IMG/VR virus record: IMGVR_UViG_3300031566_000003
DNA length: 64,000 nt
Strand: one strand, 5' to 3'
Source of the DNA: a virus
Shown here: in pieces, positions 1-64,000 of the stretch
Position numbering within the stretch: position 1 is the first letter of the stretch
Layout of the letters: each line of letters begins with the position of its first letter
Notes under the pieces: model-generated
Told to the model about the DNA's origin: nothing
Databases searched by the model: none
What the model saw: the letters and a program-made list of their open reading frames with translations, nothing else
Made by a program: the position numbers and the translations under genes

Positions 1-127
1 TAAAAGGATATTATGAGAGTAATAAAAGGATATTATGAGAGTAATAAAAGGATATTATGAGAGTAATAAAAGGATATTATGAGAGTAATAAAAGGATATT
101 ATGAGAGTAATAAAAGGATATTATGAG
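1..127. repeat. 22-bp tandem repeat TAAAAGGATATTATGAGAGTAA, 5 exact copies plus a 17-nt sixth copy that supplies the SD and ATG of the first gene
   Basis: Exact copies at 1-22, 23-44, 45-66, 67-88 and 89-110, partial copy at 111-127. Each copy contains AAGGA-N5-ATG. The array touches the window edge and may continue upstream. Confidence 0.95.
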
Positions 128-353
128 TAAAAAAGAATCATTAGCAACATTTGAAATTGAAGGGTATCATGCTGTTCTTCTTCATGTTCAAAATGTGTAT
201 GGAGTTGAAAAAGAACTAGATTATTGGTTTTGGGGATTTAAATACACTTCTCAAGTTTTTGAATATTTTTCATATCGAACACTTGAAGAAGCCCAAAAGG
301 TTCATGATGAGTTCATCGAAGCTATAAATCTATATTGGAAAGAAAAAAATTAG
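123..353 (+). CDS. hypothetical small protein (76 aa), aromatic-rich
   Basis: ORF with an AAGGA SD. It ends 10 nt before the radical SAM gene on the same strand. Confidence 0.6.
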   Translation: MSKKESLATFEIEGYHAVLLHVQNVYGVEKELDYWFWGFKYTSQVFEYFSYRTLEEAQKVHDEFIEAINLYWKEKN

Positions 354-363
354 AAAGAAAAAA

Positions 364-1239
364 ATGATAAAATCTGTCTTTAATAAAGAGGTTCATAAAG
401 ATGAATTCCGTTTAAGAGTTCTCTTAACGAACGATTGTAACAGAAGTTGTGAGTATTGCTTAAACGACTTTCAAGAACCTGGCTCAGATTATCTCCCTAC
501 AGAAATCGCAATTCAGGCTATTTCAGCCTATACCTCTGTAATAGACCATCCTATCGTGAACATAAGCGGCGGAGAACCTGGTCTACATCCCGATTTCCTT
601 TCTATAATTCGTTTCGCTCATGAACTAGGAGCTCGGGTCTTCGTGAACACGAACGGAACCGCCCTCCTTCCTGAAGCCTATCCATTCGTGAACTGTTTTA
701 AAGTTCATGTCTTCTCTCCCAATCTTAACCTAATATCCTCTCTTCGAGAATTCGATCAAGTAGTTTATGTTGTCGCGAACGAAACCGATTTTGAGAATTC
801 TGAGAAAATCATCGATCTTTATTCGCCCTTCTTTTCTGTAAAAATTTTCTCCAATTTCTATGGTTCTGCAAAGTATCATAAGTTGTTTAATATCTGGGCT
901 GAAAATATGGGAATAAAATTGATGAACGTCTACAGGCATGACATCCAGTTTCGTTACACTGGCATACAAAGGAATAGGGGAAGGGCGTGTGATGGCTGTA
1001 ATCGTAGATGTATAACATTGAAGGCGTTGTGGATCTTTCCGGATGGAATGGCTACAGTTTGTCCGCAGGGGTTTAGAATAAAAGGGCGACCTATAGGGAA
1101 ATCGGTGTGGAGATTGGTTAAGGCGATTGAAGTCCTTGCGGATAAAATCACGGGTGACATCAAATCTGATGATGCCTTGAAATTCACACAAGCTGCGGCA
1201 AATGCTGCGAATACTATCTGCGCTCTTAAAAACGGATAG
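364..1239 (+). CDS. radical SAM enzyme (MoaA / SPASM-twitch-like)
   Basis: CNRSCEYC (CX3CX2C) near the N-terminus, ISGGEPGLHP and NTNGT motifs, and a C-terminal CDGCNRRC...PDGMATVCPQG auxiliary-cluster-like Cys motif. Confidence 0.8.
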   Translation: MIKSVFNKEVHKDEFRLRVLLTNDCNRSCEYCLNDFQEPGSDYLPTEIAIQAISAYTSVIDHPIVNISGGEPGLHPDFLSIIRFAHELGARVFVNTNGTALLPEAYPFVNCFKVHVFSPNLNLISSLREFDQVVYVVANETDFENSEKIIDLYSPFFSVKIFSNFYGSAKYHKLFNIWAENMGIKLMNVYRHDIQFRYTGIQRNRGRACDGCNRRCITLKALWIFPDGMATVCPQGFRIKGRPIGKSVWRLVKAIEVLADKITGDIKSDDALKFTQAAANAANTICALKNG

Positions 1240-1270
1240 TAAAAACATAATATCGAGAGTAGAATAAGTT

Positions 1271-1307
1271 GAGGGGGAGCCATTTTTAGGCATCCCCTCT
1301 TTTTTTT
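1271..1307 (+). terminator. intrinsic terminator after the radical SAM gene
   Basis: GAGGGG (1271-1276) pairs with CCCCTC (1294-1299), followed by T8. Confidence 0.75.
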
Positions 1308-1511
1308 CATCTCCGAATTTTCTCTGAAATTTTCATAGCTTAATATGCTTTTAATGTATTAAACAAAGTTTAATTTGCTTAAAATGCTTTATCTGAAATT
1401 TTTCATCATGGAATTAGAAGAGAGTCTCCTAACCCACTTTTACACAAAAAAATTTTGTGCATATATGTAAACAATTCACTTTGTATTTGTTAAAAGTTAG
1501 TTACTAGTTAG

Positions 1512-1558
1512 TTATACCACATTGTAATACAAATTAGTAATACTACAATGTGGTATAA
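1512..1558. repeat. perfect 15-bp inverted repeat TTATACCACATTGTA / TACAATGTGGTATAA with a 17-nt spacer
   Basis: Arms at 1512-1526 and 1544-1558. The right arm is 13/15 identical to the direct copy at 3072-3086. Confidence 0.9.
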
Positions 1559-1711
1559 GTTAGTATTAGTATTTAATGCTATTTGCAAAACAATAAAGCA
1601 TGTTGTATTGTTTAGTTAGTATTATAAGCGCTTGCCATTGTGTTGTAGGTACTGCGCTTGCTTTAGGTGTTATATTTGCTTTATTATACATAGTATGTTA
1701 GCCCCTTGTAA

Positions 1712-1837
1712 TTAAATTTTGTATACGCGCTTTTGCGTATAGTTAGCATAACGTAAACTGTTATAAGTAACCACTGGTTGTTGTTTAGGCATTAACAAAG
1801 TAACAAGCGCAACAAAAAATTTTTTTAAGCTTACCAT
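1712..1837 (-). CDS. hypothetical small hydrophobic protein (41 aa from the ATG at 1837)
   Basis: MVSLKKFFVALVTLLMP...; AAGGGG SD spaced as in the paralog A/B leaders; own promoter at 1929-1957. Confidence 0.4.
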   Translation of the reverse strand: MVSLKKFFVALVTLLMPKQQPVVTYNSLRYANYTQKRVYKI

Positions 1838-1928
1838 TTTAAAACCCCTTGTTTTTATGTTAGCATTAAAACCCATACTATACATACACTGCAATTGCTA
1901 TGCCAAAAATTTTTGTTTTAAGCGCTTT

Positions 1929-1957
1929 ATACTATAGGCACTGCGCTTGCTAAACAA
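1929..1957 (-). promoter_or_regulatory. sigma70-like promoter TTGTTT-17-TAGTAT
   Basis: -35 at 1952-1957 and -10 at 1929-1934 (minus strand), 17-nt spacer. Confidence 0.5.
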
Positions 1958-2070
1958 GCGCTTAAAGGCATCTAATAGCGCCATAGCAAGCTTCTAACTA
2001 TATACCCTATACAAAGCAAGGGCAAAAGCAAAAGCGCTTGTTTTATGTGTGTTGTAATTTATACATACTA

Positions 2071-2108
2071 TGTGCAAAAATGGGCATCTTGTGTGCAAAA
2101 ATGGGCAA
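2071..2108. repeat. direct repeat TGTGCAAAAATGGGCA x2 (22-nt period)
   Basis: Copies at 2071-2086 and 2093-2108. Confidence 0.9.
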
Positions 2109-2135
2109 TAGTGTATAAAATCGGGCTTATGTGTA

Positions 2136-2179
2136 TAAAAAATAAGGTACCATGTTTAATATGCTTTACATGGTACCTT
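2136..2179 (-). terminator. intrinsic terminator downstream of paralog A
   Basis: AAGGTACCATG / CATGGTACCTT 11-bp stem (2169-2179 with 2144-2154), followed on the minus strand by ATTTTTT. Confidence 0.8.
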
Positions 2180-2193
2180 GTTTTATTGTTTGC

Positions 2194-2808
2194 CTATACA
2201 GTAGGCACTTGCACAGTAGGTACTTGCACAGTAGGTACTTGCACAGTAGGCACTGCGCTTGCTTTGTTACTAATACCTAAAACCTTATTGCATACCTTAA
2301 GCACAGTGGGCAATGCACTTGCTTTAAATGCCACAAAGCAATAGGTTTTAAATGGGTATACAACAACATCGTTTACACCGCTAAACAGTGCTTGTGCTTG
2401 TGTGCAAAATAAACCCTGCGCAGTATTGTTAAACGTTATTTTATTTTGCCCTGCAAATACACCGTGATACATTATAACGCCCTTAAAGCTTGCACTGTGC
2501 GCACTGGTTAGGCATAGGCCAAACGTTTGCCTATGCGCTTGTGTATACCCAAAATGCGCGTATTTAGGCAAGCTTGCACTGTTAAGCGCAGTAAACAAGG
2601 TTTGCAGTGTTGGCGTTAACAGGTCTAAAGCGCTTATATTAACATTGTGCGCTTTGTTTACTGCCAATTGTGCTACTTTACCATTTAAAGTAATTGGCGC
2701 GTTAAATGGGTTAACTTTGTTAGCGTATACATGCACTTGCGCAATATTATTGCCTTGCACAGTGCTTGCCCTTGCCCTTATTTTTTTTGGTACTATTGCT
2801 TTACCCAT
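2194..2808 (-). CDS. abundant-protein candidate, paralog A (204 aa), function unknown
   Basis: About 70% identical to 3411-3971 by hand alignment over a roughly 157-aa core. Consensus promoter, long conserved leader and strong terminator. The C-terminus is (PTVQV)n, encoded by a 15-bp tandem repeat. Confidence 0.85.
   Translation of the reverse strand: MGKAIVPKKIRARASTVQGNNIAQVHVYANKVNPFNAPITLNGKVAQLAVNKAHNVNISALDLLTPTLQTLFTALNSASLPKYAHFGYTQAHRQTFGLCLTSAHSASFKGVIMYHGVFAGQNKITFNNTAQGLFCTQAQALFSGVNDVVVYPFKTYCFVAFKASALPTVLKVCNKVLGISNKASAVPTVQVPTVQVPTVQVPTV
2198..2254. repeat. 15-bp tandem repeat ACAGTAGGYACTTGC, about 3.8 copies
   Basis: Units at 2198, 2213, 2228 and 2243. Encodes the PTVQV repeats at the 3' end of paralog A. 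Confidence 0.9.
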
Positions 2809-2969
2809 AATTAAAACCCCTTTATTAAATTGTTAGCTGCGCTTTACAGGTTATTAAGTAGTTACAAGTTTTAGTTTTTAGTTTAGGTGTAAACATGTAT
2901 ATAATGTAATGCAATTGTAATGCCAAAAAAAGCATATAAAACATATTTAATGTATTAAGCATAAAAAAC

Positions 2970-2998
2970 ATTATAAGCTTTTAAAAAAGCAATTGCAA
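2970..2998 (-). promoter_or_regulatory. consensus sigma70-like promoter TTGCAA-17-TATAAT for paralog A
   Basis: -35 at 2993-2998 and -10 at 2970-2975, with A-tracts upstream. Implies a 5' leader of about 155 nt. Confidence 0.7.
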
Positions 2999-3054
2999 GC
3001 AAAAAAAGCAAAAAATAAAATTTAAAAGCTTATTTCTTGTTTTTTTGCCTTATA

Positions 3055-3086
3055 CTACATAGTGGTATGTTACAAAGTGGTATACG
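3055..3086. repeat. two tandem GTGGTAT-containing 16-mers (CTACATAGTGGTATGT, TACAAAGTGGTATACG)
   Basis: Same motif as the 1544-1559 arm. Marks the right edge of the GCGC-rich cassette. Confidence 0.8.
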
Positions 3087-3148
3087 ATCTTTTCCCTCGC
3101 GTCCCGAGAGTAAGGAGCCTTTTTGGTCAGTTAATATGGGAGTCGAGA

Positions 3149-3168
3149 AGATCAAAGATCTTTGATCT
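3149..3168. repeat. perfect 20-bp palindrome AGATCAAAGATCTTTGATCT (three GATC sites, two overlapping GATCTTTGATC iterons)
   Basis: Read directly; the sequence is its own reverse complement. Confidence 0.95.
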
Positions 3169-3223
3169 ACCTAATTCTGTATGATTCTAAAAAAGATTCA
3201 TAGTGAAGATCTAAGACTTAATC

Positions 3224-3289
3224 TCTTTTCTGCGAATGAATGATAAGAAAAGAAATATTGGTCGGTCTATACCGGAGTCGAGAGATGAT
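3224..3289. repeat. 66-nt intergenic element, copy 1
   Basis: 49/66 identical without gaps to 4232-4297. Both end in CGAGAGATGAT. Confidence 0.8.
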
Positions 3290-3297
3290 CAAAGATC
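3287..3297. repeat. iteron GATCAAAGATC
   Basis: Same 11-mer (either orientation) at 3150-3160, 3158-3168, 4529-4539 and 4928-4938. Confidence 0.9.
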
Positions 3298-3354
3298 TTA
3301 AATCCCAGAAGAGAAACTTTCTTTCTATATGGGTATATGGATATAGGGGGGGGG

Positions 3355-3397
3355 ATAAAAAGAAGCACCATGCGGTGAATCTTGCACAGTGCTTTTC
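3355..3397 (-). terminator. intrinsic terminator downstream of paralog B
   Basis: On the minus strand, AAGCACUGUGC pairs with GCAUGGUGCUU (11 bp including G-U pairs), 10-nt loop, then CTTTTTA. Confidence 0.7.
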
Positions 3398-3410
3398 TTA
3401 GGAGGAACTG

Positions 3411-3971
3411 TTACTCTTTAGGATTACCGGCCATGCCAAGCACTTTCTTACAAGTGCTTACGATCACGGGTAGGGCAGTTTCTTTAAAGGCTACAAAGCA
3501 GTAAGTCTTAAAGGGATAGACTACAACATCTTTGGCCCCTTCTAGGACTTTTTGTGCCTGGGTAGCAAACAATCCCTGAGTTGTGTTGTTGAAGGCAATG
3601 CGCATCTGCCCTGCAAAAACTCCATGATACATGACAATACCCTTAAAACTCTTGCTGTGAGCACTGGCTAAACAAAGACCGAAAGTTTGCCTGTGTGCCT
3701 GAGTATACCCATAGCGAGCGTACTTGGGCAGCGCATCTGTGTTAAGTTCTGTGAACAAGGTTTGCAATGTTGGACTCAGCATATCCAGATTCCCAACATT
3801 TACCCTATGCACCTTGTTTACATCCAGATCTACTACCTTGCCGCTCAGTGTAATAGGTGCTGTAAATGGATGCAGCTTATTACTGAAAACATGCACTTCA
3901 GCAATAGGACTAGCTACAACTTTTTCCTTTGCCGCTTTTGCCTCTATCTTCTTAGGCTTTATCTTACCCAT
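3411..3971 (-). CDS. abundant-protein candidate, paralog B (186 aa), function unknown
   Basis: Paralog of 2194-2808. Conserved leader AACCTGTA...TAACA.T...ATAAGGGG.TTTAA..ATG. Own promoter and terminator. Confidence 0.85.
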   Translation of the reverse strand: MGKIKPKKIEAKAAKEKVVASPIAEVHVFSNKLHPFTAPITLSGKVVDLDVNKVHRVNVGNLDMLSPTLQTLFTELNTDALPKYARYGYTQAHRQTFGLCLASAHSKSFKGIVMYHGVFAGQMRIAFNNTTQGLFATQAQKVLEGAKDVVVYPFKTYCFVAFKETALPVIVSTCKKVLGMAGNPKE

Positions 3972-4078
3972 GTTAAATCCCCTTATCTTAGAATGTTAAC
4001 CGCAAGTCTACAGGTTGATAAAAAGTTAAAAAGTTCTGCTGTTAAGTTTTTCATTTCTATTACCCTTTAAGCACTTAA

Positions 4079-4107
4079 AGCATAACACGTGGACATAAGG
4101 AAGTAAA
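4079..4107 (-). promoter_or_regulatory. sigma70-like promoter TTTACT-17-TATGCT for paralog B
   Basis: -35 at 4102-4107 and -10 at 4079-4084. Confidence 0.55.
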
Positions 4108-4231
4108 GCATAAAAAGCATTGATTTAAAAATAGTTTAGATCCTTAAATCTGATATCGACTGTGAAAACCAGGGTTCTGGATCCAAGATCTAGAGTTCTT
4201 GTAAAAGTTAAACTAAATCTTAAATTTAAGT

Positions 4232-4297
4232 TCTTTTCTGAGATAGAATGATAGGAAAAAGACTTTTGTTCCGTATAAGAGAGACTCGAGAGATGAT
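4232..4297. repeat. 66-nt intergenic element, copy 2
   Basis: See 3224-3289. Confidence 0.8.
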
Positions 4298-4365
4298 TTA
4301 GTAAATGGTTGGATCATTATTCGATCTGAGGGAGATCTTCAATCTGAGATCATCGCTGCCCTTAA

Positions 4366-4408
4366 CAAAAAAATGCTGCCGGTAGTCAGGGGTAAAACTA
4401 CCGACAGC
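4366..4408 (-). terminator. strong intrinsic terminator
   Basis: GCUGUCGGUAGU pairs with ACUACCGGCAGC (12 bp; plus-strand coordinates 4397-4408 and 4375-4386), followed by A-T7-G on the minus strand. Confidence 0.8.
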
Positions 4409-4456
4409 GGTGCTTCAAGCTAAGACATGGGTAAAGCATAAACCTAACTTAAAAGC
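4367..4456 (-). ncRNA. candidate sRNA of about 90 nt, bounded by a promoter and a terminator
   Basis: TTGCAA-17-TATGCT promoter (4463-4491) followed about 50 nt later by a 12-bp GC-rich hairpin plus T7 (4366-4408). No ORF or SD in between. Confidence 0.45.
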
Positions 4457-4462
4457 ATAATA

Positions 4463-4491
4463 AGCATAACACATGGATACATCGATTGCAA
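4463..4491 (-). promoter_or_regulatory. sigma70-like promoter TTGCAA-17-TATGCT
   Basis: -35 at 4486-4491, -10 at 4463-4468, A/T-tract upstream. Confidence 0.6.
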
Positions 4492-4528
4492 GCCTTTTTT
4501 TAAATTTTTTTTAGGCCCCATTCCTCCC

Positions 4529-4539
4529 GATCTTTGATC
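4529..4539. repeat. iteron GATCTTTGATC
   Basis: Exact 11-mer, embedded in CCCGATCTTTGATCTTCGATCATGCC. Confidence 0.9.
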
Positions 4540-4927
4540 TTCGATCATGCCTCCCGATTTTTGATCCAATTTTAGACAAAAAAGCATAATCCCAGTCTTG
4601 TCCTTAGAGGACAATTTCATTCTTCCCGACTGATCCAATATTTGAAAAAACCCCTTTTCAAAAGAAGAGAGTGATTACAGGCATTTAACAGAAATTTTGT
4701 GTATTGCCGGTATACCCCCTTGGAACTTGTTTCTAAAAAGAGCAAGTAAAGCACATTAAGCATTTAATGTTTTTCTCTCGTAATCTGTCCTTTAGATCTG
4801 GGATTATCGATCGCTGGTCGATAAACAGAAAGTAAGTCTCTCAGTATAGTTCCAGATTGATCTCAGATCGGGGACTTTCAATAAGGGGCATAAACATTCT
4901 TAGTCAATTTAAGGAGACATGACTTTT

Positions 4928-4938
4928 GATCTTTGATC
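4928..4938. repeat. iteron GATCTTTGATC
   Basis: Exact 11-mer. Confidence 0.9.
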
Positions 4939-5023
4939 GTCACCATAAACATTAGCTTTTCCGTACGGACAGACAGAGTGACATCTCCATTCCCTTCGTC
5001 GATATTGGTTTCTTTTCTTCTTG

Positions 5024-5293
5024 AATTAAGATTTAAGATGGAGAGAATTGAAGAGAAGAAGAGAAGAGAGAATAGAGATTGAGATATACCCTATAACTGT
5101 GACCAATACGATGAATAAGCAGGAGATTAAAGGGGATGTTCTCTTCGGCTTAATAATATCAAAGATATTATTCTAGAGGAATATAGGGAATAAGGAGAAG
5201 GGAATGAAGAGAGGGGGGGATTAGAAATGAGGTCTAACTTCAGATCTTGAAGATATAGAGGACTAGAACAGAGCTTCTGGATAGAGAGAAGAG
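5024..5293. other. ORF-free purine-rich (AG) low-complexity tract on the plus strand
   Basis: Runs such as GGAGAGAATTGAAGAGAAGAAGAGAAGAGAGAATAGAGATTGAGA and GGAGAAGGGAATGAAGAGAGGGGGGGA. No ORF on either strand. Confidence 0.7.
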
Positions 5294-5296
5294 CCT

Positions 5297-5539
5297 TTAT
5301 CCTCTGAATTTAACATCCTGTCTCCAACTGTTTAGACTAGAAGAACACCCAAATCCAGTCGCGACTTTGGCTTTATTATCAAGGACTAACTGACACCTAT
5401 ACTTATCTTCAATCCAAATCAAATAAGGACATCGCTCTACACTACGACCATAGAATCCTATTCCAGTTGAACACATTGCTTTCAAGCAACAATATCCACA
5501 GCCTACACAGTCGCTATTCGTCATTTTTTTATTCATCAT
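5297..5539 (-). CDS. YkgJ/UPF0153-like Cys-cluster protein
   Basis: CVGCGYCC (CxxCGxCC) motif plus further Cys residues. Same motif as 12833-13123. Confidence 0.6.
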   Translation of the reverse strand: MMNKKMTNSDCVGCGYCCLKAMCSTGIGFYGRSVERCPYLIWIEDKYRCQLVLDNKAKVATGFGCSSSLNSWRQDVKFRG

Positions 5540-5828
5540 CTTTATATTTCTTTACATAGTCATCATTTTTCCAGTTATTTACAAGACTCTCCCCGAGAGG
5601 ACCTAGTTTTTCGTAATAAGCTTCAGCCAGCTTACCTCCAAGAAAGAAGACTATAGCAAAGAATAGAAAAGCATAATTATGGGTAATGAAAGATAGTATA
5701 AGACTGGCAGCAGAACCAATAGCAAAAGAAAGGCATATCTTTATAAGAATAGCTTTCTTAACTAGCTTCTCGAATTCAATCATTAACTCATTTAACCTTC
5801 TTTCCTGCTCTCTTTTTTTCTCATTCAT
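5529..5828 (-). CDS. small membrane protein (2 predicted TM helices)
   Basis: Two hydrophobic stretches; overlaps its neighbours by a few nt. Confidence 0.6.
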   Translation of the reverse strand: MNEKKREQERRLNELMIEFEKLVKKAILIKICLSFAIGSAASLILSFITHNYAFLFFAIVFFLGGKLAEAYYEKLGPLGESLVNNWKNDDYVKKYKDDE

Positions 5829-6022
5829 TTCCCTTTTCTCCTTGCGAATACCTCAGGATCACAGTGTGTAGCCTTTTCGCAGCAGCCTTCAGGATATCCG
5901 CATTCTTCCATCTTTGTACAAATTACGCAACTATATAAAGGATTCTTAGCGCTGAGATCTTCTACTTTAAGACCTTCATATCTTTTTAGTAGTCCTTTAA
6001 TTACTTCTTTATTCGTTATCAT
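5825..6022 (-). CDS. hypothetical Cys-rich protein (65 aa from the ATG at 6022)
   Basis: MITNKEVIKGLLK N-terminus parallels MVTNEKVIKGFLNK of 6009-6362; G-rich SD. Confidence 0.55.
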   Translation of the reverse strand: MITNKEVIKGLLKRYEGLKVEDLSAKNPLYSCVICTKMEECGYPEGCCEKATHCDPEVFARRKGK

Positions 6023-6362
6023 CTCTCCCCCCAACCTCAATAGCTTGAGAAAGTACATTCAATAATTCTAAAGTTCCAGATACTTCCTCAGCAGCGACTT
6101 CTTTTCGGCCAATATTTCCTCCACCGGCTAAGATACAAATTCCCCCTCCGTTAAATACTACAATCTTCACTCCGGGTAGGTTCTCATGAAGAAAAGGATG
6201 GAACCACGCAGTAGGATTAGCCTTTCTCCATTCTGGATCCTCATACAAGCACTCTTCGGGGTTTGCTTCCCATCCATACCTTAGCAAAGCATGATAAGTA
6301 TTTGCATCAGATGTTCCTTCTTTATTTAGGAATCCCTTGATTACTTTTTCATTTGTTACCAT
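6009..6362 (-). CDS. hypothetical protein (117 aa)
   Basis: Co-directional packed ORF. N-terminal paralogy with 5825-6022. Confidence 0.6.
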   Translation of the reverse strand: MVTNEKVIKGFLNKEGTSDANTYHALLRYGWEANPEECLYEDPEWRKANPTAWFHPFLHENLPGVKIVVFNGGGICILAGGGNIGRKEVAAEEVSGTLELLNVLSQAIEVGGRDDNE

Positions 6363-6390
6363 TTTTACCCTCTCCTTTATCTCATTTCAA

Positions 6391-6627
6391 CTACTTTATA
6401 AACCCATGTTTCTTCTTTAGATGATAGTAGCACAGGCCAGAAGGATCAGGCATAGTTGGATGGCCTATAGTCGCTAACTCTTTCTTATTATAATAGACAA
6501 CTGCTGGCTCGTTAGAAATAGCGGCCATTCTTACCGCACTACAATCATGATCTTTACAGGTTAACCCTAATCTTAAGTTCAGTTGAAATATTGTTTCTCT
6601 TACCTCTTCCACGTTTACCTCTTTCAT
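6391..6627 (-). CDS. hypothetical protein (78 aa)
   Basis: ATGA start/stop overlap with the upstream gene. Confidence 0.6.
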   Translation of the reverse strand: MKEVNVEEVRETIFQLNLRLGLTCKDHDCSAVRMAAISNEPAVVYYNKKELATIGHPTMPDPSGLCYYHLKKKHGFIK

Positions 6628-7040
6628 TTAAGTTCCCTCATCCAGGCTTCCCCTAACTTTACATCTAGGCCAGGCCTCATTACCTGTCTCAGTGTATCCC
6701 AATCTATATGCATAAGCTCTTTTACAAGTTGAGGGAAGAACCCAATCTCTTTCTGTTGAATTGTCGTGATCGTACGGCACTCAGTACAATCGTAAACTAC
6801 AAAGGCATGTTCATTTCCTACGACTAGCACTCCACCAGTATACGGCTCCCCGCAAGAACAGCGTTTCGCTTTAGCAACCTCATCGATTAAAGTTATCAAG
6901 ATCATAAATGTGTTCGTCTCTTTGTGCATTATAAATCGCATACACCCAGGCTTTTGTTTCCCTCCGTCTGTTATTAGTAGTCCCCATTCAATAAGGTCTA
7001 AGCCATCATCAATATTGTATTTTGCACCGTCCCTAAACAT
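6624..7040 (-). CDS. hypothetical Zn-ribbon-like protein, paralog of 18922-19311
   Basis: Shared MF.DG..Y, C.CGG...G.LVVG..FAFV..C..C and IDW blocks. Confidence 0.7.
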   Translation of the reverse strand: MFRDGAKYNIDDGLDLIEWGLLITDGGKQKPGCMRFIMHKETNTFMILITLIDEVAKAKRCSCGEPYTGGVLVVGNEHAFVVYDCTECRTITTIQQKEIGFFPQLVKELMHIDWDTLRQVMRPGLDVKLGEAWMRELK

Positions 7041-7054
7041 TTTTCTCCTTTCTA

Positions 7055-7540
7055 TTACTTAGCTTTTAGTTTACCTACATCACTCTTTAATACATAGGCT
7101 ACTGTCAGCGCACTCGCCAAAAAAGAACCCCAACCAAAATCACAGACTGGCACACCATTATGGTCTTCTGTCCTACCAAGAAAATAATGCCTATCATCTC
7201 CTACCGAAAAAGCTTCTGTAGTAGTAAGCTTATCGTGCCAATCAGTACCGAGCAAGTTAATATCTGCATCTCCATCATACGCACAAACAGCATCTTTTGG
7301 CATATTCTCAGTAAGCCAGTTAGCTATTTTCTTTTGATCAGCAGGGCTATTAATAGCCAACATAGATAACCAACTCCCAAGTTCCACATCATCTGAGAAG
7401 ACCTTGCCAAACTGTTCTGCTGAGGAAATATCCAAATTGGCAATCTCATCATCAATTGCCCCATATTCTTTAGCAAGCTCACGTAGGGTTTTTGCATCAC
7501 GTATTTTTTCTCTCTCTTCGCCTTTAGTTTCTTTTTTCAT
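7055..7540 (-). CDS. hypothetical protein (161 aa)
   Basis: Long ORF in the co-directional block. Confidence 0.65.
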   Translation of the reverse strand: MKKETKGEEREKIRDAKTLRELAKEYGAIDDEIANLDISSAEQFGKVFSDDVELGSWLSMLAINSPADQKKIANWLTENMPKDAVCAYDGDADINLLGTDWHDKLTTTEAFSVGDDRHYFLGRTEDHNGVPVCDFGWGSFLASALTVAYVLKSDVGKLKAK

Positions 7541-7703
7541 TTGAGTACCCCTTTTTTCTAAGGATTATATCTCCATTACGCTTTTCAGTTACAACCGTCT
7601 CAGTGACGATTTCCTGATAAGACAAGCGCTTACTCTCTTGCGATAAGCTTTGCATGGGTAATTGCTTTTTAATCTTTTTAAGTTTTTTTTGCCAATCTTG
7701 CAT
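7524..7703 (-). CDS. hypothetical basic protein (59 aa, below the ORF-track cutoff)
   Basis: Hand-translated MQDWQKKLKKIKK...; G-rich SD; sits downstream of the promoter at 7738-7766; 17-nt overlap with the next gene. Confidence 0.45.
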   Translation of the reverse strand: MQDWQKKLKKIKKQLPMQSLSQESKRLSYQEIVTETVVTEKRNGDIILRKKGYSNEKRN

Positions 7704-7737
7704 CTCCTCGCCCCCTTATATTGCCTTTTTTTGTTTT

Positions 7738-7766
7738 AGTATATAAGGTATTAGGGGTGAGTGCAA
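7738..7766 (-). promoter_or_regulatory. sigma70-like promoter TTGCAC-17-TATACT
   Basis: -35 at 7761-7766 and -10 at 7738-7743. Confidence 0.55.
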
Positions 7767-7800
7767 CTTCTTTTTTTAGTCTTTTAAATCTTTTTTATCC

Positions 7801-7821
7801 TTAGTCTAAAGAGCTTTAGTC
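7801..7821. promoter_or_regulatory. upstream element TTAGTCTAAAGAGCTTTAGTC, 35 nt beyond the -35
   Basis: Near-identical element at 12074-12094, at the same distance (34 nt) from another promoter. Confidence 0.5.
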
Positions 7822-7974
7822 TCTCGGAAATCGACTAAAGACCTGAAGAGGCAATATCTTAAAGTTATGATCAAGACACATGCGTTCAATACTATCTGGC
7901 TCGAAGTAAGAAAAGAGATCTTCTGACATAATAAGTTCGTAAGGCAATCAATCCGCCTTACGTTCTGGTTACTG

Positions 7975-8535
7975 TTATATCAACGTATGCTTATTAAACC
8001 AGGCAATTAGTCTTTCCCGATGCTTGAGCCACCCAGGTCGGTTCTTTAAGAATTTAATATCATTTTGGAAGGCTTTATCTATCTTGGATGGGGTAGCTTT
8101 AAACTTTTGCAAAAGCTTTGTGGAATATTCCTTACTCCATGTAGCATACTTCATTACTTCTTCGTTAACAGCTTCAAGGCCAGTGCCGCTTTCAAACGCT
8201 GCCAATTCTGTTTTATTAACTTCACTTAGAAGATGATTCCTCGCCCAGTCCTGGAGATGCCGCTTACGGTTATTCAGGAGAAGGGCTGCATACTTTTCTA
8301 CTGAAAGAGTTTCAAGTCGCTGAGCCTTGAGGAACTCGCGCCAAATATACATTCCCTCATAGCGTTTTAAACTCATATCCATCCACTTGAAAAGATAGTA
8401 AGTGGATAGCGCCTTCGCATCATCTGCGGTTACAGTCACAACCTTTGCATTCTCATAGATTTTTTTAAGATGTGCAAGCCGTATCGGCCCAACCTTATTT
8501 CTGCCATGATTCGCAAAACTGTTTCCTAAACTCAT
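7975..8535 (-). CDS. hypothetical protein, paralog of 8625-9197
   Basis: Shared SFA..GRN..G, DAKALSTYYLF.WMD and K..PGW..H..RLI..FN blocks. The ATG at 8535 follows GGAGG. Confidence 0.75.
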   Translation of the reverse strand: MSLGNSFANHGRNKVGPIRLAHLKKIYENAKVVTVTADDAKALSTYYLFKWMDMSLKRYEGMYIWREFLKAQRLETLSVEKYAALLLNNRKRHLQDWARNHLLSEVNKTELAAFESGTGLEAVNEEVMKYATWSKEYSTKLLQKFKATPSKIDKAFQNDIKFLKNRPGWLKHRERLIAWFNKHTLI

Positions 8536-8580
8536 CTTTGTTACCTCCATTATTAAATTACCTTTTTAAAAGGCAAATAC

Positions 8581-8609
8581 AGCATACTACATAGAGCTAT
8601 AGAAAGCAA
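8581..8609 (-). promoter_or_regulatory. sigma70-like promoter TTGCTT-17-TATGCT
   Basis: -35 at 8604-8609, -10 at 8581-8586, A/T-tract upstream. Confidence 0.55.
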
Positions 8610-8624
8610 GCTTTTTTAATGCTT

Positions 8625-9197
8625 TTAATGCTTTTTAGATAGGCTTACATACTCATTAAAGTATTTAATTAATCTGTCATAATGAGTCTGCCAGCCAGGG
8701 TTTTTCTTTAAGAAAAGGAGATCGTCCCGAATCTTTACCTCAATCATATCGGGATTCTCATGCATTTCCTGTAACATTTCTCTGGCCCATGTCTTTCGGC
8801 CTTGGGCTATTGCTTCATATTTATCCCGCATTCTACCTCGGCCTTCTGCTGTTTCCGTTTCAGAAAGTTCGGCCTTACGCGTCTCTGTTAGGCAGTCTAT
8901 TTCTTTAGCTCGCTCAAGCTGCCCTGTTCTTATCTTCCGTAAGTACTCTGCATCTGCCATGAGTGAAATCCCAATAAGCCGAATAGCATTAAGATGTTTC
9001 TTGAGCCTCAGAATCCCACCAAAATACTTCAGGTTCCCATCCATCCACCTGAAGAGATAGTAAGTTGATAGGGCCTTAGCATCTTCTTCGTTTTCCGTTA
9101 TTCCCTTCGCAATCTCAAAGGCTGCGAACAGATATTTCTTTCGTCTTGCTCCAATCCTATTCCTTCCCAGTTTCGCAAAGCTTTTTTCTATACTCAC
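8625..9197 (-). CDS. hypothetical protein, paralog of 7975-8535
   Basis: See 7975-8535. Confidence 0.75.
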   Translation of the reverse strand: MSIEKSFAKLGRNRIGARRKKYLFAAFEIAKGITENEEDAKALSTYYLFRWMDGNLKYFGGILRLKKHLNAIRLIGISLMADAEYLRKIRTGQLERAKEIDCLTETRKAELSETETAEGRGRMRDKYEAIAQGRKTWAREMLQEMHENPDMIEVKIRDDLLFLKKNPGWQTHYDRLIKYFNEYVSLSKKH

Positions 9198-9226
9198 TTT
9201 TCTATCCTCCTACTATTTTCTATCCT

Positions 9227-9430
9227 TTATGGCCTTACTCCTATTAGTTGAAACACAAAGAAATCATCATCCATCGCATCACGGTTAAGGTATGCTTCAT
9301 CAATTACAACTCGGTGAGTACTTGGATCACGATCCTGAAACCATCCAGGGTCAGGGTGCTTAAGTAAAAGTTCTTTCAATTGTTCATAAGACTGATTATG
9401 AATATTAATCTCTACCATTACCTTTGCCAT
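9227..9430 (-). CDS. hypothetical protein (67 aa)
   Basis: TAATG junction with the upstream gene. Confidence 0.55.
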   Translation of the reverse strand: MAKVMVEINIHNQSYEQLKELLLKHPDPGWFQDRDPSTHRVVIDEAYLNRDAMDDDFFVFQLIGVRP

Positions 9431-9726
9431 TACTTTCCTCCTTCTTTGTGATATTTACCACTTTGTACTGATTGGATTAGAGCCGTAAAAACTACTTGGT
9501 GATCCTCAAGAGAATTAATTTTCACATAAGTTATTATATAATCCTCTTCGTGGCAAATTTCAATATCTGGCTTCAATTTCCTAATATCTGCTATAATAGT
9601 CGCGACTTCAGATTCATCAAACCCATTTTCATCGGCTGGATAATATTCATCCGGAATCTCCACCTCTTCGGCTCCTACCTCAAAAACTTCCTTTATCTCT
9701 TCCCATGATTTAAGTATCTCTGCCAT
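9430..9726 (-). CDS. hypothetical acidic protein (98 aa)
   Basis: Packed co-directional ORF. Confidence 0.6.
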   Translation of the reverse strand: MAEILKSWEEIKEVFEVGAEEVEIPDEYYPADENGFDESEVATIIADIRKLKPDIEICHEEDYIITYVKINSLEDHQVVFTALIQSVQSGKYHKEGGK

Positions 9727-9738
9727 TTTTCCCTCCTT

Positions 9739-9912
9739 CTAGAGTTCCTTTCCATCTTTGTCAAAGATTCTAACATAAGCCTGAATACCATAAGTGAGTT
9801 GATGAGCCGCCCCGCACTTTGGACAAATTAGGCTCGTAATTGCAACGTTCCTATCGCTCATAATTAAGGTCGCCTTACGAAAATATAGATCCTCACCACA
9901 TATACATTCCAT
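9739..9912 (-). CDS. hypothetical Zn-ribbon protein (57 aa, below the ORF-track cutoff)
   Basis: Hand-translated MECICGEDLYF...CPKCGAAH...; GGAGAGG SD. Confidence 0.5.
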   Translation of the reverse strand: MECICGEDLYFRKATLIMSDRNVAITSLICPKCGAAHQLTYGIQAYVRIFDKDGKEL

Positions 9913-9933
9913 TTTCCTCTCCTTTAGTTTTTC

Positions 9934-10305
9934 TTATTTTAGGTCAAACAAATATTCACCACAATGACAGAAAAACTTTTCACCGCTAACTAGATTAACT
10001 AGGTGTACTCTTTTCCCTGATAGTGTTTTATAATCTTCGCCACTTTGTTCCCCACAGGTATCTTGGGGAAAGAATAACCCACATCCTGGACACCAGAATC
10101 CACTACCCCCACAATTCTGTTTATGCTTTTCCTTGATTGATTCAGTATTTTCCTTGGCACACTTTTCGTGCGTCTCTCCGCAAAAAGCACACATCGCTTT
10201 TTCATCCAGTGTTCCTGGCGTACAATGACTCCTAAGCCACCATGTTTTATCATCTTTTGGCTTCTGATCCCAGTTTGCTTTAGTACGGTAGGTCTCTAGT
10301 TTCAT
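9934..10305 (-). CDS. hypothetical Cys-rich protein (123 aa)
   Basis: Multiple CxxC pairs; packed ORF. Confidence 0.65.
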   Translation of the reverse strand: MKLETYRTKANWDQKPKDDKTWWLRSHCTPGTLDEKAMCAFCGETHEKCAKENTESIKEKHKQNCGGSGFWCPGCGLFFPQDTCGEQSGEDYKTLSGKRVHLVNLVSGEKFFCHCGEYLFDLK

Positions 10306-10321
10306 TCAACTCCCTCCTTTA

Positions 10322-10822
10322 TTATTTCTTATTCTCTTCTACAAACTTTTTAATACAGGCTAAAGCTTCTTCTCTAGAACCAATATCCATGTTGTATATA
10401 TTTATCGCTCCTTCTATGTAATAAATATACATCTTACCGTCTGCTGAACGAAGCGCAGGATCTAGTAACTCCTCATCTGAATCATAGCCTCCAGAACCAG
10501 TCCCATCAAGTCTAAACACATACTCTTCTTCCGATATCTGGATGTTGCCCATGCAAGCCATTGGATTTACAAGAATATCTTTTACATTTAGAGACAATAG
10601 TCTTTCAGAGAAGTTTATCTCTGCGATAGGGCATTCATTATCCCAATACCATATCAGCCCACTATCGTAAGAAGGGCCGAAATCTTTTGGGTTAATTCCA
10701 AACTTCTTTGTGTATAAGGTAAAAGCATCTCCATAATCACCTGCCGGTGGTCCCCACAACTTGAGTCCCCCAATCAGGCTTGCCTTTACTATCTCCTCTT
10801 TATTCAATTCGGCGCTTTCCAT
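10322..10822 (-). CDS. hypothetical protein, paralog of 10800-11345
   Basis: Shared VKASLI.GLKLWG, KKFGIN.KDF, WYWD and YVF..DGTG blocks. Confidence 0.75.
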   Translation of the reverse strand: MESAELNKEEIVKASLIGGLKLWGPPAGDYGDAFTLYTKKFGINPKDFGPSYDSGLIWYWDNECPIAEINFSERLLSLNVKDILVNPMACMGNIQISEEEYVFRLDGTGSGGYDSDEELLDPALRSADGKMYIYYIEGAINIYNMDIGSREEALACIKKFVEENKK

Positions 10823-11345
10823 TCAGTTCTCCTTTCGTCTCTATTAACTTTTTCACAAACACATTCGCTTCTTCCATTGTTTTAATATCCATAGTATATA
10901 TGGAGATCAATCCTTCTGCCCAATATGTATAAAGCTTACCATCTGTCCAGCGCAGGGTAGGCTCCAACAAACAGTCCTCTGTTGAAAAACCTGTGAAGCC
11001 AGTACCATCAGGCCAGAACACATATTCAAAGCTATCCACCATAGAATTGCCCATACACTCCTCAAGATCTTCAAAACCCACAGCCTCGCTCTGGGCATAT
11101 ATTCTTTCTGAGAATTTCTTCTCTTCAATGCCATACCGCCCTTTCTCATCCCAATACCAACACAAGCCGCTATCCATCATTCCTTTTTTAACTGGCCTAA
11201 AATCTTTAAGATTAATGCCAAATTTCTTGGCATAGTCTTGGATTTTAGTATCCTGTTGTCGCATCCGCGTGTTCGGTAGTCCCCATAGCTTTAATCCTGC
11301 AATCAAGCTTGCCTTTACCAATTCCGTCCTTGTTTTCTCATCCAT
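10800..11345 (-). CDS. hypothetical protein, paralog of 10322-10822
   Basis: See 10322-10822. Confidence 0.75.
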   Translation of the reverse strand: MDEKTRTELVKASLIAGLKLWGLPNTRMRQQDTKIQDYAKKFGINLKDFRPVKKGMMDSGLCWYWDEKGRYGIEEKKFSERIYAQSEAVGFEDLEECMGNSMVDSFEYVFWPDGTGFTGFSTEDCLLEPTLRWTDGKLYTYWAEGLISIYTMDIKTMEEANVFVKKLIETKGELNGKRRIE

Positions 11346-11357
11346 GTCCTTGTCTCC

Positions 11358-11564
11358 TTAGTCCTTTCTTCTCTTAGAAAGTCCACCGTCCGCAATTGCT
11401 CTCCAAATTCTAGTCTGCTCTTTTTCTTGGGCCTTGTTGATCTCGCGGGCTAACTCCTCTTTCCTGACCCCCTCTCTTTTCAAGATCCCAAGTTCCTTAG
11501 CCTTTACAATCAGCCAGTCTAAGCGAAACTTCATCAGCAACTTTACTCCAGGTTCTGTCTTCAT
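11358..11564 (-). CDS. hypothetical protein (68 aa)
   Basis: Packed ORF; stop abuts the next start. Confidence 0.55.
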   Translation of the reverse strand: MKTEPGVKLLMKFRLDWLIVKAKELGILKREGVRKEELAREINKAQEKEQTRIWRAIADGGLSKRRKD

Positions 11565-11962
11565 TACTTTCCCTTTTCTTGTTTATATTTATCTATAAAG
11601 TCAATCATTTCTTTCCACTTGCGCAGCGATTCCTCGTTCATAAAGGGAAATGCTTTTGAAATCGCCTTACTATCAGTCATTAAAGCAAGCACATCCCTCA
11701 TCTCTTGTACATAGGGGGGTTTACAATTCACTCTACCCGGAAAGCCAATTCGCCCATTCATATATCCATTTAGCAAAGAACAAGCAACGGCCTTTCCTAA
11801 CTCAGTAGGAACACTTGATTTACTGACCGCAAAATAGACTTCAGCAAACCTTTTAGACCGACCACCGAAATACACTTGGAGACTCTTTGTCCTACTGGAC
11901 ATTGTTGTCTCCATCCCCGACTTCTCAATCAACTCATCTAATTCTTTTTTTGTAAATTCCAT
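11564..11962 (-). CDS. hypothetical protein, paralog of 21196-21579
   Basis: Shared VYFGG.S, CSLLNGYMNGR and D.IDKYK-like blocks. Confidence 0.75.
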   Translation of the reverse strand: MEFTKKELDELIEKSGMETTMSSRTKSLQVYFGGRSKRFAEVYFAVSKSSVPTELGKAVACSLLNGYMNGRIGFPGRVNCKPPYVQEMRDVLALMTDSKAISKAFPFMNEESLRKWKEMIDFIDKYKQEKGK

Positions 11963-12011
11963 TGCCTTACCTCCTTCTATTATTAATTACCTTTATTAAG
12001 TATTGCACATA

Positions 12012-12040
12012 ATAGTAATACATAGAGCTATGGAATACAA
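12012..12040 (-). promoter_or_regulatory. sigma70-like promoter TTGTAT-17-TACTAT
   Basis: -35 at 12035-12040, -10 at 12012-12017, A-tract upstream. Confidence 0.55.
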
Positions 12041-12073
12041 GCTTTTTTAAAGCATTTTAAATCTTTTTTTTCT

Positions 12074-12094
12074 TTAGTCCAAAGACTCCTAGTC
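12074..12094. promoter_or_regulatory. upstream element TTAGTCCAAAGACTCCTAGTC
   Basis: Counterpart of 7801-7821 at the same spacing from the -35. Confidence 0.5.
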
Positions 12095-12235
12095 CTTTTT
12101 GATTTCATTTTCAAAGAATCATTTTAAGCGTTCGGTCTTTTAGAGGCTCGACCCCAGAAAAAAAACATATACATAGAAAGTCGGTTTCGTTAGGGGGTAG
12201 GCGGATTACCCCTTTTTAAGATCTTCCTTCGACAT

Positions 12236-12388
12236 TCACTTTAGGATTCCAAACCTAGTCAAAATCTGGATACATCCATATAGCCAAGGGATAGCGAGTA
12301 GAAGAAAAGCTATACCTGCACCAACAACGACTATAAGGGTAAAGGATCCAGCATTCCTTCTTTTCTTTTCAAGTTCCCATTCTTTCAT
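12236..12388 (-). CDS. small single-pass membrane protein (50 aa, below the ORF-track cutoff)
   Basis: Hand-translated MKEWELEKKRRNAGSFTLIVVVGAGIAFLLLAIPWLYG...; TAAcATG coupling to the upstream gene. Confidence 0.5.
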   Translation of the reverse strand: MKEWELEKKRRNAGSFTLIVVVGAGIAFLLLAIPWLYGCIQILTRFGILK

Positions 12389-12389
12389 G

Positions 12390-12704
12390 TTACCACCCAT
12401 AATTGATAAAGGGTAAACAGATTGTCTTTAGTTCAACACTATCTCGAATTTCTGTAGGTAATCCATACAGGACTTTTGCAGCTTCTTTATCTCCTCCGTG
12501 AATTAGCGCACGGTCAGCATCTAAACAAACTTCCCATACTTCGTCTCTTAACATTACTCTTGATTCGTCCATTTCTCCTTCCTCATCAACCAGACAATCA
12601 GCTCCTATATAGTTCCAAGTTGCATTTATCATCCTAGTTATTCGTTCCATCATTTCCTTGCCAACCTTCTCCAGAAGGTATGTGTCAATCTCTTCTTTTT
12701 TCAT
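12390..12704 (-). CDS. hypothetical acidic protein (104 aa from the ATG at 12704)
   Basis: GGAGGGG SD before 12704. Confidence 0.6.
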   Translation of the reverse strand: MKKEEIDTYLLEKVGKEMMERITRMINATWNYIGADCLVDEEGEMDESRVMLRDEVWEVCLDADRALIHGGDKEAAKVLYGLPTEIRDSVELKTICLPFINYGW

Positions 12705-12776
12705 GACCCCTCCAAAAAATAATTTAAGGGCAAAATAGGGCAATAGGGCAACTAAAAGACCCTAGCCAGACTGCCT

Positions 12777-12829
12777 CAGACGGCCCACACTGCATTCTTT
12801 TAAGGCAAGGCATAACCAACTACCACCCC
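12777..12829. repeat. GC-rich conserved intergenic element, copy 1 (CAGACGGCCCACACTGCA...GGCAAGGCATAACC)
   Basis: The first 13 nt are identical to 31999-32011. A related copy lies at 31869-31918. The element sits 70-125 nt upstream of the ATG at 12704. Confidence 0.75.
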
Positions 12830-12832
12830 ATT

Positions 12833-13123
12833 TTAATAGACTAGATTTATTTCCTCTAATTTGACAAGATACTCACCCATTCTGCATGGGTTACTTAGGT
12901 CTTCTTCAATTTGGGTATGAGCTGCGCAAGGGGTTTCTTTATACCAAGGATAATCATGGATTGCACAACTATATTCTCCAACCTTATTTCCTACGAGATG
13001 CTTACATCGCGTTCCATCTCCCCTGTAGAGTATAAAGTTGTCTAAATCTATTCCTTTTTCGGGATCATCCACAACCGCCACCATCATATACATACAACAA
13101 TATCCACAGCGTAGACAGATCAT
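12833..13123 (-). CDS. YkgJ/UPF0153-like Cys-cluster protein
   Basis: N-terminal CLRCGYCC motif. Confidence 0.6.
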   Translation of the reverse strand: MICLRCGYCCMYMMVAVVDDPEKGIDLDNFILYRGDGTRCKHLVGNKVGEYSCAIHDYPWYKETPCAAHTQIEEDLSNPCRMGEYLVKLEEINLVY

Positions 13124-13133
13124 CTTTCACCTC

Positions 13134-13187
13134 TATAAAAGAAAAGCGCACCTCCTATCCTTAATACTTTGGATAAGAGATGCGCTT
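13134..13187 (-). terminator. strong intrinsic terminator after 13215-13694
   Basis: 17-bp hairpin (AAGCGCAUCUCUUAUCC with GGAUAGGAGGUGCGCUU), followed by TTTCTTTT. Confidence 0.8.
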
Positions 13188-13214
13188 GGTAAGGGGGTTT
13201 TCACGGCCTAAGAT

Positions 13215-13694
13215 CTACGCGGGAACAACCACTTCGCTGACCTTGGGTGCTGTCTTGGGGGCTTTCTCCTTCTTGATCCGTTTCTTCTTAGAAACTGGAG
13301 AAGGGCCACCGACAAACCCTAGAATACGAGCGGCGGTTTTTGTTACCTTCTTGATCTCTTCTGCGGTAAGGTCGGCAACGCGAATGGCAAAATAGCTCTT
13401 GCCCTTTTGGGGAACAATGAGCTTATCTCCAAACCCTGCCTCTTTCAGCTCGTCCGCAATGCCGTTGACTACGAGCATGTTGTTAGTGTTAAAGAACCCG
13501 AGCGCGTTTTTGCCCTTCTTGGAGACAAAGTGCGCTCCGTAAGAAGGTGCATACTGGAGCTTGAGTCCGTCTGGGACTGGTCCCGCATTCAGGACATCCC
13601 ATACGATCTGGCTTGCCTTGCACGTTTCGTGCGGCCCCTTCATAATGTCGGTAGCCTGTCCATCTTTGGACATGAATGTGAATTTTGCTGTCAT
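13215..13694 (-). CDS. hypothetical protein with a Lys/Pro/Ala-rich H1-like C-terminal tail (159 aa from the ATG at 13694)
   Basis: GGGAGG SD before 13694. Consensus promoter and strong terminator. Tail is SPVSKKKRIKKEKAPKTAPK. Confidence 0.75.
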   Translation of the reverse strand: MTAKFTFMSKDGQATDIMKGPHETCKASQIVWDVLNAGPVPDGLKLQYAPSYGAHFVSKKGKNALGFFNTNNMLVVNGIADELKEAGFGDKLIVPQKGKSYFAIRVADLTAEEIKKVTKTAARILGFVGGPSPVSKKKRIKKEKAPKTAPKVSEVVVPA

Positions 13695-13809
13695 GGCAAA
13701 TTCCTCCCTTTCTTTTATCCGGTCTTGATTGACCATTTTTTTACTTCCCTCCATCCTACTTTCTTCACCCCCTTTCCGTCAACTTAAAACCTTATTTAAT
13801 GTTAACCCC

Positions 13810-13838
13810 ATTATAAAGTTCAGATTCCGAGATTGCAA
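13810..13838 (-). promoter_or_regulatory. consensus sigma70-like promoter TTGCAA-17-TATAAT
   Basis: -35 at 13833-13838, -10 at 13810-13815, T/A-tracts upstream. Confidence 0.7.
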
Positions 13839-13936
13839 GCATTTTTTTTGCTTTTTTTGCCCTTTTTATGTCTGTCACTTCAATTTTTAAACTCACCACA
13901 TTATATATAATAAGCGCTTTTTTGCCCAAATCTTTC

Positions 13937-14431
13937 CTATAAACTACGCCTTTTAGGATCTATAAACCAATACCTTCCTAATGCTGTCAATATTCCTTCT
14001 TCAGTAAGAGCTACAGGAGAACCTAACATATTTCTTACATCGTATAGTCCATACTGATTCAGCTTCCATCCTCTTTTCTTTGCATCTGACCGACAAAAGA
14101 TATTAAACATCTTAGAACCTGTAAAGTGCAGCATCATTGGCTCAATCTCTTCTGGCCGAGAGAACATGAAATCTATCTGCATTCCGCTTTTAGTTTGCAT
14201 GTAAATGAGCGCCGGTCCACTGGAAAGAACTTCACTGGCGACCTTAGTTACGCTATTCACAAACTCATCTATGCTACTCACAACCACCACCACATCTAAA
14301 TCATGCACCTCATCACATTTTCTGCGATAACTGCCACATACCTCCATTCTGGAATATCCTTTCAATTCAGGCAGAACTTCTTTCCAGATTGCTTCTGCCT
14401 CTGCTCGGGGCCATAGTTTTTCTTTTGGCAT
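13937..14431 (-). CDS. minimal family-X DNA polymerase (Pol beta-like palm plus thumb only, 164 aa)
   Basis: GSYRRKCDEVHDLDVVVV (GS[FY]RR...hDhD), QIDFMF (third Asp) and HFTGSKMFN...AKKRGWKLNQYGL (cf. Pol beta YFTGS..FN...A...G..lNeY). AAGGAGGAG SD before 14431. Confidence 0.75.
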   Translation of the reverse strand: MPKEKLWPRAEAEAIWKEVLPELKGYSRMEVCGSYRRKCDEVHDLDVVVVVSSIDEFVNSVTKVASEVLSSGPALIYMQTKSGMQIDFMFSRPEEIEPMMLHFTGSKMFNIFCRSDAKKRGWKLNQYGLYDVRNMLGSPVALTEEGILTALGRYWFIDPKRRSL

Positions 14432-14441
14432 CTTCTCCTCC

Positions 14442-14624
14442 TTAAGCCTTGAAATAGACAAGCGGACGACTGCTTATTACGACTCCGCTTTCATAATCGT
14501 ATAGCTCTATTTCTCCAGTCTTAAAGTTCATCCTTATTTCTGTCGTATCCAGATTATCTTGTTGACCTTTTGCCCATTCTGCAAGCTCAACTATGATAGA
14601 GGTATAAATTGTTATGTCTGGCAT
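14442..14624 (-). CDS. hypothetical protein (60 aa)
   Basis: Packed ORF downstream of the promoter at 14663-14691. Confidence 0.55.
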   Translation of the reverse strand: MPDITIYTSIIVELAEWAKGQQDNLDTTEIRMNFKTGEIELYDYESGVVISSRPLVYFKA

Positions 14625-14662
14625 TTTCTTCTCCTTACTTTGTACCTTTTATATTATAGGCA

Positions 14663-14691
14663 AGTATACCCCAAGGATTCTAAGAAAACAA
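14663..14691 (-). promoter_or_regulatory. sigma70-like promoter TTGTTT-17-TATACT
   Basis: -35 at 14686-14691, -10 at 14663-14668, long T/A tract upstream. Confidence 0.55.
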
Positions 14692-14741
14692 GCTTTTTTT
14701 TTGTTTTTTATGCTTTTTTTTTGCTCTCTTGTTCACCTACC

Positions 14742-15227
14742 TCACGTTATTCTTTTCATTAAGATACCTAACTTCCTTACCTGTTTCATGTCATCCATAC
14801 GATCCAGTTTAAGACCTGCCTTGCGACAAGTAGCATATACATTGATTCCATAGCCCTCAATTATTGAATGATAGTTCCTCAACCTCTTTAATCTTTTAAA
14901 GTCCTCTATCCGTCTTCCTAATTTCCCATCTACTCCACGCTGCCAGTAGAGTAGATTTCTGCATTGCACAGGTGACCAATCAGGATGCTTCTTCTTCATC
15001 CTTCTAGCTTGAGCCTCTAAGTCAAATTCTACCCAGACAATATAAACTGGAGCACTGAAATTAAAGAGCTGCGTAGCATGATATCTGTGTTTCATAGCAT
15101 ATCTACAAGCTTCAACATTCGGACATCCGCGCTTATGCCTAGGATAAAAGAGTCCACACCACTTGTTTGATGTCTTGAGAGAAACTGTTTTTACAGATTC
15201 TCCGCTTATCTCTATAAAGTTTATCAT
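14742..15227 (-). CDS. hypothetical basic protein (161 aa from the ATG at 15227)
   Basis: ATGA overlap with the upstream ORF; AGGAGG SD. Confidence 0.65.
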   Translation of the reverse strand: MINFIEISGESVKTVSLKTSNKWCGLFYPRHKRGCPNVEACRYAMKHRYHATQLFNFSAPVYIVWVEFDLEAQARRMKKKHPDWSPVQCRNLLYWQRGVDGKLGRRIEDFKRLKRLRNYHSIIEGYGINVYATCRKAGLKLDRMDDMKQVRKLGILMKRIT

Positions 15228-15436
15228 CCTCCTTCTCCTTTCTGTTCTTTTAGTTGCATCATCCAGTAGAAAGGAGTACAATTCCCTTCTGTACATGGTC
15301 TGTAGAATTGAGAATAAGAGTTTTCCGACATAGTAGGATCAGGAACAGTTCTTAACAAAGTACAGTGATAGTCCTCACCACACAAATCCTCTTTCCTCGA
15401 TGGACAACTTTTCACATATAACTTTTTCCAGCTCAT
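15224..15436 (-). CDS. hypothetical Cys-rich protein (70 aa)
   Basis: GGGAGGAG SD. First gene downstream of the repeat island. Confidence 0.55.
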   Translation of the reverse strand: MSWKKLYVKSCPSRKEDLCGEDYHCTLLRTVPDPTMSENSYSQFYRPCTEGNCTPFYWMMQLKEQKGEGG

Positions 15437-15454
15437 TTTACTCCTCCCTGGCCT

Positions 15455-16740
15455 TACATATCTTTGCTCTACTTCGCTTTGCCTCCGCTCCGCTTTACTC
15501 TGAGAAACAATGCCTATGCTCTACGGAACCCGACTCTGCATCACATTGCCAAAGCTTTACGAACCCGAACTATGCCAACGCAAAGCTTTACAAGACTGGA
15601 CTATGCCGATGCCGTTCCAAGCCGTACCAAACTAAACCAAGCCGTTGCGATGTCGTACTGAGCCAAACTCTGCCCATGCTTGACTATGCTTGTCTAAACT
15701 CTGCCTCTGCAAGACTATACCTGTCCACACTTTACTCCGCCATCGCCTATACCGTTGCGATACTATACTGAGCTAAACTCTGCCATAGCTCTGCTACTCC
15801 AAACCCTGCGGGTCCAAACTCCGCCATCACCCAGCATCACCTTGTCTCACCCTTCAGTACTTCACGTCGCCTTTGCCCTGCCGAATCTTACACGACTTTG
15901 CCATAGCGCTACTGAACCTAGTTTCACAGTGCTATGCCTTTGCTGCACTTTGCTTTGTGGAACTACGCCTCCGCCATACCAAACATTTCATTACTTAGGT
16001 AGACTTTGCCACCGCCTTGCCTTTCGGTGCGCTATCTCGCAACGCCTTCGCGTTACAGTGTCTAACCAGACTTTACCCGACTATGCCGATGCTATACACC
16101 GTAAAACCGGACTCTGCCGGTGCTTAACGACTCCGCACCTAACAACGCGCCACCGAAGCTGTACTACACCACTCCATTCCATGCCTCTGCTGATCTATAC
16201 CACGCTTTTCTATACCCATGCTTCTCGCCGCCATACTCTGCCTTTGCCCTATTGAACCTTACCCGACTTTGCCAACGCATTGCATGTCTATACTGAGCGC
16301 GACGACACCATCGCATCGCACCATTTCGCGTAACATGACTTAGCCAACGCATTGCTGAAATATACTAATCCTAACGTCGCCAACGCTTTGCCCAATTCCA
16401 CCTCACTTCGCCACCGCCATTCAGTGCACCTCCTCGCAATGCCTTTGCACCTCATAACATAACTTATCGCCACCGTTGCGATTCTATGCCTTTCTTTACT
16501 CTACTGCGCCCTTGCAATTCACTGTAGGACTTTACCTCGCCTTGCCTCCGCTCTGCTCTACCGCACGACTCACCGCCAACGCAATACTAGTCTATGCAAG
16601 ACTATGCCGGTGCGTGATCAAGCGTCACCCCGCTGTGCCTTTGCCTCGCTCCGCTGTGCCTATGCAAAGAACTGCCCTGCTTGACTTTGCCTATGCTTGA
16701 CTTAGCAATTCTTAGCGCTACCCGACATTGCCACTGCGAT
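15455..16740. repeat. ORF-free GC-rich, C>G-skewed island of degenerate 15/16-nt units (RACTNTGCCNNNGC) with 31-nt and 111-nt higher-order copies
   Basis: No convincing ORF on either strand. Hand counts for the rows starting at 15661, 16081 and 16381 give C=19/21/27 and G=9/12/7 per 60 nt. TGCC occurs roughly three dozen times. The 111-nt duplication is 15641 versus 15752. Confidence 0.85.
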
Positions 16741-17428
16741 TTTTCGGGATACCTGACATTACCTTTGCCTTTACTTTCCTCTTCTTCACGACCGTTGGGG
16801 TCTGCTCCTTAGGACTAAGAATTCTAAAAGCACCAAATCCGCCAGAACCTCGCCATTCCCCAACACCTACCAATTCTCCATATTCCATGCACATATTAAT
16901 CACTTCCATCGTGATCCGGCCACCAGCCAGGAGCGCAACCGTAAAGGAGAATCTTGTTCCAGCATTAACATAGTCCGATCTCTTAAGAGCTATCCTCGGG
17001 CCATCCTTGGTCATAAAACGGATAGATCTTTCAAGGGTTCCATCCGGCACCATCTTACCGAAATGAATTCTCCTTGGTTCAATGAACACCAATCTATCCG
17101 TCCATTTTTTATAAGCTTTAAACGCAGTTGCAGTGAGTTTCTTTATCTCTATCAAGGTTCCAATCGCTTCTTTTATGAAGCCTTTGATCTGGTAATTGTA
17201 AAGAAACAAGCCCTCTTCATCTCTGTGAAAGGTGCTCCAGCCTTTTTCTTCCAAGTCTACCATTGTTGCAAGTTCCTCTTCTTCATTTGCCTCTTTCTCT
17301 TCGGCTGGTATTTTCAGTTCTTTCATCTTAGCCAAGATGAATTTAGCATACACATCTTTTCCCATCGGGACCGTTCCCAAAGCCATCTCTAAAAGTTCAA
17401 CATCATACCTCTTCCTTTCTAGTTCCAT
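16718..17428 (-). CDS. RAMP-like (Csm3/Cmr4/Cas7-like) protein candidate with a basic tail (236 aa from the ATG at 17428)
   Basis: The CDS itself is secure (AAGGAGGAG SD). The family call is motif-level only: YQIKGFIKEA (cf. SS[IL]KG..R), DYVNAGTRFSFTVALL (cf. E.V..G..F.F.I) and a C-terminal Gly-rich loop GVGEWRGSGGFGAF (cf. GhG-x5-GhG). It needs a profile or structure search. Confidence 0.4.
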   Translation of the reverse strand: MELERKRYDVELLEMALGTVPMGKDVYAKFILAKMKELKIPAEEKEANEEEELATMVDLEEKGWSTFHRDEEGLFLYNYQIKGFIKEAIGTLIEIKKLTATAFKAYKKWTDRLVFIEPRRIHFGKMVPDGTLERSIRFMTKDGPRIALKRSDYVNAGTRFSFTVALLAGGRITMEVINMCMEYGELVGVGEWRGSGGFGAFRILSPKEQTPTVVKKRKVKAKVMSGIPKNRSGNVG

Positions 17429-17678
17429 TTTCTCTCCTCCTTGAGTTTTGGGCAACAATCGTTGCCAGTTTACTTTCCTTCTCCTCTTTTCTTTCATTTA
17501 TAAGCTTCATAATCCCCAAAACAACTTCTTCCTGTTGGTCCATAGAGAGAGCTTTAAATTCTCTAATCTTTTGCATAACCCTATACAGCCGATCTGTTAA
17601 GGATTGTTTTTCAATTTTTCCTGGAATTCCCGCCAGAAACCTTTTAAATTCAGCCCTGTCATTTTCCTTTTCATTCAT
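17403..17678 (-). CDS. hypothetical protein, paralog of 17692-17877
   Basis: Shared GIPG, R.Y, EF..LSMD.Q.E.VL and LI.E blocks. Confidence 0.65.
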   Translation of the reverse strand: MNEKENDRAEFKRFLAGIPGKIEKQSLTDRLYRVMQKIREFKALSMDQQEEVVLGIMKLINERKEEKESKLATIVAQNSRRRENGTRKEEV

Positions 17679-17691
17679 TTTTTCCTTCCTC

Positions 17692-17877
17692 CTACTCCTT
17701 TATAAGCTCAACTACTTTAAGAACAATTTCTCCCTGGCGATCCATTGAAAGAGAATTAAACTCAGGAATTCCTCGCAAGCATTTATACACTCTTTCCTTG
17801 ATAGGATACATTTTCAATCCTCCTGGAATTCCCATTACAATTTTCTGCCAATCAATTCTTTCTAAATCTCTACCCAT
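17692..17877 (-). CDS. hypothetical protein, paralog of 17403-17678
   Basis: See 17403-17678. Confidence 0.6.
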   Translation of the reverse strand: MGRDLERIDWQKIVMGIPGGLKMYPIKERVYKCLRGIPEFNSLSMDRQGEIVLKVVELIKE

Positions 17878-17892
17878 TTTCTTTCCTCCAAG

Positions 17893-18222
17893 CTAACTTT
17901 CTGGCTTTATCTCTTCCCACCCTGTATTTTGCACTTTAAAGTATTTATCTTCTTGTTCATCATGGAGAACATCGCCTACAGACATTGAAGTATGCTTTAA
18001 TCCAAGTTCTCTAATCAGAAGACGACCTTCTCCATGAGGAGACCAGACTTCTCCTTGCATGAACATATATGCTTCTTCTAAATCCTGGGCTACTACAGAA
18101 CGAACAAAAACATGGGTATCAACTAAAGTCTCTAAAGACAATTTTTGATCTCCCATTATACTTTCGCTGAAGTTCTTACTATACAAGGCCCTAAACTTTC
18201 TTCTTCCTGTTTCTAGATCCAT
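17893..18222 (-). CDS. hypothetical protein (109 aa)
   Basis: Packed ORF. Confidence 0.6.
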   Translation of the reverse strand: MDLETGRRKFRALYSKNFSESIMGDQKLSLETLVDTHVFVRSVVAQDLEEAYMFMQGEVWSPHGEGRLLIRELGLKHTSMSVGDVLHDEQEDKYFKVQNTGWEEIKPES

Positions 18223-18223
18223 A

Positions 18224-18406
18224 TTAGCTCCATTTCTTTAACTTCCTATAAGAACGTGCCTCCCACCCATCAGTAGGATGAGCAAACCCTTCTATCTTTC
18301 TTTCTACATAAATTAACCAGGCCCATCTGTACTTTGTCCCATCCTTCATTTTAACTGGATACCAAGCAAACCACCTATCCCATTCCAGAGCTCCAGTTTT
18401 TTCCAT
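18224..18406 (-). CDS. hypothetical Trp-rich protein (60 aa)
   Basis: Packed ORF, 1 nt from its neighbour. Confidence 0.5.
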   Translation of the reverse strand: MEKTGALEWDRWFAWYPVKMKDGTKYRWAWLIYVERKIEGFAHPTDGWEARSYRKLKKWS

Positions 18407-18424
18407 ATCCTTTCCTTTCCTCTT

Positions 18425-18697
18425 TTAGTTAGGATTACAATAAGTCTGCGGCCTAGTCCCAACCCTACACCCACACTTTCTATCTTTAATGAAGCCACCA
18501 CAATTCGCACAGAATTGAGACCATAGAAGTTTTAAATGTTTCTGTCTCTTTTCGGGATCTGATAAATCTTGTGCCGGAATCTTTGAATATAACTCATTAG
18601 CCTTCTCCACATTAGCAGCTCCATGTAAATACAAAGTAGAACCGACATCAACCAACTTTTTGCATTCCCAACAAAAAGTGACCTGATATACATTCAT
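18425..18697 (-). CDS. hypothetical Zn-ribbon protein (90 aa)
   Basis: CWEC...CANCGG...CGC Cys pairs. Confidence 0.6.
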   Translation of the reverse strand: MNVYQVTFCWECKKLVDVGSTLYLHGAANVEKANELYSKIPAQDLSDPEKRQKHLKLLWSQFCANCGGFIKDRKCGCRVGTRPQTYCNPN

Positions 18698-18710
18698 TAT
18701 CTTTCCTCCT

Positions 18711-18908
18711 TTATTTTTTATTATCTTTTGATCCTACTAAGCCCTTGCTCATAAGCAATGCTTCTATAGCAACTAACCCAGGCCGAGTCAATCTGGGGAA
18801 TTCACTTCTTAACACAATGCACACAGGAGCAGCAGCACCGTATGGACCAACTAGCTTATCCATTATTGATTCAATAAGTTGTTCCTTTGTTCTTCTTTTC
18901 TGGCTCAT
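18711..18908 (-). CDS. hypothetical protein (65 aa)
   Basis: Packed ORF. Confidence 0.5.
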   Translation of the reverse strand: MSQKRRTKEQLIESIMDKLVGPYGAAAPVCIVLRSEFPRLTRPGLVAIEALLMSKGLVGSKDNKK

Positions 18909-18921
18909 CTTGGCCCTCCTA

Positions 18922-19311
18922 TCAGTTAAAGTCTTTAAGCATAGCTTTTTTCATGGGCACCCAATCAATTTCCTTCCAAGCCTTTATCTCTTCTGGAAAA
19001 TCGGTAGTATCTTTCTGTGCCATGACTTTGGCTATCTTACAGTCAAAGCAAGCTATAGTCACAAAAGCAAATCCACTTCCTACGACTAATAGCCCATTTG
19101 TAAAAAGACCACCGCATGATGGGCATTTTTCTTGCGTTTCAACATCAAGCGTAGAAGCTACTAATAAAAAAGTACCTGTTGGAGAATGAGAGATGAACCT
19201 AACTTCGCCTTTTTCATCTCCAGGAACAGGTGCTTCTGAATCACTAGCTATCATTTTGCATTGAATAATTTGCAAATCTTCCATTGGATATCTTTTCCCA
19301 TCCTCAAACAT
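18922..19311 (-). CDS. hypothetical Zn-ribbon-like protein, paralog of 6624-7040
   Basis: See 6624-7040. Confidence 0.7.
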   Translation of the reverse strand: MFEDGKRYPMEDLQIIQCKMIASDSEAPVPGDEKGEVRFISHSPTGTFLLVASTLDVETQEKCPSCGGLFTNGLLVVGSGFAFVTIACFDCKIAKVMAQKDTTDFPEEIKAWKEIDWVPMKKAMLKDFN

Positions 19312-19411
19312 GTTTTACCTCCTTCAAAAGCTTTTTACCTTTATAATAAGCGCATATACACAATTTAATATAGGACTAATAGGATTACAAGCTTTTTTAA
19401 ACGCTCTAGAA

Positions 19412-19837
19412 TCATTTTTTTCTAAGAGTTGCACGAACCTCCATTAGAATTTTGCCTAAGTTATTTTCTCCTCTTCCTTTAAAGATTCCCCAAAAGGTAT
19501 CTTTATAATTATTTCCTTCTATTAACTCTTTCTCTCCCGTTGAAAGAAGAAGCTGTCCCAATTTCGTATTGCGTTGAAATTTCTGTGACACGAGAGATGT
19601 CATAACATCAATCCTCCGATTTAGCCAGCCTGGTCTTTGAGTGACTCTCTTACCAGCTCTCTTAGCTCTCCCAGGAGTAGGACAAGCTAAAATCTCCATT
19701 CTCTCTTCTAGGTCTAGAGTCTTAGCTGCCTGAAACGCATGCTCCAGTGTAGGATATTTTATTCCGTCAAGAATAATAGGGGTAGGATAGAAATTTGAAA
19801 GAAAGAAAAATCTTCCTCGAAAGTATTTAACAGTCAT
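19412..19837 (-). CDS. NADAR (YbiA/DUF1768) family protein
   Basis: FFFLSNFYP..I.LDGIKYPTLEHAFQAAK and WG...G.N.LG..LM..R blocks typical of the family. Confidence 0.75.
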   Translation of the reverse strand: MTVKYFRGRFFFLSNFYPTPIILDGIKYPTLEHAFQAAKTLDLEERMEILACPTPGRAKRAGKRVTQRPGWLNRRIDVMTSLVSQKFQRNTKLGQLLLSTGEKELIEGNNYKDTFWGIFKGRGENNLGKILMEVRATLRKK

Positions 19838-19838
19838 T

Positions 19839-20045
19839 TTATTCCTCCAACCTTTGATCTGATAAAGGGCTTGTCATCTTATAAGAATAAATTGGATAAT
19901 TTGGGTAAAACTTATCTCTTTCTCTTCTTGCAATATGTAAGGAAAACTCAGTATCCATAATTGCACATTCAGCAGGATCTAAAGTATATGCTCTTTGGTC
20001 ATAAATAATATAGAGTCTTTCTTCTTCTTTTTTCTTTTTCCCCAT
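19839..20045 (-). CDS. hypothetical protein (68 aa)
   Basis: Packed ORF. Confidence 0.5.
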   Translation of the reverse strand: MGKKKKEEERLYIIYDQRAYTLDPAECAIMDTEFSLHIARRERDKFYPNYPIYSYKMTSPLSDQRLEE

Positions 20046-20069
20046 TATTCCCTCTCGTTATTTCTTCCT

Positions 20070-20534
20070 CTATTCCCATTGAAATAGGCCAATATAATAA
20101 TGCTTTCCATCAATATGGCCACCAGAAACAGCAATTATTGGATCCTGTCTTTTTACAAAAACTACTGCTTTTTTTGCGGATCCATCAGGTAACTTAGTCA
20201 ATATATCTGGAGGAATATTGCCAACAAATTTTGTCAGTTTAATCTTTCTCCAGTAATTGCTCTTTCCAACGAGACCATTCTCAGAAACGTAAGCCAAATT
20301 AACTTCTTTATCACAGTCCTTCCATCCACATCCCTTAAATAATCTGAATCCTTGTTGAGCAAGAAGAGTAGCTATAACAGCACGTTTACACCGACTCTGT
20401 AACATCTTAACCTTCTTCCACATACCTACTCGTCTATACTCATCAATTTCAGTTTGTAATTCTCCAATAATAGGAAATGATACCTGGGAAAAATCGCCTC
20501 TCTTAATTAAATCAAGACTCATTACATTAATCAT
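20070..20534 (-). CDS. hypothetical protein (154 aa)
   Basis: Packed ORF. Confidence 0.65.
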   Translation of the reverse strand: MINVMSLDLIKRGDFSQVSFPIIGELQTEIDEYRRVGMWKKVKMLQSRCKRAVIATLLAQQGFRLFKGCGWKDCDKEVNLAYVSENGLVGKSNYWRKIKLTKFVGNIPPDILTKLPDGSAKKAVVFVKRQDPIIAVSGGHIDGKHYYIGLFQWE

Positions 20535-20548
20535 ACTTCTCTCCTTTC

Positions 20549-20788
20549 TTAAAAGATTTCTTTGTGTTTAGAATGTTCTACTTCACAAGCTGCTGACCAA
20601 AGCGCTGTGATTTCAAACCAAAGAAAAGCTGCGATCATAGGAATATCTTCTTGTAAGTCAGCAATCTTAGCAGCTTTTCTCAACATATCAGCGAATGGTT
20701 TTTGCAACTTGGCAAGATCTTCTGCAAATGCATCGCCAAGTTCACCTGCATAGCTCGAAAGTACATCATGTTTTTCATTAAAAGGCAT
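20549..20788 (-). CDS. hypothetical protein (79 aa)
   Basis: Packed ORF. Confidence 0.55.
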   Translation of the reverse strand: MPFNEKHDVLSSYAGELGDAFAEDLAKLQKPFADMLRKAAKIADLQEDIPMIAAFLWFEITALWSAACEVEHSKHKEIF

Positions 20789-20815
20789 TATTCTCCCTCC
20801 GCATCAAGCTTTTTC

Positions 20816-21187
20816 TTAATCAATAAAGATTTGAGGGATCTTATCCACAAGGTCGACTGCTGCATCCCATTTTTCTTGTGCTGAAAGCTCTGACATTTTA
20901 GATTTTACATAATTCACATAGTCCGTTGCCTGAATCCATGCCAGCTTCCCGTCTTCAGGATTTCTAACAATCACCCTGAATCCATCACAGACACCAAGAA
21001 TTTCCACTTCGCTAGAACCAAAAGGCCAAGAGTGTAGATTTTCTCGTAAGCTTCCTAATATAAAAATCTTCTGGGGCAATTGTTCAACAAACTTTTTCTT
21101 AATAACCAGAACAGTTATCACTTCTGGATTAGTGATTAGCGAATGTTCTTTGAAAAAGGGTACTGTATAGATTGTCATTGGGTTCAC
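20816..21187 (-). CDS. hypothetical protein (123 aa)
   Basis: Packed ORF. Confidence 0.6.
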   Translation of the reverse strand: MNPMTIYTVPFFKEHSLITNPEVITVLVIKKKFVEQLPQKIFILGSLRENLHSWPFGSSEVEILGVCDGFRVIVRNPEDGKLAWIQATDYVNYVKSKMSELSAQEKWDAAVDLVDKIPQIFID

Positions 21188-21195
21188 CTCCTTTC

Positions 21196-21579
21196 TTATT
21201 TAGATTTCTTATATATGTCAATCACATCAATTGCTTTATTCCATTCATCCAATGAATCCATCTTCATCACCCCAAAAATCTCCGGAATCTTTTTTGGATT
21301 AGTCATGACCCTAAATGCTTCGCTAACTGTTCTACAAAAGAATCCTGAAGAGACATTCACTCTTCCATTCATATAGCCATTAAGCAAAGAACAAGTTACA
21401 GCCTTTCTGTATTTAGGAGGAACTTTTGCCTCAACAACTGCGGAAAGAATTTTTCTGTAATTGCCGCTTTTCCCGCCAAAATATACCATGAGTCCTTTTG
21501 TTTTGCTAGAGAATTTAGTTTTAATCCCTGAACTAGCCAGTAAATCATCTAACTCTACACCTTGGTTTTTTCCTTTCAC
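21196..21579 (-). CDS. hypothetical protein, paralog of 11564-11962
   Basis: See 11564-11962. Confidence 0.75.
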   Translation of the reverse strand: MKGKNQGVELDDLLASSGIKTKFSSKTKGLMVYFGGKSGNYRKILSAVVEAKVPPKYRKAVTCSLLNGYMNGRVNVSSGFFCRTVSEAFRVMTNPKKIPEIFGVMKMDSLDEWNKAIDVIDIYKKSK

Positions 21580-21600
21580 TTTTCTTCTCCTTCCTATTTT

Positions 21601-22002
21601 TTATTTTGAGTAAAATAACGTGACATACTTGTCTTTATGTTTTTCTGCCAACCACTTCTTGCCAACATAGCAAGAATGTGCATTCATCCATGTGTCCCAT
21701 CTTTTCCAAGTACCCCTTTCAAAACGAGTACAAGTTACCACCTTTCGTTCTGGAACAAGAGTAAAGCAATACCAGTATTGTCCGCAGTCGTAATAGATAG
21801 AATTGTCAGTGAAGGCCCATTTAATCAAGTTGTTTGCAATATCGCCCTCAAATGCTTCAATGGCCTTTAGCCCCCTAGCATCAAAAAACTTTTCCTCCAT
21901 ATAAGACAATCTGTTTTCAGCAGTGAACAAAGCGGTAAAAGTTTGAGCATCTTTAAAAAACACTCTGCTTCCAGCCCCCTTTTCTTCAACACTTGCTTCC
22001 AT
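21601..22002 (-). CDS. hypothetical protein (133 aa)
   Basis: GGAGG SD. Downstream of the promoter at 22052-22080. Confidence 0.65.
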   Translation of the reverse strand: MEASVEEKGAGSRVFFKDAQTFTALFTAENRLSYMEEKFFDARGLKAIEAFEGDIANNLIKWAFTDNSIYYDCGQYWYCFTLVPERKVVTCTRFERGTWKRWDTWMNAHSCYVGKKWLAEKHKDKYVTLFYSK

Positions 22003-22051
22003 TGCCTAACCTCCTTCTACTGTTTATTACCTTATTAAGTATTACGCATAC

Positions 22052-22080
22052 ACAATAATACATAGAACAATAGAATACAA
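22052..22080 (-). promoter_or_regulatory. sigma70-like promoter TTGTAT-17-TATTGT
   Basis: -35 at 22075-22080, -10 at 22052-22057, A-tract upstream. The leader is near-identical in layout to the one at 12012-12040. Confidence 0.55.
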
Positions 22081-22428
22081 GTGTTTTTTTTGCCTTAGAT
22101 GCTTTTTTTTTGAATCGGTGAATCCGCGCTCTTCTTTCCTGTCTGAGATCTTTACTATCACAAACTTCTAAAAAAGATTTTTGTTCGTAGATCGACTGAC
22201 TCGAAGAGTAGATTTTAAAAAGATTTTGGCCGGAAGAATTAGAGTGGAGAAAGAGAAAAGGTAACAAAAAAATAGGTGGCACAAAATGGGATGCGCTAAA
22301 GTTTTTTAGCTTTATCAGAGCATCTATCATCCTCGAAGCCAGCTCTGTTGGAATTTTAAGGGCCAAGTTAAGGGGCATTAATCCTAGACCGCCCTTCTTA
22401 ATTTTCTTGAAAGCTTCTTCATAAAGAA

Positions 22429-22686
22429 CTAGGGGATGGGATTTAAGATCTCAGTTTTTGTTTCCTTTTTCTTTATTCCTCTTCCTTGATTCAAGAGCTT
22501 TTTAACTTTTTCAGGGAGACTTTCCCTCAGCCAAGCTATTCTCTCTTTCATGATTTTTTGACCTTCGGCAGGAAGTTTTTTTGAATATTCATTCCAATCT
22601 CTAAGAATACTTAATTTTTCTTTTGCTGAAAGCTCTAACAATATCTTATCAATTTTTTCCTTTGAAATTCCCATACGCTTCTTCAA
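22429..22686 (-). CDS. hypothetical Lys-rich protein (85 aa); first gene of the minus-strand block
   Basis: ORF next to the divergent intergenic region. Confidence 0.55.
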   Translation of the reverse strand: MKKRMGISKEKIDKILLELSAKEKLSILRDWNEYSKKLPAEGQKIMKERIAWLRESLPEKVKKLLNQGRGIKKKETKTEILNPIP

Positions 22687-22837
22687 GCCCCTGTTTTGTT
22701 TTTATGTATTATACTTTTTTCGCATATACTAATTTCATAGCAAAATAGTTCCCAAAAAGCTTTAAAACGCCCCTATATACTAATATAAAGGTATAGATTT
22801 AATTCAACCCTTTTCGGATTTGAGATAAAAAAAAGCC

Positions 22838-22866
22838 TTGTAATCGCCTAAAGGTTTTGTTATGCT
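22838..22866 (+). promoter_or_regulatory. sigma70-like promoter TTGTAA-17-TATGCT for the plus-strand block
   Basis: -35 at 22838-22843 and -10 at 22861-22866, preceded by A8. Confidence 0.6.
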
Positions 22867-22937
22867 ATTAATGCTTATAAGAAAGCAGTATAATTTAAAA
22901 ATAAAATCAACACCAATAGCAGAGGAGGATAGTAAAA

Positions 22938-23375
22938 ATGGTGGAAGATATTAGGAAAAAGTTCTATGATGAACTCAAAACAAAATTGGAAGCAGCAGGG
23001 ATTAAAGCTATCATCAAATGCGGTGGTCCTGTGAATGGGGAAGTAATTAAACTGAATGGAATAGCTTTATTCAAAGTTCTTAAAATTGCTAATCCATTCA
23101 AGCATAGAGGAGTAGCAATTTATCGTAAGCTTTCAGATTCCGCAATCCAAGCTCTAAGGGGCAAAAGAGCAAAAGGAAAAAATGATTGGGTTGGAGCTCC
23201 TTTAACAGAAGAGAACTATGATGAAATGATGAAAATTTTATTTCACATTGCTGTTCAAAGTAACAGAATCCGCAATGCAAAAATGCGGACAGCCTCTGAA
23301 AGAATGGCAATAGAAAACTTTGCTATTTTAGAATCAGAAAAAGCAGCAGTCACACCCAAGAAAAAAAGAATTTAA
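22938..23375 (+). CDS. hypothetical basic protein (145 aa)
   Basis: GAGGAGG SD. Confidence 0.7.
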   Translation: MVEDIRKKFYDELKTKLEAAGIKAIIKCGGPVNGEVIKLNGIALFKVLKIANPFKHRGVAIYRKLSDSAIQALRGKRAKGKNDWVGAPLTEENYDEMMKILFHIAVQSNRIRNAKMRTASERMAIENFAILESEKAAVTPKKKRI

Positions 23376-23389
23376 ACAGGAGATATACA

Positions 23390-23848
23390 ATGAAAAAAGG
23401 ACTATACAAAAGACAAATCTGGTCAAAATTAAGAAAAGTTACTCCAGGTCGCCCCCTGGATCCCACAAAAATCTCTAAAGTTATCGGCTGCACATTAATT
23501 CATGTAACTTCCATTCTTAAAAGTTCAAGAGATGCAGGATTTCTAAGCATTAACAATCTGGGCAACTATGTTGTGGTCCATCTTCCATCAGACTATGAAG
23601 AGTTTGATCAGCAAACTAGAATTAAAGCTCGTTCATACCGCAGCGCAATCAAGAATAAAGGTGTTCATAAACTCAAAGGTCCTGGAACAGAAATAATCCC
23701 ACAAAAAATTGAAGTCACAAAAGAAAATATTCTCACGATCATGGCAAAAATCATAGAAGAAAAAGAGGATCTAGAACGCAAGTATAACAATCTAATGATA
23801 TATGCTAAAAAGCTAAAGAAAAAACTTGCTTCGGGAGTTAGAAAGTGA
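23390..23848 (+). CDS. hypothetical protein (152 aa)
   Basis: Packed ORF. Confidence 0.65.
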   Translation: MKKGLYKRQIWSKLRKVTPGRPLDPTKISKVIGCTLIHVTSILKSSRDAGFLSINNLGNYVVVHLPSDYEEFDQQTRIKARSYRSAIKNKGVHKLKGPGTEIIPQKIEVTKENILTIMAKIIEEKEDLERKYNNLMIYAKKLKKKLASGVRK

Positions 23849-24654
23849 CCACAAAAAAATTGGAATGGCGCGTAGAATTTGAAAAAGGAATAAATGAAAA
23901 AAGCGCAACAGAACTTCTAGATTTTATATGGAACTATTTAGAAAAATTCAATGATCCAATAATGAGAAATAAAGTAGACAGAGCCATTGCTATCCGGAGA
24001 GTTGACAAAACTTTCATAGAAATGGCAAAGAAAAGAAAAGAAAACTTTTCACAAGACGAAATAAATAATCCATTAGAAGGGTATTGTCCCAAATATCGTC
24101 GTCTTTTGACCAGAATGATTTCAAGGCTATGCGAAGATGATGGACTCAGAAAGGATAATGAAATATTGGCAGACATGCTTAAATTCTATATCACTTGGGG
24201 ATATTTAACTTCCAAACAGAAAGGCTTTGCCAGTTTCCTAACAAAAGGAACAACTGAACGTGCTACTGAATTATCTGACTCAACCCGCGAAAAAATATCT
24301 AATATCGTCAATGACCTTGTCCTTGTTCATATTTCTCCTTCTGTCTTCAAGACCTACAAAGTTGATAAAACGGAGGCTATAATTGCATTAAGAAATTTGA
24401 TTCCTGAATATCGGGAGATTCTAGAATCAGGAGGAGGAGGAAGAAGAGAAAAAGGAGCATACGGCTTCAGCTTCCCATACGGGCGCGGTGAGCGCCCGTT
24501 TAAAGATGAAACAAATTTTGAAGATCTAGATAGTGATGAAGAATATCAAAAAAGTCTACCCGAACTTGAACTTAAAAAGAAGCCAGTAAGGAAAATATTA
24601 ACTCTGGCAGAATGGAGGAAGAGATTAATAATTTCTGAAGATTCTGAAAACTAA
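23845..24654 (+). CDS. hypothetical protein (269 aa)
   Basis: 4-nt overlap with the upstream gene. Confidence 0.7.
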   Translation: MTTKKLEWRVEFEKGINEKSATELLDFIWNYLEKFNDPIMRNKVDRAIAIRRVDKTFIEMAKKRKENFSQDEINNPLEGYCPKYRRLLTRMISRLCEDDGLRKDNEILADMLKFYITWGYLTSKQKGFASFLTKGTTERATELSDSTREKISNIVNDLVLVHISPSVFKTYKVDKTEAIIALRNLIPEYREILESGGGGRREKGAYGFSFPYGRGERPFKDETNFEDLDSDEEYQKSLPELELKKKPVRKILTLAEWRKRLIISEDSEN

Positions 24655-24742
24655 AAAGAGCAAAAAAAAAGCTTTATTTCTCTAATTCAATATAGTATAT
24701 AGCACATAGCATTAAATAATAAATGTAAGGAGGCAACAAGAG

Positions 24743-24991
24743 ATGGCATACGAACCAGAAAAAGAAAAAGAAATCCGAACAGAGGAAGTTGAATTCAATT
24801 CAACTTATGCAGCCAGAGGAAAATTGTATACTTACGGCGGAGGAGAACCGAAATTTAAAATACTTTTCGTAACAAAGAGACGAAACGGTACTTCTTTTTT
24901 CACATCCAAAATGCCAGCTATCACGACTCAAGAAGAAGCACAGAAGCTCAAAGCCCTACTGACTTCTTTTGAAGGAGAACTCAAAAAATGA
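24743..24991 (+). CDS. hypothetical protein (82 aa)
   Basis: AAGGAGG SD. Confidence 0.6.
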   Translation: MAYEPEKEKEIRTEEVEFNSTYAARGKLYTYGGGEPKFKILFVTKRRNGTSFFTSKMPAITTQEEAQKLKALLTSFEGELKK

Positions 24992-25758
24992 CGGAAAAAT
25001 TCCGGAGCATTTTTAAAAACAGAGGAGAAGAACAGGCTTGCGAAGGGAATTATACTGAAGAACGAACCGAATGCGATTTATGCCTAGACAATATTCCGTG
25101 CTTCATAAAGACTCTAGAAGCTGCAAGTGAGCACTGCTTAGTTAGAACTCTGGAAAGCGGAAGCGAAAGTTGCGCAGACTCTACAAGATATAGCCCCTGC
25201 TCTATTGCAAAAAGAAAACGATGCAATAACATCTTATGGCTAAAGCAAAAAACAAAACAGAAAGAATGTTTTGGCCTACCTATCATGTCTGAAGAATGCT
25301 GCCTCTGTATGCAATTTAATCAATGTGAAGAAGCAAGTATCATTGTAGCTAATTTAGAACGCAGCTATAAAGAAGCAGTATCAAAACTTGAAGAACAACT
25401 TGAAGAATTAAAAGCTGAAGAAAGTTGCCTTGGAAATTTTAACTTTTTAGAAATATGCTGGAAAGAATGTGAACTTGCCATCCGGTGTAGACGCATAAAG
25501 GGAATAATTCCTTCTAAAGAATGTATTTATTTCAATACTGCTTCTGATGAAGAAAATTTTGATCATGCAAACGAAAATTGCCTAACATGTATGTCTTCAG
25601 AATATTGCCAAAAACTCGCAGATGAAGTAAAAGCTGAAATTATAGATTTAATAAAAACTACTAAGATATTTAAAGGCTTCTTTAGACTAGATGAATTAAG
25701 AGGAGCAATGGTATCCGAAGAGGAGGAAGAGCCGGATGGCACCCAGGAGACCACATAG
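24988..25758 (+). CDS. hypothetical Cys-rich acidic protein (256 aa)
   Basis: ATGA overlap with the upstream gene; many Cys pairs. Confidence 0.65.
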   Translation: MTEKFRSIFKNRGEEQACEGNYTEERTECDLCLDNIPCFIKTLEAASEHCLVRTLESGSESCADSTRYSPCSIAKRKRCNNILWLKQKTKQKECFGLPIMSEECCLCMQFNQCEEASIIVANLERSYKEAVSKLEEQLEELKAEESCLGNFNFLEICWKECELAIRCRRIKGIIPSKECIYFNTASDEENFDHANENCLTCMSSEYCQKLADEVKAEIIDLIKTTKIFKGFFRLDELRGAMVSEEEEEPDGTQETT

Positions 25759-26257
25759 TAGGCGAGCAAAGAAAACAATTTTCTCCCCAAAAAAGAAATT
25801 AGATTCAGAGACTAAAGAATTCTTCTCAAGCGAAACTAAAAAAATAATAACAGAAATAGCAGACGCAAATGACGAATTAAGTAAGATTGCGGAGGATCCC
25901 AAAGAAGATGATGATGATGAAATAGTAGAAATAGATGAAGATATGGATGAAGATGCGGATGAAGAGGAGGATGAGGATGAAGTAAAATATAATGATGAAG
26001 ATGAAGAAGACTTCGGTGTCGATGATTCAGCATCTAAAAAAGAAGAAGATAAAAAACATTCAAATACCGTAACACTTAAACTCTCAGAAGACACAGCATT
26101 GAAAATCAACCAAGAATCTTCTGTAGAAATAAAAAGAAATATCAGAGGAGATGTAGAATTCACAGTTAAGGTTTTTGGCAGAAACGAAACACGAACCACG
26201 ATACTGGCAACAAAAATCTTTGACGAACTAGACAAAAAGTACACAGAGAGAAAATAA
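25736..26257 (+). CDS. hypothetical protein with a poly-D/E tract (173 aa)
   Basis: Packed ORF. The Ser-rich antisense ORF is an artefact of the GAA/GAT repeats. Confidence 0.6.
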   Translation: MAPRRPHSRRAKKTIFSPKKKLDSETKEFFSSETKKIITEIADANDELSKIAEDPKEDDDDEIVEIDEDMDEDADEEEDEDEVKYNDEDEEDFGVDDSASKKEEDKKHSNTVTLKLSEDTALKINQESSVEIKRNIRGDVEFTVKVFGRNETRTTILATKIFDELDKKYTERK

Positions 26258-26258
26258 A

Positions 26259-26675
26259 ATGGCTAGATTAATATTACCAGTTCGCATAACAAGCGAAAAT
26301 AAAAGAGTTCACGTGGTGGATAGCGTGGAAATAGAATGTTCAAGTGCAGATTGCTTTTTTTGCAAGCAGAATTTAGAAACCGCCTTCATCGCTTGGGAGT
26401 TTTCAATACCAATTCCTCTACCTCCTGTGGGGAAAAAATATAAAAGTCTTCTACGTCAAAACAGTAGAGGAAAAACTGTTCAAGAAATTTGTTATACTTG
26501 CCAAAAAATTCCTTGCTATTTCTGCAAAAGAGCACAATGTAAAGAATGGCATAAAGAGGAAGCTAGAAAAGGACAAGAGCAAGGGTGTTCGGGGTGGGAA
26601 AGTGGAAGATGTAAAAAATTCATCTGCAAAAAAGCTTTAATAAAGACGAATTGGCATGATCCATTAGTCCAATAG
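26259..26675 (+). CDS. hypothetical Cys-rich protein (138 aa)
   Basis: Starts 1 nt after the previous stop. Confidence 0.6.
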   Translation: MARLILPVRITSENKRVHVVDSVEIECSSADCFFCKQNLETAFIAWEFSIPIPLPPVGKKYKSLLRQNSRGKTVQEICYTCQKIPCYFCKRAQCKEWHKEEARKGQEQGCSGWESGRCKKFICKKALIKTNWHDPLVQ

Positions 26676-26759
26676 ACTAGTGATATCAATGCTTTTTTAC
26701 TTTAACTCCTTGCTCAGTATGTTATTATTTATAAAATAAAGTGTTATGGGAGCAAGGAC

Positions 26760-27425
26760 ATGAAGGTATTGAAAGACCCAAGTATAGAAGCAACATGGCC
26801 CTTCCAGGAAATGCTTGAAGAAATTCAAGCAAAACTAGCCCACATAGATAAAAAACTATTTCAAGCAATTCACGCTGCTCTCCTAAAAGATGAAATAATT
26901 CAAAAGGAACAAAAGATATGGTTTACGCCAGATTTCTGGTCTTCAGAAGATTGGAGAATTCGCCTTCAGAGTATCAACTGCATAACTGAAAGCGGAATAG
27001 TTAAAGAAGAAGAAAAAATAACAGACTTTACTGGCAGACTTTTTGTCTTATACCACGGTGTAATTCTAGAACCTTCCTTTAAATTTTCCTACGAAAGTAA
27101 AACAAATGAACTACTTCTGGACTTAAGAACAATAACCAAAGTTCTAGCAGACCGCGCAGCTTTAGAAAAATCAGTATCTATGGACGAAAAGTTCCAAGAA
27201 ACATTAAAAACCTATGACTTAGAACAACAACACAGTCTTAGAAAAATTCTAGAAAAAACTGGTCCAATGTTTACACAACTTGGCTTCAGTAAGGATGAAG
27301 CAAATGTCATGGTTTTAGGAGCAATTGCACATGATGAATACACAGCAGACATGCAGCCAGAAAATGTTGTAGGTCTGGCACTTAAGATCAGAGGGCAAAA
27401 CATGGCCCCTTCTTCTAACAAATAG
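26760..27425 (+). CDS. hypothetical protein (221 aa)
   Basis: Long ORF on the block strand. Confidence 0.7.
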   Translation: MKVLKDPSIEATWPFQEMLEEIQAKLAHIDKKLFQAIHAALLKDEIIQKEQKIWFTPDFWSSEDWRIRLQSINCITESGIVKEEEKITDFTGRLFVLYHGVILEPSFKFSYESKTNELLLDLRTITKVLADRAALEKSVSMDEKFQETLKTYDLEQQHSLRKILEKTGPMFTQLGFSKDEANVMVLGAIAHDEYTADMQPENVVGLALKIRGQNMAPSSNK

Positions 27426-27511
27426 AGTGTTACATTGTAGTAGGTCAAAAAGGGGTAGATAGTTGTTATTTGGGCATAAATTATTAACTTTATTTAAGAA
27501 ATTTTTTTACT

Positions 27512-27541
27512 TGCTTTCTTTAATATTGGCAGTGTATAAAT
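27512..27541 (+). promoter_or_regulatory. sigma70-like promoter TTGCTT-18-TATAAA
   Basis: -35 at 27512-27517 and -10 at 27536-27541, T-tract upstream. Confidence 0.5.
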
Positions 27542-27597
27542 AGGTAACTTTAAAGGCACCAGGCATCCACCCACCAGCAGGAAAGACGAGGCACAGC

Positions 27598-28638
27598 ATG
27601 GGGAAAAAGCTAAAAATCGGCAGGGCTAAAGTTGAAATTCAGTCGTATAAGGATGGCGCATGTGTTCATTTCGGTAAGAAACGGTGCATGTGTTTCAACC
27701 CCAAAATCAAAGAAAAGCAAAAAGCAATTTTTACCAAGACTCCTTCCAAGGCATGTAAGGGAATAGATGAAGAATGCGCATATTACGCAGGGCATTCTCC
27801 TTTCGTGCCAGAATATGATAACCAATATCTTCTCCCGTCATTTGAAAGTGAAGTTCTTGCCTTTGCCCTTCAGGGCGGAGGAAACCTTCTTATGGTCGGG
27901 CCTCCCGGAACAGGTAAAACTTCCCTCGTAAAACAGATCGCAGCGATATGCAATTGGGGAGTTGAGCAATATGATTGCTCAGAGGAAACGAGTTCGGCTA
28001 AAATCATTGGGCAATGGATAGCTGTAGGAAAGGAAATGCAATGGATAGATGGGCACATTACTACTGCTATGCGCAAAGGTCTTATCCTACTTGAAGATGA
28101 AGTAGATTTCATGCGCCCTGAACTACGTGGAGAAATCCATGGAGTTATGGAAAACAGAGGAACTATTTCCCTTACCACCATCCATGTAGAAACAGGCCAA
28201 CCCTTCAGAGAATTAGTTACCAAACATCCATCTTTTAGATGGGTAAGCACCGCAAACACAGTCGGGTATGGAGATGACCTGTTTGCTTTTCATGGCACAC
28301 AGTATATGAATGCAGCAAGCAGAGATAGATATGAAATAATTATGAATGTTGGATACAAAACCCGCGATGAAGAAGTAGAAATTCTTAACGTAAAAACAGG
28401 CATTGAAAAAACAATTGCCGGACAAATGGTAGAAGTAGCTAATCTCTGCCGTAATGAAAAAGACCACGATATGGTTTTTCAATTTTCCTTACGAAGGTTA
28501 TTATCTTGGGCGAAATACTGGCAATTAATCCCTAAAGAAGAAGCCAGTCAACTAGCTGTCTTAAATTACTGCAATATGACAGATAGACATACCGTTAAGA
28601 GTCTCATTCGGACTCACCTTAATGTTGAGGTAGATTAG
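27598..28638 (+). CDS. cobS: AAA+ ATPase, CobS/MoxR-like
   Basis: Walker A (GPPGTGKTS), Walker B (LILLEDEVD) and an AAA_5-like layout. Paired with a VWA protein as in phage cobS/cobT loci. Confidence 0.7.
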   Translation: MGKKLKIGRAKVEIQSYKDGACVHFGKKRCMCFNPKIKEKQKAIFTKTPSKACKGIDEECAYYAGHSPFVPEYDNQYLLPSFESEVLAFALQGGGNLLMVGPPGTGKTSLVKQIAAICNWGVEQYDCSEETSSAKIIGQWIAVGKEMQWIDGHITTAMRKGLILLEDEVDFMRPELRGEIHGVMENRGTISLTTIHVETGQPFRELVTKHPSFRWVSTANTVGYGDDLFAFHGTQYMNAASRDRYEIIMNVGYKTRDEEVEILNVKTGIEKTIAGQMVEVANLCRNEKDHDMVFQFSLRRLLSWAKYWQLIPKEEASQLAVLNYCNMTDRHTVKSLIRTHLNVEVD

Positions 28639-28701
28639 GAGGACAAAATCTAACCTTTATAGTATTATGCCACATACGCGCAATGGGAAAGGGAAACCAA
28701 A

Positions 28702-30786
28702 ATGTCAAGTGATTTGCAAACTTCGTATGAACGCCTTGCTCGCATGTATACTAAAAAGTCAGGCATTGAAGTCATCGTTAAAGGAGATACCTTCTTTACT
28801 GATAAAGATAGAATAATTGTCGCCGAAATTCCCGAAGAACTAAATAAAGAATTAAGAGATCCTAGTCTCGCCGGATTATTGCATGAATGCATGGAAGTTA
28901 AACATACTAAATTTTTGTCCCTCCGTGAAGCGTTCAAGAACCCGAAGTTCTTGAAATACAAAGGACTATATAACAACATTAATGATAGTAGACTATATAA
29001 ACTTGGCCTAAGAGAATATCCAGGATATAAAGGACTTCAAAAAGCAGGACTTACATTCATTAGAGATATTCTTCTTATTCCCACCTTAGATGAATGCGCC
29101 CCCCCAGAAAAAAGAGTAAATATTGATCTAGCTAGTCTTTTAGGAATATGTATCCATTACCGAATATCGGAAATGGAAACAGATTTCTTGCCAAAAACTG
29201 TAAATGAAATGGCAGACATAACACAATCCATTTGGGAAAATGTCAGATGGAAAGCAGGTCATGAAGGTTCAATTCAAGCAGATAAAATAACTGACCAGAT
29301 TCTCCAAAAACTCAAAGACTTTTTTGAAGATTATAAAAAAGAAAAAGGAAAGGAAGGAGAAAAGGGAGAAAAAGGAGAAGGAGAAGAAAAAGGAGGAGAA
29401 GCAGAAGAAGAAGGAGAAAAGAAAGGAGAAGGAGGAGATGAAGAAGGAGAAGGGGAAGATGAAGATAAAGGAGAAATGGGAAAAGTAGGAGGGAAAGGAG
29501 GAGAAAAAGGAGAAAAAGAAGAGGATGATGAGGAAGAAGATGAGGAAGAAGAAGATGAGGAAAGTGAAAAAAGTGGCGAAAGCGGGGAAGGGGATGAAGG
29601 AGAAGAAGGAGAAGGAGAAGGAAAAAGGGGTGCAGATAAAGGTTCAGGCTATGATGGCAAAAATCTTGAAAAAGATTTAGAAAAAATACTTAACCCAACA
29701 GAATTATCCTCTGACGATTCTGACTTTGAAAAGCCATTGATCCTATCTGAAGGATTAATGCAAATGCTGACAGATGAAATTGGCAGAAGAGTTCAAAACT
29801 GGAACAGTGACCGAGAAAAACATATTCCTCACCCAAGAATTCTTATATATGATGTAGAAGAACATATTGACAATCCTTTCAAGAATAGATTAGTTAACGA
29901 TACTACCGAGACCCAAATCAAAGTTTTAGAAAAGAAACATGCCGACATAGTTGCCAAAATAGATAAAGAAGTAGAAAGACTAAAGACAAAAATTTTGCCA
30001 CTACTTATTTCAGAAAAAAGATCAAGCTATTTATTTGAACAAAGCGAAGGCATAATTGATGATGCCTATATCTACAAACTTCTTTTAGGAAATGGTAAAA
30101 TCTACAAAAGAAAAATTCCCGGAAGAAAAGTAAATACTGCTGTGACTATACTTAACGATGTATCTGGCTCAATGGGTGGAAGAAAAATAGATATGTTAAG
30201 ACCAACCTTACTTTCTATTTCAGATGCCCTCTTTGCACTTAAAATTCCCTTTGAAATTTTAACCTTTACAACCGCTGAACTTGAGGCCGAAAGTTCAAAA
30301 GAAGTCTTTAAGCTACAGAGTGAATATGAAAGAATGTGTGCCCATTACCGATATAATCGGGTAGAACCTGTAGAACATATTATAGTGAAAGCCTTTAATG
30401 AAAATTATTATAATGTGCGCAAGCTAATCCCTTTAATTCAAGCCAGAAGAAATAACTTTGACAATGAAGCTATAGTCTGGGCAGCAAAAAGATTAGCAGA
30501 ACGCAGAGAAGAGAGAAAAATACTTTTTGTTCTCAGTGATGGTATGCCGAGTGCAGCTTATACTGATGATAACTTACTTGAAAAAGACCTTAAAGAACAA
30601 ATACGTAAGATAGAAAGAAGCGGAATTGAAGTTATAGGCATTGGCCTAATAGACAATTCAGTTCGTAAATTTTATCCCACATTTGAAATAATAAGCGAGA
30701 CAAGCCATATATCCGCAAAAGTATACAAAGCGCTCCTAATGAAACTGAAAAATAATTATAATAATAGAGAAAGGCAACGCAGATGA
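28702..30786 (+). CDS. cobT: CobT-like VWA-domain protein with a long acidic E/G/K insert
   Basis: MIDAS motif DVSGSMGG followed by a VWA-like region (FVLSDGMP). A central low-complexity acidic tract of about 110 aa. Confidence 0.65.
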   Translation: MSSDLQTSYERLARMYTKKSGIEVIVKGDTFFTDKDRIIVAEIPEELNKELRDPSLAGLLHECMEVKHTKFLSLREAFKNPKFLKYKGLYNNINDSRLYKLGLREYPGYKGLQKAGLTFIRDILLIPTLDECAPPEKRVNIDLASLLGICIHYRISEMETDFLPKTVNEMADITQSIWENVRWKAGHEGSIQADKITDQILQKLKDFFEDYKKEKGKEGEKGEKGEGEEKGGEAEEEGEKKGEGGDEEGEGEDEDKGEMGKVGGKGGEKGEKEEDDEEEDEEEEDEESEKSGESGEGDEGEEGEGEGKRGADKGSGYDGKNLEKDLEKILNPTELSSDDSDFEKPLILSEGLMQMLTDEIGRRVQNWNSDREKHIPHPRILIYDVEEHIDNPFKNRLVNDTTETQIKVLEKKHADIVAKIDKEVERLKTKILPLLISEKRSSYLFEQSEGIIDDAYIYKLLLGNGKIYKRKIPGRKVNTAVTILNDVSGSMGGRKIDMLRPTLLSISDALFALKIPFEILTFTTAELEAESSKEVFKLQSEYERMCAHYRYNRVEPVEHIIVKAFNENYYNVRKLIPLIQARRNNFDNEAIVWAAKRLAERREERKILFVLSDGMPSAAYTDDNLLEKDLKEQIRKIERSGIEVIGIGLIDNSVRKFYPTFEIISETSHISAKVYKALLMKLKNNYNNRERQRR

Positions 30787-31652
30787 AGCTAAGAAAAAAG
30801 AAAAAAGCCTCTCAAGTTCAAGCTGACAATCTTGGCGCAAAGCTTACAGTTTTAAGTAATGAAGAAGCTGAAAAGCTTTTAAAGAAATATTCTAAACAAA
30901 TCATGTTTGAATGTAGAAAAAGAAGTTATATTCCAAGCATGGATCTGGATGACCTGATGCAGGAATGTAAAATTAGGATCCTTGCAGGTTATCATTTATT
31001 TGACCCAGAAAGAGCAAGCGAATATACTTGGGTTATGAATGTTATAATTAAAACTCTTGATGGAATTTGGAACCATGCTCTCAAACCAATAAGAGCTTGC
31101 CACATTCTCTCAGAGATAGATGGAGAAGAAATTCCAGTATACAATTATAGCTTCAGTGAAGTAAGAGATCTTCAAGACCAAACATATTCTATTGAAGATA
31201 ATTATGTCGGCACACCAGATGGAAGACCTGCTTTTGGAACTACGCCAGAGACTCCAGAAGAAAGCTTTTTTTTATTTTCAATTTTAAGCTATCTTAAATC
31301 CCACCTGAATTCAGAAACATACCAATATATCCACAACAAAATCTTCCCCGACAAAACACTAATGGAAATTTTAGAATTAGATAGACGTATAAAAAGTGAA
31401 TTACAAGAAGAAGGACATGATCATTTGCACGAAAAAGATATTTATGAAGTATTATGCGTTCTAGGCAATATTTCCATTAAAGAAGCAAATATGCTCGCAG
31501 ATACAGCAAAAATAATGATATGCGGTCTAGGCTATGTAGATAGGTACATTATTGATAGAGAAGAAATGTTAAACATATTAACAGGAAAACAGATTAAAGC
31601 GCTTGAAAAAGATTTAAAAGCAAAAAAGCTACAAAGCAGGGATCTTTATTAA
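30783..31652 (+). CDS. sigma-70 family-like protein (region 2-like)
   Basis: DLDDLMQECKIRILAGYHLFDPERASEYTWVMNVIIKTL resembles sigma region 2 (DL.QEG...L....FD.....F.TY....I). Motif-level only. Confidence 0.4.
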   Translation: MKLRKKKKASQVQADNLGAKLTVLSNEEAEKLLKKYSKQIMFECRKRSYIPSMDLDDLMQECKIRILAGYHLFDPERASEYTWVMNVIIKTLDGIWNHALKPIRACHILSEIDGEEIPVYNYSFSEVRDLQDQTYSIEDNYVGTPDGRPAFGTTPETPEESFFLFSILSYLKSHLNSETYQYIHNKIFPDKTLMEILELDRRIKSELQEEGHDHLHEKDIYEVLCVLGNISIKEANMLADTAKIMICGLGYVDRYIIDREEMLNILTGKQIKALEKDLKAKKLQSRDLY

Positions 31653-31834
31653 AAAATATCTGGCAAAAAACCCTCTTTTACACCAAGCTGAATTTTAATC
31701 CCTAGCATCGGTATTGGAAGAATATAAAGCTGTCTACTTTTTCTATTAAAATACCAGCCAATCCAAAAATCATACCAAGCAAAAATGAATGATATTCGCA
31801 TAACAATCCTATCAAAAAAAGGGTTTACTACCAC
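31649..31834 (-). CDS. hypothetical small hydrophobic protein (non-ATG start in the track; alternative ATG 33 nt in)
   Basis: Converges on the sigma-like gene with a 4-nt overlap. Confidence 0.45.
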   Translation of the reverse strand: MVVNPFFDRIVMRISFIFAWYDFWIGWYFNRKSRQLYILPIPMLGIKIQLGVKEGFLPDIF

Positions 31835-31868
31835 TGCGCCCTAAAAAAAACAGCTTGCTCTGCACCCT

Positions 31869-31918
31869 CGAGACAACCCACACTGCAAGTCCGGCCATAA
31901 AGTGTATTATGCCATACC
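31869..31918. repeat. GC-rich conserved intergenic element, copy 3 (divergent)
   Basis: GACAACCCACACTGCA versus GACGGCCCACACTGCA of copy 1. Lies 35-85 nt upstream of the 31834 start. Confidence 0.6.
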
Positions 31919-31998
31919 TTTTAAAAATAGACGCAACAGCGCCCTAAATTAGCAAAATAGGCTTAAGCCCCTATGTTCCGGTATTTTTTAAGGCCATC

Positions 31999-32049
31999 CA
32001 GACGGCCCACAGACAATCTTTTAAAGGCAAGCCATACCTAACCATGCCC
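31999..32049. repeat. GC-rich conserved intergenic element, copy 2
   Basis: CAGACGGCCCACAGACAATCTTTTAAAGGCAAGCCATACC aligns with 12777-12829. Confidence 0.75.
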
Positions 32050-32090
32050 TAAAAGACTGATTCATCTAGATAGGTATATAAAAAAGAGCA

Positions 32091-32573
32091 CTATTGAACA
32101 GGTATATTCTTCCGATGTAGATCATTACAACTGAAAAATTCTTTCTTCTTCAATTCCTCAGCTACTAATTTCTTCCATATCCTAGGACGTGCAGCTTCAG
32201 TTTGAAAATTTTCAATATGAAAATTCAAATTTAGCCACCAAATAGGAGCCACAAGCCAACTTCTTTTATCAGCTTTCCATAATCTACTTTTAGGCCAATC
32301 AGAATAAGGAGTATGTCCGGCAATGAGCGAAAGTCCTTTCATGCCAAAGAGCTTCCATCCATACCACGTTCCTAATTCCCAATGAGCTTTTTTCTGATAA
32401 GGATCAGTTAAATAATCTAAGCCCCAAAGTCCAACATCATGAAGAAAAATACAAACAATTTCCCAGAATTTAGGCCATTCTTTGTATTCAAGTCTCCATG
32501 CAAAAAGCACCCATAAAGGATGCAAGAAAAATTGATGACAACCAAACAACAAGCTTTTTGTTCCTTCCTTCAT
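32091..32573 (-). CDS. hypothetical Trp-rich protein (160 aa)
   Basis: Long ORF on the block strand. Confidence 0.65.
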   Translation of the reverse strand: MKEGTKSLLFGCHQFFLHPLWVLFAWRLEYKEWPKFWEIVCIFLHDVGLWGLDYLTDPYQKKAHWELGTWYGWKLFGMKGLSLIAGHTPYSDWPKSRLWKADKRSWLVAPIWWLNLNFHIENFQTEAARPRIWKKLVAEELKKKEFFSCNDLHRKNIPVQ

Positions 32574-32575
32574 AG

Positions 32576-32767
32576 CTACCTCATCTTCTCAAGACCTTTA
32601 AGAACTTCTTCTTTTTCACGACGCTGAGCTTCTTCCTGCAAGAATCTAATAAGAGAACGAAGATAAGAAAGTGCAGTATGATTTTGATACATTAAATGAA
32701 CTGTTTGGATAATACCTTGCGCAGTTTGTTGTCCAGCATCTGTTGCTCTAGTCGTAGCTCCTGGCAT
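32576..32767 (-). CDS. hypothetical protein (63 aa)
   Basis: Packed ORF. Confidence 0.5.
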   Translation of the reverse strand: MPGATTRATDAGQQTAQGIIQTVHLMYQNHTALSYLRSLIRFLQEEAQRREKEEVLKGLEKMR

Positions 32768-32770
32768 ACC

Positions 32771-32980
32771 TTACTCCCATCTAACTTCAATATAAGCCTC
32801 CGGAGGCATGCGTTCATAGTCTTCGTCTTGAACTAATTTTTCAGTGATAATAGCCTTAAACCCCTGTCTTTTAAGAATCTTTAAAATCTCAAAAGCAATT
32901 TTCCATCCATCGATCTCAGTATATCTAAAACTTGAACCTAATTTGTGCCCCACCTTTTTAATCATACATTTTCCACTCAT
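32771..32980 (-). CDS. hypothetical protein (69 aa from the ATG at 32980)
   Basis: AAGGAG SD before 32980. Confidence 0.55.
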   Translation of the reverse strand: MSGKCMIKKVGHKLGSSFRYTEIDGWKIAFEILKILKRQGFKAIITEKLVQDEDYERMPPEAYIEVRWE

Positions 32981-32984
32981 TACC

Positions 32985-33197
32985 TTACTCCTTTTCAAGT
33001 TTCTTAAGTGGATATAAATCCAATTTTTGACCATTAAGTTGACAGGCTATAGCTTCCAGCCTACTTTCGAGATCACGAATTTCTTTTTCAAAAAAAGTTT
33101 GTTCATCTTTACTTTTCTTAAGTTTAGCCTCAAGATCTTCAAGATGACTTAAGACCTTAATAAAGTTCTTTACTTTCTTAATTTGAAGTTCTTGCAT
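32985..33197 (-). CDS. hypothetical coiled-coil protein (70 aa from the ATG at 33197)
   Basis: TAATG junction with the dehydratase gene. Confidence 0.55.
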   Translation of the reverse strand: MQELQIKKVKNFIKVLSHLEDLEAKLKKSKDEQTFFEKEIRDLESRLEAIACQLNGQKLDLYPLKKLEKE

Positions 33198-34189
33198 TAG
33201 ATACTCCAATCTAACCAACGTGGATTATCCAAAGTCCACTTGATTGTTCGCTCAAACGATTCTCTAAAAGTCATTGGAACCCTCCATCCCATCGCAGCCA
33301 TTTTAGATCCATCAAGAGCATAGCGTAAATCATGACCTGGCCTACTCTCATGGAAATTTACCATTTCAAAATGCAACTTCTTACCCATAATTTCAGCTAT
33401 GGTTTGAGCCAAGACATAATTTTTAATTTCACATTCTCCGACAATATTATATTTCTGTCTTCTTTCAAATTTGCCTAAGAGAAAATGAGCTGCATTCGCA
33501 AAGTTTCTGGCATGAATATAGAACCTTGACCCCGAAATAGTTTCTGTTATATCAGAATGAATAGTTACAGTTTCATCTCTTAGAATCTTACGAATACACA
33601 TTGGAATAAATTTTTCAGGATGCTGTCTTTCTCCAAACACGTTCATAGTATGAACGATAAATATAGGTAGGCTATATGTATTCGCATAAGCCAAACAGAG
33701 TTCTTCTGCTCCGGCTTTAGTAGCACTATATGGATTCGTACAATTATATCTATCCCATTCATTAAAGGCATCGTATGCTGAAGCCGGACCAAAGACTTCA
33801 TCAGTACTCATATAAAGCATCCCCTTTAAATTAGGTAACTTCTTTACAAATTCCAAAATATTGAATGTACCAAGCAAATTACTCATAACAAATGGCTTAG
33901 GATCCAGAATACTATTATCAACATGAGTCTCCGCAGCAAGATGAAAAAGCCAATTCGCACCTCTGACTTCGTGCAAAATTCCTTCTGGAATTTCCCTTGT
34001 TATATCTGTAGTGAGAAGAAGAACTCTATCTTCATGATATGCATTGATGTCCCTTATGCGCTCAAATCCTCTGGAAGCATAAGTAAGTTTATCCAGAATG
34101 CATATTTCCCAATTCGTATTCTTCAGGAAATGCTCCACTACATGACTCCCAATAAAGCCACAGCCTCCGGTAATAATAATTTTATTCAC
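33197..34189 (-). CDS. rfbB: NAD-dependent sugar-nucleotide 4,6-dehydratase (dTDP-glucose 4,6-dehydratase family)
   Basis: TGGCGFIGSH Rossmann motif, DKLTYA, STDEVFG, YSATKAGAE (YxxxK), RPGHDLRYALD and W..NP.W. Confidence 0.8.
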   Translation of the reverse strand: MNKIIITGGCGFIGSHVVEHFLKNTNWEICILDKLTYASRGFERIRDINAYHEDRVLLLTTDITREIPEGILHEVRGANWLFHLAAETHVDNSILDPKPFVMSNLLGTFNILEFVKKLPNLKGMLYMSTDEVFGPASAYDAFNEWDRYNCTNPYSATKAGAEELCLAYANTYSLPIFIVHTMNVFGERQHPEKFIPMCIRKILRDETVTIHSDITETISGSRFYIHARNFANAAHFLLGKFERRQKYNIVGECEIKNYVLAQTIAEIMGKKLHFEMVNFHESRPGHDLRYALDGSKMAAMGWRVPMTFRESFERTIKWTLDNPRWLDWSI

Positions 34190-34198
34190 TTTTTCTCC

Positions 34199-35212
34199 TT
34201 ACGCTTTGTTCTTATTATTTTCTATTTCCCGAGACAATGCTTTTTCAAGCTCTGCCATTGAAGCTGTACTTGTACCGACTTTCCCTACAACGATTCCCGC
34301 AGCTACATTCGCAAGAATAGCAGTATTTTCCATATCTAAGCCGGCTCCCAATCCCAAGGCCATAACCGCAGACACCGTATCGCCAGCCCCAGTGACATCG
34401 CTAACTTCTTTAGCAACTGCCGGAATATTAGTTTCTGTAATCCTTGGCTCCTTCTTGAAAAGAGTCATCCCAAGTGATCCTTGAGTTAAGAGTACCGATC
34501 CACATTTCAAAACCCCTAACAATTTCAGTCCTGTAAGATACACACCTCGTTTAGAAATCGGGTCAACATGACAAAAATGCGCAGCATCTACATAACTAGG
34601 AGTTATTAAATCTAAATATTTATGAAGTTGCATATTCTTGCCCTTTGGATCTGAAATAATAGGAGCTCCTATTCCCGCAGCAAATTCTCTTATATCTCTC
34701 ATCAGATCGCTACTGATAACTCCTTTATTATAATCAGAAATGACTATGGCTTTTATTCCGCAATCTGTCAATCTGCTTAAATTCTGCTTTATTTGCTGAT
34801 AAGTTTCTAACTCTATTTGGTAATTACTCTCTCTATCAAGACGAACCACTTGCTGACTATGAGCAATAATTCTAGTCTTTTTAGAAGTCCATCTTGAAAG
34901 TTCAGTACAGATTCCTGCCTTCCCCATTTTTCTATGTTCCACGATATCTCTGAATATCTGCCCTTCTCTATCGTCTCCTAATACTCCACAAAGAATAGGA
35001 TATCCACCAAGACTTTCAATATTACTTGCAACATTCCCTGCGCCTCCAAGTCTATAAGACAAATGATCAACTGTGACTATCGGAACAGGAGCCTCTGGAG
35101 AGATACGAAATACTTGTCCCCAGATATATTCATCCAGGATTAAGTCTCCTATCACTAAAATCTTTAGTCCAGAAACTCCATCAAAAAAACTTTTAAAATT
35201 TTGGATTACCAT
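34199..35212 (-). CDS. hldA: D-glycero-beta-D-manno-heptose-7-phosphate kinase (RfaE/HldE domain I, pfkB family)
   Basis: ILVIGDLILDEYIWGQVFRISPEAPVPIV, GGAGNVA, DYNKG, DVTGAGDTV and AAGIVVGKVGT. Confidence 0.8.
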   Translation of the reverse strand: MVIQNFKSFFDGVSGLKILVIGDLILDEYIWGQVFRISPEAPVPIVTVDHLSYRLGGAGNVASNIESLGGYPILCGVLGDDREGQIFRDIVEHRKMGKAGICTELSRWTSKKTRIIAHSQQVVRLDRESNYQIELETYQQIKQNLSRLTDCGIKAIVISDYNKGVISSDLMRDIREFAAGIGAPIISDPKGKNMQLHKYLDLITPSYVDAAHFCHVDPISKRGVYLTGLKLLGVLKCGSVLLTQGSLGMTLFKKEPRITETNIPAVAKEVSDVTGAGDTVSAVMALGLGAGLDMENTAILANVAAGIVVGKVGTSTASMAELEKALSREIENNKNKA

Positions 35213-35586
35213 GGAATATTATCCTCCTCTTCCGGAGAAATTTCTCTTACGTTCAGTCCTTCACTGAGTCGAGAGTGATCTTCGGCAAATGGGTCGTAAA
35301 ATTGAATTAGATTCTGTACGATTTTTCTAATCTTTGGAGGAATCGTTGGATCTTGGGCTAGATATCTCATAACATAAGGAGCAGTTTCAAATCTAGATAA
35401 AAGACTAGAGATCTTTTCTCCCCTATGTGATCCGAATAACAGAATTGCATCGGTGGGCGAAGTGGACTTCGGAGGTATTAATTGAAGTAATTCTTTTGAT
35501 TTCAGAATTATTTTCATCCTGTCTCTTGATTCTTCTTCTAATCGCTTGATTCTCTTCGCTATTGCTTTTGGATCAAACTTTCCCAT
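35206..35586 (-). CDS. hypothetical protein (126 aa)
   Basis: Packed ORF. The FGSHRGEKIS...YVMRYL block faintly resembles DUF3820. Confidence 0.55.
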   Translation of the reverse strand: MGKFDPKAIAKRIKRLEEESRDRMKIILKSKELLQLIPPKSTSPTDAILLFGSHRGEKISSLLSRFETAPYVMRYLAQDPTIPPKIRKIVQNLIQFYDPFAEDHSRLSEGLNVREISPEEEDNIPW

Positions 35587-36028
35587 TTTCAGATCTGGCC
35601 TTTCTTTTATTCAAAAATGTAAGTGTCCTTTCTGAATCAATCTTTAATCCACGATATACTCTAAATAATAAAAAGAATTGATCATAAACTTTATCTAATT
35701 TCTTACGTCTATCATAAAACCCAAGATCTTTACACCTTTTTCTAACTTCTTTCTCTGAGTTAGAATTAGTACAAACAGGCCATGAAGTACAATTTAACTC
35801 CATGCATAAGTAGACTTTACTAAGAAATTCAGGACATTTCCTGCGACAAGAACTTTTGCACAAATAAATATGCCGTTTCAAAACACGACATTTATAAATT
35901 CCCCCTAGCGTCTTCTTCCTTCCTTGCGGAAAGCAAGTGATATCAACAAAATGTCTCTTACTAAAATTCTCAATCTTTTCACTATACAACTTTAGAAGTC
36001 GCTTTACTCTTTCCGAGTCAGTATCCAT
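35573..36028 (-). CDS. hypothetical basic Cys-rich protein (151 aa)
   Basis: Packed ORF. Confidence 0.6.
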   Translation of the reverse strand: MDTDSERVKRLLKLYSEKIENFSKRHFVDITCFPQGRKKTLGGIYKCRVLKRHIYLCKSSCRRKCPEFLSKVYLCMELNCTSWPVCTNSNSEKEVRKRCKDLGFYDRRKKLDKVYDQFFLLFRVYRGLKIDSERTLTFLNKRKARSENGKV

Positions 36029-36062
36029 ATTTATTACCCAAAATAATATACAATATTCTATT

Positions 36063-36779
36063 TTATTTTTTCAAGAGAGTGGGAGATTTTAGGAAAAAGG
36101 CTACCTGTTTCCCATGACTAAGGATGAGTCTAAATAAGGAACTTGCTTGATACTTTAATAATTTCTTCAATCCCTTTTGTTCAATATATTCACAATCTCC
36201 GAAATAATCCTTAATATTATCTGAATCTAACTTAAGGGTAACAACATGATGGGCTAATAAAAGAGCATTTCTGGTTATTTCTGAAAGCAGAAATGCATCG
36301 GCAGCATCGTCATTTGTTATTTTAATCTTGAATTGATCGTAAATCTCTAACAAAATTTGATTTTTTTTAGCAGCCTTAACCCAGGCTTTTACGGTAAGAG
36401 GACTTATGACTAAGAGAGGTCTTTTCTTGAAAAAGAATAATCGCCTAATTACTCCTCCAAGTTCACCTGCTTGTTCCCGACCATATTTTTTATTGTAGGC
36501 ATAACCTTCAATTCCAATAAAAGGAGAAATACCATCTAATATTTTACGCAGCCTTCTTTCTATCCTTATTAGCCTACTGAATCCAGAACTCTTAGCTGTA
36601 ATAGTGCCTACTTTAACAGAAATATCTGAATTTCTTATAGCCCATCCAGTAGAATTTATACTTGGATCAACTCCCATTGTCAAAAATTCCTGACAATAAG
36701 TCTTCCTAACTTGTTCAATGAGCTTACATCCTATTACAAAAGATTCCCTTTGTTCATAAATAGAAAGTTTTTTGGTCAT
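36063..36779 (-). CDS. RuvC-like Holliday junction resolvase
   Basis: MGVDPSINSTGWA (first Asp), IGIEGYAY (Glu) and DDAADAFLL (C-terminal acidic pair). Confidence 0.6.
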   Translation of the reverse strand: MTKKLSIYEQRESFVIGCKLIEQVRKTYCQEFLTMGVDPSINSTGWAIRNSDISVKVGTITAKSSGFSRLIRIERRLRKILDGISPFIGIEGYAYNKKYGREQAGELGGVIRRLFFFKKRPLLVISPLTVKAWVKAAKKNQILLEIYDQFKIKITNDDAADAFLLSEITRNALLLAHHVVTLKLDSDNIKDYFGDCEYIEQKGLKKLLKYQASSLFRLILSHGKQVAFFLKSPTLLKK

Positions 36780-36796
36780 TTGTCATCTCCAGCTTT

Positions 36797-38716
36797 TTAT
36801 TCTATATAGCTCTTTCCATCTTTTTTTACAATATTGATCGTTTCTCCGTAGCCAGAGACAACATCATGATGAGTAATAACTAACACCTTTGTCCCTTCAT
36901 CTGCCTTTTGACGCAATAATTCCACCATCCTATCTCTGCCTGGTCCATCCGTACCGACAAAAGGTTCGTCAAACCAAAGCAAAGCAATAGGACTTTCAGC
37001 AGAACTAAAGAGAGCCATTTGCGTACTGAATTCTATTTTAGAAATTTCTCCTCCCGAATATGTTCTTACATCTCGCGGCTTTTCTCCATTAACACTTACT
37101 TCAACGGTTATTTCATCTACAACTTTCTTTGACTTCATTTCTTTTTTAGGTTTGAAAAAAACCGAGATGTCATTATCCGACAAAACATCAAGAAAATCAG
37201 AAGAATGGAGATTAAGATTAGTAAGAAAATCATCAAAGAGCTCTCGCATCGTTTTATCGTATGCTACTTCCGATAGTTCATGCTTTGCCTCTTCTATACT
37301 GATTCCCTTTAAAAGCATTTGGACAGTATTTATTCTGACTAATAATTCATTCTTTTTAATCATTATAGTTTCAAGCGTAGATTTTCCGCTAGGAAATTCA
37401 ATTTGCTTTTGAATTCTTTTTATTTCTTCACTGTTTTTGCCTAAATCTCTTTTAAAAGATGCCACCATTGCCTCCCATTTTTCAGCAATACGCAATCCTT
37501 TTAAGAGACTTTCTCTATGCTGAATTTTTGGTCCTAAGCGTTTATATCTTTCTGTAATTAGCTCTAATTCTTTTCTACTCTTCACAATGGTCTTTTCCAG
37601 AGTTTCAATTTCAATTTCAAGATTCTCAACTTCTTTTCTACACTCCTTAATCTTTACTTTATCATCATTTATAACCTTTTCAACCCTCTCAGGGGTGAGT
37701 TTAACGCCACATTTATCACATACAGTGGACTTATGGCTTCTGAGGTCACGAACCTCTAAAATCATCTGCGAAATTTTGACAGAAACCTTTCCTTTTTCTT
37801 GAGTTTTCAGACTAATTTGGGCTTTTTCCCTAGCCACCATGTCTCGAACGCGAGCAAGTTTATTTATTATTTCATTCGCCTCTTCTATGTCATGCTTCAG
37901 AGAACTGATTCTAAAACGTAGTTTTTCTATTCCTACTGTTTGTAAAATAGCATACTTTAATTTGTCAGCCACCTCTATCTCTGAATCTTTTAACTCTTTC
38001 ATTGCTACACTGGCAGCTTCCTTAAATCTTTCAACCTCTTTACATAATCTATTTTCCGTGTCCTCTAGAACTCTAAGCTCTCCTTCGAATTTATTAAGAG
38101 TAACAACTACATTTTCTTTTTCATCTCTAACTTTCCTAAAAGTCTCATGAGAAAGTTTTTTACACTTCTGAAGATCATGTAAGTCACGGATATCAATAAT
38201 GATTTCAGCTTTCCTGGTATCAGCGACGTTTAAGAATCTATTAAAATCTCTCTGACCGAAGAAATTTCGGTTACAAAATGTTCCCCAATTTATATTTAAT
38301 TCCCTATTAATAACAGTATATGTATCCGCTTTTGTTTTCCTACTCAGATCATAGACTTCTTCACCCATCTTTTTAAGAAAGAAAACTTTACTCCCGAACA
38401 CATGATGATTGCGATATTTTTTGATATACCAATAACATTTTAAGGCAGGATCCTTGAAAGCAATATACTCATACGTCCACTTTGCAAATTTTCCAATAAA
38501 GCTTTCTGGACTGTGACGACGAATTGTTTTGTCAAAAAGGAGATCTGTAAGCAAATCTCCAAGGATCGATTTTCCCGCCCCATTACTTTCAGAACCTGCG
38601 GTATCTAGATTCGTTCCAGTAATGAAGACTAAGTTATCTTTGAAACTTCCAAAATTTAGATCTAAAGTTTCATAGAAAACAAAGTTTGTTGCCTTCATCC
38701 GAATTGGAATAAGCAT
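36797..38716 (-). CDS. Rad50/SbcC-like ATPase
   Basis: Walker A (SNGAGKS), long coiled coil with a CDKCG zinc hook, signature YSGGE and Walker B (LLWFDEP). Confidence 0.8.
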   Translation of the reverse strand: MLIPIRMKATNFVFYETLDLNFGSFKDNLVFITGTNLDTAGSESNGAGKSILGDLLTDLLFDKTIRRHSPESFIGKFAKWTYEYIAFKDPALKCYWYIKKYRNHHVFGSKVFFLKKMGEEVYDLSRKTKADTYTVINRELNINWGTFCNRNFFGQRDFNRFLNVADTRKAEIIIDIRDLHDLQKCKKLSHETFRKVRDEKENVVVTLNKFEGELRVLEDTENRLCKEVERFKEAASVAMKELKDSEIEVADKLKYAILQTVGIEKLRFRISSLKHDIEEANEIINKLARVRDMVAREKAQISLKTQEKGKVSVKISQMILEVRDLRSHKSTVCDKCGVKLTPERVEKVINDDKVKIKECRKEVENLEIEIETLEKTIVKSRKELELITERYKRLGPKIQHRESLLKGLRIAEKWEAMVASFKRDLGKNSEEIKRIQKQIEFPSGKSTLETIMIKKNELLVRINTVQMLLKGISIEEAKHELSEVAYDKTMRELFDDFLTNLNLHSSDFLDVLSDNDISVFFKPKKEMKSKKVVDEITVEVSVNGEKPRDVRTYSGGEISKIEFSTQMALFSSAESPIALLWFDEPFVGTDGPGRDRMVELLRQKADEGTKVLVITHHDVVSGYGETINIVKKDGKSYIE

Positions 38717-38720
38717 ATAT

Positions 38721-39032
38721 TCACTTCTCTTTTTTTCTACTTAATTCTTTAAAGATATAATCACGCAGAATCTCTACGTGGCAAGATTGAGGAGCTCACC
38801 AGCAGATAAGAATTAATTTTCCCTTAGCCTTGACTTCTTCAATTAAATGGTCCAATACTTGAGAGATCTTTAAACTATCTTTATTTTTATAGAACCATAC
38901 TTTATACTTTTTAATAGCATTTTCCCTGCCATACACTTTCACAGAGAAAGGATTGCCTAGAGGACTAGGTCTGCCGACATAAAATCCAGGACCTCGATAA
39001 ACTCGTCTGTTTTTGATTTCAATAACTTGCAT
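38721..39032 (-). CDS. DUF4326-family protein interrupted by an in-frame TGA (38796-38798) at a conserved Cys
   Basis: YVGRPSPLGNPF then LILICW-TGA-APQSCHVEIL matches the family motif L.C.CAP..CH..vL. The continuation stays open to 38721, 4 nt before the Rad50 ATG. The track ORF is 38796-39032. Confidence 0.6.
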
Positions 39033-39552
39033 TTATTTTCTTTTTTCTCTCACTTTTCCCTTTGACATAATATATATTTTTAGATCTACCGGGATGAAGT
39101 TCTTTAAAAAGATGACGAATCTCAGTCAGTAAGTTATCAATTAAAAAACAAACTTTTTCATATTTTTCATCATGAAGTCCTATAACTACAAAAGCAAAAT
39201 GTATAATATTCCGAAAGATTCCAAGTTCATTCAAAAACTGTTTGCGTTCAATTCCAACAGTAATTCTGCCTTTTTGTTCTTTGCTTTTTTCCACCATATC
39301 TGAAAAAAAACTAGTCAGTTCAAAAATTTGCCAAAGTATTGCGGTTTCTAGATCTAATCTGTCTTCACACGCTTGGTTATCACAATTTCTTGGACAGCAG
39401 AGATCAGAACTATATTTTGCCTTACAGCTAGGATCATGACAAAGATTAAACATCTTTTTTCTAATTTTAATAATTTCATCCAGTATGTAGTCTATTTCGC
39501 CTCTGTTCCTTCTTTCAACTTTTCTTTCTAATCTGCCCATAAATACTTTCAT
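39019..39552 (-). CDS. hypothetical Cys-rich protein (177 aa)
   Basis: Packed ORF. Confidence 0.6.
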   Translation of the reverse strand: MKVFMGRLERKVERRNRGEIDYILDEIIKIRKKMFNLCHDPSCKAKYSSDLCCPRNCDNQACEDRLDLETAILWQIFELTSFFSDMVEKSKEQKGRITVGIERKQFLNELGIFRNIIHFAFVVIGLHDEKYEKVCFLIDNLLTEIRHLFKELHPGRSKNIYYVKGKSERKKKINASY

Positions 39553-40142
39553 TACAGAATCTCCTCTTTATAGTAGCAGCGTAAAAGATCTCTTCCCCAA
39601 CTTTTTTGCCAACCTCCTTTCTTTAACCAATGAGCATAACGCCTATGAAGTTTCTTAGAATCTTCAACCAAATCTTCACTAATTACAGGCCAAATATCAT
39701 GCCACATCGTATTAAATCTTTCTTTTCCAGGATGCCACTTCCAAACATCGGCATGGTTTATGACAAGTTTTTCATGCTGAATATGAGGGTAAACAAGGTC
39801 TATTACTTCTTTAGAAATTTCGTTGACAATTACTTTATCTACTCCATCAAGTTCACATAACGCTACAACTACAACGCCCAATCCAAGTCCACTAATTAAA
39901 ACTGTTCCCATTGCATTCTTCATAAAAGGAAGCATGTCTCTTCTTTCAGCAGGTGTATCACTACAAATCAAACCTCCCCTATGTGTCAACATCGTATAGA
40001 CTTCTGGAGAAACATACCTGTGAGTATTATGCATTAATTCTCTCAAATTATGAATAAATGCTCCCCTATTATCAATTGTAAATCTCTTCACCTCCCAATC
40101 ACCACACTTCCCCTCGGGAACAGTAGATTTCTTAACACGCAT
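39552..40142 (-). CDS. class I SAM-dependent methyltransferase-like protein
   Basis: VLISGLGLGVVV (motif I-like), VNEI and FNTMWHDIW (acidic/aromatic motif IV-like). Confidence 0.5.
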   Translation of the reverse strand: MRVKKSTVPEGKCGDWEVKRFTIDNRGAFIHNLRELMHNTHRYVSPEVYTMLTHRGGLICSDTPAERRDMLPFMKNAMGTVLISGLGLGVVVVALCELDGVDKVIVNEISKEVIDLVYPHIQHEKLVINHADVWKWHPGKERFNTMWHDIWPVISEDLVEDSKKLHRRYAHWLKKGGWQKSWGRDLLRCYYKEEIL

Positions 40143-40309
40143 AGAATTCTCCAGATCATTTAAGAAATTGGTACTCCCATCTTTTCTTTTTACAATATCT
40201 TATTATATCTCCAAGAGACCATCTTCTCATATAGGAAATAATAGGAGCACACTGAGATCCATCTGTTACCAAACCAGCTACAAAATGCGGAGCTACTATT
40301 CTTATCAAT

Positions 40310-41122
40310 CTACCTGACATCTTTGGCAAATCCGAAAAGAATATCTACATATCCTCCAACCTTTATATTGATATCTATGCCCGAATTAGTTACAGACGGA
40401 CGAATCTCTTGAATTATTTGACCAATTGTTTGCTTAAGCAGAACCGTGAACTCAGGACTTTCAAGAATAGCACTAGGAAGTCTTTCCCTAGTTGAAGCCT
40501 TTACCGCTCCTTCAAGTTCTGAAGACAATTTTCCCCCCGAACGCTTAATAGATTTTCTTTGTCTGTTTTGGTCCTCAAGAAATTTTAAATATAGAATGTC
40601 AGTTTCTTGTTTTGGATTTTCCGACTCAGCTTTCCAAGAAAAAACATAATTTCTGGTTCCAACAAGATTCTTTTTATCTAACAGTCCCTTTTGATCTCCA
40701 AAAAATCTCATGAACTTTGTCAGATATGAAGACAAACTGCGGGGATTTTTCATTCCTATCGCGTGAGCTAAGTCTTCTAAAGAAAACCATTCCCTAGGAT
40801 GCTTCATAAAGAAAAGTAGAAGATCCCTTCTGAATGATTGCTTTGCAGCGGTGCCATGATTTGCCATTTTTGATTCCTCCTCTCTGATTTCTCTTATGGA
40901 AAAAACCTTAGTCTGTAATACTCCTCTAAGTTCTGTCGCTGGACGAGATGGTCTCCGGTGCTTAATAATAGATTTTCCATACTTTTTACTTTCCTTTACT
41001 GCTTCTATCATTAAATTTTCTGATGGAATTCCTTCATGCAGGTGTAAATATTCCTTAGCCGTTAGCCTTTTCCCGTCCTTGAGAGTTATGTTAATGCCTT
41101 CTAGCTTCAACAAATCTCCCAT
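40310..41122 (-). CDS. hypothetical protein (270 aa), possible winged-helix segment
   Basis: Long ORF; WFSLEDLAHAIGMKNPRSLSSYLTKF looks HTH-like. Confidence 0.65.
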   Translation of the reverse strand: MGDLLKLEGINITLKDGKRLTAKEYLHLHEGIPSENLMIEAVKESKKYGKSIIKHRRPSRPATELRGVLQTKVFSIREIREEESKMANHGTAAKQSFRRDLLLFFMKHPREWFSLEDLAHAIGMKNPRSLSSYLTKFMRFFGDQKGLLDKKNLVGTRNYVFSWKAESENPKQETDILYLKFLEDQNRQRKSIKRSGGKLSSELEGAVKASTRERLPSAILESPEFTVLLKQTIGQIIQEIRPSVTNSGIDINIKVGGYVDILFGFAKDVR

Positions 41123-41199
41123 TTTTCACTCCTTTCTCTCGTTAGAAAAAGAAACAATAAATTAACTTACCTCCTTTCTATAATCATTTTAGTCATTAA

Positions 41200-41577
41200 T
41201 TATTTTTTCTTCTTAACAGGAACAAATTTTCTCTTTTCACTCACAAAACTAATAGCTTTTCCCTCAACTGTAATAGTACCACTAATTGGAATCTCTGGCG
41301 AATAAACAGGAGACTTAGCCCTCTCGAAAACAAGTTCATTTTCAAAAAGACATTTTGTTTTATCTTCATCAAGAAAAACTAAAGAACTACTTTCTACTTC
41401 TATAACAGCATAATCGAAACAGTCAGCAGTAGCAGAATATTTAAAAGTTTTTATTCCATCAATTCTTCTTCCCGAAGAATCCAGAATGTTTACAACCATT
41501 CCTTCTTCATTCCGCACCACATAAAGCTTTCCTTGCTTGGCCTTTTTACCCCGAGGACTTGGCAATTTCTTCGTCAT
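41200..41577 (-). CDS. hypothetical protein (125 aa)
   Basis: Packed ORF. Confidence 0.6.
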   Translation of the reverse strand: MTKKLPSPRGKKAKQGKLYVVRNEEGMVVNILDSSGRRIDGIKTFKYSATADCFDYAVIEVESSSLVFLDEDKTKCLFENELVFERAKSPVYSPEIPISGTITVEGKAISFVSEKRKFVPVKKKK

Positions 41578-41725
41578 ATCTTCTCTTAGCTTCTATAATC
41601 TTATCAATACAACCTGGATGAAAAACAACTTTCTTATCAGGAGCATTCATAACGGGAACACCTTTTATTGTAATCGGAACAATTTGTTCACACAAAGGGC
41701 ATTGTCTGTTTTCAGCTATGCTCAT
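41546..41725 (-). CDS. hypothetical Zn-binding protein (59 aa, below the ORF-track cutoff)
   Basis: Hand-translated MSIAENRQCPLCEQ...HPGC...; ATGA overlap with the Mre11 stop. Confidence 0.5.
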   Translation of the reverse strand: MSIAENRQCPLCEQIVPITIKGVPVMNAPDKKVVFHPGCIDKIIEAKRRYDEEIAKSSG

Positions 41726-42837
41726 CTAATTTCTCCTTCCTTCATTCTTTTATATAAAGACATTACATGTTCTTCAAACTTTGGTATTCTAGCTGACTGT
41801 TCGGCTAACCCTTTTACTACAGTATATAAAACCTTCTCCTTACTGGATTTCGCAAGCATTGTTCTTTCTTTACCAGCAGAAGACAACTTATGGATCTTTT
41901 TTGTACGTGGCATGATTAAGTAATAAGGTTCGCATTCAGAAACTCTTTTAATAAAATCAATATTTTCTTCTTCTGTTTTTTTATCTAGATCCAATACGAG
42001 TTTGACTATATTATTCCTTATTATTTCACGGTCTACAGAATAATCATCTATAACTACAAATCGTGGACTATATTTGTTGGATAATCTAGAAACTTTTAAA
42101 GCAGGAAGATCAAAAAAAGCAATCCCCGGATGAGTATTTCGTTCATCCATTCTTGTCTGCTGAATTGATCCAGAATAAAAAGCATTAGGAATAATACGTT
42201 GGAAATAATGATGATGACCAAAAATCATTAAATCATAACCATCCGCTATACCTTCAAGATTTTCTGGCTTGATCCCCCTGATACTTTTAGTTGATCCATG
42301 CAATGTTCCCTTAATTCCTGCATGGCCGACTAAAATGTTATAGTAAATACGATCAACAGGAGCCCCATTGTTACGCATTAAAAGAAGAAACTTTTCATCA
42401 GAACAATGACTTATCGCCACCACTCTAATTGGAGTATCCGTTTCCTTGAAAAGATATATTCCCAAATCTCCTTGCTTGAAATAAATATTTCTACATTGCT
42501 TCCTATAGATAGTTAAAAAATCTAGGATTGAAGTTTTATGGTCTATATCATGATTCCCAGAAACGATTACGGTCGGGATTCTATTGACTCGACAGAGTTC
42601 TAGAAAATGAATAAGCAAGAATAATGTATCACTATCTAGAAGAGTAGTATGGCATAAATCTCCAGGAACAACGATTAAATCCACTGATTTTTTGACTATT
42701 TTTTGGAATGAAGACCCTAAAAATTCCATAAGTTGATATTTACGATAATCTGATCCAACGGAAGTATAAGGGAGGGAATTTGTTAAATGAGGGTCTCCTA
42801 TGGCAGCAATTCTAATGAAACACTTTTTCTTCTCCAT
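41722..42837 (-). CDS. Mre11/SbcD-like nuclease
   Basis: Calcineurin-like motifs GDPH, GDLCH, GNHD, GH and GHHH. Confidence 0.8.
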   Translation of the reverse strand: MEKKKCFIRIAAIGDPHLTNSLPYTSVGSDYRKYQLMEFLGSSFQKIVKKSVDLIVVPGDLCHTTLLDSDTLFLLIHFLELCRVNRIPTVIVSGNHDIDHKTSILDFLTIYRKQCRNIYFKQGDLGIYLFKETDTPIRVVAISHCSDEKFLLLMRNNGAPVDRIYYNILVGHAGIKGTLHGSTKSIRGIKPENLEGIADGYDLMIFGHHHYFQRIIPNAFYSGSIQQTRMDERNTHPGIAFFDLPALKVSRLSNKYSPRFVVIDDYSVDREIIRNNIVKLVLDLDKKTEEENIDFIKRVSECEPYYLIMPRTKKIHKLSSAGKERTMLAKSSKEKVLYTVVKGLAEQSARIPKFEEHVMSLYKRMKEGEIR

Positions 42838-43084
42838 CGATATCCTTCTTAATCTCATTAGCTATTTTCTTAAGAGCTTCAAAAAAATCTGAATAGAATC
42901 CTAATGTTATTTCAACAGCTTTTTCTCTAGATAGATCCCCAACTTCACCCCAATCTCTCGCTTTTCCTTCTTCTTCTATAGCTTTAGGATTTAAAATAAT
43001 TGCCATTAATGTGATCGTCAAAACTCCTTCAAACAATTCTTTTAATTGCCCATATAATTCTGGAATTCCTTCTTCAGCAGCCAT
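42812..43084 (-). CDS. hypothetical protein (90 aa)
   Basis: Packed ORF. Confidence 0.55.
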   Translation of the reverse strand: MAAEEGIPELYGQLKELFEGVLTITLMAIILNPKAIEEEGKARDWGEVGDLSREKAVEITLGFYSDFFEALKKIANEIKKDIDGEEKVFH

Positions 43085-43087
43085 CCT

Positions 43088-44149
43088 TTAAAGTTCCTCG
43101 AGCGCAACAGGTTTCGCCAAATATCCTAAAATTATTGTCTTAGCTTCTTTGTTATCTTTTAAGAACTGAGAAAATTCATTTATGCCCTGGAATTTCAATG
43201 TGGGATCAGCTTTCATTTTAAACCATCCTCCTCTTCTCACAATATATTTTCTTTCAAGCAAAAAGTCAAGGACTGCAAAATTCCGGCTAAACCCCCTCCC
43301 ATTAATAATTTTAAACTTAACCGACCGATGAGGTGGAAAAAGTTTATTCTTTGTTGTCTTTATCAGTCCAAAATGTCCAGCAATTCTTTTCTTAGAATCT
43401 TTAATAGCATTCGTTCTATATAAACTGAGACAAATAGAGTCATGAAAATTAAAAGCATCTCCTCCTATGTTCGTTTCAGGATTCCCCCAGAATACACCCA
43501 ATTTAGATTTCGTCTGATGACTAATCAAAAAAATAGCTTTGGACTTAGCGATAGGACCAGTCAATTTACGACAAGCTAATGCTGCAAGTCTCGCATGTTC
43601 TCCTAGCGATTTTCCTTTAGTGGTGAAATCTCCGTCTGATTCAGCCTGTGTTGTGAACCCACTAAAAGAATCCATTATTATCAAATAGGGTGCAGCAATA
43701 CCAGTTTTCTGCCGAGCCAGCAAACACATGTCTACAGCTATCTCAATGGCTCTAAAAGCATCCTCTAGAGTATCGGGCTGGCTAATTAAAAAGGATTTAA
43801 CTGGAGCACAAATTTTCCTTGCATAGTCAAGATCTAAAGCATGTTCTGATTCAACAATATGAACTGCTCCCCCTCTCTTATAAGCTTCAAGGGCAACCTT
43901 TAAAAGAAAAGAAGATTTACCGACATTAGGTTTAGACTTAATACTTACTATCCTTCCTACGGGAAGACCCCATCTGCCATCCTTAGACCTAGCAAGAATT
44001 CTGTCTAGATTTGGCAATCCAGTAGACAAAACATCTTCCACAACAAGAGGAGTAGAAGGATCAGCGAGACTCATTATTCCCACTGGTTCTTTCCTCTTTT
44101 CAATGGCAGCAAGAATTGTCTCCGAGAGAAGTGTGCTTTGTAGCTTCAT
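43088..44149 (-). CDS. recA: RecA-family recombinase
   Basis: GLPVGRIVSIKSKPNVGKSSF (Walker A context), VESEHALDLDYARKI (cf. IDAEHALDP.YA..LG) and IIMDSFSG (Walker B). GGAGGA SD. Confidence 0.8.
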   Translation of the reverse strand: MKLQSTLLSETILAAIEKRKEPVGIMSLADPSTPLVVEDVLSTGLPNLDRILARSKDGRWGLPVGRIVSIKSKPNVGKSSFLLKVALEAYKRGGAVHIVESEHALDLDYARKICAPVKSFLISQPDTLEDAFRAIEIAVDMCLLARQKTGIAAPYLIIMDSFSGFTTQAESDGDFTTKGKSLGEHARLAALACRKLTGPIAKSKAIFLISHQTKSKLGVFWGNPETNIGGDAFNFHDSICLSLYRTNAIKDSKKRIAGHFGLIKTTKNKLFPPHRSVKFKIINGRGFSRNFAVLDFLLERKYIVRRGGWFKMKADPTLKFQGINEFSQFLKDNKEAKTIILGYLAKPVALEEL

Positions 44150-44861
44150 CTTTATTAGTTCCTCCTACTTTTATAACAATCCCAAAACAATAATCATTGT
44201 AAACATTATACGATTCTACAACTTCGAGAGTATATAGTCTAATAGTTTTTGGAAATATATTTTCAAGAAACCAATGCAAGCTGAAGTTTTCAACTTTATG
44301 ACTCTCATTTCGTGGTCGCTGTTTTGATTCACAAGAAGCTCTGTAGCGCTGTTCATCAGGAAGGAATAAAATAAGAAATCCTCCTGGCTTTATCACTCTA
44401 AGCCATTCTATAAGAACAAAAGGCATTTCTTCCGGTGAGAAATCTTCAAAAAGATGTGAAGAAAAAACAAAATCAAACACGCCATCTCTAAACCAATACA
44501 AGTCCCTTGCATCTCCCCTTAAATTCTGAGGGGAATTTCCGACCTTCGTATAGGGCTTTGGAAGATCCAGAGTTATAGCCCAAGGAACAACGACATCTCC
44601 GCCGAACCCTAAATCCAGACCCATTCCCTCACAATACTTAGCTATACGATTACGACATTTATCTGTTTCTGATCCCATGCTTACCTCCAAAAAATGGTCT
44701 GGGATTATTTCATCTGTATCGTGATCAACAAGGACTCCACAACTAAGACATCTTCTTCTTGTGCCTTTAGCTGCTTCCATTTCACGCTCCATTTCTTCAC
44801 CATCTGCCATACCGCCATCTATATCAGTTCCGCAATTTGGACAAAACCAATCCCAAGGCAT
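44100..44861 (-). CDS. SAM-dependent methyltransferase with an N-terminal Zn ribbon
   Basis: CPNCG...CLSCG; GLDLGFGG (motif I), FDFVFSSHLFEDF and VIKPGGFLILF. Confidence 0.65.
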   Translation of the reverse strand: MPWDWFCPNCGTDIDGGMADGEEMEREMEAAKGTRRRCLSCGVLVDHDTDEIIPDHFLEVSMGSETDKCRNRIAKYCEGMGLDLGFGGDVVVPWAITLDLPKPYTKVGNSPQNLRGDARDLYWFRDGVFDFVFSSHLFEDFSPEEMPFVLIEWLRVIKPGGFLILFLPDEQRYRASCESKQRPRNESHKVENFSLHWFLENIFPKTIRLYTLEVVESYNVYNDYCFGIVIKVGGTNKDEATKHTSLGDNSCCH

Positions 44862-44878
44862 TTCTTTTTCCTTTCTTC

Positions 44879-45118
44879 TTATGCAGTAATAAATTCTCCA
44901 TCTTCTGTAATGCCATAATAACCAGGAATTTCAGGCAATCCATAAACCAATGCAAGCTGATGACATGTTTTCACAGCATCAACAGTAGCCGCATCTCTTC
45001 TAATTCCTTCACCAACTGAAAATACAATCATACACTTTCCTGGTATCCAGCCTCTTCTTGATAGATTTATCAATTTTTCCAAATCCTCTTTTGATGCCTT
45101 TACTCCTGTTCTCTTCAT
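44879..45118 (-). CDS. hypothetical protein (79 aa from the ATG at 45118)
   Basis: AAGGAG SD. Confidence 0.55.
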   Translation of the reverse strand: MKRTGVKASKEDLEKLINLSRRGWIPGKCMIVFSVGEGIRRDAATVDAVKTCHQLALVYGLPEIPGYYGITEDGEFITA

Positions 45119-45129
45119 TCTGGTTCTCC

Positions 45130-45537
45130 TTATAACCATATACATTTTTCTTTATGAGGATATTCGTTATGAGGACAAGGAGATTCACTTCTGTTTTTTA
45201 GATCACTTACCCACGATATAGGAGAACTACGTTTGAGCAATGTAGCTGACACTCCTATATCACACCTCTGATATTTGCCGAGATCAATCTCAAAATGTGT
45301 TGACTTCGTTACTCCTATTAATTCCACCTTAAATCCGTTTAATGTTCTAACATAAACATGATAAACGACTTCATCAAGCAATGATTCTGGTAAAAGTTCG
45401 CATGAAGAATCATAAATGATAGGTTCCCATTTTAAGACAACAATGAATTTATCGCTGTTAATATATGAATAGATAGTCCAACAAGATAAAGCTAAAATTA
45501 TAGACAGTATGATCATACGTGCCGCCCACTTATTCAT
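45130..45537 (-). CDS. membrane-anchored protein (N-terminal TM helix)
   Basis: MNKWAARMIILSIILALSCW; AAGGGAG SD before 45537. Confidence 0.6.
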   Translation of the reverse strand: MNKWAARMIILSIILALSCWTIYSYINSDKFIVVLKWEPIIYDSSCELLPESLLDEVVYHVYVRTLNGFKVELIGVTKSTHFEIDLGKYQRCDIGVSATLLKRSSPISWVSDLKNRSESPCPHNEYPHKEKCIWL

Positions 45538-45548
45538 TTTTTCTCCCT

Positions 45549-45761
45549 TCAATACCAAATCCATTCAAACTTAACCCAATTCACATTAGATGGATTTTGT
45601 AAGCTCATAGCATAATTTAGAGCAGCGCCAGTTTTATCAATGTAGGTTGGTGGATTATCTAGATCTTCTTGAGTGAAATCCCACACTCTTGTATACCGAC
45701 TCATTGGTTCTCCAACTAGAATCCCTGCAACAACCACTACACTGCATTTCGTAGGACCCAT
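45549..45761 (-). CDS. hypothetical protein (70 aa)
   Basis: Packed ORF. Confidence 0.5.
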   Translation of the reverse strand: MGPTKCSVVVVAGILVGEPMSRYTRVWDFTQEDLDNPPTYIDKTGAALNYAMSLQNPSNVNWVKFEWIWY

Positions 45762-45771
45762 CTTATCTCCT

Positions 45772-45954
45772 CTATTTATTTGTTACAATTATACTATCTA
45801 CACACTTACACGATAACACATTAGAACTATAACGTCTATTGGTTGAGCCATGACACTTTGTACAGAATTCAGCTCCACACCGATCACACTTATGATCATC
45901 AACTTCACCAACCCTACAAATAGGACAACTTCCTTCACATCCACATTCGCTCAT
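45772..45954 (-). CDS. hypothetical Zn-ribbon protein (60 aa from the ATG at 45954)
   Basis: CGCEGSCPIC...CDRCG...CTKCH. Confidence 0.55.
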   Translation of the reverse strand: MSECGCEGSCPICRVGEVDDHKCDRCGAEFCTKCHGSTNRRYSSNVLSCKCVDSIIVTNK

Positions 45955-45981
45955 AGCTTGCTCTCCACGAACCACTATCCT

Positions 45982-46110
45982 TCATTTCGATGCTAGATAG
46001 GCAAATAAGGGTGCCCATATCAGAAAGATAGCAGCGAACCAAAAAAGAAGATTCCTGTGTTGTTTCTTTTTAAGTGTTCGCATCTTTAAAAAAGGTCTGT
46101 TATTTAGCAT
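45982..46110 (-). CDS. small membrane protein (42 aa, below the ORF-track cutoff)
   Basis: Hand-translated MLNNRPFLKMRTLKKKQHRNLLFWFAAIFLIWAPLFAYLASK; GGAGGAG SD. Confidence 0.5.
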   Translation of the reverse strand: MLNNRPFLKMRTLKKKQHRNLLFWFAAIFLIWAPLFAYLASK

Positions 46111-46132
46111 AAGCCCTCTCCTCCGCATTCAC

Positions 46133-46540
46133 TCATGACTTGCTCTCCACAAAAGAACTGACTGCCAGACTTACTATAACTTTACATATCCCAAATTCCA
46201 TACAGTCTGGATACGGTTCTTCAGGATGCCTTTTAGCATTCATAGTCCGAAAAATTAATGTATCTCTTAGCCCAGAAAATCTCTCACACTCAAATCCTTT
46301 TGCGCTTACCGTTAGAAATATGCAGCACTTCTCACCCTTTCCCGCTCCACACTCCTCAGGATTAGGAATTGGAACTATTTGTTCTATTTCTTCTATTTCA
46401 TCTTTATCTGTGCCGCAACCATAAGATGTTCCATCATATACTAAGAGCTCTTCGCTATCACCACATACACCAAAAGAATCTGAAACCACATGAGCTATAG
46501 CTCCTGTCAACTTATTCCTTACCCTTGTGCCAACTTTCAT
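46133..46540 (-). CDS. hypothetical protein (135 aa)
   Basis: Packed ORF. Confidence 0.65.
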   Translation of the reverse strand: MKVGTRVRNKLTGAIAHVVSDSFGVCGDSEELLVYDGTSYGCGTDKDEIEEIEQIVPIPNPEECGAGKGEKCCIFLTVSAKGFECERFSGLRDTLIFRTMNAKRHPEEPYPDCMEFGICKVIVSLAVSSFVESKS

Positions 46541-46773
46541 GTCTCTATCTCCGCATTAAGCACAGGTCGCCCCTGAATAGAAAGAATAACTGAATCAGTA
46601 GCAAGACTTACTTTCTCAGTATTTATCAGCATTTTCACAAATTCCTTTGCTTGTTGCTCAGCCTCTTCTTTATCGCTTGCAGTTTTTTTTCCACCACCTT
46701 CAATTCCATCTCCAGAAACAGTCCATCCCCATCTTCCATTTTGCTCATCAATTAAAAGAACATTTATTATCAT
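46537..46773 (-). CDS. hypothetical protein (78 aa)
   Basis: ATGA overlap with the next gene. Confidence 0.55.
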   Translation of the reverse strand: MIINVLLIDEQNGRWGWTVSGDGIEGGGKKTASDKEEAEQQAKEFVKMLINTEKVSLATDSVILSIQGRPVLNAEIET

Positions 46774-46805
46774 TTTTACTTCCTTTAGATTTTTGTACTT
46801 CTTCT

Positions 46806-46964
46806 CTTATTTTAATGCTAAACAATCACCGTTTGTATTATATAGATCTCCATCAAATTCGCAATCGTGATGACCTATGCAAGTATGACAGCTACACCAT
46901 GAATCATTATCTAAACCAAACGGATGATAAGATTGTGCTTGCCATCTTAGCCATTTCCAAACCA
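46806..46964 (-). CDS. hypothetical Cys/His-rich protein (52 aa, below the ORF-track cutoff)
   Basis: Hand-translated MVWKWLRWQAQSYHPFGLDNDSWCSCHTCIGHHDCEFDG...; AAGGGG SD. Confidence 0.45.
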
Positions 46965-46982
46965 TTTTTCCCCTTTTAATTA

Positions 46983-47684
46983 GCAGAAGAGATAAGCAGC
47001 GTTCACATTGAGGTCTACGATCCAGCTACGGCCGGAGCTTTACTTACCCTTCTGCATGTACTGGCAGCGACAGATTCCGCCACTCATTACTGAGCCAGGA
47101 TTCGAACCCGGACGAGACACTTTCTCCTATATTGGATTTTGCAGCGGGGTTACTTTCCTGAGATCACGCAAGACGCAGACACCCTCTTAAAGTCCCCGTC
47201 GGAGTGGATCACTTCTCATATACCCTCAGTCATTGCGTCTACCACGAGGCAAGCCCTTCCGTGCGATGAAGGGATCAGTACATCTTTTCGCCTTAGCAAA
47301 CTGTGCTCTTGCTTGCCTCATTCCGCCATTGCCAGCACGTCCATTCCACATTCTATTTTTCAAGTATTGGAAACTAACGGTATCTTGATAATTTTTAAAA
47401 CATAAAGCAACTTCTGACATAATTGTGCTCAATTCTTCAATAGCTTTGCTAGTATTATGGATACTTAAACCAAGAGACTGCATCGCTATATCCCTTTGAA
47501 GTTTTTGCTCAATAGTTAATTCTGTTTTCATAGTTTAATTTGTGCTGGCAGCCTCTACTCTGAGAGAGAGAAGAGATGGAAAGACGCGCTTGCTATGCTG
47601 CTTCGTTCCGTGGCACAGAGGAAGCAATCCTCCAACTACCTTGAACCATCTTTACTACTGCCCATCTCCTCCTTTACTGCCAGC
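46983..47684 (-). ncRNA. large GC-rich structured-RNA candidate containing a tRNA-type T-arm (class unknown)
   Basis: T-arm CCGGG-TTCGAAT-CCTGG at 47095-47111. Complementary pairs: 47677-84 with 47544-51; 47662-69 with 47572-79 (nested inside the first); 47311-19 with 47246-54 (9 bp); 47234-40 with 47171-77; 47049-55 with 46983-89. GC-rich flanks surround an AT-rich core. No SD before the embedded ORF. Confidence 0.5.
47226..47531 (-). CDS. questionable ORF (101 aa) embedded in the structured-RNA locus
   Basis: The N-terminal 60 aa look protein-like, but there is no SD and the 3' third runs through GC-rich paired segments (R/G/A-rich translation). Confidence 0.25.
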   Translation of the reverse strand: MKTELTIEQKLQRDIAMQSLGLSIHNTSKAIEELSTIMSEVALCFKNYQDTVSFQYLKNRMWNGRAGNGGMRQARAQFAKAKRCTDPFIARKGLPRGRRND

Positions 47685-47691
47685 GTGTATT

Positions 47692-48825
47692 TTATTTCGC
47701 TTTTTTCTTAGCCGAATGCGTTTCAAGTTTCTTTTTTAAAGAAGAACTAACTGCTTCTTCTTCTGCATCAAGATCTTCATCTTCGCTGAGCTCTTTATCT
47801 ATTTCGTTGAAGAACTCTTCGTCTTCGTCTCCTTCCTCTTTTTCCTCTTCGCTTTCTCCTTCTTTTTCTCCTGCGCTTTCTTCTTCTTCACCATCTTCTT
47901 CTCCTCCTTCCTCTTCTAGATCGTCAGTTTTTTCTTCCTCATTAAGATCTTCATCCTCATCAAGATCTTCATCAGGTTCAAGCTCAACTCCCTTCATTAC
48001 CGCCAAAATTTCTTCGCTCGTTAATTTGGGATAAATAATACTCCAATCAAGAGCGTTTTCGCTCATATATTTTCTAACAACCTTGGGGAGAATAAAAGTC
48101 GTTAACGAAAAGCCTACATCAGAATAGGTAGTTTTTATCTTTTCTCCAGATCTAGAAAATTCAAAGTTATGACCTTCCGTAATACTGAAAGGATTATGCC
48201 CAATCTCCTTATGTATTTTATTAGCCATTGAAATCAGAGGATCTCTTACGGTCGGGCCAACAGTAAGATAGCCAAGTCCTGATTGACAAACTTTCCCCCA
48301 AGATGTCTTAGCTACACATTTTTCACAAACATCATGGCCCTCATCCTCTTCGCGAAAGATATAATTTCCAAAACACTCTCTTGGCTTCGGAAATTTCTTT
48401 TCATCATCTTCAAAAAACTTGTGCAAGGGAGTCAAGTTAATTCCCTCTAGGAGACAACGCTGTTTTCGGTACCTCAACTTGAGTCTTGCCTTAGCCTTTG
48501 CCCCCCCACGTTTTCTATCCTCCTCTAGAGAAAGGCACTGCGGACATAGATCAAAAGGCTCAAAGCCTTTAAAATTCTCTTCAACATGATCTCTAATACA
48601 CCTTATTTGTGCCTTTCGGTCTGGACCACAATTGTAATGAATCCCCATCTCCTCCCAAGGAAACTCACTTTCTGTCGCAGTCTCCTTAAATCTAAAATAA
48701 TTTTTCCCATCCACGACAACAAGTCTTCTGGCAAAACGACTTGAACTCTTCTTCTTTTGTCGCTTCCTTTGAGCCGCGATCTCCTTAGTCTTTTCCCTAA
48801 CTTTTTCTCCTGAAAACTTACCCAT
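47692..48825 (-). CDS. hypothetical protein with Cys clusters and a roughly 90-aa acidic C-terminal tail (SSB-like architecture, speculative)
   Basis: Long ORF. CPQC and CEKC pairs. The D/E-rich tail resembles the tails of phage ssDNA-binding proteins, but I recognise no diagnostic motif. Confidence 0.7.
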   Translation of the reverse strand: MGKFSGEKVREKTKEIAAQRKRQKKKSSSRFARRLVVVDGKNYFRFKETATESEFPWEEMGIHYNCGPDRKAQIRCIRDHVEENFKGFEPFDLCPQCLSLEEDRKRGGAKAKARLKLRYRKQRCLLEGINLTPLHKFFEDDEKKFPKPRECFGNYIFREEDEGHDVCEKCVAKTSWGKVCQSGLGYLTVGPTVRDPLISMANKIHKEIGHNPFSITEGHNFEFSRSGEKIKTTYSDVGFSLTTFILPKVVRKYMSENALDWSIIYPKLTSEEILAVMKGVELEPDEDLDEDEDLNEEEKTDDLEEEGGEEDGEEEESAGEKEGESEEEKEEGDEDEEFFNEIDKELSEDEDLDAEEEAVSSSLKKKLETHSAKKKAK

Positions 48826-48884
48826 ATTTTTCCTCCCTCAATAGAATTAATTTTTTCTTTATGCTATTAGTATATACTATCTTC

Positions 48885-49133
48885 CTACCCTTTACTTATT
48901 TCTAAAACTTCAATCCTGGGATCGTCTTCCTTGAGAACTATCTGACCAATTCCCCACGCCATGCGGAACTGCTTCTTGACATAGTTCGGATCAAACCGGA
49001 TTGTAACCATAACAGCTTCTCTCAGCGTTCCCCAAAACCGAAGCTCTTTCTTTATCACAGTCCCCACCTCGCAATCACGTTCATACTTAGGGACCTCCTT
49101 AAAATCAACTCTGACCTTCTGCCCTAATTCCAT
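48885..49133 (-). CDS. hypothetical protein (82 aa)
   Basis: Packed ORF. Confidence 0.55.
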   Translation of the reverse strand: MELGQKVRVDFKEVPKYERDCEVGTVIKKELRFWGTLREAVMVTIRFDPNYVKKQFRMAWGIGQIVLKEDDPRIEVLEISKG

Positions 49134-49375
49134 TTAATTCTACCACGTAGCCTATAGAAATAAAGATTAGGAAAAACTTCTGGATATTTACTATACCCGC
49201 ATTTCGTACATTGAAGAGCATCCCCCATAAGACCATACCCGCCTTCAAGAATATGATCACAAAGAGATCTCTTCAGTGACTCATTGTTCTCCATATTCTT
49301 TCCGTAAAACTTTCTCAAGATAGCCTTAAAGAAAAAAGCAATTGGTCCTGGACAAATAGAATCAATTGTAGACAT
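49124..49375 (-). CDS. hypothetical protein (83 aa)
   Basis: Packed ORF. Confidence 0.55.
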   Translation of the reverse strand: MSTIDSICPGPIAFFFKAILRKFYGKNMENNESLKRSLCDHILEGGYGLMGDALQCTKCGYSKYPEVFPNLYFYRLRGRIKWN

Positions 49376-49403
49376 ATATCTCTCCTAGCTATTATATTCC
49401 ATC

Positions 49404-49745
49404 TTAATTTTTGAAAAGGGAATTCTCATAATAATTGAGTGCATATTGTTTGCACCTGAGTAACTTAGCTCTTAGTGTCTCAAAAATCTCCTTTTCTTCG
49501 ACTATAAGTTTCCGTGACACAAATGACGCTGATGCCGATAATTGCATATTTTCTAATCGATCTATGTTCCAATTCGCCAACCAATTTCTTAAGTCTTTAG
49601 AAAAATCAAAACTGGTTCCACAATAAAAAGCACCACCAGACTGAGTATCTTCTTCCGGTAGACTAAGCCAAACCTTATTATCAATGGTAATGATCCGGAA
49701 TTTATCTACGTCAATACTTTGTAATTGTTTTTGGTCTGCATTCAT
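49404..49745 (-). CDS. hypothetical protein (113 aa)
   Basis: Packed ORF. Confidence 0.6.
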   Translation of the reverse strand: MNADQKQLQSIDVDKFRIITIDNKVWLSLPEEDTQSGGAFYCGTSFDFSKDLRNWLANWNIDRLENMQLSASASFVSRKLIVEEKEIFETLRAKLLRCKQYALNYYENSLFKN

Positions 49746-49781
49746 AATAATTTTCTCCTTTCTTTATAAATTCCCAAACTG

Positions 49782-50006
49782 TTATCTTCCACAATGCCAA
49801 TGAACAAAGCACAAATCTCTAGACCACGGTAGTCCCAGAAAATCCTTACCCATATCATATTCTACTTTGTGGAGAATACAATCTCTACATTCTTGCCAAT
49901 TAAAATCGCACCCTTTCTCTTCACAAGTTATTGGAAAATGGCTATAGTGATTTTTATGTAAGCACAAATTCTCAAATAATAAATTTTGTCCTTCAAGGGT
50001 CACCAT
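49782..50006 (-). CDS. hypothetical Cys/His-rich protein (74 aa)
   Basis: Packed ORF. Confidence 0.55.
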   Translation of the reverse strand: MVTLEGQNLLFENLCLHKNHYSHFPITCEEKGCDFNWQECRDCILHKVEYDMGKDFLGLPWSRDLCFVHWHCGR

Positions 50007-50021
50007 CCTCTTTTCTCCGCA

Positions 50022-50648
50022 TTAATGAAAATAGCAACCTTCACCATTAATTAAGCATCGGGTACAATCGCTATTTCTTGTTTCGGTTGATGTCTTACAC
50101 CACCATCCATTACAGCGAGAAACAATTTCTCCGTTGAATATCATCTCTGCATAACCTGAAACAAAATCAGGATGCGCTATCATTTTTCCACTTTCTATTG
50201 ATACTTTTTTTGCCTTATATAACTCATCAATAGAAAGACCTATGTTTAATATATCATTTGAATGAACAGCTTTCCATAATTCTTCATTTCTAGTAAAACC
50301 ATACTGAGGAATACCTTTATTTTCTATACTCATAACAGTTGATACAACTGTTTGTGTCAATTTACTCGGACAATCTCCCCAAGTAAACCATTGGATCATG
50401 TGAGCATTATACTTTTCTCTCAAAAGAAACTCATAATCTTCAAGCATCTTCTTTAAAATTTCCGCATCAGTATGAGTTTTAAAAAAATTATAAGCAAATC
50501 GCTCATGCTCATTTATCTCATCTTCCCCCCCGGATGGACATAATTCCATGCACTGACTAGTAGCAAATTCACAGGTTCCACCATCTGAAAGTTTCCCTAT
50601 TGGGAAGAACACAGATGGAATGTCTGAGTCCATGTGAAGTATTCTCAT
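50022..50648 (-). CDS. hypothetical Cys-rich protein (208 aa)
   Basis: Long ORF. Confidence 0.65.
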   Translation of the reverse strand: MRILHMDSDIPSVFFPIGKLSDGGTCEFATSQCMELCPSGGEDEINEHERFAYNFFKTHTDAEILKKMLEDYEFLLREKYNAHMIQWFTWGDCPSKLTQTVVSTVMSIENKGIPQYGFTRNEELWKAVHSNDILNIGLSIDELYKAKKVSIESGKMIAHPDFVSGYAEMIFNGEIVSRCNGWWCKTSTETRNSDCTRCLINGEGCYFH

Positions 50649-50740
50649 TAATTCCTATCCTCGTCAATATTCATATTATTGTTTAAAGTATATATGGGCA
50701 TTATACCCATTTCATAAGCACCCCATTTCGCTATTTATAT

Positions 50741-50775
50741 AATCAAAAGGGGGAGAATGAGCTTATTTCCCCCCC
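50741..50775 (-). terminator. intrinsic terminator after 50811-51335
   Basis: On the minus strand, GGGGGGGAA pairs with TTCTCCCCC (9 bp including one G-U), 9-nt loop, then TTTTGATT. Confidence 0.7.
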
Positions 50776-50810
50776 TATTTTAATGAAGATTCTTCTAATA
50801 GCTATTCGAA

Positions 50811-51335
50811 TCAATCGCTTTCTATCTTCAAAAGATCTGCTTTAGCTACTCCTAAAATGCTATCAGAAGGAACCCTCCGAATATCGGCACTCCTAGATTC
50901 CAAAACAGAAGCCTTGATCACTAATGCCTGATAAAGATATCTAGCACGTTGCCAATTTGCCCTCGCCGCATTGACACTTGCACACGCCTCTATCCACTTT
51001 GGATGACGTTTAATTGTTTTATCTATCCTAGCCTCTCCGGTCATACCAGTATTTCTAACCGCCTTGTCTATCATCCCCTCAAGTTTTCGTTTGATGTCTT
51101 CCTTATTCCTATGTTCCTTTTCTAGCAATGCCGTAATTGAACCAAAATATCCTAAGATAGCTGGAATTTTTTCAACCTGGAAATGAATATCTTCTTCAGC
51201 AGTAACTAGAATTTCCGAACCCATATCTACTTCAAACGCCCTATCCCGAACTCTGAATCTTACTTTAGTTAGCTGATCATAAAGCCACACTCCATCTTTA
51301 CTTGTTGGTTTTTTATCCAGTTTCTTCTTCGCCAT
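50811..51335 (-). CDS. hypothetical protein (174 aa)
   Basis: Long ORF followed by a terminator. Confidence 0.65.
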   Translation of the reverse strand: MAKKKLDKKPTSKDGVWLYDQLTKVRFRVRDRAFEVDMGSEILVTAEEDIHFQVEKIPAILGYFGSITALLEKEHRNKEDIKRKLEGMIDKAVRNTGMTGEARIDKTIKRHPKWIEACASVNAARANWQRARYLYQALVIKASVLESRSADIRRVPSDSILGVAKADLLKIESD

Positions 51336-51365
51336 TTTATCTTCCCCTAGATTTAAAGAATCTGC

Positions 51366-51389
51366 TAGGAGAGACCAAAGTCTCTCCTA
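51366..51389 (-). terminator. perfect 10-bp hairpin TAGGAGAGAC-N4-GTCTCTCCTA downstream of the HU-like gene (weak T-tract)
   Basis: Read directly. Only CTTT follows, so its termination function is uncertain. Confidence 0.4.
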
Positions 51390-51410
51390 ACTTAATCCGG
51401 GACCGTATTG

Positions 51411-51761
51411 TTATTTCTTTACAAGTTTTTTCTTCACAGCAACCGGAACTGAAGGTTTCTTTTCTCCCTCCACCCTTTCCCTAAGAACTCGGGATGCCCT
51501 GAACCGAGGAACAGTTTTCGCGGCAATCTTAATCTTCTCTCCAGTCCGGGGATTTCTCCCGACCCTGGCAGCTCGTTCTTCTACTTTGAATTTACCAAAA
51601 TGAGGAATGGTAACATCTTCTCCCGCAGCCAAGGCCGCTGTGATGACATCAAAAAAGGCTTTTCCCATTTGATAAACTCCATGTCTCCGGAGAGGAGGAA
51701 CATCCGGGGACTGCTCGATTCTTAAATAAACTTCGTTTGTGACTTTTGCTAATGAAAACAT
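51411..51761 (-). CDS. HU/IHF-family DNA-binding protein with an atypical N-terminus and a Lys-rich tail
   Basis: FGKFKVEERAARVGRNPRTGEKIKIAAKTVPRFRAS matches the HU arm motif (GFG.F.v..R.AR.GRNP.TGe.i.I......F). Confidence 0.8.
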   Translation of the reverse strand: MFSLAKVTNEVYLRIEQSPDVPPLRRHGVYQMGKAFFDVITAALAAGEDVTIPHFGKFKVEERAARVGRNPRTGEKIKIAAKTVPRFRASRVLRERVEGEKKPSVPVAVKKKLVKK

Positions 51762-51782
51762 AAATACACTTCTCCTTTCGGC

Positions 51783-52418
51783 TTAGTTATTTCTCCTAGC
51801 ACATGCCATTTTCGGCAACTCTTCCGGCCGATCATTTATCCTATGAACATTTGCTAATCGGTTAAATTCTTTTTCATTCGCTTCTGCCAGCAACTTGAGA
51901 GCAATAAGATTATCTGTCATGGGATACTTCTCTTTCTCTACTAAATGAATACATAAATCAGACATCTTATCTTTCTCAAGTCTCCTTACCGTTCCGGTGC
52001 TATAAAGAATGTAATCATATTCTCTTCCCTTCACCAAGATACGGCCTGTTTCTTCATAGATCTTTAACTCCTCTTCGCCAATCAGATCAAGCAACAATTC
52101 TTTAGCCCTCTTCTCTGCATCCTCTCTCTCCTCAGCCAATTTCTTTTCACGAGCCAATCTCTCAGCCTGAATAGTTCTAAACCGTTCAAGATCTTTAGGA
52201 TCTCTAGCAGCAAGAATTGGAGTCACAATAACAGTCCGTCCAGTCCCGCTAGACCAATAATTCCAAGTTGCAGTAAAAGAATCTGTTGTTGAGGAATGAG
52301 AATTCCAATAATACCATGCAGAATCAGCACAAAAAGAATCAGTAGAATCGTCTATTGAAGTTGCTGCTGTTGACGTTGGCGAACCATTACCACTGGTCCA
52401 GGATATCCATGATGCCAT
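51783..52418 (-). CDS. hypothetical protein with a Ser/Thr/Trp-rich N-terminal region (211 aa)
   Basis: Long ORF. Confidence 0.6.
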   Translation of the reverse strand: MASWISWTSGNGSPTSTAATSIDDSTDSFCADSAWYYWNSHSSTTDSFTATWNYWSSGTGRTVIVTPILAARDPKDLERFRTIQAERLAREKKLAEEREDAEKRAKELLLDLIGEEELKIYEETGRILVKGREYDYILYSTGTVRRLEKDKMSDLCIHLVEKEKYPMTDNLIALKLLAEANEKEFNRLANVHRINDRPEELPKMACARRNN

Positions 52419-52419
52419 T

Positions 52420-52644
52420 CTATCCTCCTACGAGAGCAGGAACAAGAATCATCTTGCCAAGAACAGGCTTGAAGCTTTTAATTTCTTCACTAGCCTCATG
52501 GTCTTTCCCCACAGAAAAAGCCAGATAGCCCTTTTTAAGAAGTTCTTCAAACTGCTTTTTGGCAGAATCAACTTCCACCTTTACCGATGGATCCCATATA
52601 ATTTTGACATCTCCTTTGGTACCAAGAACACTTATCTCCCCCAT
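52420..52644 (-). CDS. hypothetical protein (74 aa)
   Basis: Packed ORF. Confidence 0.55.
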   Translation of the reverse strand: MGEISVLGTKGDVKIIWDPSVKVEVDSAKKQFEELLKKGYLAFSVGKDHEASEEIKSFKPVLGKMILVPALVGG

Positions 52645-52676
52645 TGTTCACACCTCCTTTCTTACTGGCTTTATCT

Positions 52677-53273
52677 TCATTTATAAAGAATCTTTATTTC
52701 GTTCACGACGAACATAACAGTTGGAATTTTAAACTCAGCATCAATTATTTTTATGGCATTATCATACAAGCTACGGAATGCATGATTACCCATATCGAGT
52801 TCATTAATGGCGAACATAAGAATTTCAAATTTATCCATGCAAGCAACTAACCGGCCCTCTTTTGAATTATCCTTAGAACATTTCCATAAACGTATATAGC
52901 CATTTCTCACAATAACAGACAGTCCATTAAAGAGCCTCTCTTCAACAACTTTTTTTCGGATATTGTTCAATGCAATTGTGAGTTCAGAATTTTCATGATG
53001 AAGGGGATACAATATATCTCCAGTTTCACTTTCCTCAAGATCATGAAGAAGTGCTCTCTTAACAACTTCAGCTATATTATACAGATCCTCTTCAAGAACC
53101 AAATGGCCGCTGGAAATCCTTTCATTTTCCAGATCAGCAAAAAACATTGCAAATAAGGCTATGAAATAAGAATGTTCTGCAACAGAATACGGTCTAATGT
53201 GAGGAGTATTTGCACATCTATCAATGAAGGCCATCCTTTTTGTTCTTTTTAAAAAATCCAAAAGATTATTCAT
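52677..53273 (-). CDS. HD-domain 5'-deoxynucleotidase (YfbR-like)
   Basis: SVAEHS and LLHDLEESETGDILYP (cf. YfbR SEHS and HDasEvlTGDlptP), plus a later acidic CMDKFE block. Confidence 0.7.
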   Translation of the reverse strand: MNNLLDFLKRTKRMAFIDRCANTPHIRPYSVAEHSYFIALFAMFFADLENERISSGHLVLEEDLYNIAEVVKRALLHDLEESETGDILYPLHHENSELTIALNNIRKKVVEERLFNGLSVIVRNGYIRLWKCSKDNSKEGRLVACMDKFEILMFAINELDMGNHAFRSLYDNAIKIIDAEFKIPTVMFVVNEIKILYK

Positions 53274-53716
53274 CTAAATTTCCTCTTCCCCTGATTTCTA
53301 CGTTTAATGCCATAGATTCTCATTAATTTCAACACAGATGTCTGGCTAATTCCTAATGCCTTAGCAACTTCATAAGTTGTCATTAGGTATTTCCAATAAT
53401 ATGTATGGATAGCGCACCATGGAAAAATATAAGGAGTTCTCATCCTTGTCTTCTGATAAATATACAACTTTCTTTTTTTTGGCTTTTTTGCAAATCTACT
53501 AGACTGACTTTTATTCCGAATAGGCCACCCCCTGCTTTCCAAAGCATCATGAAAACGCAATCTACCGACTTTAAGAATTCTAGAACATTCAACCGCAGAT
53601 TTCTTGTTTCCATAATAGCATGTGAAAACGAAAGAAGTGAAGTTTCTAAACCCATACTCTTTAGATCTAAGATCAAGTATCAGTTCCAATTTTTTCATCT
53701 CCACAGAAAGGATCAA
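53270..53716 (-). CDS. HTH DNA-binding protein (two HTH-like segments)
   Basis: C-terminal TTYEVAKALGISQTSVLKLMRIYGI. The track start is TTG; there is an ATG at 53698. Confidence 0.55.
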   Translation of the reverse strand: MILSVEMKKLELILDLRSKEYGFRNFTSFVFTCYYGNKKSAVECSRILKVGRLRFHDALESRGWPIRNKSQSSRFAKKPKKRKLYIYQKTRMRTPYIFPWCAIHTYYWKYLMTTYEVAKALGISQTSVLKLMRIYGIKRRNQGKRKFR

Positions 53717-54071
53717 AGCCGTATGTCTTTCCTCTCTCTTTCACTTCCTTTATATACTTTTTTGTTTCTTTGATTCTTTCTTCTCTCTTTTTCAAATCAG
53801 CTTTAAATTCGTATGGGATTCCATCATTATCAATGATCTTACCCAAAGTAAGCGTATCATCTTGATACCCACTCTTACCTGTAGTATCTAAACTTTTACT
53901 TCCTATTTTGAATCTAGAAACAATCTTATAGGCAGAAAACTTTTTACACCCTATACATTCAATTGCCCTGATCCTTTCATTTTCCCAATCATTGATACTC
54001 ACAGATTCAATGTTCTCAAAAATTTTTCCACAAGCTACACACTGATATTCATAGATAGGAATTCTAACCAC
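53673..54071 (-). CDS. FmdB-family zinc-ribbon protein
   Basis: N-terminal IPIYEYQCVACGKIFE...CIGC, the CxxC-N-CxxC signature of the family. Confidence 0.65.
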   Translation of the reverse strand: MVRIPIYEYQCVACGKIFENIESVSINDWENERIRAIECIGCKKFSAYKIVSRFKIGSKSLDTTGKSGYQDDTLTLGKIIDNDGIPYEFKADLKKREERIKETKKYIKEVKERGKTYGFDPFCGDEKIGTDT

Positions 54072-54080
54072 CCCCTTTTT

Positions 54081-54428
54081 TTAACGACGGAAACCGGACA
54101 TTCTTATTTTCTTAATCTCGACGGATATTCCCCAGGGCCTATTTGAACTTTCATCCCCTTCTCTGATTTCAGAAATTTTAACAGGAAATTTATATTCTTT
54201 CCACATTTCAGAAAGCATTCCAGCCAATTCTGCTTTAATGAAACCAATTCTAACAGGAGTGTTTCCATCTAGCATTACAGCAACAGCATTTTTATCAAAG
54301 CGATTTTTCGGTTCTCTCTTCAGAAAAATTCTTTCTTTACCAGACAATTTCTTAATTATTTCTTGTCTATTGACTCCATATTCCTCATTAGCAAAAGTAA
54401 CTCCAACTACGTTAGTTCGCATTCCCAT
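54081..54428 (-). CDS. HIRAN-domain protein (115 aa from the ATG at 54428)
   Basis: VVGVTF...FLKREPKNRFDKNAVAVML...IGFI...A, the HIRAN pattern (vG......l.rep.N..D.nAi.v....iGyi). Confidence 0.65.
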   Translation of the reverse strand: MGMRTNVVGVTFANEEYGVNRQEIIKKLSGKERIFLKREPKNRFDKNAVAVMLDGNTPVRIGFIKAELAGMLSEMWKEYKFPVKISEIREGDESSNRPWGISVEIKKIRMSGFRR

Positions 54429-54429
54429 T

Positions 54430-55170
54430 TTATTTATCCTCCAAAATTCTTCGCAACTCATTCAATGACAAAAAATCTTTATTATTCTTAGCAACTTCTT
54501 CCTCCATATCCTTAGCGTTTAAACGAACTCCTGTCGCATTTGTAATAGGAAAATTATGGAAAAGCATCTGCACTTTCATTCCTAATCCATCGGCCCTGGC
54601 CCCTAAAACTAAGAACTTATCTTTCCAATTTCGCTCTGCAATGAATTCCGATATCCCACGTGGAATATAACCAACTAGCAGAAATTCACGCCAAATATCA
54701 ACAGCAACATAGACTGCAATAGCATTAGAATCAAAAGGATTTTTAGGATCAGCTTTAATCCTAATAGCATTCTCCATTCCATAGGCTAAAGATAAAACTT
54801 TTTCAAATGGCTGATTCCTTATCATATCAAATAAAGTTTCTTCTGGACTCCAGAAGAAGATTCTACCAAAATTTTCAAAAAACTCATGAATTAATACATC
54901 CCTTCTTATTAATACTGGCTCTCCTGGCCGAGAAGCCCTAGGATTATTCTCTGTAAAACTTGTTCCAACAATTTTGACTTCAAGATAATAGAAAGGAAAA
55001 TTAAAATGAGAAGGACTATAGAGAATTTTTATTAGATCTTCTGTAGGAATTAACTTATTATACATAGTCTTATGACTCAGTTTTCTCTTACCAGTCACTC
55101 TACCTTCCCTCAGTGTCCCCAATAATACCTTAGTTCTTGTTAACTCTTCGGCAAAATCTAATTTTTTCAC
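54430..55170 (-). CDS. HIRAN-domain protein (246 aa)
   Basis: KIVGTSF and IKADPKNPFDSNAIAVYV...VGYIPRG. 4-nt overlap with dnaE. Confidence 0.6.
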   Translation of the reverse strand: MKKLDFAEELTRTKVLLGTLREGRVTGKRKLSHKTMYNKLIPTEDLIKILYSPSHFNFPFYYLEVKIVGTSFTENNPRASRPGEPVLIRRDVLIHEFFENFGRIFFWSPEETLFDMIRNQPFEKVLSLAYGMENAIRIKADPKNPFDSNAIAVYVAVDIWREFLLVGYIPRGISEFIAERNWKDKFLVLGARADGLGMKVQMLFHNFPITNATGVRLNAKDMEEEVAKNNKDFLSLNELRRILEDK

Positions 55171-58100
55171 AACTCCTTAACCCAAGACCCACTTGCAAAG
55201 CCAAGTTTCAGCTTAGACCTATCAGTATTCAAAATTATAGAATCCTCTTTGTTCCAAAAATGCTTAACTCCCGAGACCACCAAGACAGATCCTTGCTTAA
55301 AATAATCCTTAGCCAACTCATAACTTTCAGGAAATAGAGTAATATTAAATACAGACTTTCCATCTTTCAAGATGACAAAGGCCATATTATCTCCCTTCTT
55401 AGTTTGGATAACATGAAGACGAGAAATTCTTCCAAAAACCATTACTCTCTCTCCGGGAGAAGTATCTCTATATTCTTTTTGACCCATTAATCCTTTAAAC
55501 ATTTTAAGCTGACTACTATACAAGCTAGATAGGGATTGTAATTCAAACCCGAAGATATCTTCCATAGCCACTGCCATTGTTTCTTTAGAAGTAAAAGCAA
55601 CTGGTAGATCAGGACTTTTATCCTTACGCAATCTAATATATTCCATCATAACAGCACGTTTATTCCCGAATTCTTTAAATGCTCCGGCTAGAATTAAATT
55701 AGTAACAACTCTTTTATTACATAATCTCTTATCTACCCTGTTTAAAAAATCTTCTATAGAAATAAATGGTGCATTTTTTACTATACTAACAACAGCCTTA
55801 TCTCCTACGCTTTTTAATGCCGTCAAGGGCCACCAAATTTTGCCCATAGCTGCTTCAAATTGCATTTTGGGTGCATTTATGTTAGGCATAGCAAACTGAA
55901 TGCTGTAAATTCGTCCTGCTACCTCCTTAACATGTCCGTATTTAGCCTGAGGCTGATAACGTAAATGACAAGTGAAAAATTCTTCAGGAAAATGAACCTT
56001 CAAGTATTGACAAATGAATCCAAGAAGAGCATAACTACTCGCATGTCCCCTAGGAAAAAGATAACTTCCTGCTTGACTAAATTTTTTCCATATTTTCTTT
56101 GCAACCTCTTTTATATCAGGTTCTTCACTCCACTTCTTCATAGCCCCAGAAATAAAGACTTGACGATAAGCTTTAAAGAGATCAAGATTTTTTCCCTTAA
56201 TAATTTTCCTAAGCTTATCTGCTTCTTTAATTGGCAGTCCGGCAAATTCATTCGCTGTACGCAATATGTGTTCACTAAAGACAATCACACCAAGAGAGTC
56301 ATTTAGAATATTCTTAAGTGAATGATGATCATATTCAATTAAAGAAGGATTAGCCTTCCGTGCTGCAAAAGTCTTATCTGCTCCAGCAGCTAAAGCCCCA
56401 GGTCTGGCTAAAGCATTTATCACAATAAGATCATTGAACTCAGTTATCTTAGTCATATTAATAATTTGACTGGCAGAGCCTCCACTGAATTGAAATACCC
56501 CTGTTAATTCTTTCCGGTTAAACATCTGCAAAGTTTTTTTATCTTCAAGGTCAAGCTTGTAGAGATCTACTGACGTTCCGCGAGTCTTCTTTACAAGATC
56601 CATTACTTCTGAAACAACAGACAGAGTCTTGACTCCTAATATATCTAAAGCCATTACTCCTATTTCATTCAAATCTTCTCTTCCTGTATGAGAATTTTCC
56701 CACATAGTTGAAATTATACGCTCTTTACTATGAGGATCTACTTGAGTTCTAATGGGAAGGATTTTATCTACAGAATCTGGAGTAATTATTACTCCAGCAG
56801 GATGCAATGAAACATTCTTAATGTTTCCGATAAGAGGTTCTATATAACGCTGCATTATCTTTTTATTATTCAAATACCATTTATCAAAAATATTATAAAA
56901 TTGTCTTGCTGTATCAACAGTTAAGTCTCCGTCCATAACGGATGTGACCTTATTAATAACTTGGAAAGTAAAATCCTTTTGCATTTCTGCCAGTCTATCT
57001 GCATCTTTCTCAGTTTTAGCATTTTCTATTCTCTCATCAAGACGTTCCTTTAAAACTCTAGTCACATCTTTAATGGCAGATTTTAATTGCATTCGGCCAT
57101 AAGTTCCTACTGAAATAACTCTATCTGAACCATATCTTTTTCTAAGATATTCAACAGCTTTTGACCTAAACTCGCTCCTTACATCAATATCTATATCTAT
57201 ATCATTAAGACTTCTGTACTTACTCACAAACCGTTCAAACATAATACTATGTCTTATTGGATCAATAAGTCCAAATCCAAAAACAAAAGCAATTAAACTC
57301 CCATTAGCACTTCCCCGAATCATACTGAATGCTCCATTGCTTCGCACAAAATGCAACAGATCATCAACTATCAAAAAATAATCAATTCCTCCTAGCTTAT
57401 TTAATACTGAAAATTCGTTTGAGAGTCTAGCTTTATATATAGGATCTCTTACTTTTTCTTTCAGCATTTGCTTTGCTCTATGAATAATAATCTTTTTAAA
57501 AAATTCGGCTTTATCTGATATTGGAAATTGTTCGTAGAGGAAATGCGTAGTATGATCAAAAGAAGGAAAGTATAATTTACCAGTTTCAACTAGATAATTT
57601 GCAGAGTCAACAATTCTAAACAAATTATCTATGGCTTGATGAAAAATCTTCTTAGGAACACTCTTATGTTCTATAAAATCTTTTTCTGCATCTGCCAATG
57701 TTTTAAGAAAGTTTGATTCAGAATCCATTTTAAACTTATTCTTTGTTGCCAAGTGCAACAAAATGGACTGCAACTTATGATCTCCTTTCTTTATATAATG
57801 CACATCATTTGTGAGCACAAAGGGAATCTCAAGCATTAGTCCAAGTTCAACAAGCATCTTATTCAGCTCATCCTGAATTGGCATGTCTAAAAATTGCAGT
57901 TCTAAAAAGAAATTTCCTCCATAAATCTTTTTAAAAAGTTTCGCAACTTGAATTGCACGTTCTTTTTTACCATTTAATAATAAGGCACTTACTACTCCGG
58001 ACTGACAAGCACTGAGAACCACAAGCCCTTCAGAATGTTTTTTTAGGTGAGCAAAGTCTGTCCTATTTCTATAATAAAAACCTTCTCTCCAAGAATCATT

Positions 58101-58481
58101 GTTAATCGCAATTAAATTCTTATACCCCTGAGCATTCCTGGCAATCAAAACAAGATGATAAGCCCTCCTATTCTCCTGAATGAATGCCTTATAGATTTCT
58201 TGTTTTTTCTTGTCTTTCGTCTTATCTAGAGCTTGTCGTACTTTCTGTATTTTTTCAACATCAGGAGAGACATAAGCTTCTAACCCCAAGAGAACTTTGG
58301 TTTTATACTTTGAACTCTCGACACTAGCTTCAGCATGAGATCCCATAGATCCATGGTCGGTAAAAGCTATGGCAGGAATTTCTAATTCTTCACAGGCTTT
58401 AAGATAAGATACTGGACCAAAAACTCCATCCAACAAGGAATAATAGGTATGAACATGAAGATGTGGAAAATTGGTAGACAT
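55167..58481 (-). CDS. dnaE: DNA polymerase III alpha subunit (DnaE-type replicase)
   Basis: 1104 aa. N-terminal PHP motif HLHVHTYYSLLDG...TDHGSM. Overall Pol IIIa length and layout. Confidence 0.85.
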   Translation of the reverse strand: MSTNFPHLHVHTYYSLLDGVFGPVSYLKACEELEIPAIAFTDHGSMGSHAEASVESSKYKTKVLLGLEAYVSPDVEKIQKVRQALDKTKDKKKQEIYKAFIQENRRAYHLVLIARNAQGYKNLIAINNDSWREGFYYRNRTDFAHLKKHSEGLVVLSACQSGVVSALLLNGKKERAIQVAKLFKKIYGGNFFLELQFLDMPIQDELNKMLVELGLMLEIPFVLTNDVHYIKKGDHKLQSILLHLATKNKFKMDSESNFLKTLADAEKDFIEHKSVPKKIFHQAIDNLFRIVDSANYLVETGKLYFPSFDHTTHFLYEQFPISDKAEFFKKIIIHRAKQMLKEKVRDPIYKARLSNEFSVLNKLGGIDYFLIVDDLLHFVRSNGAFSMIRGSANGSLIAFVFGFGLIDPIRHSIMFERFVSKYRSLNDIDIDIDVRSEFRSKAVEYLRKRYGSDRVISVGTYGRMQLKSAIKDVTRVLKERLDERIENAKTEKDADRLAEMQKDFTFQVINKVTSVMDGDLTVDTARQFYNIFDKWYLNNKKIMQRYIEPLIGNIKNVSLHPAGVIITPDSVDKILPIRTQVDPHSKERIISTMWENSHTGREDLNEIGVMALDILGVKTLSVVSEVMDLVKKTRGTSVDLYKLDLEDKKTLQMFNRKELTGVFQFSGGSASQIINMTKITEFNDLIVINALARPGALAAGADKTFAARKANPSLIEYDHHSLKNILNDSLGVIVFSEHILRTANEFAGLPIKEADKLRKIIKGKNLDLFKAYRQVFISGAMKKWSEEPDIKEVAKKIWKKFSQAGSYLFPRGHASSYALLGFICQYLKVHFPEEFFTCHLRYQPQAKYGHVKEVAGRIYSIQFAMPNINAPKMQFEAAMGKIWWPLTALKSVGDKAVVSIVKNAPFISIEDFLNRVDKRLCNKRVVTNLILAGAFKEFGNKRAVMMEYIRLRKDKSPDLPVAFTSKETMAVAMEDIFGFELQSLSSLYSSQLKMFKGLMGQKEYRDTSPGERVMVFGRISRLHVIQTKKGDNMAFVILKDGKSVFNITLFPESYELAKDYFKQGSVLVVSGVKHFWNKEDSIILNTDRSKLKLGFASGSWVKEL

Positions 58482-58487
58482 ATCTTT

Positions 58488-59714
58488 TTAATGATGGAAA
58501 ATATATTCATCTATTTTAGCTATTTTTTCAGGACCAAGAAAAGAAAAATGATCATGAATCATAGCTTTTGCAATAATTACTTCAGGAGAAATTAAATTCT
58601 CCTTCGTTCCTTTCCTGACCAAATATTCAAGACAAGAAATAAAAATATCGGCTGCCACAACCTTATCTAAACACATGAACGCCAAGGATAAATCCCCTTT
58701 CTTAAGAGCTCTATAGGATAGAGCCAAGAAAATTGCATCAATTAGAAAATTAAAGAACAGAGTCTCCCTTGTGTAGTTTTCCACAATCTCTTCTGAGTCA
58801 CCATTTCTTATCGCCTGTTCAAGAGCCATAAATTTCTTAAGCTCTATGTCTAAAATTTGATAATTTGAATAATTCATACCAAGATCTTTATATCTTCTGA
58901 AATTTAGCCAAAAAGGCTTAGGAGCAACGTAATCATATACACTGAAGGGCCTTTTTTCAAGATCCTCGGCTAAAATTCGCGATGTTATTGGGCTATCTGT
59001 ATAAAAATGGAGAGAATTAATTAAATGAATCTGCTTACCTAAAGGTCTTCCGAGACACATAGTGAGCGCTTCAAGTATAACACTGAATTGTACTACATTC
59101 GCATTAAACAATCCCAAGTGGATATCGTTTGATCTGTTATAGACAGTAAGCTGAAGAGCAGATTCGCGAATCAAAAAATGAAGAGCAAAATTACATGGTC
59201 TATCAATAGTAGCCATCCCAATATTGTCAAAAGCAGGGTTCCAAAGTGTAACAAGCGCATGGCGAGTATCAGGATCAATATCAAGATAGTCAAAACAATT
59301 CTTTAACTGATCGGGGGGATAACCAACTACGGATCGAAGAGTATAAACCGCATCCCGGTAAGCCCCAAAATCACGAATTCGCTTTCCATACGGAGCATGA
59401 AATTCTTTTTCTCCATCTGAATACTTTTCTATATCTTTCAGATAATAAGAAATCCACTCTACCGACGACCCACCTGAAAGAATCCAAATAGCTTCCATTA
59501 CCTGAAAATAAGGATTAATCCATCGGCCAGGACAAGTTAAAAATCTTTTTCTAGGATCTGAAAGAATAAGAACTACAGGTCTGACTTCTTTCGTTTCCAT
59601 TCCTCTTGAAACAACTATGTCTCCAAATTGAACAAGACTCTTGACTGTTTGTAAATAACAATCATTCACGCCATCAGCTTCTATTATCCCGTAGTTGGTA
59701 AGATCAGCATCCAT
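58488..59714 (-). CDS. divergent thymidylate synthase (ThyA)-fold enzyme with a C-terminal extension, possibly a pyrimidine hydroxymethylase
   Basis: TLWNP, DRPCN (catalytic Cys context), YNRSNDIHLGLFNAN (cf. YQRS.D..LG.PFNI) and SLHFY. About 130 extra C-terminal residues. Confidence 0.6.
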   Translation of the reverse strand: MDADLTNYGIIEADGVNDCYLQTVKSLVQFGDIVVSRGMETKEVRPVVLILSDPRKRFLTCPGRWINPYFQVMEAIWILSGGSSVEWISYYLKDIEKYSDGEKEFHAPYGKRIRDFGAYRDAVYTLRSVVGYPPDQLKNCFDYLDIDPDTRHALVTLWNPAFDNIGMATIDRPCNFALHFLIRESALQLTVYNRSNDIHLGLFNANVVQFSVILEALTMCLGRPLGKQIHLINSLHFYTDSPITSRILAEDLEKRPFSVYDYVAPKPFWLNFRRYKDLGMNYSNYQILDIELKKFMALEQAIRNGDSEEIVENYTRETLFFNFLIDAIFLALSYRALKKGDLSLAFMCLDKVVAADIFISCLEYLVRKGTKENLISPEVIIAKAMIHDHFSFLGPEKIAKIDEYIFHH

Positions 59715-59737
59715 TACCTACCTCCATTATTCATGCA

Positions 59738-60007
59738 TTATGCAATGATTATTTTACTTTCATCCAGATTGTGTTCAAAGATGACCTTAACTACACGATA
59801 TTCTTTCCGTCTTTCAAGAAAGAAAGTCCCTCCGTCTTTCAATCCCATGACCATATTGGCAAAACGAGAAAAATCTGAAATTCTAATGCGAATTGATATA
59901 TAATCCAGACTAATTATTTCTGAAATAGAGGCCATTGGATCATTATTAATAGGATCCTTTGCGTTACTCATGATTCGCCTCACTGGGAAATAAGTGCTTT
60001 GCTCCAA
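59738..60007 (-). CDS. hypothetical protein (89 aa)
   Basis: Packed ORF; the start is uncertain because it overlaps 59964-60281. Confidence 0.5.
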   Translation of the reverse strand: MEQSTYFPVRRIMSNAKDPINNDPMASISEIISLDYISIRIRISDFSRFANMVMGLKDGGTFFLERRKEYRVVKVIFEHNLDESKIIIA

Positions 60008-60281
60008 AAATAATAGCTAAGAAAAAGATAAACAAAGATGATCCAAAGTAAAGCATTATCGGAACCGTTGTACCAGGATGTAAAAAATAATCGTAGCCTC
60101 TGGTAAGAAGTGAACCAGAGATAAAAGCACACCCTACCGATTTCAGAATATCTTTGTAATTGTCGCTTACATGAATTTCAGAGTCTGTGAGCTTTTCATC
60201 CTTCATTGTGTCATCCTCTTTTAGAGATAAAAAAAAACAATAAACCATTTTACTAACCCATATACGAAATTCTGTAGGCAA
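59964..60281 (-). CDS. hypothetical membrane protein (105 aa)
   Basis: Hydrophobic helices at both ends. Confidence 0.5.
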   Translation of the reverse strand: MPTEFRIWVSKMVYCFFLSLKEDDTMKDEKLTDSEIHVSDNYKDILKSVGCAFISGSLLTRGYDYFLHPGTTVPIMLYFGSSLFIFFLAIIFGAKHLFPSEANHE

Positions 60282-60284
60282 GGT

Positions 60285-60857
60285 TTACATCAACACAATT
60301 ATTCCAAGGACAGACCAGTCATGTTTTCTCATTTTCTTTATATGTTCAATGGGATAGCCAAGAACTTTTAGACACCGAGGACGATTCCTGGTCGAAGAAG
60401 GAATAGCACACATTCCTATTCTACCTTCTGTTCTGGGGTTAAGACAAAGTTGGCAAGTATACTGCACCATGAACATCATACATTCATGCCATCCTTGCCT
60501 CACTAATCCTAATCTTAAGGAATATAAATCTCCCTGAAATTTCAAAATCTGATAATGAAGAATGTTTTTCTTATGCTGTTGGATGTGATCTTGGAGTCTA
60601 TATCCACGCCAGTATTCTCTTCTTATTCCTCTTATCATTTTTCGAGAATCGTAGTCACACCAGGGACATTTCACCCCTCCTATTTTTTCTCTAAAGGGAC
60701 GCTCAAAAAGAAGCGCTTCCTTTCCCCACAAGATCTCTCCGAGTTGATACGGAGTAATCCCCATTGCCTTAAAATCATACAGATAGCATGGATGAGGCTT
60801 TTTTAATTCAGGAATCCATTCTTTAATTTCTATATGGTCTACTAAATCAAGAATCAT
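60285..60857 (-). CDS. hypothetical Cys/His-rich protein (190 aa)
   Basis: Packed ORF. Confidence 0.6.
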   Translation of the reverse strand: MILDLVDHIEIKEWIPELKKPHPCYLYDFKAMGITPYQLGEILWGKEALLFERPFREKIGGVKCPWCDYDSRKMIRGIRREYWRGYRLQDHIQQHKKNILHYQILKFQGDLYSLRLGLVRQGWHECMMFMVQYTCQLCLNPRTEGRIGMCAIPSSTRNRPRCLKVLGYPIEHIKKMRKHDWSVLGIIVLM

Positions 60858-61473
60858 TTTTTTTCACCATTAATGCTACTTGCGTAAGATAATTACGAAC
60901 CGGATACTCATAAGGAATACCTAACTTTTTAAGAAGAGAATATACATTGATGCCTGTAGCTTCAAGACTAGGAAGGCCTCCTTTTTTGCAAGGAGGATTG
61001 CTTCTATTAGGACATTTGCCACACTTGTCACAGTGGCCTTGAATAAAAGTGGCAACAGTAAAGCCTCTCTTTTTATTCACTAATTCAGCTTTCTTCATTA
61101 AATGCGTTAGCTTCCGAGCACTACTCGCCTCTACTCCCTTCAACTGCCTTCCTAATCTAACCTGAAGTTTAATGTGAGCAAAGTCTCCCCACTCTTTTTG
61201 ATACCACCATCTCCTTCTTCCATCATTTTTAAACACATAAAGGTAGGCTTCATCAAAAGAATCAAAATATTCCCTTGAAGAATCTATGGTTTTAAATTGT
61301 GGATAAGTGAGAGGAAGCAAAGGAGGGCAAAGAATTCCGCGATTATATAATCCGCAATTAGTACACAGAATTCTGGCATAAGCATCAATCACCAAATCCT
61401 TAGGATCCATAAGCACAATTTGATCCAAAAAAGGAGGAAAGTTTTTAGTTTCTGTATAAGCTAATTTTTTCAT
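60847..61473 (-). CDS. DUF2284-like metal-binding protein
   Basis: CTNCGLYNRGILCPP and GHCDKCGKCPNRSNPPC Cys motifs. Confidence 0.55.
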   Translation of the reverse strand: MKKLAYTETKNFPPFLDQIVLMDPKDLVIDAYARILCTNCGLYNRGILCPPLLPLTYPQFKTIDSSREYFDSFDEAYLYVFKNDGRRRWWYQKEWGDFAHIKLQVRLGRQLKGVEASSARKLTHLMKKAELVNKKRGFTVATFIQGHCDKCGKCPNRSNPPCKKGGLPSLEATGINVYSLLKKLGIPYEYPVRNYLTQVALMVKKNDS

Positions 61474-62813
61474 TTTCCTATTACCCTCAGGATAACATCA
61501 ACACAGCGTTCTGAATTGAAGAGTCGATAGATAAATCTCTTTTGCCATTGATGGAATTGCAATAGCTTTGAATGTGTGAGTTTATCATTAAAGAACTGAA
61601 TTTTTTCATCTAGCTCTTTCGCATCATTGACAATAAAATATTTACTCATATACCGCCTGATTCCATGCATCTCTCCTGGGACTAACAAAATGCAACCACT
61701 GAGAATCACTTCAAACCAGCGATGAACAATCCATCCCATTTCATAATATCTGGGCCTTGCAATAGATAAACAAGTTCTTGCTTGATTATATGTCTTCCAT
61801 ACATCCCCTTGCGGAATAGGGCCATGCATCTCTGTATTACCTATATACTTTTCAAAATTTTCGTAGCCTTCTGCCCTTCTAGACATCCCTCCTCCAAAAA
61901 GATCTAATCTATTCTTCTTCTCCAATGGAGTAAAGAACTTTCTAAAAGTTTGTCTTCTTTCTGAATCGTTACCGATGTATGCAAGACGATATATAGTCTT
62001 TGGGCATATATTATACTGACCAAATTGAAAGCTATAAGGTGGGAAAAATGGCAAAATTCTTATTCTAGGATTAAGACTCTTGATTCTATCTAGAGCTTCA
62101 CCAGGAATTTGTAATAGCCAATAAGCATTATCAGCAATAGTTTTGAATTGATCAACTGAAAAGATTTTATCTGCTCCAGAATATCTGAAATATTTCTTGG
62201 GAAGATTATCTTTTTCACTTGTTCTAAGAGTCCTCAATTCATAATCCCACAAGAAAACAGGGGTATGAGTTTTTGCATAATGCAAATTGATCAAATAAAA
62301 CATCATGTTTGAAAAGAAAAAGGAAGGAAAAGCATTCGTTACTACCACGTCTGCTTTAGGAAATTCCATTCCATAGCGAGTCTCATAGTTTTCCAAACAG
62401 TCTTCTATCCAATCAGCAATAGGCTTATATGGAGTAGGAAGTTTTTTCCATTCTCCACTATAGTCTTTCATATCAGGATGAAAACCTTCAAACTTCTTAC
62501 TAGATTTCCCAATAAAAGAAATCTTACATCCTCTAGCTAGAAACTCTTTCAGAACAGGAATTTCTAAAAGGTTTTCAGTAACATTTCTATTGGTGATAGG
62601 ATGTGAAAGACAATAGTTGAATCCATAAGCTACTCTGGTTCCCAAACAATGATTAAGAAGATCTGGTAAAACATTAGCGTGTATTTTACCTGATGAAAGT
62701 TTTGAATTAACCAATAATTCAAGATTATATCTATCCATAAACTTATAATCTTGAACTTTCTTTCTCGTAAGAAAATCTCTGGCGCTATCCTTATCTAGAA
62801 AAACTTCTCTCAT
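61470..62813 (-). CDS. putative glycosyltransferase (CgeB / GT1-like C-terminal domain)
   Basis: The C-terminal block CLSIARPRYYEMGWIVHRWFEVILSGCILLV resembles the CgeB-type R.FE..a.G motif. Motif-level only. Confidence 0.45.
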   Translation of the reverse strand: MREVFLDKDSARDFLTRKKVQDYKFMDRYNLELLVNSKLSSGKIHANVLPDLLNHCLGTRVAYGFNYCLSHPITNRNVTENLLEIPVLKEFLARGCKISFIGKSSKKFEGFHPDMKDYSGEWKKLPTPYKPIADWIEDCLENYETRYGMEFPKADVVVTNAFPSFFFSNMMFYLINLHYAKTHTPVFLWDYELRTLRTSEKDNLPKKYFRYSGADKIFSVDQFKTIADNAYWLLQIPGEALDRIKSLNPRIRILPFFPPYSFQFGQYNICPKTIYRLAYIGNDSERRQTFRKFFTPLEKKNRLDLFGGGMSRRAEGYENFEKYIGNTEMHGPIPQGDVWKTYNQARTCLSIARPRYYEMGWIVHRWFEVILSGCILLVPGEMHGIRRYMSKYFIVNDAKELDEKIQFFNDKLTHSKLLQFHQWQKRFIYRLFNSERCVDVILRVIGK

Positions 62814-62879
62814 GGGCCTCTCTCCAATAAAAAGGGGCAGACAAGCTGCCCCTTTCCGACCAAAAATGCAATTCCTAAC

Positions 62880-63857
62880 CTACTTGGTAAGTTTCTTCTT
62901 GACTAACACCTTACCAGCGGTTCCAGGTTTGGATGCAACCGTCTTCTTTGCTGCCACTGGAGGCGGAGGTGGAGCTTTTTTCTTGGTAATCACTTTGCCG
63001 CCAGCTCCAGCCGGTGCAGGTTTACTTACCACCGGTCCCTTTTTTCCTGTTTCAGGTTTCGTCTCTTCTTTTTTCTTAGCAGTACTCATTGCGTTGGCTT
63101 TAAACCATGTCGCATATTCGGCTACGATAGCCAGAGCTTCTTCTATAGTGTCCTTGGTAACAATGACCCTTACCGCTCGTCTGGGCTTCTCCCAAAAAGT
63201 ACACATTTTCTGTAAAGACTTTTTGGAAGGTGCGAAGACGGCATCTCCCTTTACGGACTGATTAAGCCAGAGGTTTGTTGTTTCGGCAGTTGATAATTGA
63301 GGAACAATACTGACGAAATTGGCACCATCTTTCGACTCCAGAAGAACAGCGGTGATTGAAGACTTATGGACAACTTTTCCAAACTTTTCAAGACCTCTAA
63401 CGAGAGGCTTGAAAGCCAAAGGAACAACGGTTTGCTTTTCCCCGATTATCAAACGGCTAACCTTTGCTCCTCCTCCTGCCCTCTTTGATTTCTGCGGAGC
63501 TATCTTTTCTCCAGGAAAACGAGCTTCTTCTCCGGGAAGTTCTTCTTCCCCTTCTTCTACACCTTCTTCCTCTGCGCCTTCCTCTTCTCCGGCTTCTTCT
63601 TCGCCTTCCTCTTCTTCACCTTCTTCCTCGGTACCTTCTTCCTCGGTACCTTCTTCTTCCGTACCTTCTTCTTCCGTAGTTTCTTCTTCTGTACCTTCCT
63701 CTTCCGCGCCCTCTTCTCCTTCTTCGACGCTTTCTTCAAAATCCTCTGAATCTTCCAACTCGTCAAGACCTTCTTCTAACTCAAGATCTTCATCAAGTTC
63801 AAAATCTTCTTCTTCATCTTTCTTCTTAACCATACCTTTCCTCCTGATTGAATTCAA
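62880..63857 (-). CDS. hypothetical protein with an acidic (EEGTE)n N-terminus and a Lys/Pro/Ala H1-like C-terminal tail
   Basis: 325 aa. The tail is KKKAPPPPPVAAKKTVASKPGTAGKVLVKKK. The Ser-rich antisense ORFs are repeat artefacts. Confidence 0.7.
   Translation of the reverse strand: MNSIRRKGMVKKKDEEEDFELDEDLELEEGLDELEDSEDFEESVEEGEEGAEEEGTEEETTEEEGTEEEGTEEEGTEEEGEEEEGEEEAGEEEGAEEEGVEEGEEELPGEEARFPGEKIAPQKSKRAGGGAKVSRLIIGEKQTVVPLAFKPLVRGLEKFGKVVHKSSITAVLLESKDGANFVSIVPQLSTAETTNLWLNQSVKGDAVFAPSKKSLQKMCTFWEKPRRAVRVIVTKDTIEEALAIVAEYATWFKANAMSTAKKKEETKPETGKKGPVVSKPAPAGAGGKVITKKKAPPPPPVAAKKTVASKPGTAGKVLVKKKLTK
63630..63704. repeat. 15-bp tandem repeat (GGTACCTTCTTCCTC-like) x5 encoding EEGTE repeats
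   Basis: Units start at 63630, 63645, 63660, 63675 and 63690. Confidence 0.85.
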
Positions 63858-64000
63858 ATTTAGAATTAAAATCCCTTAAACTTCACTATCCCTCACCTAT
63901 ACTGCACATTGCCCTCCTCTTCTTTAATTTTTTTATTCACCATTGACCATTAATTGTATATACGACCTTCTTTAAAAAGAAGTTCATCCATCCACACTTT

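Follow-up and report, generated by a model that had tools for sequence, protein, structure and literature searches.

The window, a 64,000-nt stretch of the genome of an uncultivated phage (IMG/VR record IMGVR_UViG_3300031566_000003), contains a gene-poor stretch extending from 1240 to 5296, longer than the zone (3061–5296) delimited in a preliminary description of the sequence. Two paralogous genes lie on the minus strand of this stretch: gene A (2194–2808), encoding a protein of 204 aa, and gene B (3411–3971), encoding a protein of 186 aa, with 66–67% identity between them. The AlphaFold2 model of the gene B protein (pLDDT 84.7) had no structural neighbour. Other genes of the phage code for an HU-like protein, sigma-like factors and a thymidylate-synthase-like enzyme. 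Outside gene B, the zone had been described as lacking credible ORFs, which is true for ORFs of normal size, but promoter-like elements, terminators and a single sRNA-like unit are nevertheless present in it. Followed along the minus strand, which is the transcribed one, it can be read as a succession of small expression cassettes, each of which ends in an intrinsic terminator: the end of a long operon gives way to a C-rich tract and, beyond this, to GATC arrays together with σ70-like promoters, genes A and B and a short unit resembling an sRNA. The intrinsic terminator of gene B (3350–3390, minus strand; −16.8 kcal/mol, z = −3.9) has a U-run after the fold. The sRNA-like unit, U3 (4368–4456, minus strand), was detected in the terminator scan and consists of two hairpins, the second being a 13-bp stem followed by seven U; its 96-nt fold has a predicted energy of −37.2 kcal/mol (z = −6.9), and it gave no match in Rfam.

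By our own reading, the promoter inferred for U3 (4463–4512, minus strand) consists of an A-tract, TTGCAA, a 17-bp spacer and TGtTATGCT (8 of 12 consensus positions, with the TG of an extended −10 in addition), and that inferred for gene B (4079–4107, minus strand) consists of TTTACT, a 17-bp spacer and the same TGtTATGCT (8 of 12 plus TG); both lie below the threshold of the promoter scan, which was set at 9 of 12 letters. The scan itself identified a promoter-like site for gene A (TTGCAA, 17 bp, TATAAT; 10 of 12; 2970–2998, minus strand). Promoter-like sites are not enriched in the zone as a whole (18, versus 15 ± 3.8 in shuffled sequences). The CTTTACTTC string of the gene B promoter recurs in three paralogous promoter modules (repeat family D2) of a related phage, L012. 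A further motif, TTATGCTT on the minus strand (AAGCATAA on the plus strand), occurs in clusters at 2929–2975, 4069–4122, 4431–4470, 4582 and 4746–4765, with a spacing of 9–10 bp and overlapping the inferred −10 elements; seven of its nine copies in the window fall within 2929–4765 (p ~6e-11). A decayed ribosome-binding site without an ORF lies near 4640–4665.

Immediately beyond the final gene of the long leftward operon, the minus strand of 5000–5290 is C-rich and G-poor, with 24–35% C and 6–12% G in 100-nt windows, versus 15.5% and 22%, respectively, for that strand genome-wide; these windows are the most C-rich and G-poor of all minus-transcribed DNA. The tract had been noted as purine-rich, an appearance that it has only from the other strand. 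It is a candidate loading site for Rho-dependent termination. Equivalent tracts are present in L012 at 9219–9318 (46% C, 10% G) and 6700–6799, and a C-rich tract also marks the left end of the module found in other relatives (see below).

The zone contains 28 GATC sites, 26 of which lie outside gene B, in 1,675 bp (one per 64 bp). The remaining 62.3 kb of the window contains 216 (one per 289 bp), close to the value of about one per 301 bp predicted from base composition, and no other 2.2-kb segment has more than 16. Dinucleotide shuffles of the zone gave 10.1 ± 2.8 sites, with a maximum of 20–21 in 1,000–2,000 shuffles. From these counts and shuffles, the excess is about 4.5-fold relative to the genome and 2.6-fold relative to local composition, and elsewhere in the genome GATC is neither avoided nor enriched. 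The site count, density and compositional expectation of the preliminary description were thus reproduced, and neither GATC nor the 11-mer discussed below is as frequent in the rest of the window as in the zone. The clusters have a further regularity that had gone unreported: GATC-N3-GATC, corresponding to a 7-bp spacing, occurs eight times in the zone, once in the remainder of the window and 0.05 times per shuffled sequence. Five of the eight sites have TTT/AAA between their two GATCs. If each array is taken as one event, we still count about 18 GATC events in 1,675 bp, versus 6–10 expected. Another 16.6 kb of this genome lacks the feature.

The 11-mer reported to occur five times, directly or as its complement, does so, at 3150, 3157 (previously given as 3158), 3287, 4529 and 4928; with up to one mismatch allowed, eight of its nine matches in the window are in the zone, whereas shuffles of the whole window yield 2.7 matches. 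The strongest single site is the perfect 20-bp palindrome AGATCAAAGATCTTTGATCT at 3149–3168 (repeat finder D10/I13), the existence of which is confirmed here and which comprises three GATC at 7-bp spacing. A near-copy of its 18-mer core, GATCAAAGATCTTAAATC, with 16 of 18 letters matching, lies at 3287–3304 (D13, D16, I13) and is preceded by GGAGTCGAGAGAT, just as the first copy is preceded by GGAGTCGAGAA. The 11-mer GATCCAAGATC (4180–4190) is located about 110 bp upstream of the inferred transcription start of gene B, and four GATC with spacings of 11, 11 and 14 bp (4312–4351) lie directly downstream of the U3 terminator. At 4519–4566, two copies of CAT(T/G)CCTCCCGAT(C/T)TTTGATC are found 27 bp apart (repeat finder D6), the first of which runs on as GATCTTTGATCTTCGATC, giving three GATC in direct heptads; this array is centred some 80 bp upstream of the point at which transcription of U3 is inferred to start. 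Further sites are present at 4795, 4809, 4859 and 4866 (array 4795–4869), including the palindromic 11-mer GATCTCAGATC, and at 4918–4938, where CATGACTTTTGATCTTTGATC consists of one degenerate heptad followed by two exact ones (D6, D9). The minus strand also carries a repeated 81-nt spacer module, copy 1 of which (3209–3289; repeat family D2, D13) is 73% identical to copy 2 (4217–4297; repeat finder), with a partial third copy at 3123–3148. The GATC sites of copy 2 are at positions non-homologous to those of copy 1, which could mean that the density of sites matters more than their placement.

L012, a 136.9-kb phage, has the same gene order as the window, with a protein identity of only 25–41%. 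Its non-coding gaps contain 25 GATC, versus 5.8 in shuffles, together with all six of its GATC-N3-GATC sites, in which the intervening letters are TTA/TAA in every case (6/6). It carries GATCTTAGATCTAAGATC twice, with the architecture of the window palindrome, and, in the same zone, four 22-bp tandem repeats each containing AAGATCGGTTG (D1/D4). Two paralogous promoters of L012 (TTTACT, 17 bp, TATACT or TACACT) have arrays centred about 74 and 78 bp upstream of their inferred starts, and a promoter with a 12/12 consensus match has one centred 210 bp upstream. The comparison was extended to 20 further metagenome loci with an A/B-family gene. At all loci for which about 600 bp or more preceded that gene, GATC 11-mers were present in this upstream sequence, in most cases at conserved offsets, typically as three 11-mers about 76 and 64 bp apart, the first conserved one being the GATCTCAGATC also found in the window. 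The A/B-family proteins concerned are only 22–48% identical, and the arrays are kept at the same place in at least eight lineages. The conserved module of these relatives, of about 300 nt, is non-coding and ends 300–470 bp before the A/B start codon, and there are two separate GATC modules per genome. In an alignment of 11 sequences, 19 of the 24 GATC columns were invariant, versus 27 of the 241 other columns (Fisher p = 2e-12). A 14-mer, AGATCTTAGATCTC, was identical in nearly all of the 11 sequences; L012 keeps its first 12 letters, AGATCTTAGATC, and differs in the last two. An nhmmer comparison of the window zone with the relatives' module was not significant (best E = 0.27 and 0.54, both hits being in the zone and on the right strand).

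Because the clusters recur at the corresponding location in distant relatives, docking sites, rather than an origin, are the most likely explanation, and we tentatively propose that the GATC arrays are operator-like sites for a DNA-binding protein controlling the nearby promoters. Each binding site would have a GATC core, with successive sites following one another every 7 bp in direct or inverted orientation and an 18–20-bp palindrome containing three GATC as the fullest form. The arrays would occupy untranscribed or weakly transcribed spacers between minus-strand cassettes, such that the end of the long operon would be followed by the C-rich tract, probably serving for Rho loading, then by GATC arrays, a σ70-like promoter, a gene or short RNA, an intrinsic terminator and the next array. 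The bound protein might raise or lower transcription from promoters about 65–200 bp downstream, those of genes A and B and of the short RNA U3, which would make the arrays comparable to operator or upstream-activator arrays. That the inter-GATC letters are specific to each genome, and AGATCTTAGATCTC nearly invariant, points to a reader recognising more than GATC. Such a reader could be a phage-encoded protein, possibly the A/B protein itself, or a host reader of methylated GATC; invariant GATC cores would be equally required by a methylation-dependent host factor. The suggestion that the 11-mer is the operator of a phage regulator, made in the preliminary description as an equal alternative, fits better than an origin, given the location of the arrays in promoter/terminator spacers, the inter-GATC letters, AGATCTTAGATCTC and the similar arrays near a helix-turn-helix gene in unrelated phages (see below), but Pfam scans of about 110 window ORFs revealed no ribbon-helix-helix or other obvious binder match. 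The variation of the array-to-promoter distance in the window, from about −65 to about −195, also counts against an operator, as do the lack of promoter enrichment in the zone, the 8-of-12 matches of the gene B and U3 promoters, the non-homologous GATC positions in the 81-nt copies and the non-significant nhmmer comparison.

The likening of the zone to oriC- and plasmid-type origins or to a SeqA/Dam-controlled region fared less well. If it were an origin or replication-control region, its GATC repeats would be initiator iterons or methylation-sensitive sites, as in the known example of Escherichia coli oriC. Extensive non-coding regions that are rich in repeats and shared by a group of phages are typical of origins, and the 22-bp tandem repeats with AAGATCGGTTG in L012 also favour this reading. 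Strong promoters nearby could prime replication, as they do at the R-loop origins of T4. The segment 2850–3050 is AT-rich and among the least stable 60-bp windows, whereas the GATC stretches themselves are not unusually AT-rich. Clustering and 7-bp spacing of GATC are known at an origin, oriR of phage P1 (spacings 7, 10, 11 and 23 bp); there, however, the sites lie beside repA, with 19-bp iterons and DnaA boxes, and none of these companions is present here. In the origin of Vibrio cholerae chromosome 2, as in the zone, sites of 11–12 bp, each with a GATC, occur several times over in a non-coding control region; the initiator RctB needs the GATC in order to bind, and it binds these 11- and 12-mers efficiently only when they are methylated (PMC2865523). 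Those sites, unlike the ones described here, are in tandem with a phase of about 22 bp and adjoin the initiator gene, a DnaA box and an IHF site. No RctB-like or other initiator-like gene was found adjoining the zone, no DnaA box with up to one mismatch occurs in 3061–5296 (window-wide counts being at chance) and the window's ORFs yielded no adenine methyltransferase. Transcription converges in the zone and the cumulative GC skew, proposed earlier as a check, reaches its maximum there, which is terminus-like rather than origin-like. About 65 kb separate the zone from the genes for a DnaB-type helicase, a DnaC/IstB-like loader and a UvsW-like helicase. The arrays extend over some 1.9 kb and are broken by a gene and terminators, instead of forming a single compact iteron block. 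As most of these tests failed, we consider an origin unlikely.

The P1 packaging site provides another precedent. Its seven TGATCA/G hexamers form two clusters that flank the cut and are separated by about 100 bp; the GATC spacings are 7, 12 and 15 bp, a 96-bp gap and then 12 and 11 bp, and the site includes GATCATTGATC (PMC10028697). GATC-N3-GATC occurs only twice in the 44.8 kb of P1 examined, in oriR and in pac. Clustering at 7–15 bp and rarity of this arrangement elsewhere are shared with our phage, in which two arrays (3150–3167 and 3287–3297) are about 133 bp apart. The GATC letters are themselves the invariant part of the relatives' module, and their unremarkable frequency outside the zone is compatible with a Dam-positive host. 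A pac-type site, or another site of GATC methylation by a host or phage Dam read by a terminase or a SeqA-like protein, is nonetheless improbable: a packaging site is expected to be unique, whereas the zone has five or more arrays within 1.9 kb and the relatives have two modules per genome; P1 pac lies inside the terminase gene, and no terminase gene was found in the 84 kb examined around the zone; no GATC methyltransferase was found; and genome-specific inter-GATC letters and a nearly invariant 14-mer would be superfluous for Dam or SeqA. Still less probable is a role as small hairpins in RNA or extruded single-stranded DNA (processing signals, protein-binding stem-loops or hairpin promoters). 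GATC is self-pairing, so AGATC-NNN-GATCT can fold into a 5-bp stem with a 3-nt loop, and the early promoters of phage N4, which are hairpins with 3-nt loops, offer a precedent. Symmetry is kept in the relatives' middle 11-mer (GATCTAAGATC, GATCTAGGATC, GATCCAGGATC), via a T..G intermediate, and the adjoining inverted repeat TCTTAA...TTAAGA becomes TCTTGG...CCAAGA in L034, but a dimeric protein on a DNA palindrome would equally give symmetric changes. The folding z-scores of the window's GATC spacers were not significant (−1.2 to +1.4; −1.1 to −1.2 for 81-nt copy 1), RNAalifold on the relatives' module gave −10.7 kcal/mol with a covariation term of −0.72 and both-sided change in one of 21 pairs, and there were no Rfam matches. 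GATCTTTGATC, the 11-mer of the window itself, is not palindromic over 11 bp, and the arrays are downstream of terminators. The zone is made of diverged tandem units (A/B 67%, 81-nt spacers 73%, the decayed ribosome-binding site), some of its 11-mers are paralogous copies and GATC positions differ between the two spacer copies, as they might if the arrays had no function and had been left behind by repeated tandem duplication and by slippage of heptamers in a cassette region that is decaying and evolving fast. Conservation of the arrays across lineages with such divergent proteins, of GATC columns far beyond their surroundings, and the excess that persists with one event per array make this highly improbable, the least probable of the readings considered.

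The proposed operator-like arrays resemble those of two ribbon-helix-helix proteins, the ω repressor of pSM19035, which binds 7-bp WATCACW heptads, and ParG of TP228, which binds ACTC boxes with AT-rich spacers. Shared features are a short core, a period of 7–8 bp, at least two contiguous units in direct and inverted orientations, and several arrays per replicon, located upstream of or over promoters. The core here is instead GATC, the window has no detected ribbon-helix-helix protein, the arrays are short (2–3 units) and lie inside a larger conserved module, and the element is found in a lytic-looking 136-kb phage rather than a plasmid. They also differ from the P1 sites in being many rather than one. 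Two IMG/VR viral contigs, L023 and L027 (GC content 48–49%), contain a small helix-turn-helix gene that is surrounded by dense heptad arrays of the CTAAGATCTTAG type, which also overlap its promoter; their GATCTTAGATC and GATCTAAGATC heptads form clusters of 4–5 within 0.5 kb and are intergenic, with σ70-like promoters. The helix-turn-helix protein has no homolog in the window and neither contig has an A/B-family gene, so these arrays may be likened to those of the zone by analogy, not by demonstrated homology. In the host-takeover or early regions of large virulent phages such as SPO1, strong host-type promoters and terminators drive small genes, and the HU-like protein, sigma-like factors and thymidylate-synthase-like enzyme of our phage are a further parallel. 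We know of no GATC arrays described in such regions, and the zone differs from that of SPO1 in having no detectable protein homology, but it resembles it in its many strong host-type promoters and terminators, its small genes and its organisation as a gene-poor block.

The zone at 3061-5296 contains 28 GATC sites, 26 of them outside gene B (3411-3971, minus strand). This corresponds to 1 site per 64 bp, whereas the other 62.3 kb of the window has a GATC every 289 bp, close to the rate predicted from composition (about 1 per 301 bp). The counts given in the preliminary description are correct. As the plus strand of the zone is G-richer than the remaining window, dinucleotide-preserving shuffles were also performed on the zone itself; they yielded 10.1 ± 2.8 sites, and never more than 21 in 2,000 trials. 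The 7-bp spacing of the sites is a more telling regularity than their number. The zone contains eight GATC-N3-GATC, as opposed to one in the other 62 kb and an average of 0.05 per shuffle; a further 16.6 kb of the same genome, reached via flanking loci, has none. Three-unit arrays are present at 3150-3167 (inverted) and 4529-4546 (direct), and the GATC sites form four clusters, at 3086-3294, 4139-4348, 4529-4632 and 4795-4935, in the spacers between transcription units. Four of the five positions originally listed for the 11-mer are correct (3150, 3287, 4529 and 4928), the fifth lying at 3157 rather than 3158, and the 20-bp palindrome at 3149-3168 is perfect. The exact 20-mer and 18-mer palindromes are both absent from IMG/VR. 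The original observation is confirmed, and is stronger than was known when it was made.

The gene-poor character of the region was also borne out, except that the stretch concerned is larger (1240-5296); it holds only the tandem paralogs A (2194-2808) and B, both on the minus strand, and a few tiny ORFs. Two small ORFs, at 4444-4638 (minus strand) and 3240-3401 (plus strand), were rejected as genes, having neither a family match nor conservation; the zone contains no tRNA and has no credible match in Rfam. Plus-strand genes stop at a terminator at 1273-1308 and all genes from 5297 to 22.7 kb lie on the minus strand, resulting in convergent transcription. Read on the minus strand, the zone resembles a series of tandem cassettes that have diverged. 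Gene A is preceded by a promoter-like site at 2998-2970 (minus strand, 10 of 12 consensus letters). Putative minus-strand promoters were also assigned to gene B (a -35 element, 17 bp and TGtTATGCT) and to U3, an sRNA-like unit (up to position 4512; an A-tract, TTGCAA, 17 bp and TGtTATGCT), both being our own readings, with 8 of 12 consensus letters plus an extended -10 TG, below the threshold of the scan. The predicted transcription starts lie near 2963, 4072 and 4456. The motif AAGCATAA (TTATGCTT on the transcribed strand), seven of the nine window copies of which are in the zone, overlaps the predicted -10 elements. Genes A and B share the ribosome-binding stretch AAGGGG(T/A)TTT with a 41-aa ORF, and a decayed copy lacking an ORF is present near 4640-4665. 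The end of gene B is marked by a hairpin and a U-run (z = -3.9). U3 itself (4368-4456, minus strand) consists of two hairpins, the second with a 13-bp stem and seven U; folded as a 96-nt RNA it reaches -37.2 kcal/mol (z = -6.9), has no match in Rfam and is a candidate phage small RNA.

The GATC-rich DNA is neither an RNA element nor a gene. Six windows of 141-146 nt from the clusters folded no better than shuffles (z from -1.2 to +1.4), and RNAalifold on the block conserved among the relatives recovered only trivial GATC-GATC pairings (-10.7 kcal/mol, covariation term -0.72); the GATC spacers thus show neither the folding beyond shuffles nor the covariation of a structured RNA, and have no Rfam match. 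The tract described earlier as purine-rich is, on the transcribed strand, a C-rich, G-poor tract (5000-5290; 24-35% C and 6-12% G, versus 15.5% and 22% overall), directly 3' of the last gene of the long operon. It has the C-rich, G-poor composition typical of a Rho loading site, over at least 80 nt and past an operon end, and is therefore a candidate Rho-dependent terminator. Palindromes of the type TAC(C/T)ACAnTGT(G/A)GTA lie just upstream of promoters, at 1515-1556 and 3061-3090 in the window, and also between the GATC block and the A/B-family gene in the metagenome loci L032-L046; they may constitute another operator.

Protein B appeared to be an orphan in a word-indexed search and had no match in tblastn, and no close relatives of either protein B or the radical-SAM protein were found in IMG/VR. 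A full profile search nevertheless retrieved four remote homologs, and a profile built from these identified more, including P0032, encoded by the distant relative phage L012. The 136,883-bp L012 contig has the gene order of the window phage: small genes form a long operon, beyond which come non-coding gaps, the A/B homolog and, in convergent orientation, a 5'-3' exonuclease. The proteins of the two phages are only 25-41% identical. The non-coding gaps of L012 contain 25 GATC sites, versus 5.8 in shuffles, and all six GATC-N3-GATC of this contig. Its fullest site, GATCTTAGATCTAAGATC, present in two copies, is a perfect palindrome of 18 bp that includes three GATC; it and GATCAAAGATCTTTGATC of the window are of one design, with TTA/TAA in place of AAA/TTT. 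C-rich tracts follow operon ends in L012 (9219-9318, with 46% C and 10% G; 6700-6799, with 41% and 9%), and an analogous tract occurs at the left end of the block conserved in the relatives. In both phages, the mRNA of which is otherwise G-rich, these C-rich, G-poor tracts at the ends of long operons are candidate Rho-dependent terminators. The non-coding zone of L012 also contains four iteron-like 22-bp tandem repeats (6406-6499), each with AAGATCGGTTG; a fifth copy stands apart from these and overlaps with the 11-mer at 7534.

Scanning metagenomes with the P0032 subgroup yielded 20 more loci. Wherever the sequence upstream of the A/B-family gene extended to at least about 600 bp, GATC-N3-GATC 11-mers were found; loci with little or no upstream sequence had none, as expected. 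The offsets of the 11-mers are conserved in most of the loci that have them, typically as a set of three with intervals of about 76 and 64 bp, and a second group is located about 1.4-2 kb upstream where the contig extends that far. These 11-mers lie in a module of about 300 aligned nt, with no recurring ORF, ending 300-470 bp before the start codon. Of its 24 GATC columns, 19 are invariant across 11 sequences; among the other well-occupied columns, this holds for 27 of 241 (Fisher p = 2e-12). Nearly all 11 sequences share an identical 14-mer, AGATCTTAGATCTC, of which L012 retains AGATCTTAGATC but not the last two letters, and the middle 11-mer of the module changes symmetrically (GATCTAAGATC, GATCTAGGATC, GATCCAGGATC). 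The two best matches of the module profile in the window (nhmmer) are in the zone and on the correct strand. Their E values (0.27 and 0.54) are not significant, sequence homology between the zone and the module was not retained on this basis, and our claim is therefore one of conserved architecture and position. Two other anchors were abandoned: radical-SAM homologs (L005-L009) had neither shared gene order nor GATC clusters, and contigs found with a 221-aa neighbour (L019 and L020) had no A/B gene and no arrays within 10 kb. Four further contigs (L001-L004) are variants of the window phage, too similar (99.6-99.98% identical) to be informative about constraint.

The conserved signature is a GATC core repeated every 7 bp, in triplets that are either palindromic or direct. 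The retention of core, 7-bp phasing and position at 22-48% protein identity rules out chance and makes a by-product of duplication unlikely. We consider it probable that the clusters are protein-binding arrays acting at the DNA level. The letters between GATCs are uniform within one genome and different from genome to genome which, together with the near-invariant 14-mer, points to a sequence-specific protein rather than a reader of GATC alone. The preliminary description had mentioned an operator as an alternative to an origin. This is now the best-supported reading; that the arrays are operator-type sites in a regulatory hub, exerting transcriptional control of promoters, is a possibility we favour tentatively, at a little short of an even chance. 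In L012, two arrays precede the predicted starts of two paralogous promoters by about 74 and 78 bp, and a third precedes a perfect consensus promoter by 210 bp. The window array at 4529-4546 is about 80 bp upstream of the predicted U3 start; the other arrays are farther from their promoters, with centres at -110 to -195 for B and A. Several of the promoters to which these distances refer are our own 8/12 readings.

Phased arrays of short cores are a known kind of element. Heptad operators of the ω/ParG type have a short core with a 7-8-bp period, at least two contiguous units and arrays upstream of or over promoters, bound by a small ribbon-helix-helix (RHH) repressor. The eight GATC-N3-GATC of the zone resemble them in period, in having at least two contiguous units and in occurring as direct and inverted repeats. 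No Pfam match to RHH, Omega or ParG was obtained for the 96 window ORFs scanned as sets or for those scanned singly. A palindrome-pattern search of IMG/VR identified two unrelated viral contigs with very dense CTAAGATCTTAG-type heptad arrays around a small helix-turn-helix gene (L023, 4371-4910; L027, 5440-6270), one array overlapping the promoter of that gene. This layout is that of a classic autoregulated repressor with operator arrays and serves only as an analogy for the window phage, in which the helix-turn-helix protein has no homolog. The helix-turn-helix coding sequence itself contains near-copies of the motif, encoding (A/S)K(M/I)L(D/N).

A T4-like middle promoter was considered and rejected. 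T4 middle promoters combine a MotA box, (a/t)(a/t)(a/t)TGCTT(t/c)A, with a -10 element 11-13 bp downstream, and the phage encodes MotA and AsiA. On the transcribed strand, TTATGCTTTA is letter-for-letter the consensus of this box, and is found at 2929-2975, 4069-4122, 4431-4470 and 4746-4765, with a spacing of 9-10 bp. It fits the box, but in our reading has no TAnnnT at the right distance. The window ORFs gave no Pfam match to MotA or AsiA, no fold match was obtained in the PDB, and the only fold match to a MotA is a weak one in BFVD (E = 0.23).

The adjacent A/B-family protein is a candidate binder of the arrays, because of its lysine-rich N-terminal tail and its constant adjacency to them. 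A and B, both with this lysine-rich N-terminus, belong to a small, phage-only family. The 3' end of gene A contains a 15-bp repeat, the copy number of which varies by sample, giving a protein of 199 or 204 aa. The confident AlphaFold2 model of B obtained from ten sequences (pLDDT 84.7, pTM 0.80; an earlier model from three sequences, with a pLDDT of 45, was useless) had no significant neighbour in the PDB (best E = 0.16) or BFVD (best E = 0.013, TM at most 0.38), and a profile search of PDB sequences with protein B found no match to solved structures. If this protein is the binder, a new DNA-binding fold would be defined; if the sites are only the operator array of an ordinary repressor, they add modestly to the known kinds. 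The GATC-core form, the conserved module and the link to a family of unknown fold were not described in the literature searched, in which the 11-mers retrieved only primers and unrelated text. Regulatory non-coding DNA in uncultivated phages is hardly ever characterised, and these arrays provide a handle for finding the regulator, for asking whether these phages read adenine methylation and for annotating the early control region in related metagenomic genomes.

The preliminary description also proposed a replication origin, a reading that we now regard as unlikely and that the available tests do not support. No DnaA box (TTATCCACA, up to one mismatch) is present in 3061-5296, and the 21 matches in the window as a whole are close to the 18.3 ± 4.5 expected. 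The cumulative GC skew has a maximum, not an origin-type minimum, at about 2-4 kb, and the genes converge there, contrary to what an origin would show. The argument is a weak one, since the skew follows gene direction across the whole window. The neighbouring genes have no Pfam or PHROG match, no recognised initiator (Rep) gene is adjacent, and the DnaB-type helicase, DnaC/IstB-like loader and UvsW-like helicase are about 65 kb distant. As regards an AT-rich unwinding element beside the repeats, the GATC stretches themselves have 38% GC; the 25 least stable 60-bp windows include the segment at 2850-3050, which is not unique in this respect and coincides in part with the gene A promoter. Instead of tandem 17-22-bp iterons in helical phase, the window offers only scattered 11-mers and 7-bp heptads, but the corresponding zone of L012 does contain four 22-bp tandem repeats with GATC. 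GATC-containing 11- and 12-mers also have a precedent in the origin of Vibrio cholerae chromosome 2, where the initiator binds them efficiently only when they are methylated (PMC2865523), which could favour either an origin or a methylation-dependent site. The same applies to phage P1, in 44.8 kb of which GATC-N3-GATC occurs just twice, in the pac site and in the plasmid origin.

A packaging (pac-type) or other GATC-methylation-dependent site is, in our view, quite unlikely. The P1 pac site comprises seven TGATCA/G hexamers (PMC10028697). Sites of this type have two clusters of such hexamers on either side of a cleavage region, lie in or beside the terminase gene and are cleaved under the control of Dam methylation. 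In the zone, about 133 bp separate the arrays at 3150-3167 and 3287-3297, and several further arrays are present. No terminase gene was found in the window or the flanks examined, and no adenine methyltransferase or Dam-like gene was found among the window ORFs. Quite improbable as well is an epigenetic timer common to a clade of large uncultivated phages, in which a methylation-state reader would bind the arrays differently on injected DNA (fully methylated or unmethylated) and on newly replicated, hemimethylated DNA. This reader could be a SeqA-like factor of the host or the A/B protein of the phage itself. Early cassette promoters, and perhaps replication or packaging, would then be switched in step with the start of replication. 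Such a timer predicts invariant GATC letters beside variable flanks, as seen.

Contigs of 136,198, 136,624 and 136,898 bp from three independent assemblies place the size of the phage at about 136 kb. No DNA similarity to the phage or its zone was found among 50,697 deposited phage genomes, and the window polymerase shares no more than 28% identity with any of theirs. The window (37% GC) is densely coded, with genes for a DnaE-type polymerase, SbcCD, RecA, a sigma-like factor, an HU-like protein, a thymidylate-synthase-like enzyme and glycosyltransferases. The thymidylate-synthase-like enzyme (408 aa), a YfbR/HD 5'-deoxynucleotidase, several glycosyltransferases and the HU-like protein (jointly, window 58488-59714, 52677-53273, 61470-62813 and 51411-51761; contig L010, 5352-6563) form a set that suggests a hypermodified pyrimidine in the phage DNA, which, if present, would matter to any GATC-reading protein. 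The very start of the window (1-127) is a perfect 22-bp tandem repeat of TAAAAGGATATTATGAGAGTAA in 5.8 copies, with the unit length of classical 22-bp iterons. Only about 2.5 copies are present in a 136-kb contig of the same phage, and three other contigs end at window positions 98-202, indicating that it varies in number and breaks assemblies.

What the first reader, a model, noticed from the sequence alone, without database searches (positions are those of the whole stretch)
15437..16745. 1.3-kb ORF-free, GC-rich, C>G-skewed island built from degenerate 15/31/111-nt repeats
- The flanking genes are packed with overlaps, yet this stretch between the stop at 16718 and the start at 15436 has no credible ORF on either strand.
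- Hand counts for the three 60-nt rows starting at 15661, 16081 and 16381 give C=19/21/27 versus G=9/12/7 on the plus strand. That is about 50% G+C with a 2-4-fold C excess, against roughly 25-40% G+C in spot-checked coding rows.
- The sequence is a degenerate minisatellite with unit RACTNTGCCNNNGC. At 15667-15728 the units read aaactctgcccatgct, tgactatgcttgtct, aaactctgcctctgca, agactatacctgtcc, which is two 31-nt higher-order copies.
- There is also a 111-nt duplication, 15641 versus 15752, sharing CCGTTGCGATnnnnTACTGAGCYAAACTCTGCC.
- TGCC occurs roughly three dozen times against an expectation of about 7 from composition.
- The low G content argues against a compactly folded plus-strand RNA.
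- The neighbours are transcribed on the minus strand, so the non-template strand and transcript would be G-rich. That geometry favours R-loops, as in class-switch regions and R-loop-primed origins.
- Alternatives are a helically phased protein-binding array (centromere, origin or packaging site; 31 nt is about 3 helical turns) or a repeat-bearing transcript acted on by the adjacent RAMP-like protein.
Basis: partly seen in the sequence, partly recalled or inferred. Interest (0 to 1): 0.88.

Follow-up and report, generated by a model that had tools for sequence, protein, structure and literature searches.

The report
Phage VIPR guide-RNA repeat array
The GC-rich "ORF-free island" is a 1.35-kb array of about 260 five-base G-Y-N-N-N repeats lying directly after a small Cas7-like (Vipr) gene, which makes it a phage VIPR RNA-guided DNA-silencing locus, a kind of system first described in 2026 preprints, and not an origin, centromere or R-loop zone.

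Summary
Window 15437-16789 (minus strand) is a strict five-base lattice, (G-Y-N-N-N)n. It has 219 pentamers and 43 hexamers. Each hexamer shifts the phase by +1, which produces the 31/36/41-nt "higher-order" repeats (lag 31, z=15.6; lag 3 negative, so not coding).

The gene immediately upstream on the same strand (16718-17428) is a roughly 200-aa minimal RAMP/Cas7-like protein. Its predicted fold matches Cas7/Csm3. Its family profile aligns over its full length with the Vipr protein of SUSP1-type Felixounavirus phages (hhalign E 2.5e-6).

In 26 IMG/VR loci and several metagenome contigs from unrelated phage backbones, including Mu-like elements, homologs of this protein carry the same lattice beside them. 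Array content turns over unit by unit between phages that are about 90% identical in the flanks.

This matches VIPR systems (bioRxiv 10.64898/2026.04.26.720920 and .720927). In those, one Vipr protomer binds each pentamer, hides the conserved bases and presents the variable bases to pair with target DNA.

This locus is a new member, of the "YNNNG", tail-less, apparently "staggered" variant. It has the longest array I saw. No targets were found. The R-loop, origin and centromere readings are not supported.

The parts
16718..17428 (-). vipr gene. It encodes a minimal RAMP/Cas7-like protein of 236 aa, starting at M24 of the 259-aa ORF 16718-17497. The homologous core ends near residue 205. The last roughly 23 codons run into the repeat array.
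   Evidence: - 9 close homologs, and 2391 clusters at 50% identity in the large library.
- The AlphaFold model (pLDDT 72.7) matches Cas7 of type VII and Csm3 of type III: Foldseek prob 1.0, TM 0.45-0.58.
- A PDB sequence search with the 9-sequence profile hits 'SUSP1 Vipr protein' 36pp (E 0.007) and Cas7.
- hhalign of the 105-sequence profile against Felixounavirus Alf5 Vipr gives prob 88.8%, E 2.5e-6, over 174 columns.
- G-loop residues W and R are conserved.
15437..16789 (-). vrRNA array: 262 repeats (219 pentamers G-Y-N-N-N and 43 hexamers GC(A/G)NNG), organised in about 40 units of 5n+1 nt (31 nt x19, 36 x11, 41 x4).
   Evidence: - Autocorrelation.
- Positional profile around TGCC, with C every 5 nt and one 6-nt step.
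- Dynamic-programming parse: position 1 G 91% (favoured by the parser), position 2 Y 86%, positions 3-5 entropy 1.83-1.92 bits.
- 41 of 42 spacings of GYNNNGGY are 1 mod 5. The motif occurs 43 times against 13.2+/-3.3 in shuffles.
- The local lattice detector finds one block in the window, 15437-16789 on the minus strand.
15582..15612 (-). Example of one 31-nt unit in RNA sense: [GCAUCG] GCAUA GUCCA GUCUU GUAAA GCUUU. A hexamer ending in G precedes a full GGC motif, followed by five pentamers.
   Evidence: Parse.
16718..16789 (-). Overlap zone. The first array units are read as the lysine-rich, low-confidence C-terminal tail of the predicted Vipr ORF. The stop TAG lies inside a GUAGC repeat.
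   Evidence: Homologs end at about residue 201-205 of P0001. pLDDT is below 50 for residues 215-236. The lattice starts at 16789.
15224..15436 (-). Next gene downstream (70 aa, Cys-rich, no family match). Its GGAGGA ribosome-binding site and ATG directly abut the last repeat, so the array is sandwiched inside a same-strand gene string. It is context only and is not shown to belong to the system.
   Evidence: Sequence. No Pfam or PHROG hit. Not conserved next to vipr elsewhere.

Best explanation
This is a VIPR (Viral Interference Programmable Repeat) locus of an uncultured phage of about 137 kb.

Proposed mechanism:
1. The minus strand is transcribed through vipr into the array, giving an RNA of the form (G-Y-N-N-N)n.
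2. Vipr, a single-domain RAMP related to Cas7, polymerises on this RNA with one protomer per 5-nt repeat.
3. Its G-loop, thumb and helix-1 bury the invariant G and pyrimidine. The variable bases of successive repeats are held out as a gapped guide.
4. The guide pairs with DNA of a competing phage or mobile element, and the bound filament blocks transcription.

Steps 2-4 are shown experimentally for SUSP1 and P. fulva VIPR in the two 2026 preprints. They are inferred here by homology.

Specific to this clade:
- Only G2 and Y3 of the canonical GGY are conserved. This is the preprint's 'YNNNG' repeat.
- There is no 3' tail or ribozyme between guides.
- Once per unit a hexamer inserts one extra G, which creates a full GGC motif and shifts the lattice by +1.

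I infer that this phase break is the punctuation dividing the transcript into about 40 short guides of 4-9 repeats. The mode is 6, which is one turn of the six-subunit binary filament. These are probably the 'staggered, 1-nt-overlapping' arrays the preprint mentions but did not test.
For: Protein:
- RAMP fold. The top 50 Foldseek hits are all Cas7/Csm3/Cmr-type subunits.
- Weak but specific sequence hits to SUSP1 Vipr and Cas7 G-loops.
- Full-length profile match to the Felixounavirus Vipr.
- Vipr residues that contact G2 and Y3 are kept: W178 is W/F in 104/105, R179 is R in 102/105, R138 is R/K in 84/105.
- The two residues that contact G1 are replaced family-wide: D177 is Q in 101/105 and H17 is T/S in 102/105. 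This fits the loss of the first G in the repeat (residue roles from 10.64898/2026.04.26.720927).

RNA:
- 5-nt lattice with conserved G-Y and three high-entropy positions.
- Not coding.
- No Rfam family and no tRNA.

Association:
- The same same-strand lattice, 180-1150 nt long, sits next to vipr homologs in L002, L007, L008, L010 and in nearly all of 26 IMG/VR loci. These lie in unrelated contexts, including RecT/DnaD siphophage modules and between Mu-like A and B genes. They also show 5n+1 unit lengths.

Hypervariability:
- L025 and L026 are about 90% identical in the flanks but share only about 8 of about 34 units.
- L007 and L008 genes are 72-75% identical, yet their arrays cannot be aligned.

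Literature:
- Definition of VIPR, alternative YNNNG repeats, staggered arrays, one protomer per repeat, six subunits per turn.
Against: - Similarity to the experimentally studied Vipr is remote. hhalign probability is 88.8%. The direct PDB hit (E 0.007) is lost when the profile is broadened, and Cas7 then ranks first.
- The canonical GGY motif, the 9-16-repeat guide length and the conserved 3' tail are all absent.
- No accessory (vap) gene could be recognised. None of the window's neighbouring genes recurs next to vipr elsewhere.
- No target was found under any of 12 pairing rules in the window or in 275 kb of related loci. None was found by blastn of the concatenated variable triplets against 50,697 phage genomes, or by four exact-pattern scans of IMG/VR and JGI metagenomes.
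- There are no expression data. No promoter or terminator consensus brackets the array.
Confidence: 0.88

Rival explanations
1. The Vipr-like protein coats the repeat RNA as described, but the complex does something other than gapped DNA silencing. It might target RNA, act as a decoy or sponge, or work as a long structural ribonucleoprotein filament. Alternatively it might use a different code, for example three paired bases per repeat.
For: - Three rather than two variable positions per repeat, and loss of the G1 pocket residues.
- No tail and no vap.
- Units as short as 4-6 repeats would give only 8-12 paired bases under the published NNx rule.
- No targets were found.
- The preprint validated the rule only for type II and applied it to types III and V.
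Against: - Unit-level turnover of the variable content between near-identical phages looks like guide exchange, not a scaffold.
- G2, Y3 and thumb contacts are conserved.
- The target searches had very low power: exact matches only, or tiny databases.
Confidence: 0.12
2. A DNA-level array of protein-binding sites, such as iterons of a replication origin, a partition centromere or a packaging site, with sites phased at half-turn and three-turn intervals.
For: 5.17-bp and 31-bp periods are close to half a turn and three turns of B-DNA. The locus lies in the replication and early-gene region.
Against: - The motif has one polarity throughout, and always the polarity of the adjacent vipr gene.
- Unit lengths vary as 5n+1 (21-46 nt), so helical phasing is not kept.
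- Only 2 of 5 positions are conserved. That is too little for a DNA-binding site but exactly the VIPR RNA pattern.
- The module also occurs inside Mu-like transposable phages.
- Array content is hypervariable between close relatives.
- No initiator or partition gene is linked.
Confidence: 0.03
3. An R-loop-prone, G-rich-transcript region, either switch-region-like or an R-loop-primed origin.
For: The minus-strand transcript would be 34.5% G and 16% C.
Against: - GC skew equals that of the surrounding genes.
- Gs are single and spaced every 5 nt, not clustered.
- The strict lattice and its link to a RAMP protein are not explained.
Confidence: 0.02
4. A decayed or recoded protein-coding gene, or an expanded and then degenerated microsatellite without function.
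For: Long gap in an otherwise tightly packed genome. Plus-strand ORFs of 123 and 166 aa.
Against: - No 3-nt periodicity (lag 3, z=-4).
- All three stop codons occur in every minus-strand frame.
- Decay would erode all five repeat positions equally. Here G and Y stay at 86-91% while three positions are near maximal entropy.
- The same architecture is conserved across distant phages.
Confidence: 0.01

Closest known systems
VIPR systems (Vipr protein plus vrRNA), type II of Escherichia phage SUSP1 / Felixounavirus and the P. fulva prophage (bioRxiv 10.64898/2026.04.26.720920 and .720927)
   Same: - Phage-encoded single small RAMP of about 200 aa with a G-loop containing W-R.
- Adjacent non-coding tandem 5-nt repeats with conserved G and pyrimidine and hypervariable other positions.
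- No cas genes and no CRISPR array.
- Guide content differs between close relatives.
   Different: - The repeat is (N)GYNN, not GGYNN. For comparison, Alf5 has 88% G at the position before G-Y and the window has 26%.
- There is no promoter-plus-tail unit per guide. In Alf5 each vrRNA of about 100 nt has its own upstream box and 3' hairpin.
- Here about 40 units are butted together over 1.35 kb.
- There is no vap gene between vipr and the array.
- Protein identity is about 24% over the hhalign alignment.
VIPR variants mentioned but not characterised in the preprint: 'YNNNG' repeats and 'staggered arrays with 1-nt-overlapping vrRNAs' (Methods and fig. S18 legend)
   Same: The G-Y-N-N-N lattice is the same thing as YNNNG repeats. 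The 5n+1 unit length, with a G shared between the end of one unit and the GGC start of the next, fits '1-nt overlapping positions'.
   Different: I could not see the figure or the locus list, so the equivalence is inferred. The preprint reports no experiment for staggered arrays. Which of the seven types this locus belongs to is undetermined.
Class 1 CRISPR backbone (Cas7/Csm3/Cmr4 filament on crRNA)
   Same: Best structural matches. One RAMP per fixed RNA step, with a thumb that flips bases periodically.
   Different: - 5-nt rather than 6-nt step.
- Specificity is carried inside the repeats, not in a spacer.
- No repeat-spacer array, and no Cas5, Cas6, Cas10 or Cas1-2.
- Encoded by a virus.
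Plasmid and phage iteron or centromere arrays (for example F sopC 12 x 43 bp, R1 parC, P1 incA)
   Same: Long array of direct repeats in a non-coding stretch near replication genes.
   Different: Those repeats are conserved 10-40-bp protein-binding sites, often with dyad symmetry, next to par or rep genes. Here only 2 of 5 bases are conserved, the polarity follows a RAMP gene, and the content is hypervariable.

Membership tests
VIPR system | A Vipr protein: a small stand-alone RAMP (RRM core, glycine-rich loop, thumb) homologous to published Vipr proteins | tested here: met
   - Foldseek top hits are Cas7/Csm3, prob 1.0.
- PDB profile hit to SUSP1 Vipr 36pp, E 0.007.
- hhalign against Alf5 Vipr: E 2.5e-6, full length.
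- G-loop G-x-W-R...G-R-F is conserved.
- The homology is remote and was not placed in the published tree.
VIPR system | Tandem pentanucleotide repeats next to vipr, with a conserved G/Y core alternating with hypervariable positions | tested here: met
   262 repeats. G 91%, Y 86%, and positions 3-5 at 1.83-1.92 bits. They lie on the same strand, immediately 3' of vipr.
VIPR system | Canonical GGY/NN (YNNGG) consensus | tested here: not met
   The position preceding G-Y is G in only 26% of pentamers, against 88% in Alf5. The pattern matches the alternative 'YNNNG' consensus that the preprint accepts for some types.
VIPR system | vrRNA of 9-16 repeats capped by a conserved structured 3' tail (type II architecture) | tested here: not met
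   Units have 4-9 repeats and follow one another without tails. No recurrent hairpin, no hammerhead or other Rfam hit. The fold z-score is only -2.4. The preprint lists tail-less 'staggered' arrays as another architecture.
VIPR system | Linked vap accessory gene | tested here: inconclusive
   No neighbour of the window's vipr recurs in 36 related loci, and the neighbours have no family hits. The two small paralogs upstream (17403-17877) are untested candidates. The preprint notes that some vipr genes stand alone.
VIPR system | Viral or proviral location without cas genes or a CRISPR array | tested here: met
   The window carries phage replication and recombination genes: DnaE-like polymerase, UvsX, SbcCD-like proteins and thymidylate synthase. 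Rfam, which includes CRISPR repeat families, gives no hit. Relatives are IMG/VR viral contigs.
VIPR system | Variable positions differ between related systems (programmable content) | tested here: met
   L025 versus L026: flanks are about 90% identical, but only about 8 of about 34 units are shared. L007 versus L008: arrays cannot be aligned while the genes are 72-75% identical.
VIPR system | Guides match natural DNA targets through the gapped (NNx) rule | tested here: inconclusive
   No enrichment under 12 rules in the window or in 275 kb of loci. Only chance blastn hits. Zero exact hits in four collection scans. The power of these tests was very low.
VIPR system | vrRNA is expressed, processed and co-purifies with Vipr, and the complex represses transcription | not testable with these tools
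   Needs RNA-seq, pull-down and reporter assays.
CRISPR-Cas (class 1) | Repeat-spacer array plus cas1/cas2 and multi-subunit effector genes | tested here: not met
   There is no repeat-spacer structure: the lattice is continuous. There is one RAMP gene only, and there are no cas families among the neighbours.
Iteron origin / partition centromere | Conserved binding-site repeats of 10 bp or more, with a linked initiator or ParA/ParB-type gene | tested here: not met
   Only G and Y of each 5 nt are conserved, plus an 8-nt unit start. There is no rep or par gene adjacent. The module also occurs in Mu-like transposable phages.

The most novel reading that the evidence does not exclude
This clade of VIPR uses a code and an array grammar different from the characterised type II.
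- Vipr has lost the G1 pocket (D177 to Q/E, H17 to T/S). That leaves three programmable bases per repeat.
- A single inserted G every 4-9 repeats (units of 5n+1 nt) acts as phase-break punctuation.
- One 1.35-kb transcript would then be read as about 40 independent mini-guides of roughly one filament turn each, without tails, ribozymes or a Cas6-like processing step.

If so, the target rule could be NNN-based rather than NNx, and this phage would carry the largest known natural guide repertoire of this kind.
Probability: 0.3. Interest if true: 0.7.

Novelty: new member of a known kind. Interest (0 to 1): 0.5.

Why it matters
VIPR was reported only in April-June 2026, as a pre-CRISPR, virus-encoded way of reading DNA with a repeat-encoded gapped guide. 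Only type II has been dissected.

This locus is a clean, very large natural example of the untested YNNNG "staggered" architecture: 262 repeats in about 40 units, in a phage of about 137 kb. Comparative data collected here add three points:
- The vipr-plus-array pair is the only conserved module.
- It hops between unrelated phage backbones, including Mu-like elements.
- Its units turn over like CRISPR spacers.

The residue-level argument (G1 contacts lost, G2 and Y3 contacts kept) gives a testable reason for the altered repeat. It also suggests that the pairing rule may differ, which matters both for predicting targets and for using these small proteins as tools.

For genome annotation, the practical lesson is that GC-rich "ORF-free" islands in phages with a 5-nt G-Y lattice next to a 200-aa RAMP are guide arrays. 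They are not origins or junk.

Tried and rejected
1. Stop-codon recoding or a hidden long ORF. The vipr stop is TAG, but all three stops occur in every minus-strand frame and lag-3 autocorrelation is negative. Rejected.
2. Known RNA families and tRNAs. No Rfam hit at gathering scores in the whole window, only noise at E<=1 in the region, and ARAGORN finds nothing.
3. blastn of the island against 50,697 phage records: no match.
4. An exact-peptide scan of IMG/VR with the single neighbouring protein found nothing. The alignment-based scan later worked. The 105-sequence alignment was too diverse for that tool.
5. My own early analogies were TRAP-like rings, potexvirus coat proteins with 5 nt per subunit, DnaA-trio-like ssDNA filaments, and RHH or Fur-type short-period DNA arrays. 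They were superseded once the neighbouring protein proved to be a RAMP with a published RNA partner.
6. A phase-locked 100-nt lattice scanner failed because of the +1 shifts. I replaced it with runs of phased G-Y and a local dynamic-programming detector. The detector over-calls in GC-rich loci (L022, L030, L035), and I ignored those rows.
7. Target prediction gave no signal above chance:
   - self-scan of the window under 12 rules, with a control that was compositionally imperfect;
   - 239 guides from 21 arrays against 275 kb of window plus loci;
   - concatenated variable triplets by blastn against phages;
   - exact scans of JGI metagenomes and IMG/VR with NNN/0-skip and NNN/1-skip patterns from two clean units.
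   The canonical NNx rule could not be scanned usefully. It gives 12-16 specified bases per unit, so hundreds of chance hits are expected.
8. In-frame stop depletion in the variable triplets: 10 observed against about 17 expected from position-specific composition in sense, and 13 against about 13 in antisense. Too weak to interpret.
9. Variation of the array between samples: all six contigs carrying this phage are 100% identical over the locus, so there is no information.
10. The preprint's supplementary tables are not held, so I could not assign one of the seven types.
Full report
**1. What is in the sequence**

Window 15437-16745 is 51.2% G+C against 37.2% elsewhere, with C=454 and G=216 on the plus strand. 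The C>G skew itself is not special. Values of -0.33 to -0.39 here sit within the -0.24 to -0.42 of the neighbouring minus-strand genes.

No minus-strand frame is open. Recoding any single stop codon does not open one, although the upstream gene ends in TAG. The plus-strand ORFs of 123 and 166 aa lie in a stop-poor strand without codon periodicity.

Autocorrelation against 200 dinucleotide shuffles shows a dominant 31-nt period (45% identity, z=15.6). It rides on a 5-nt period, with lags 5, 10, 15/16, 21, 26, 36 and 41 all at z>5. Lag 3 is depleted (z=-4). Profiles anchored on the 33 TGCC sites show a C every 5 nt for at least 45 nt on both sides, with exactly one 6-nt step per unit.

Read on the minus strand, the region parses into 219 pentamers G-Y-N-N-N and 43 hexamers GC(A/G)NNG, 262 repeats in all, spanning 15437-16789.
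- Position 1 is G in 91% of repeats. The parser favours this.
- Position 2 is a pyrimidine in 86%.
- Positions 3-5 have 1.83-1.92 bits of entropy.

Each hexamer is followed by GCANA GU, so a unit starts with G-C-R-N-N-G-G-C-A-N-A-G-U. 41 of 42 spacings between unit starts are 1 mod 5 (31 nt x19, 36 x11, 41 x4). GYNNNGGY occurs 43 times against 13.2+/-3.3 in shuffles, and GGCA (TGCC on the plus strand) 33 times against 15.2+/-3.4.

The lattice occurs nowhere else in the 64 kb. 26 of the 30 minus-strand runs of four phased G-Y are here. There is no Rfam family and no tRNA. The RNA folds only slightly better than shuffles (z=-2.4).

**2. The neighbour is the key**

The gene directly upstream on the same strand (16718-17428, 236 aa as called in public assemblies) has no Pfam or PHROG hit. 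It does have homologs.

In contigs carrying those homologs, the gene is again followed by a non-coding stretch with the same lattice:
- 'GCAAAGCATAGCATAGCAAAG...' in a RecT/YopX/DnaD-type siphophage module (L002);
- 'GTGCGGTGAGGTTTTGT...' between a Mu-like transposase and a MuB-like ATPase (L007, L008);
- a more degenerate lattice-like stretch, judged by eye, in a human-gut phage (L010).

An alignment-based scan of IMG/VR gave 26 more loci. Nearly all have a same-strand lattice of 180-1150 nt next to the gene. It is usually 3' of the gene, but 5' in L014, L029 and L036. These arrays also have unit lengths of 21, 26 or 31 nt, that is 5n+1.

None of the window's other neighbouring genes recurs in these loci. 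The protein-plus-array pair is therefore the conserved module.

**3. What the protein is**

- A profile of the nine closest homologs hits 'SUSP1 Vipr protein' (PDB 36pp, E 0.007) and a type VII Cas7 in the PDB sequence file. Both hits are over the C-terminal G-loop.
- A broader profile of 105 sequences hits Cas7 and Csm4 G-loops instead.
- The AlphaFold model (pLDDT 72.7) finds only Cas7/Csm3/Cmr RAMPs by Foldseek (prob 1.0, TM 0.45-0.58). That structure library predates the VIPR depositions.
- I recovered the SUSP1-type Vipr gene from Felixounavirus Alf5. The 105-sequence profile aligns with it over its full length: hhalign prob 88.8%, E 2.5e-6, 174 columns.
- The family is large, with 2391 clusters at 50% identity at E<=1e-3.

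**4. The literature**

Two bioRxiv preprints from 2026 (10.64898/2026.04.26.720920 and .720927) describe Viral Interference Programmable Repeat systems.
- A phage-encoded minimal RAMP (Vipr) binds vrRNAs made of 9-16 GGY/NN pentamers plus a 3' tail, with one protomer per repeat.
- The binary complex is a right-handed filament with six subunits per turn.
- GGY is buried, and the NN dinucleotides pair with DNA while skipping every third target base.
- The bound complex silences transcription of competing phages.

The Methods state that some clades have 'NNNGG, YNNNG and NNNNG' repeats. The text and the fig. S18 legend mention 'staggered arrays' whose vrRNAs derive from '1-nt overlapping positions'. 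That architecture is not among those the preprint says it confirmed by small-RNA sequencing (hammerhead-interspersed arrays and single-vrRNA systems).

G-Y-N-N-N is the same thing as YNNNG. Units of 5n+1 nt, in which the last G of one unit is the first G of the next unit's GGC, fit that description. I could not see the figure, so the equivalence is inferred.

**5. Why the repeat differs**

Alf5 Vipr carries the residues named in the structure paper at the same numbers. In the window's family:
- Residues contacting G2 and Y3 are kept: W178 is W/F in 104/105, R179 is R in 102/105, and the thumb residue R138 is R/K in 84/105.
- The two residues that read G1 are replaced throughout: D177 is Q in 101/105 (E in the window) and H17 is T/S in 102/105.

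This matches the RNA. The base preceding G-Y is G in 88% of Alf5 repeats but in only 26% here. This argument is an inference from a remote alignment.

**6. Behaviour of the arrays**

L025 and L026 are about 90% identical in vipr and the flanks. Only about 8 of about 34 units have a counterpart at 85% identity or better; the rest are unrelated. L007 and L008 have genes 72-75% identical and arrays that do not align. This unit-by-unit turnover is what exchangeable guides would show.

The window's phage itself is 100% identical over the locus in six contigs from different samples. Its array of 1353 nt is the longest among the loci I examined. The next longest by the same detector are about 0.9-1.1 kb.

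**7. Mechanism proposed**

- Shown elsewhere and inferred here: transcription of the minus strand through vipr into the array. The array begins inside the last 70 nt of the ORF and ends at the ribosome-binding site of the next gene, and no terminator consensus lies between them. Vipr then polymerises one protomer per repeat, the variable bases are presented, and gapped pairing with foreign DNA leads to silencing.
- My inference: the once-per-unit extra G both creates the only full GGC site and breaks the 5-nt register. It would therefore delimit about 40 short filaments of 4-9 protomers on the transcript. The mode is 6, which is one turn of the binary filament.
- Open question: whether two or three bases per repeat pair with the target.

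**8. Targets**

I found none.
- Scans of the window, and of 275 kb of related loci, under 12 position and skip rules gave only chance-level matches.
- blastn of the concatenated variable triplets against isolate phages gave only hits at E of about 10.
- Four exact-pattern scans of JGI metagenomes and IMG/VR under three-base rules returned nothing.

These tests have low power, so they neither support nor refute targeting.

**9. Verdict**

The R-loop, origin and centromere readings are not supported.

The locus is a new member of a kind described in 2026 (VIPR). It belongs to the little-studied YNNNG, tail-less, apparently staggered architecture. Its type is undetermined, its accessory gene is unrecognised and its targets are unknown.

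Noticed in passing
window 17403-17678 and 17692-17877 (minus strand): Two small ORFs (91 and 61 aa) just upstream of vipr are paralogs: 36% identity over 59 aa, E 9e-16. The first overlaps the vipr start by 26 nt. They have no family hits. They are possible accessory proteins, but they are not conserved next to vipr in other loci.
   Followed up: partly
L007 2693-3673 and L008 917-1883: In two Mu-like elements the vipr gene and a lattice of about 370 nt sit between a Mu-type transposase (Mu-transpos_C) and a MuB-like AAA ATPase, followed by GemA. A VIPR module is therefore embedded in the transposition operon of transposable phages.
   Followed up: partly
L015 and L016 (IMGVR_UViG_3300016457_000282, 57194-65778 and 84653-93237 reversed): The same 150-kb viral contig carries two copies of vipr in inverted orientation about 27 kb apart. 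The copies gave identical match coordinates and identical lattice scores. Whether this is a real inverted duplication or an assembly artefact is unknown.
   Followed up: no
proteins P0023 (458 aa) and P0065 (432 aa): Two representatives of the family are double length and match the profile in two stretches. They look like tandem-fused Vipr proteins.
   Followed up: no
L014 3714-3883, L029 3392-3971, L036 597-891: In these loci the lattice lies upstream rather than downstream of vipr. In GC-rich arrays (L020/L021, L029) the detector scores both strands, because GC-starting pentamers are partly self-complementary.
   Followed up: no
L025 5407-5460: The array ends in an inverted repeat, GGCGGGAGTGGGC...GCTCACTCCCGC. 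It looks like a terminator hairpin and is conserved in L026. No equivalent is seen at the end of the window's array.
   Followed up: no
window 2200-2262 (plus strand; inside ORF 2194-2808 on the minus strand): A nearly perfect 15-nt tandem repeat, ACAGTAGGTACTTGC, about four copies, at the 3' end of a 204-aa minus-strand ORF. It is not a G-Y lattice and is probably a coding pentapeptide repeat.
   Followed up: partly
window 55167-58481, 43088-44149, 36797-38716, 41722-42858, 58488-59714: The host phage has a DnaE-like polymerase only about 28% identical to the nearest isolate phages, plus UvsX-like, SbcC/SbcD-like and thymidylate synthase genes. The longest public contig is about 137 kb. It is a deeply divergent, uncultured large phage.
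   Followed up: partly
window 13937-14461 and 19412-19837 (minus strand): A Pol-beta-type nucleotidyltransferase (palm plus thumb domains) lies within 3 kb of the VIPR locus on one side, and a NADAR-domain protein lies within 3 kb on the other.
   Followed up: no
window 14742-15296 versus 15224-15436 (minus strand): The mechanical 184-aa ORF overlaps the 70-aa ORF by 73 nt. Public gene calls use a 161-aa product starting later (L037 5702-6187), so the longer start is probably wrong.
   Followed up: no

Follow-up and report, generated by a model that had tools for sequence, protein, structure and literature searches.

VIPR (Viral Interference Programmable Repeat) systems, which were reported in 2026 preprints and presented as a form of RNA-guided DNA recognition that is older than CRISPR and uses a non-contiguous code, are divided into types I-VII; examples of type II occur in a prophage of Pseudomonas fulva and in the Escherichia phage SUSP1 (bioRxiv 10.64898/2026.04.26.720920, 10.64898/2026.04.26.720927). 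The defining repeats are at least four tandem pentanucleotides (YNNGG, or NNNGG, YNNNG, NNNNG) in the intergenic DNA beside the vipr gene; the known variants include YNNNG-type repeats and "staggered arrays" with a 1-nt overlap; a vap gene beside vipr is typical of VIPR, not universal; and sRNA-seq confirmed, besides type II, only the ribozyme-interspersed and the single-vrRNA architectures (bioRxiv 10.64898/2026.04.26.720920, 10.64898/2026.04.26.720927). In the SUSP1 Vipr protein, for which the role of the α-helical bundle has been described, H17 reads the first G of the GGY motif, W178 and R179 touch the repeat bases G2 and Y3, and the Vipr-vrRNA filament has six protomers per turn (bioRxiv 10.64898/2026.04.26.720927).

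We have analysed a locus of a large uncultivated phage (contig of at least 137 kb), which lies among phage replication genes in the window, i.e. the whole 64-kb stretch of DNA under study. From the evidence presented below, we are highly confident that it is a VIPR locus, comprising a vipr gene and an unusually long staggered vrRNA array on the same strand (Table 1). By analogy with the characterised systems, the probable function of this locus is to silence rival mobile elements through DNA binding guided by RNA.

Table 1. Position of the vipr gene, the predicted structural elements of its product, the repeat array and the neighbouring ORFs in the window
Feature	Coordinates	Strand	Description
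vipr gene	16718..17428	minus	Encodes the 236-aa Vipr-family protein, a minimal RAMP with a single RRM
Two helices inserted after strand 1 (residues 24-54)	17267..17359	minus	DSSP helices 24-38 and 42-54
YQIKGFIKEA motif and RRM helix 1 (residues 79-94)	17147..17194	minus	Model helix 78-94; Y79, G83 and K86 kept
RAMP "thumb", long β-hairpin (residues 130-154)	16967..17041	minus	Model strands 130-140 and 143-154; R134, R137 and S151 kept
Glycine-rich loop GELVGVGEWRGSGGFGAF (residues 184-201)	16826..16879	minus	Between helix 174-183 and strand 201-203
Predicted vrRNA array	15447..16797	minus	259 pentamers, consensus Y-N-N-N-G, ~37 units; overlaps the vipr 3' end
91-aa ORF, candidate accessory gene only	17403..17678	minus	Directly upstream; overlaps the vipr start by 26 nt
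61-aa ORF, candidate accessory gene only	17692..17877	minus	Paralog of the 91-aa ORF, which it adjoins

A minimal RAMP protein of the Vipr family

The ORF and the 236-aa protein pointed out by the initial annotation are real. The longest ORF, at 16718-17497 on the minus strand, counts 259 codons from its first ATG, and the 236-aa form starts at the ATG at 17428, preceded by AAGGAGGAG (ribosome-binding site); this shorter form is the one called on the 15 public contigs that carry the identical protein. The three motif blocks singled out as RAMP-like are also present, namely YQIKGFIKEA (residues 79-88), the middle block SIRFMTKDGPRIALKRSDYVNAGTRFSFTVALL (residues 135-167) and the C-terminal block ELVGVGEWRGSGGFGAFRI (residues 185-203), and they are conserved in an alignment of 109 homologs, where G83, R134, S151 and G199 have no exception and Y79, K86, R137, G184, G188, R193 and F201 are kept in at least 90% of the sequences. 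The family is large, with 2241 clusters at E<=1e-3 and 501 at E<=1e-30 in a profile search, and its top viral match (E 2e-16) carries the annotation "Cas system-associated RAMP superfamily protein".

Single-protein queries against Pfam, PHROGs, NCBIfam, PADLOC and the PDB sequences returned nothing significant. The assignment to the Csm3/Cmr4 family, for which the initial annotation had recommended a profile search, did not stand: the Pfam/NCBIfam RAMP, Csm3 and Cmr4 models did not match the 236-aa protein even at E<=10, and none of the 109 relatives searched against Pfam matched a RAMP model at E<=0.01, weak Cas6 matches in 2-3 members being the only Cas matches.

The stand-alone RAMP nature of the protein was borne out by its predicted structure. 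The AlphaFold model calculated from the 109 homologs reached a pLDDT of 89.5 (a model calculated from just four sequences, with a pLDDT of 56, was discarded as too poor), and all of its top Foldseek matches in the PDB are Cas7-type RAMPs, i.e. type VII Cas7, Csm3, Cmr1/Cmr4 and Cas7-11 (E 5e-7 to 1e-4, probability 1.00, TM 0.45-0.57), with 10-15% identity in the structural alignments. The model begins with a strand and two helices; further strands, helix 1 and again strands lead to the long hairpin (130-154), after which come a strand, helix 2, the G-loop and a final strand. In this model the protein is a minimal RAMP with one RRM core, a glycine-rich loop, a thumb and a helical bundle, and without a second RRM. 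RRM helix 1 begins at the YQIKGFIKEA block; the second strand of the thumb (143-154, in the 130-154 hairpin) and the next core strand are covered by the middle block; and the RAMP G-loop, which follows helix 2 and precedes the last strand, corresponds to the C-terminal block. Helix 1 is the primary RNA-binding surface of RAMPs, and residues 79-94 pair with helix 1 of the SUSP1 clade in the profile-profile alignment. As judged from their position in the model, residues 24-54 would be the counterpart of the α-helical bundle of Vipr.

The RRM core, the G-rich loop and the thumb hairpin are common to the window protein and to the Cas7 backbone subunits with which it was compared (type VII Cas7, 8yhd, 8yhe and 9j9e; type III-A Csm3, 6ifn and 9g9f; Cmr4/Cmr1), which are its best structural matches. 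A RAMP fold with a G-rich loop and a thumb is common to Vipr and Cas7, and does not discriminate between these families.

Against a VIPR identity, it can be argued that the direct sequence likeness to the SUSP1 Vipr is weak, the hhalign alignment with this single sequence being limited to the G-loop (39 columns, 84% probability, E 7.9e-6). The matches of the family profile to PDB sequences, i.e. type VII Cas7 (E 7e-5), Csm4 (E 2e-4) and the SUSP1 Vipr 36pp_D (E 0.053), all occur via the G-loop. When the 109-sequence family was aligned with the 40-sequence SUSP1 clade, the hhalign match extended over 181 columns, nearly the full length (96.2% probability, E 2.1e-9). As judged from this profile-profile comparison, with which the weaker matches to 36pp_D and to the single SUSP1 sequence agree, the window protein is homologous to the experimentally characterised SUSP1 Vipr.

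Knowing which residues of the SUSP1 Vipr hold the repeat, we looked for their counterparts. The G-loop pairs with the SUSP1 segment CGVGDWRPRFGRF, which places E191-W192-R193 opposite D177-W178-R179. Hence, W178 and R179 are kept as W192 and R193. The position of D177 is occupied by E191 in the window protein, most relatives having Q. A gap of the alignment lies opposite H17, which has no counterpart in the window family, and the thumb arginine corresponding to the anchor residue R138 has no reliable placement. Since H17 lacks a counterpart and D177 is replaced, the details of recognition must differ from those of the SUSP1 Vipr.

A staggered array of pentanucleotide repeats

Directly downstream of vipr, and read on the gene strand, pentamers cover 96% of positions 15447-16797, with Y at position 1 in 88% of them and G at position 5 in 92%. 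This parse scores 483 bits, versus 96±17 in shuffled sequences. The array was detected with the lag-5 identity statistic, which equals 0.381 versus 0.267±0.013 in dinucleotide shuffles (z 8.7), and it is the sole lag-5-periodic tract in the 64-kb window; the lag-31 identity is 0.451 (z 15.5 relative to dinucleotide shuffles). Since every unit displaces the register by 1 nt, the array escaped a plain Fourier scan at period 5. Each unit opens with GG-Y plus this 1-nt shift, the junction logo showing G in 37/37 and 35/37 cases at two positions followed by C or T, and the units mostly have a length of 31 nt (16 cases) or 36 nt (11 cases), with three of 41 nt, i.e. 6-8 repeats. Inside the units, the first G of GGY is not kept, its position being A in 42% and G in 24% of the cases. 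The register starts near 16797, and the last ~24 codons of vipr lie inside the array, including GACATTGCCACTGC at 16724-16737, as the initial annotation had noticed when it stated that the 3' end of the gene runs into the repeats. The 15 contigs with the vipr gene show no difference in the array sequence.

With its 259 Y-NNN-G pentamers beside vipr, the array falls within the repeat definition of VIPR, and its GG-Y junctions and 31/36-nt units fit the staggered vrRNA array variant. The intergenic region downstream of the SUSP1 vipr gene served as a positive control, and reads as GGYNN repeats. Neither Rfam, at its gathering threshold, nor a tRNA search yielded a match in the window; consequently, the array holds no annotated ribozyme or known RNA. 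A terminator-like hairpin at 15383-15360 sits inside the next called ORF, and we make no claim that it terminates the array.

Comparing the window with the SUSP1 VIPR, the two loci have in common that they are phage-encoded, that they specify a RAMP protein of ~200 aa with a single RRM, a G-loop retaining the W-R pair, a thumb and a helical bundle, and that the neighbouring ORFs have no Cas match; the window has no CRISPR array. As in VIPR generally, tandem pentanucleotide repeats with conserved anchors and hypervariable interior bases adjoin the gene on the same strand. The differences are as follows. Unlike those of SUSP1, the window repeats keep one G and one Y each, the full GG occurring once per unit, at the junction. 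The window units are 31-41 nt long (6-8 repeats), whereas the vrRNAs of known VIPR are ~100 nt long with 9-16 repeats, and there are ~37 units in one 1.35-kb tract, as compared to four vrRNAs in SUSP1. Moreover, the window lacks the conserved 3' tail or pseudoknot of the SUSP1 vrRNAs, a homolog of the SUSP1 vap1 gene (tblastn) and a counterpart of H17, and it has E in place of D177. A unit of six repeats equals in number the six protomers that make one turn of the SUSP1 filament.

Like CRISPR arrays, the window family associates many short guide units with a conserved effector gene, and its strains differ by the gain or loss of units. Unlike CRISPR arrays, it has no repeat-spacer alternation, conserved and variable bases alternating instead every few nucleotides, and the Cas1 and Cas2 adaptation genes are not seen near the window vipr. 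Cas7 polymerises along its guide RNA and flips bases at a fixed period. This period is 6 nt in the crRNA-bound Cas7 backbones, versus 5 nt in the window array, and the guide information that Cas7 systems keep in the spacer is interleaved here within the repeats. In contrast to Cas7 systems, no cas10, cas5, cas6 or CRISPR array was found beside the window gene.

Conservation and variation at related loci

The proposal of the initial annotation that the protein is functionally tied to a non-CRISPR repeat island gained support from the related loci, on which it had suggested to look for such co-occurrence. A lag-5-periodic, G>C tract lies against the vipr homolog, on its strand, at 44 of the 44 metagenomic or viral loci and on one MAG contig (45/45). 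These tracts share the unit structure of the window tract, which is the longest among the 46 loci measured, window included. At the related loci, the G>C asymmetry tracks the strand of the gene, both for the tracts that adjoin it and for those that overlap its end.

In gut-phage strains of the same clade, the vipr ends vary at 6 of 121 columns, versus 21 of 57 columns in the array. By pentamer position, the variable columns are 2/11 at position 1, 5/11 at position 2, 8/11 at position 3, 4/11 at position 4 and 2/11 at position 5. Hence, in this strain set, the anchors are conserved and the N positions are hypervariable between related systems. These strains also gain or lose whole array units, while the flanks remain constant. 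The repeats of a co-occurring relative (L001) read A-NNN-G, a hint that the anchors, too, may be re-specified.

As regards accessory genes, the 91-aa and 61-aa ORFs are 36% identical (E 9e-16), and the 91-aa ORF has no match in Pfam, PHROGs, PADLOC or PDB. None of the ORFs flanking the window vipr, these two included, recurs beside vipr at related loci, and no vap gene was recognised, the neighbours having no informative matches in Pfam, PHROGs, PADLOC or PDB. Clustering the neighbours of 85 loci revealed only an XRE-like HTH ORF, located upstream of vipr in 42 mostly near-duplicate gut-phage loci, which is neither clade-wide nor present in the window. The same clustering yielded no conserved cas neighbour across the related loci, and no Cas match was found among the ORFs neighbouring the window vipr (Pfam, PHROGs, PADLOC). 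In agreement with the initial annotation, a scan of the 64-kb window detected no CRISPR-like array.

Proposed mechanism, alternatives and significance

By analogy with the SUSP1 VIPR, we propose that the array would be transcribed together with vipr or just after it, and that Vipr protomers would polymerise on this RNA, one per 5-nt repeat, with the G-loop (W192 and R193) and the thumb gripping the conserved G and Y of every repeat. The variable bases, left exposed, would then pair in a gapped manner with double-stranded DNA of a rival, either another phage or a mobile element of another kind, and thereby silence its transcription. Filament assembly, DNA targeting and silencing are extrapolated in this scheme from what has been published on SUSP1 and P. 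fulva. Short guides of 31-41 nt, or 6-8 repeats, would be bounded by the GG-Y junctions, at each of which the register shifts by 1 nt.

As a step towards the identification of targets, the window units were compared with the rest of the window, with 2 or 3 nt read per repeat and 0-3 skipped bases, and the matches showed no excess over shuffled-unit controls; the matches of the L001 units to the window were not enriched either. Three exact NN-x pattern scans of IMG/VR, performed with 8- or 9-repeat units, yielded 14, 9 and 53 matches, with no contig common between the scans and no convergence, and the skipped bases of these matches agree with repeat position 4 at chance level only. Under the published NN rule, a 6-repeat unit specifies 12 bases, which is a low specificity.

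With considerable doubt, we also consider that this clade may follow a code other than that of SUSP1, with three bases read per repeat or a different skip; it may also delimit very short guides by GG-Y shifts rather than by a structured tail, or assemble one long segmented filament. The pointers to such a code are the single G and Y anchors of each repeat, the variation between strains of the position corresponding to G1 of SUSP1, the lack of a counterpart of H17 and the units of 6-8 repeats.

The failure of the searches to return a rival-element target also speaks for the reading that this VIPR-type ribonucleoprotein has another job, such as the regulation of own or host genes, RNA targeting, or the formation of a multi-turn filament along the whole 1.35-kb transcript in place of ~37 guides. 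Such a job would accord with the little information held by the units under the NN rule, with an array devoid of tails or ribozymes to set processing sites (Rfam being null at its gathering threshold), and with the identity of this array on 15/15 contigs; furthermore, the SUSP1 Vipr also pairs with RNA targets in vitro (bioRxiv 10.64898/2026.04.26.720927). We nevertheless regard it as unlikely, because no rule tried gave an enrichment of matches in the 64-kb window, because the relatives combine a fast turnover of N positions and units with constant flanks, which is the pattern of a guide set engaged in an arms race and not of a fixed regulatory RNA, and because the targets in the characterised VIPR clades are satellites and prophages (bioRxiv 10.64898/2026.04.26.720920, 10.64898/2026.04.26.720927).

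Two other readings were rejected. That the protein is an orphan Cas7/Csm3-like decoy or hijacker of host type III complexes, the repeat island being unrelated or a crRNA mimic, had been envisaged by the initial annotation. Phages do carry anti-CRISPR factors, and Csm3, Cmr and type VII Cas7 are the structural neighbours of the protein; this hypothesis gained nothing else from our data and appears very improbable, given the homology to Vipr over nearly the whole length, the absence of a match to the Pfam/NCBIfam RAMP, Csm3 and Cmr4 models (with only weak Cas6 matches in 2-3 of 109 relatives), the linkage of gene and array at 45/45 loci, and a linked RNA whose 5-nt period corresponds neither to a repeat-spacer layout nor to a 6-nt register. 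We give barely any credence to the adjoining gene encoding a DNA-binding protein that acts on the tract as a DNA element, such as origin iterons, a protein-binding array or a site of partition or packaging. Even though three helical turns of B-DNA come close to the 31 nt of a unit, and initiator genes often adjoin iterons, the RAMP fold is an RNA-binding one, the G>C asymmetry of the repeats follows the gene strand at related loci, which points to a transcript, and the 5-nt sub-repeat has a hypervariable interior, whereas iterons conserve their sequence. Among the three options of the initial annotation, the evidence supports that of a repeat-RNA system; the qualification "previously undescribed" falls, since the locus matches the VIPR of the 2026 preprints.

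Taken as a VIPR locus, this region offers a clean example, found in nature, of the VIPR architecture that has been studied least, the staggered Y-NNN-G array, and it illustrates that such a system can be recovered from the reading of a sequence alone. Its ~37 natural guides provide material for studying what sets the limits of a unit in the absence of a tail or ribozyme, the number of bases read in each repeat and the targets of such phages. If the clade does follow a code of its own, it would represent a second recognition code within VIPR.

The vipr product and its likeness to SUSP1 Vipr

The 236-aa vipr product, whose ATG is found just after AAGGAGGAG, is called as the same gene on 15 public contigs, the longest of which measures 136.9 kb. 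As a single query it gave no significant match in Pfam, PHROGs, NCBIfam, PADLOC or the PDB sequences, and a word-indexed search returned only three relatives. The profile of these four sequences, searched against 1.84 billion cluster representatives, retrieved 2241 clusters at E ≤ 1e-3, of which 501 reached E ≤ 1e-30; most members are about 200 aa long. The vipr protein family is large, and it lies outside the coverage of the curated libraries.

The AlphaFold model computed with A2, the 109-sequence family alignment (pLDDT 89.5), runs from strand 1 through two helices (residues 24-54) and strands to helix 1 (78-94), then through strands, a long hairpin (130-154) and a strand to helix 2 (174-183), which is followed by a glycine-rich loop and the final strand. 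On this model, the vipr product is a single-RRM RAMP with a thumb, a G-loop and a helical insertion. The three motif blocks pointed out in the initial annotation are present at residues 79-88, 135-167 and 185-203, and the YQIKGFIKEA block opens helix 1. The top Foldseek matches in the PDB were exclusively Cas7-type RAMPs, namely type VII Cas7, Csm3, Cmr1/Cmr4 and Cas7-11 (E 5e-7 to 1e-4, probability 1.00, TM 0.45-0.57), and the best viral model match is annotated as "Cas system-associated RAMP superfamily protein" (E 2e-16, 32% identity).

VIPR (Viral Interference Programmable Repeat) systems, which are mostly phage-encoded, combine a minimal RAMP (Vipr) with guide RNAs (vrRNAs) made of tandem GGY/NN pentanucleotide repeats, alias YNNGG. 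Each repeat is bound by one Vipr protomer, which sequesters GGY and leaves NN exposed; these dinucleotides base-pair with dsDNA in a register that passes over every third base of the target, and transcription is silenced. In nature, the systems act against satellites and prophages. Seven types have been reported, with the consensus repeat variants NNNGG, YNNNG and NNNNG, and the layout variants include "staggered arrays", in which consecutive vrRNAs overlap by 1 nt (bioRxiv 10.64898/2026.04.26.720920, 10.64898/2026.04.26.720927).

Through the G-loop, the A2 profile matched PDB sequences of a 200-aa type VII Cas7 (E 7e-5), Csm4 (E 2e-4) and the "SUSP1 Vipr protein" (36pp_D, E 0.053). Aligned profile to profile with 40 aligned SUSP1-clade sequences, A2 matched over 181 columns, nearly the full length of both proteins (probability 96.2%, E 2.1e-9), and the intergenic DNA downstream of the gene in Escherichia phage SUSP1 carries GGYNN repeats, then a tail. 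In the SUSP1 protein, W178 and R179 hold G2 and Y3 of the repeat (10.64898/2026.04.26.720927). W192 and R193 of the window protein stand opposite these residues, and the RNA-gripping W-R pair appears conserved in this alignment. As to the two G1 readers of SUSP1, D177 is opposite E191 (Q in most relatives), and H17 falls in an alignment gap.

The pentamer array and its linkage to vipr

The repeat island is the only lag-5-periodic tract of the 64-kb window; its lag-5 identity is 0.381, versus 0.267 ± 0.013 in dinucleotide shuffles, and its lag-31 identity is 0.451 (z 15.5). Dynamic programming on the minus strand parsed 96% of it into 259 pentamers (483 bits; shuffles scored 96 ± 17 and a coding control 53), with a pyrimidine at position 1 in 88%, A (42%), G (24%), T (20%) or C (14%) at position 4, and G at position 5 in 92%. 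One extra G shifts the register every 6, 7 or 8 pentamers, giving about 37 clear units (31 nt for 16 of them, 36 nt for 11 and 41 nt for three). When the units are aligned at their starts, G-G is invariant (37/37 and 35/37) and is followed by C or T. In the GGYNN frame, a full GGY opens each unit and its first G is common to the end of the preceding unit, a layout that fits the figure legend on staggered arrays in the VIPR preprint; no expression data are reported for this architecture (10.64898/2026.04.26.720920). As the initial annotation had noticed, the repeat motif reaches into the 3' end of the gene (GACATTGCCACTGC): the last 24 or so codons of vipr are the array start, and the protein tail encoded there is of low confidence and poorly conserved. 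At its far end the array stops at the following ORF's ribosome-binding site, and its sequence does not differ between the contigs on which it occurs.

The gene and the array are strictly linked across the vipr family. Three of three distant homolog contigs have a gene-free repeat tract directly downstream of the gene, and in 44/44 loci from metagenomes and IMG/VR a lag-5-periodic, G-over-C tract of 230-1020 nt abuts the vipr homolog on the homolog's strand, usually downstream, sometimes upstream and sometimes on both sides. The single match in the genome collection, on an Anaerolineales MAG contig, also has a tract. The tract of the window (about 1350 nt) is the longest among the loci measured. 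The parsed arrays of relatives likewise have a Y-NNN-G consensus, in units of 5-7 pentamers with one extra G between them.

Within a set of gut-phage strains, 6/121 columns vary in the vipr 3' end versus 21/57 in the array, where pentamer positions 1 to 5 vary in 2/11, 5/11, 8/11, 4/11 and 2/11 columns, respectively. Across the gut-phage contigs (L030-L044, at about 3600-3900), strains with near-identical vipr genes are told apart by whole-unit insertions or deletions in the array and by point changes. This column variation and gain or loss of units are the hallmark of a guide set that is re-programmed rapidly. The surroundings of these loci revealed no Cas1-like gene.

Two further observations concern individual relatives. 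P0003, a 39% identical protein encoded on L001 (and L002), is flanked on both sides by arrays (L001 1765-2316 and 3110-3450) of A-NNN-G pentamers (A at position 1 in about 80%), with an extra A, not G, between units, thereby placing a purine at a site from which purines are said to be barred in the SUSP1 pocket; at Q80 of the window protein, a position aligned with SUSP1 M72, P0003 carries W. The L001 phage co-occurs with the window's phage in samples ERZ27256810 and JGI 3300031673. Two copies of a vipr homolog lie in opposite orientation on the 150-kb viral contig IMGVR_UViG_3300016457_000282 (58-65 kb and 86-92 kb). Their array positions are identical, and the pair could have arisen by inverted duplication or be an artefact of assembly.

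Genomic surroundings and target searches

The window belongs to a large phage genome, and its genes include those for a DNA polymerase, a thymidylate synthase, an SbcCD-like nuclease, a UvsX-like recombinase and CobT/CobS-like proteins. No CRISPR-like array was found in its 64 kb, no cas genes in the vipr neighbourhood and no recognisable vap accessory gene beside vipr; a SUSP1 vap1 homolog is absent from the window. The two small ORFs preceding vipr are paralogs (36% identity, E 9e-16; common motif IPG...EF.(A/S)LSMD.Q.E.VL) that have no database match and were not found beside vipr homologs in related loci. The NADAR protein may act in counter-defence or in ADP-ribose processing, and the TC-rich repeats, spaced mostly by 15 nt with some spacings of 12 and 24, probably encode acidic low-complexity protein segments.

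Features of the window around vipr and other repeats
Feature	Coordinates	Strand	Remarks
Longest ORF	16718-17497	-	259 codons
vipr	16718-17428	-	236 aa; ATG at 17428
Repeat motif in vipr 3' end	16724-16737		
Repeat array	15447-16797	-	
Small ORF	17403-17678	-	91 aa; just upstream of vipr
Small ORF	17692-17877	-	61 aa; just upstream of vipr
NADAR-domain protein	19412-19837	-	141 aa; precomputed Pfam PF08719; PADLOC PDC-M42C, E 1.7e-11
PolX-like nucleotidyltransferase	13937-14461	-	174 aa; DNA polymerase beta palm and thumb domains; about 1 kb downstream of array
22-nt tandem repeat	1-149		perfect, TAAAAGGATATTATGAGAGTAA, about six copies; very start of window
15-nt tandem repeat	2198-2254		separate
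TC-rich direct repeats	47801-47938		in long minus-strand ORF
TC-rich direct repeats	63526-63738		in long minus-strand ORF

Array units showed no match enrichment in the rest of the window under any of seven reading/skip rules. The units of the co-occurring L001 showed no enrichment against the window. If read by the published NN rule, a unit of six repeats defines just 12 bases. When IMG/VR was scanned for three long units as exact NN-x patterns, 14, 9 and 53 matches were obtained, with no contigs in common and no tendency of the skipped base to match repeat position 4. These target tests are low in power because only exact patterns were scanned.

Comparison with VIPR and proposed mechanism

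Membership in the Csm3/Cmr4 families was considered and rejected: there is neither a family-model match nor a cas operon, and the RNA period is 5 nt, not 6 nt. The locus has the testable defining features of VIPR, with which it shares Vipr homology, a minimal RAMP fold, flanking pentanucleotide repeats, N positions that are hypervariable (in relatives) and gene-array linkage. It differs from the characterised type II VIPR systems in that a single G is conserved per repeat, the units are short and tail-less and form a very long array, no vap gene was recognised and the G1-reading residues are altered. What the initial annotation had deduced from the raw sequence, a stand-alone RAMP-like protein next to a non-CRISPR repeat array that could be a repeat-RNA system, was essentially correct. 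The VIPR system has been described since April 2026, and the window locus is therefore not a first description; it is a further member.

By analogy with the SUSP1 and P. fulva experiments, we propose that one protomer would bind each repeat, that the complex would form a helical filament, and that the exposed variable bases would pair with dsDNA in a gapped register, with transcriptional silencing of the target. The system would serve in conflict with competing mobile elements.
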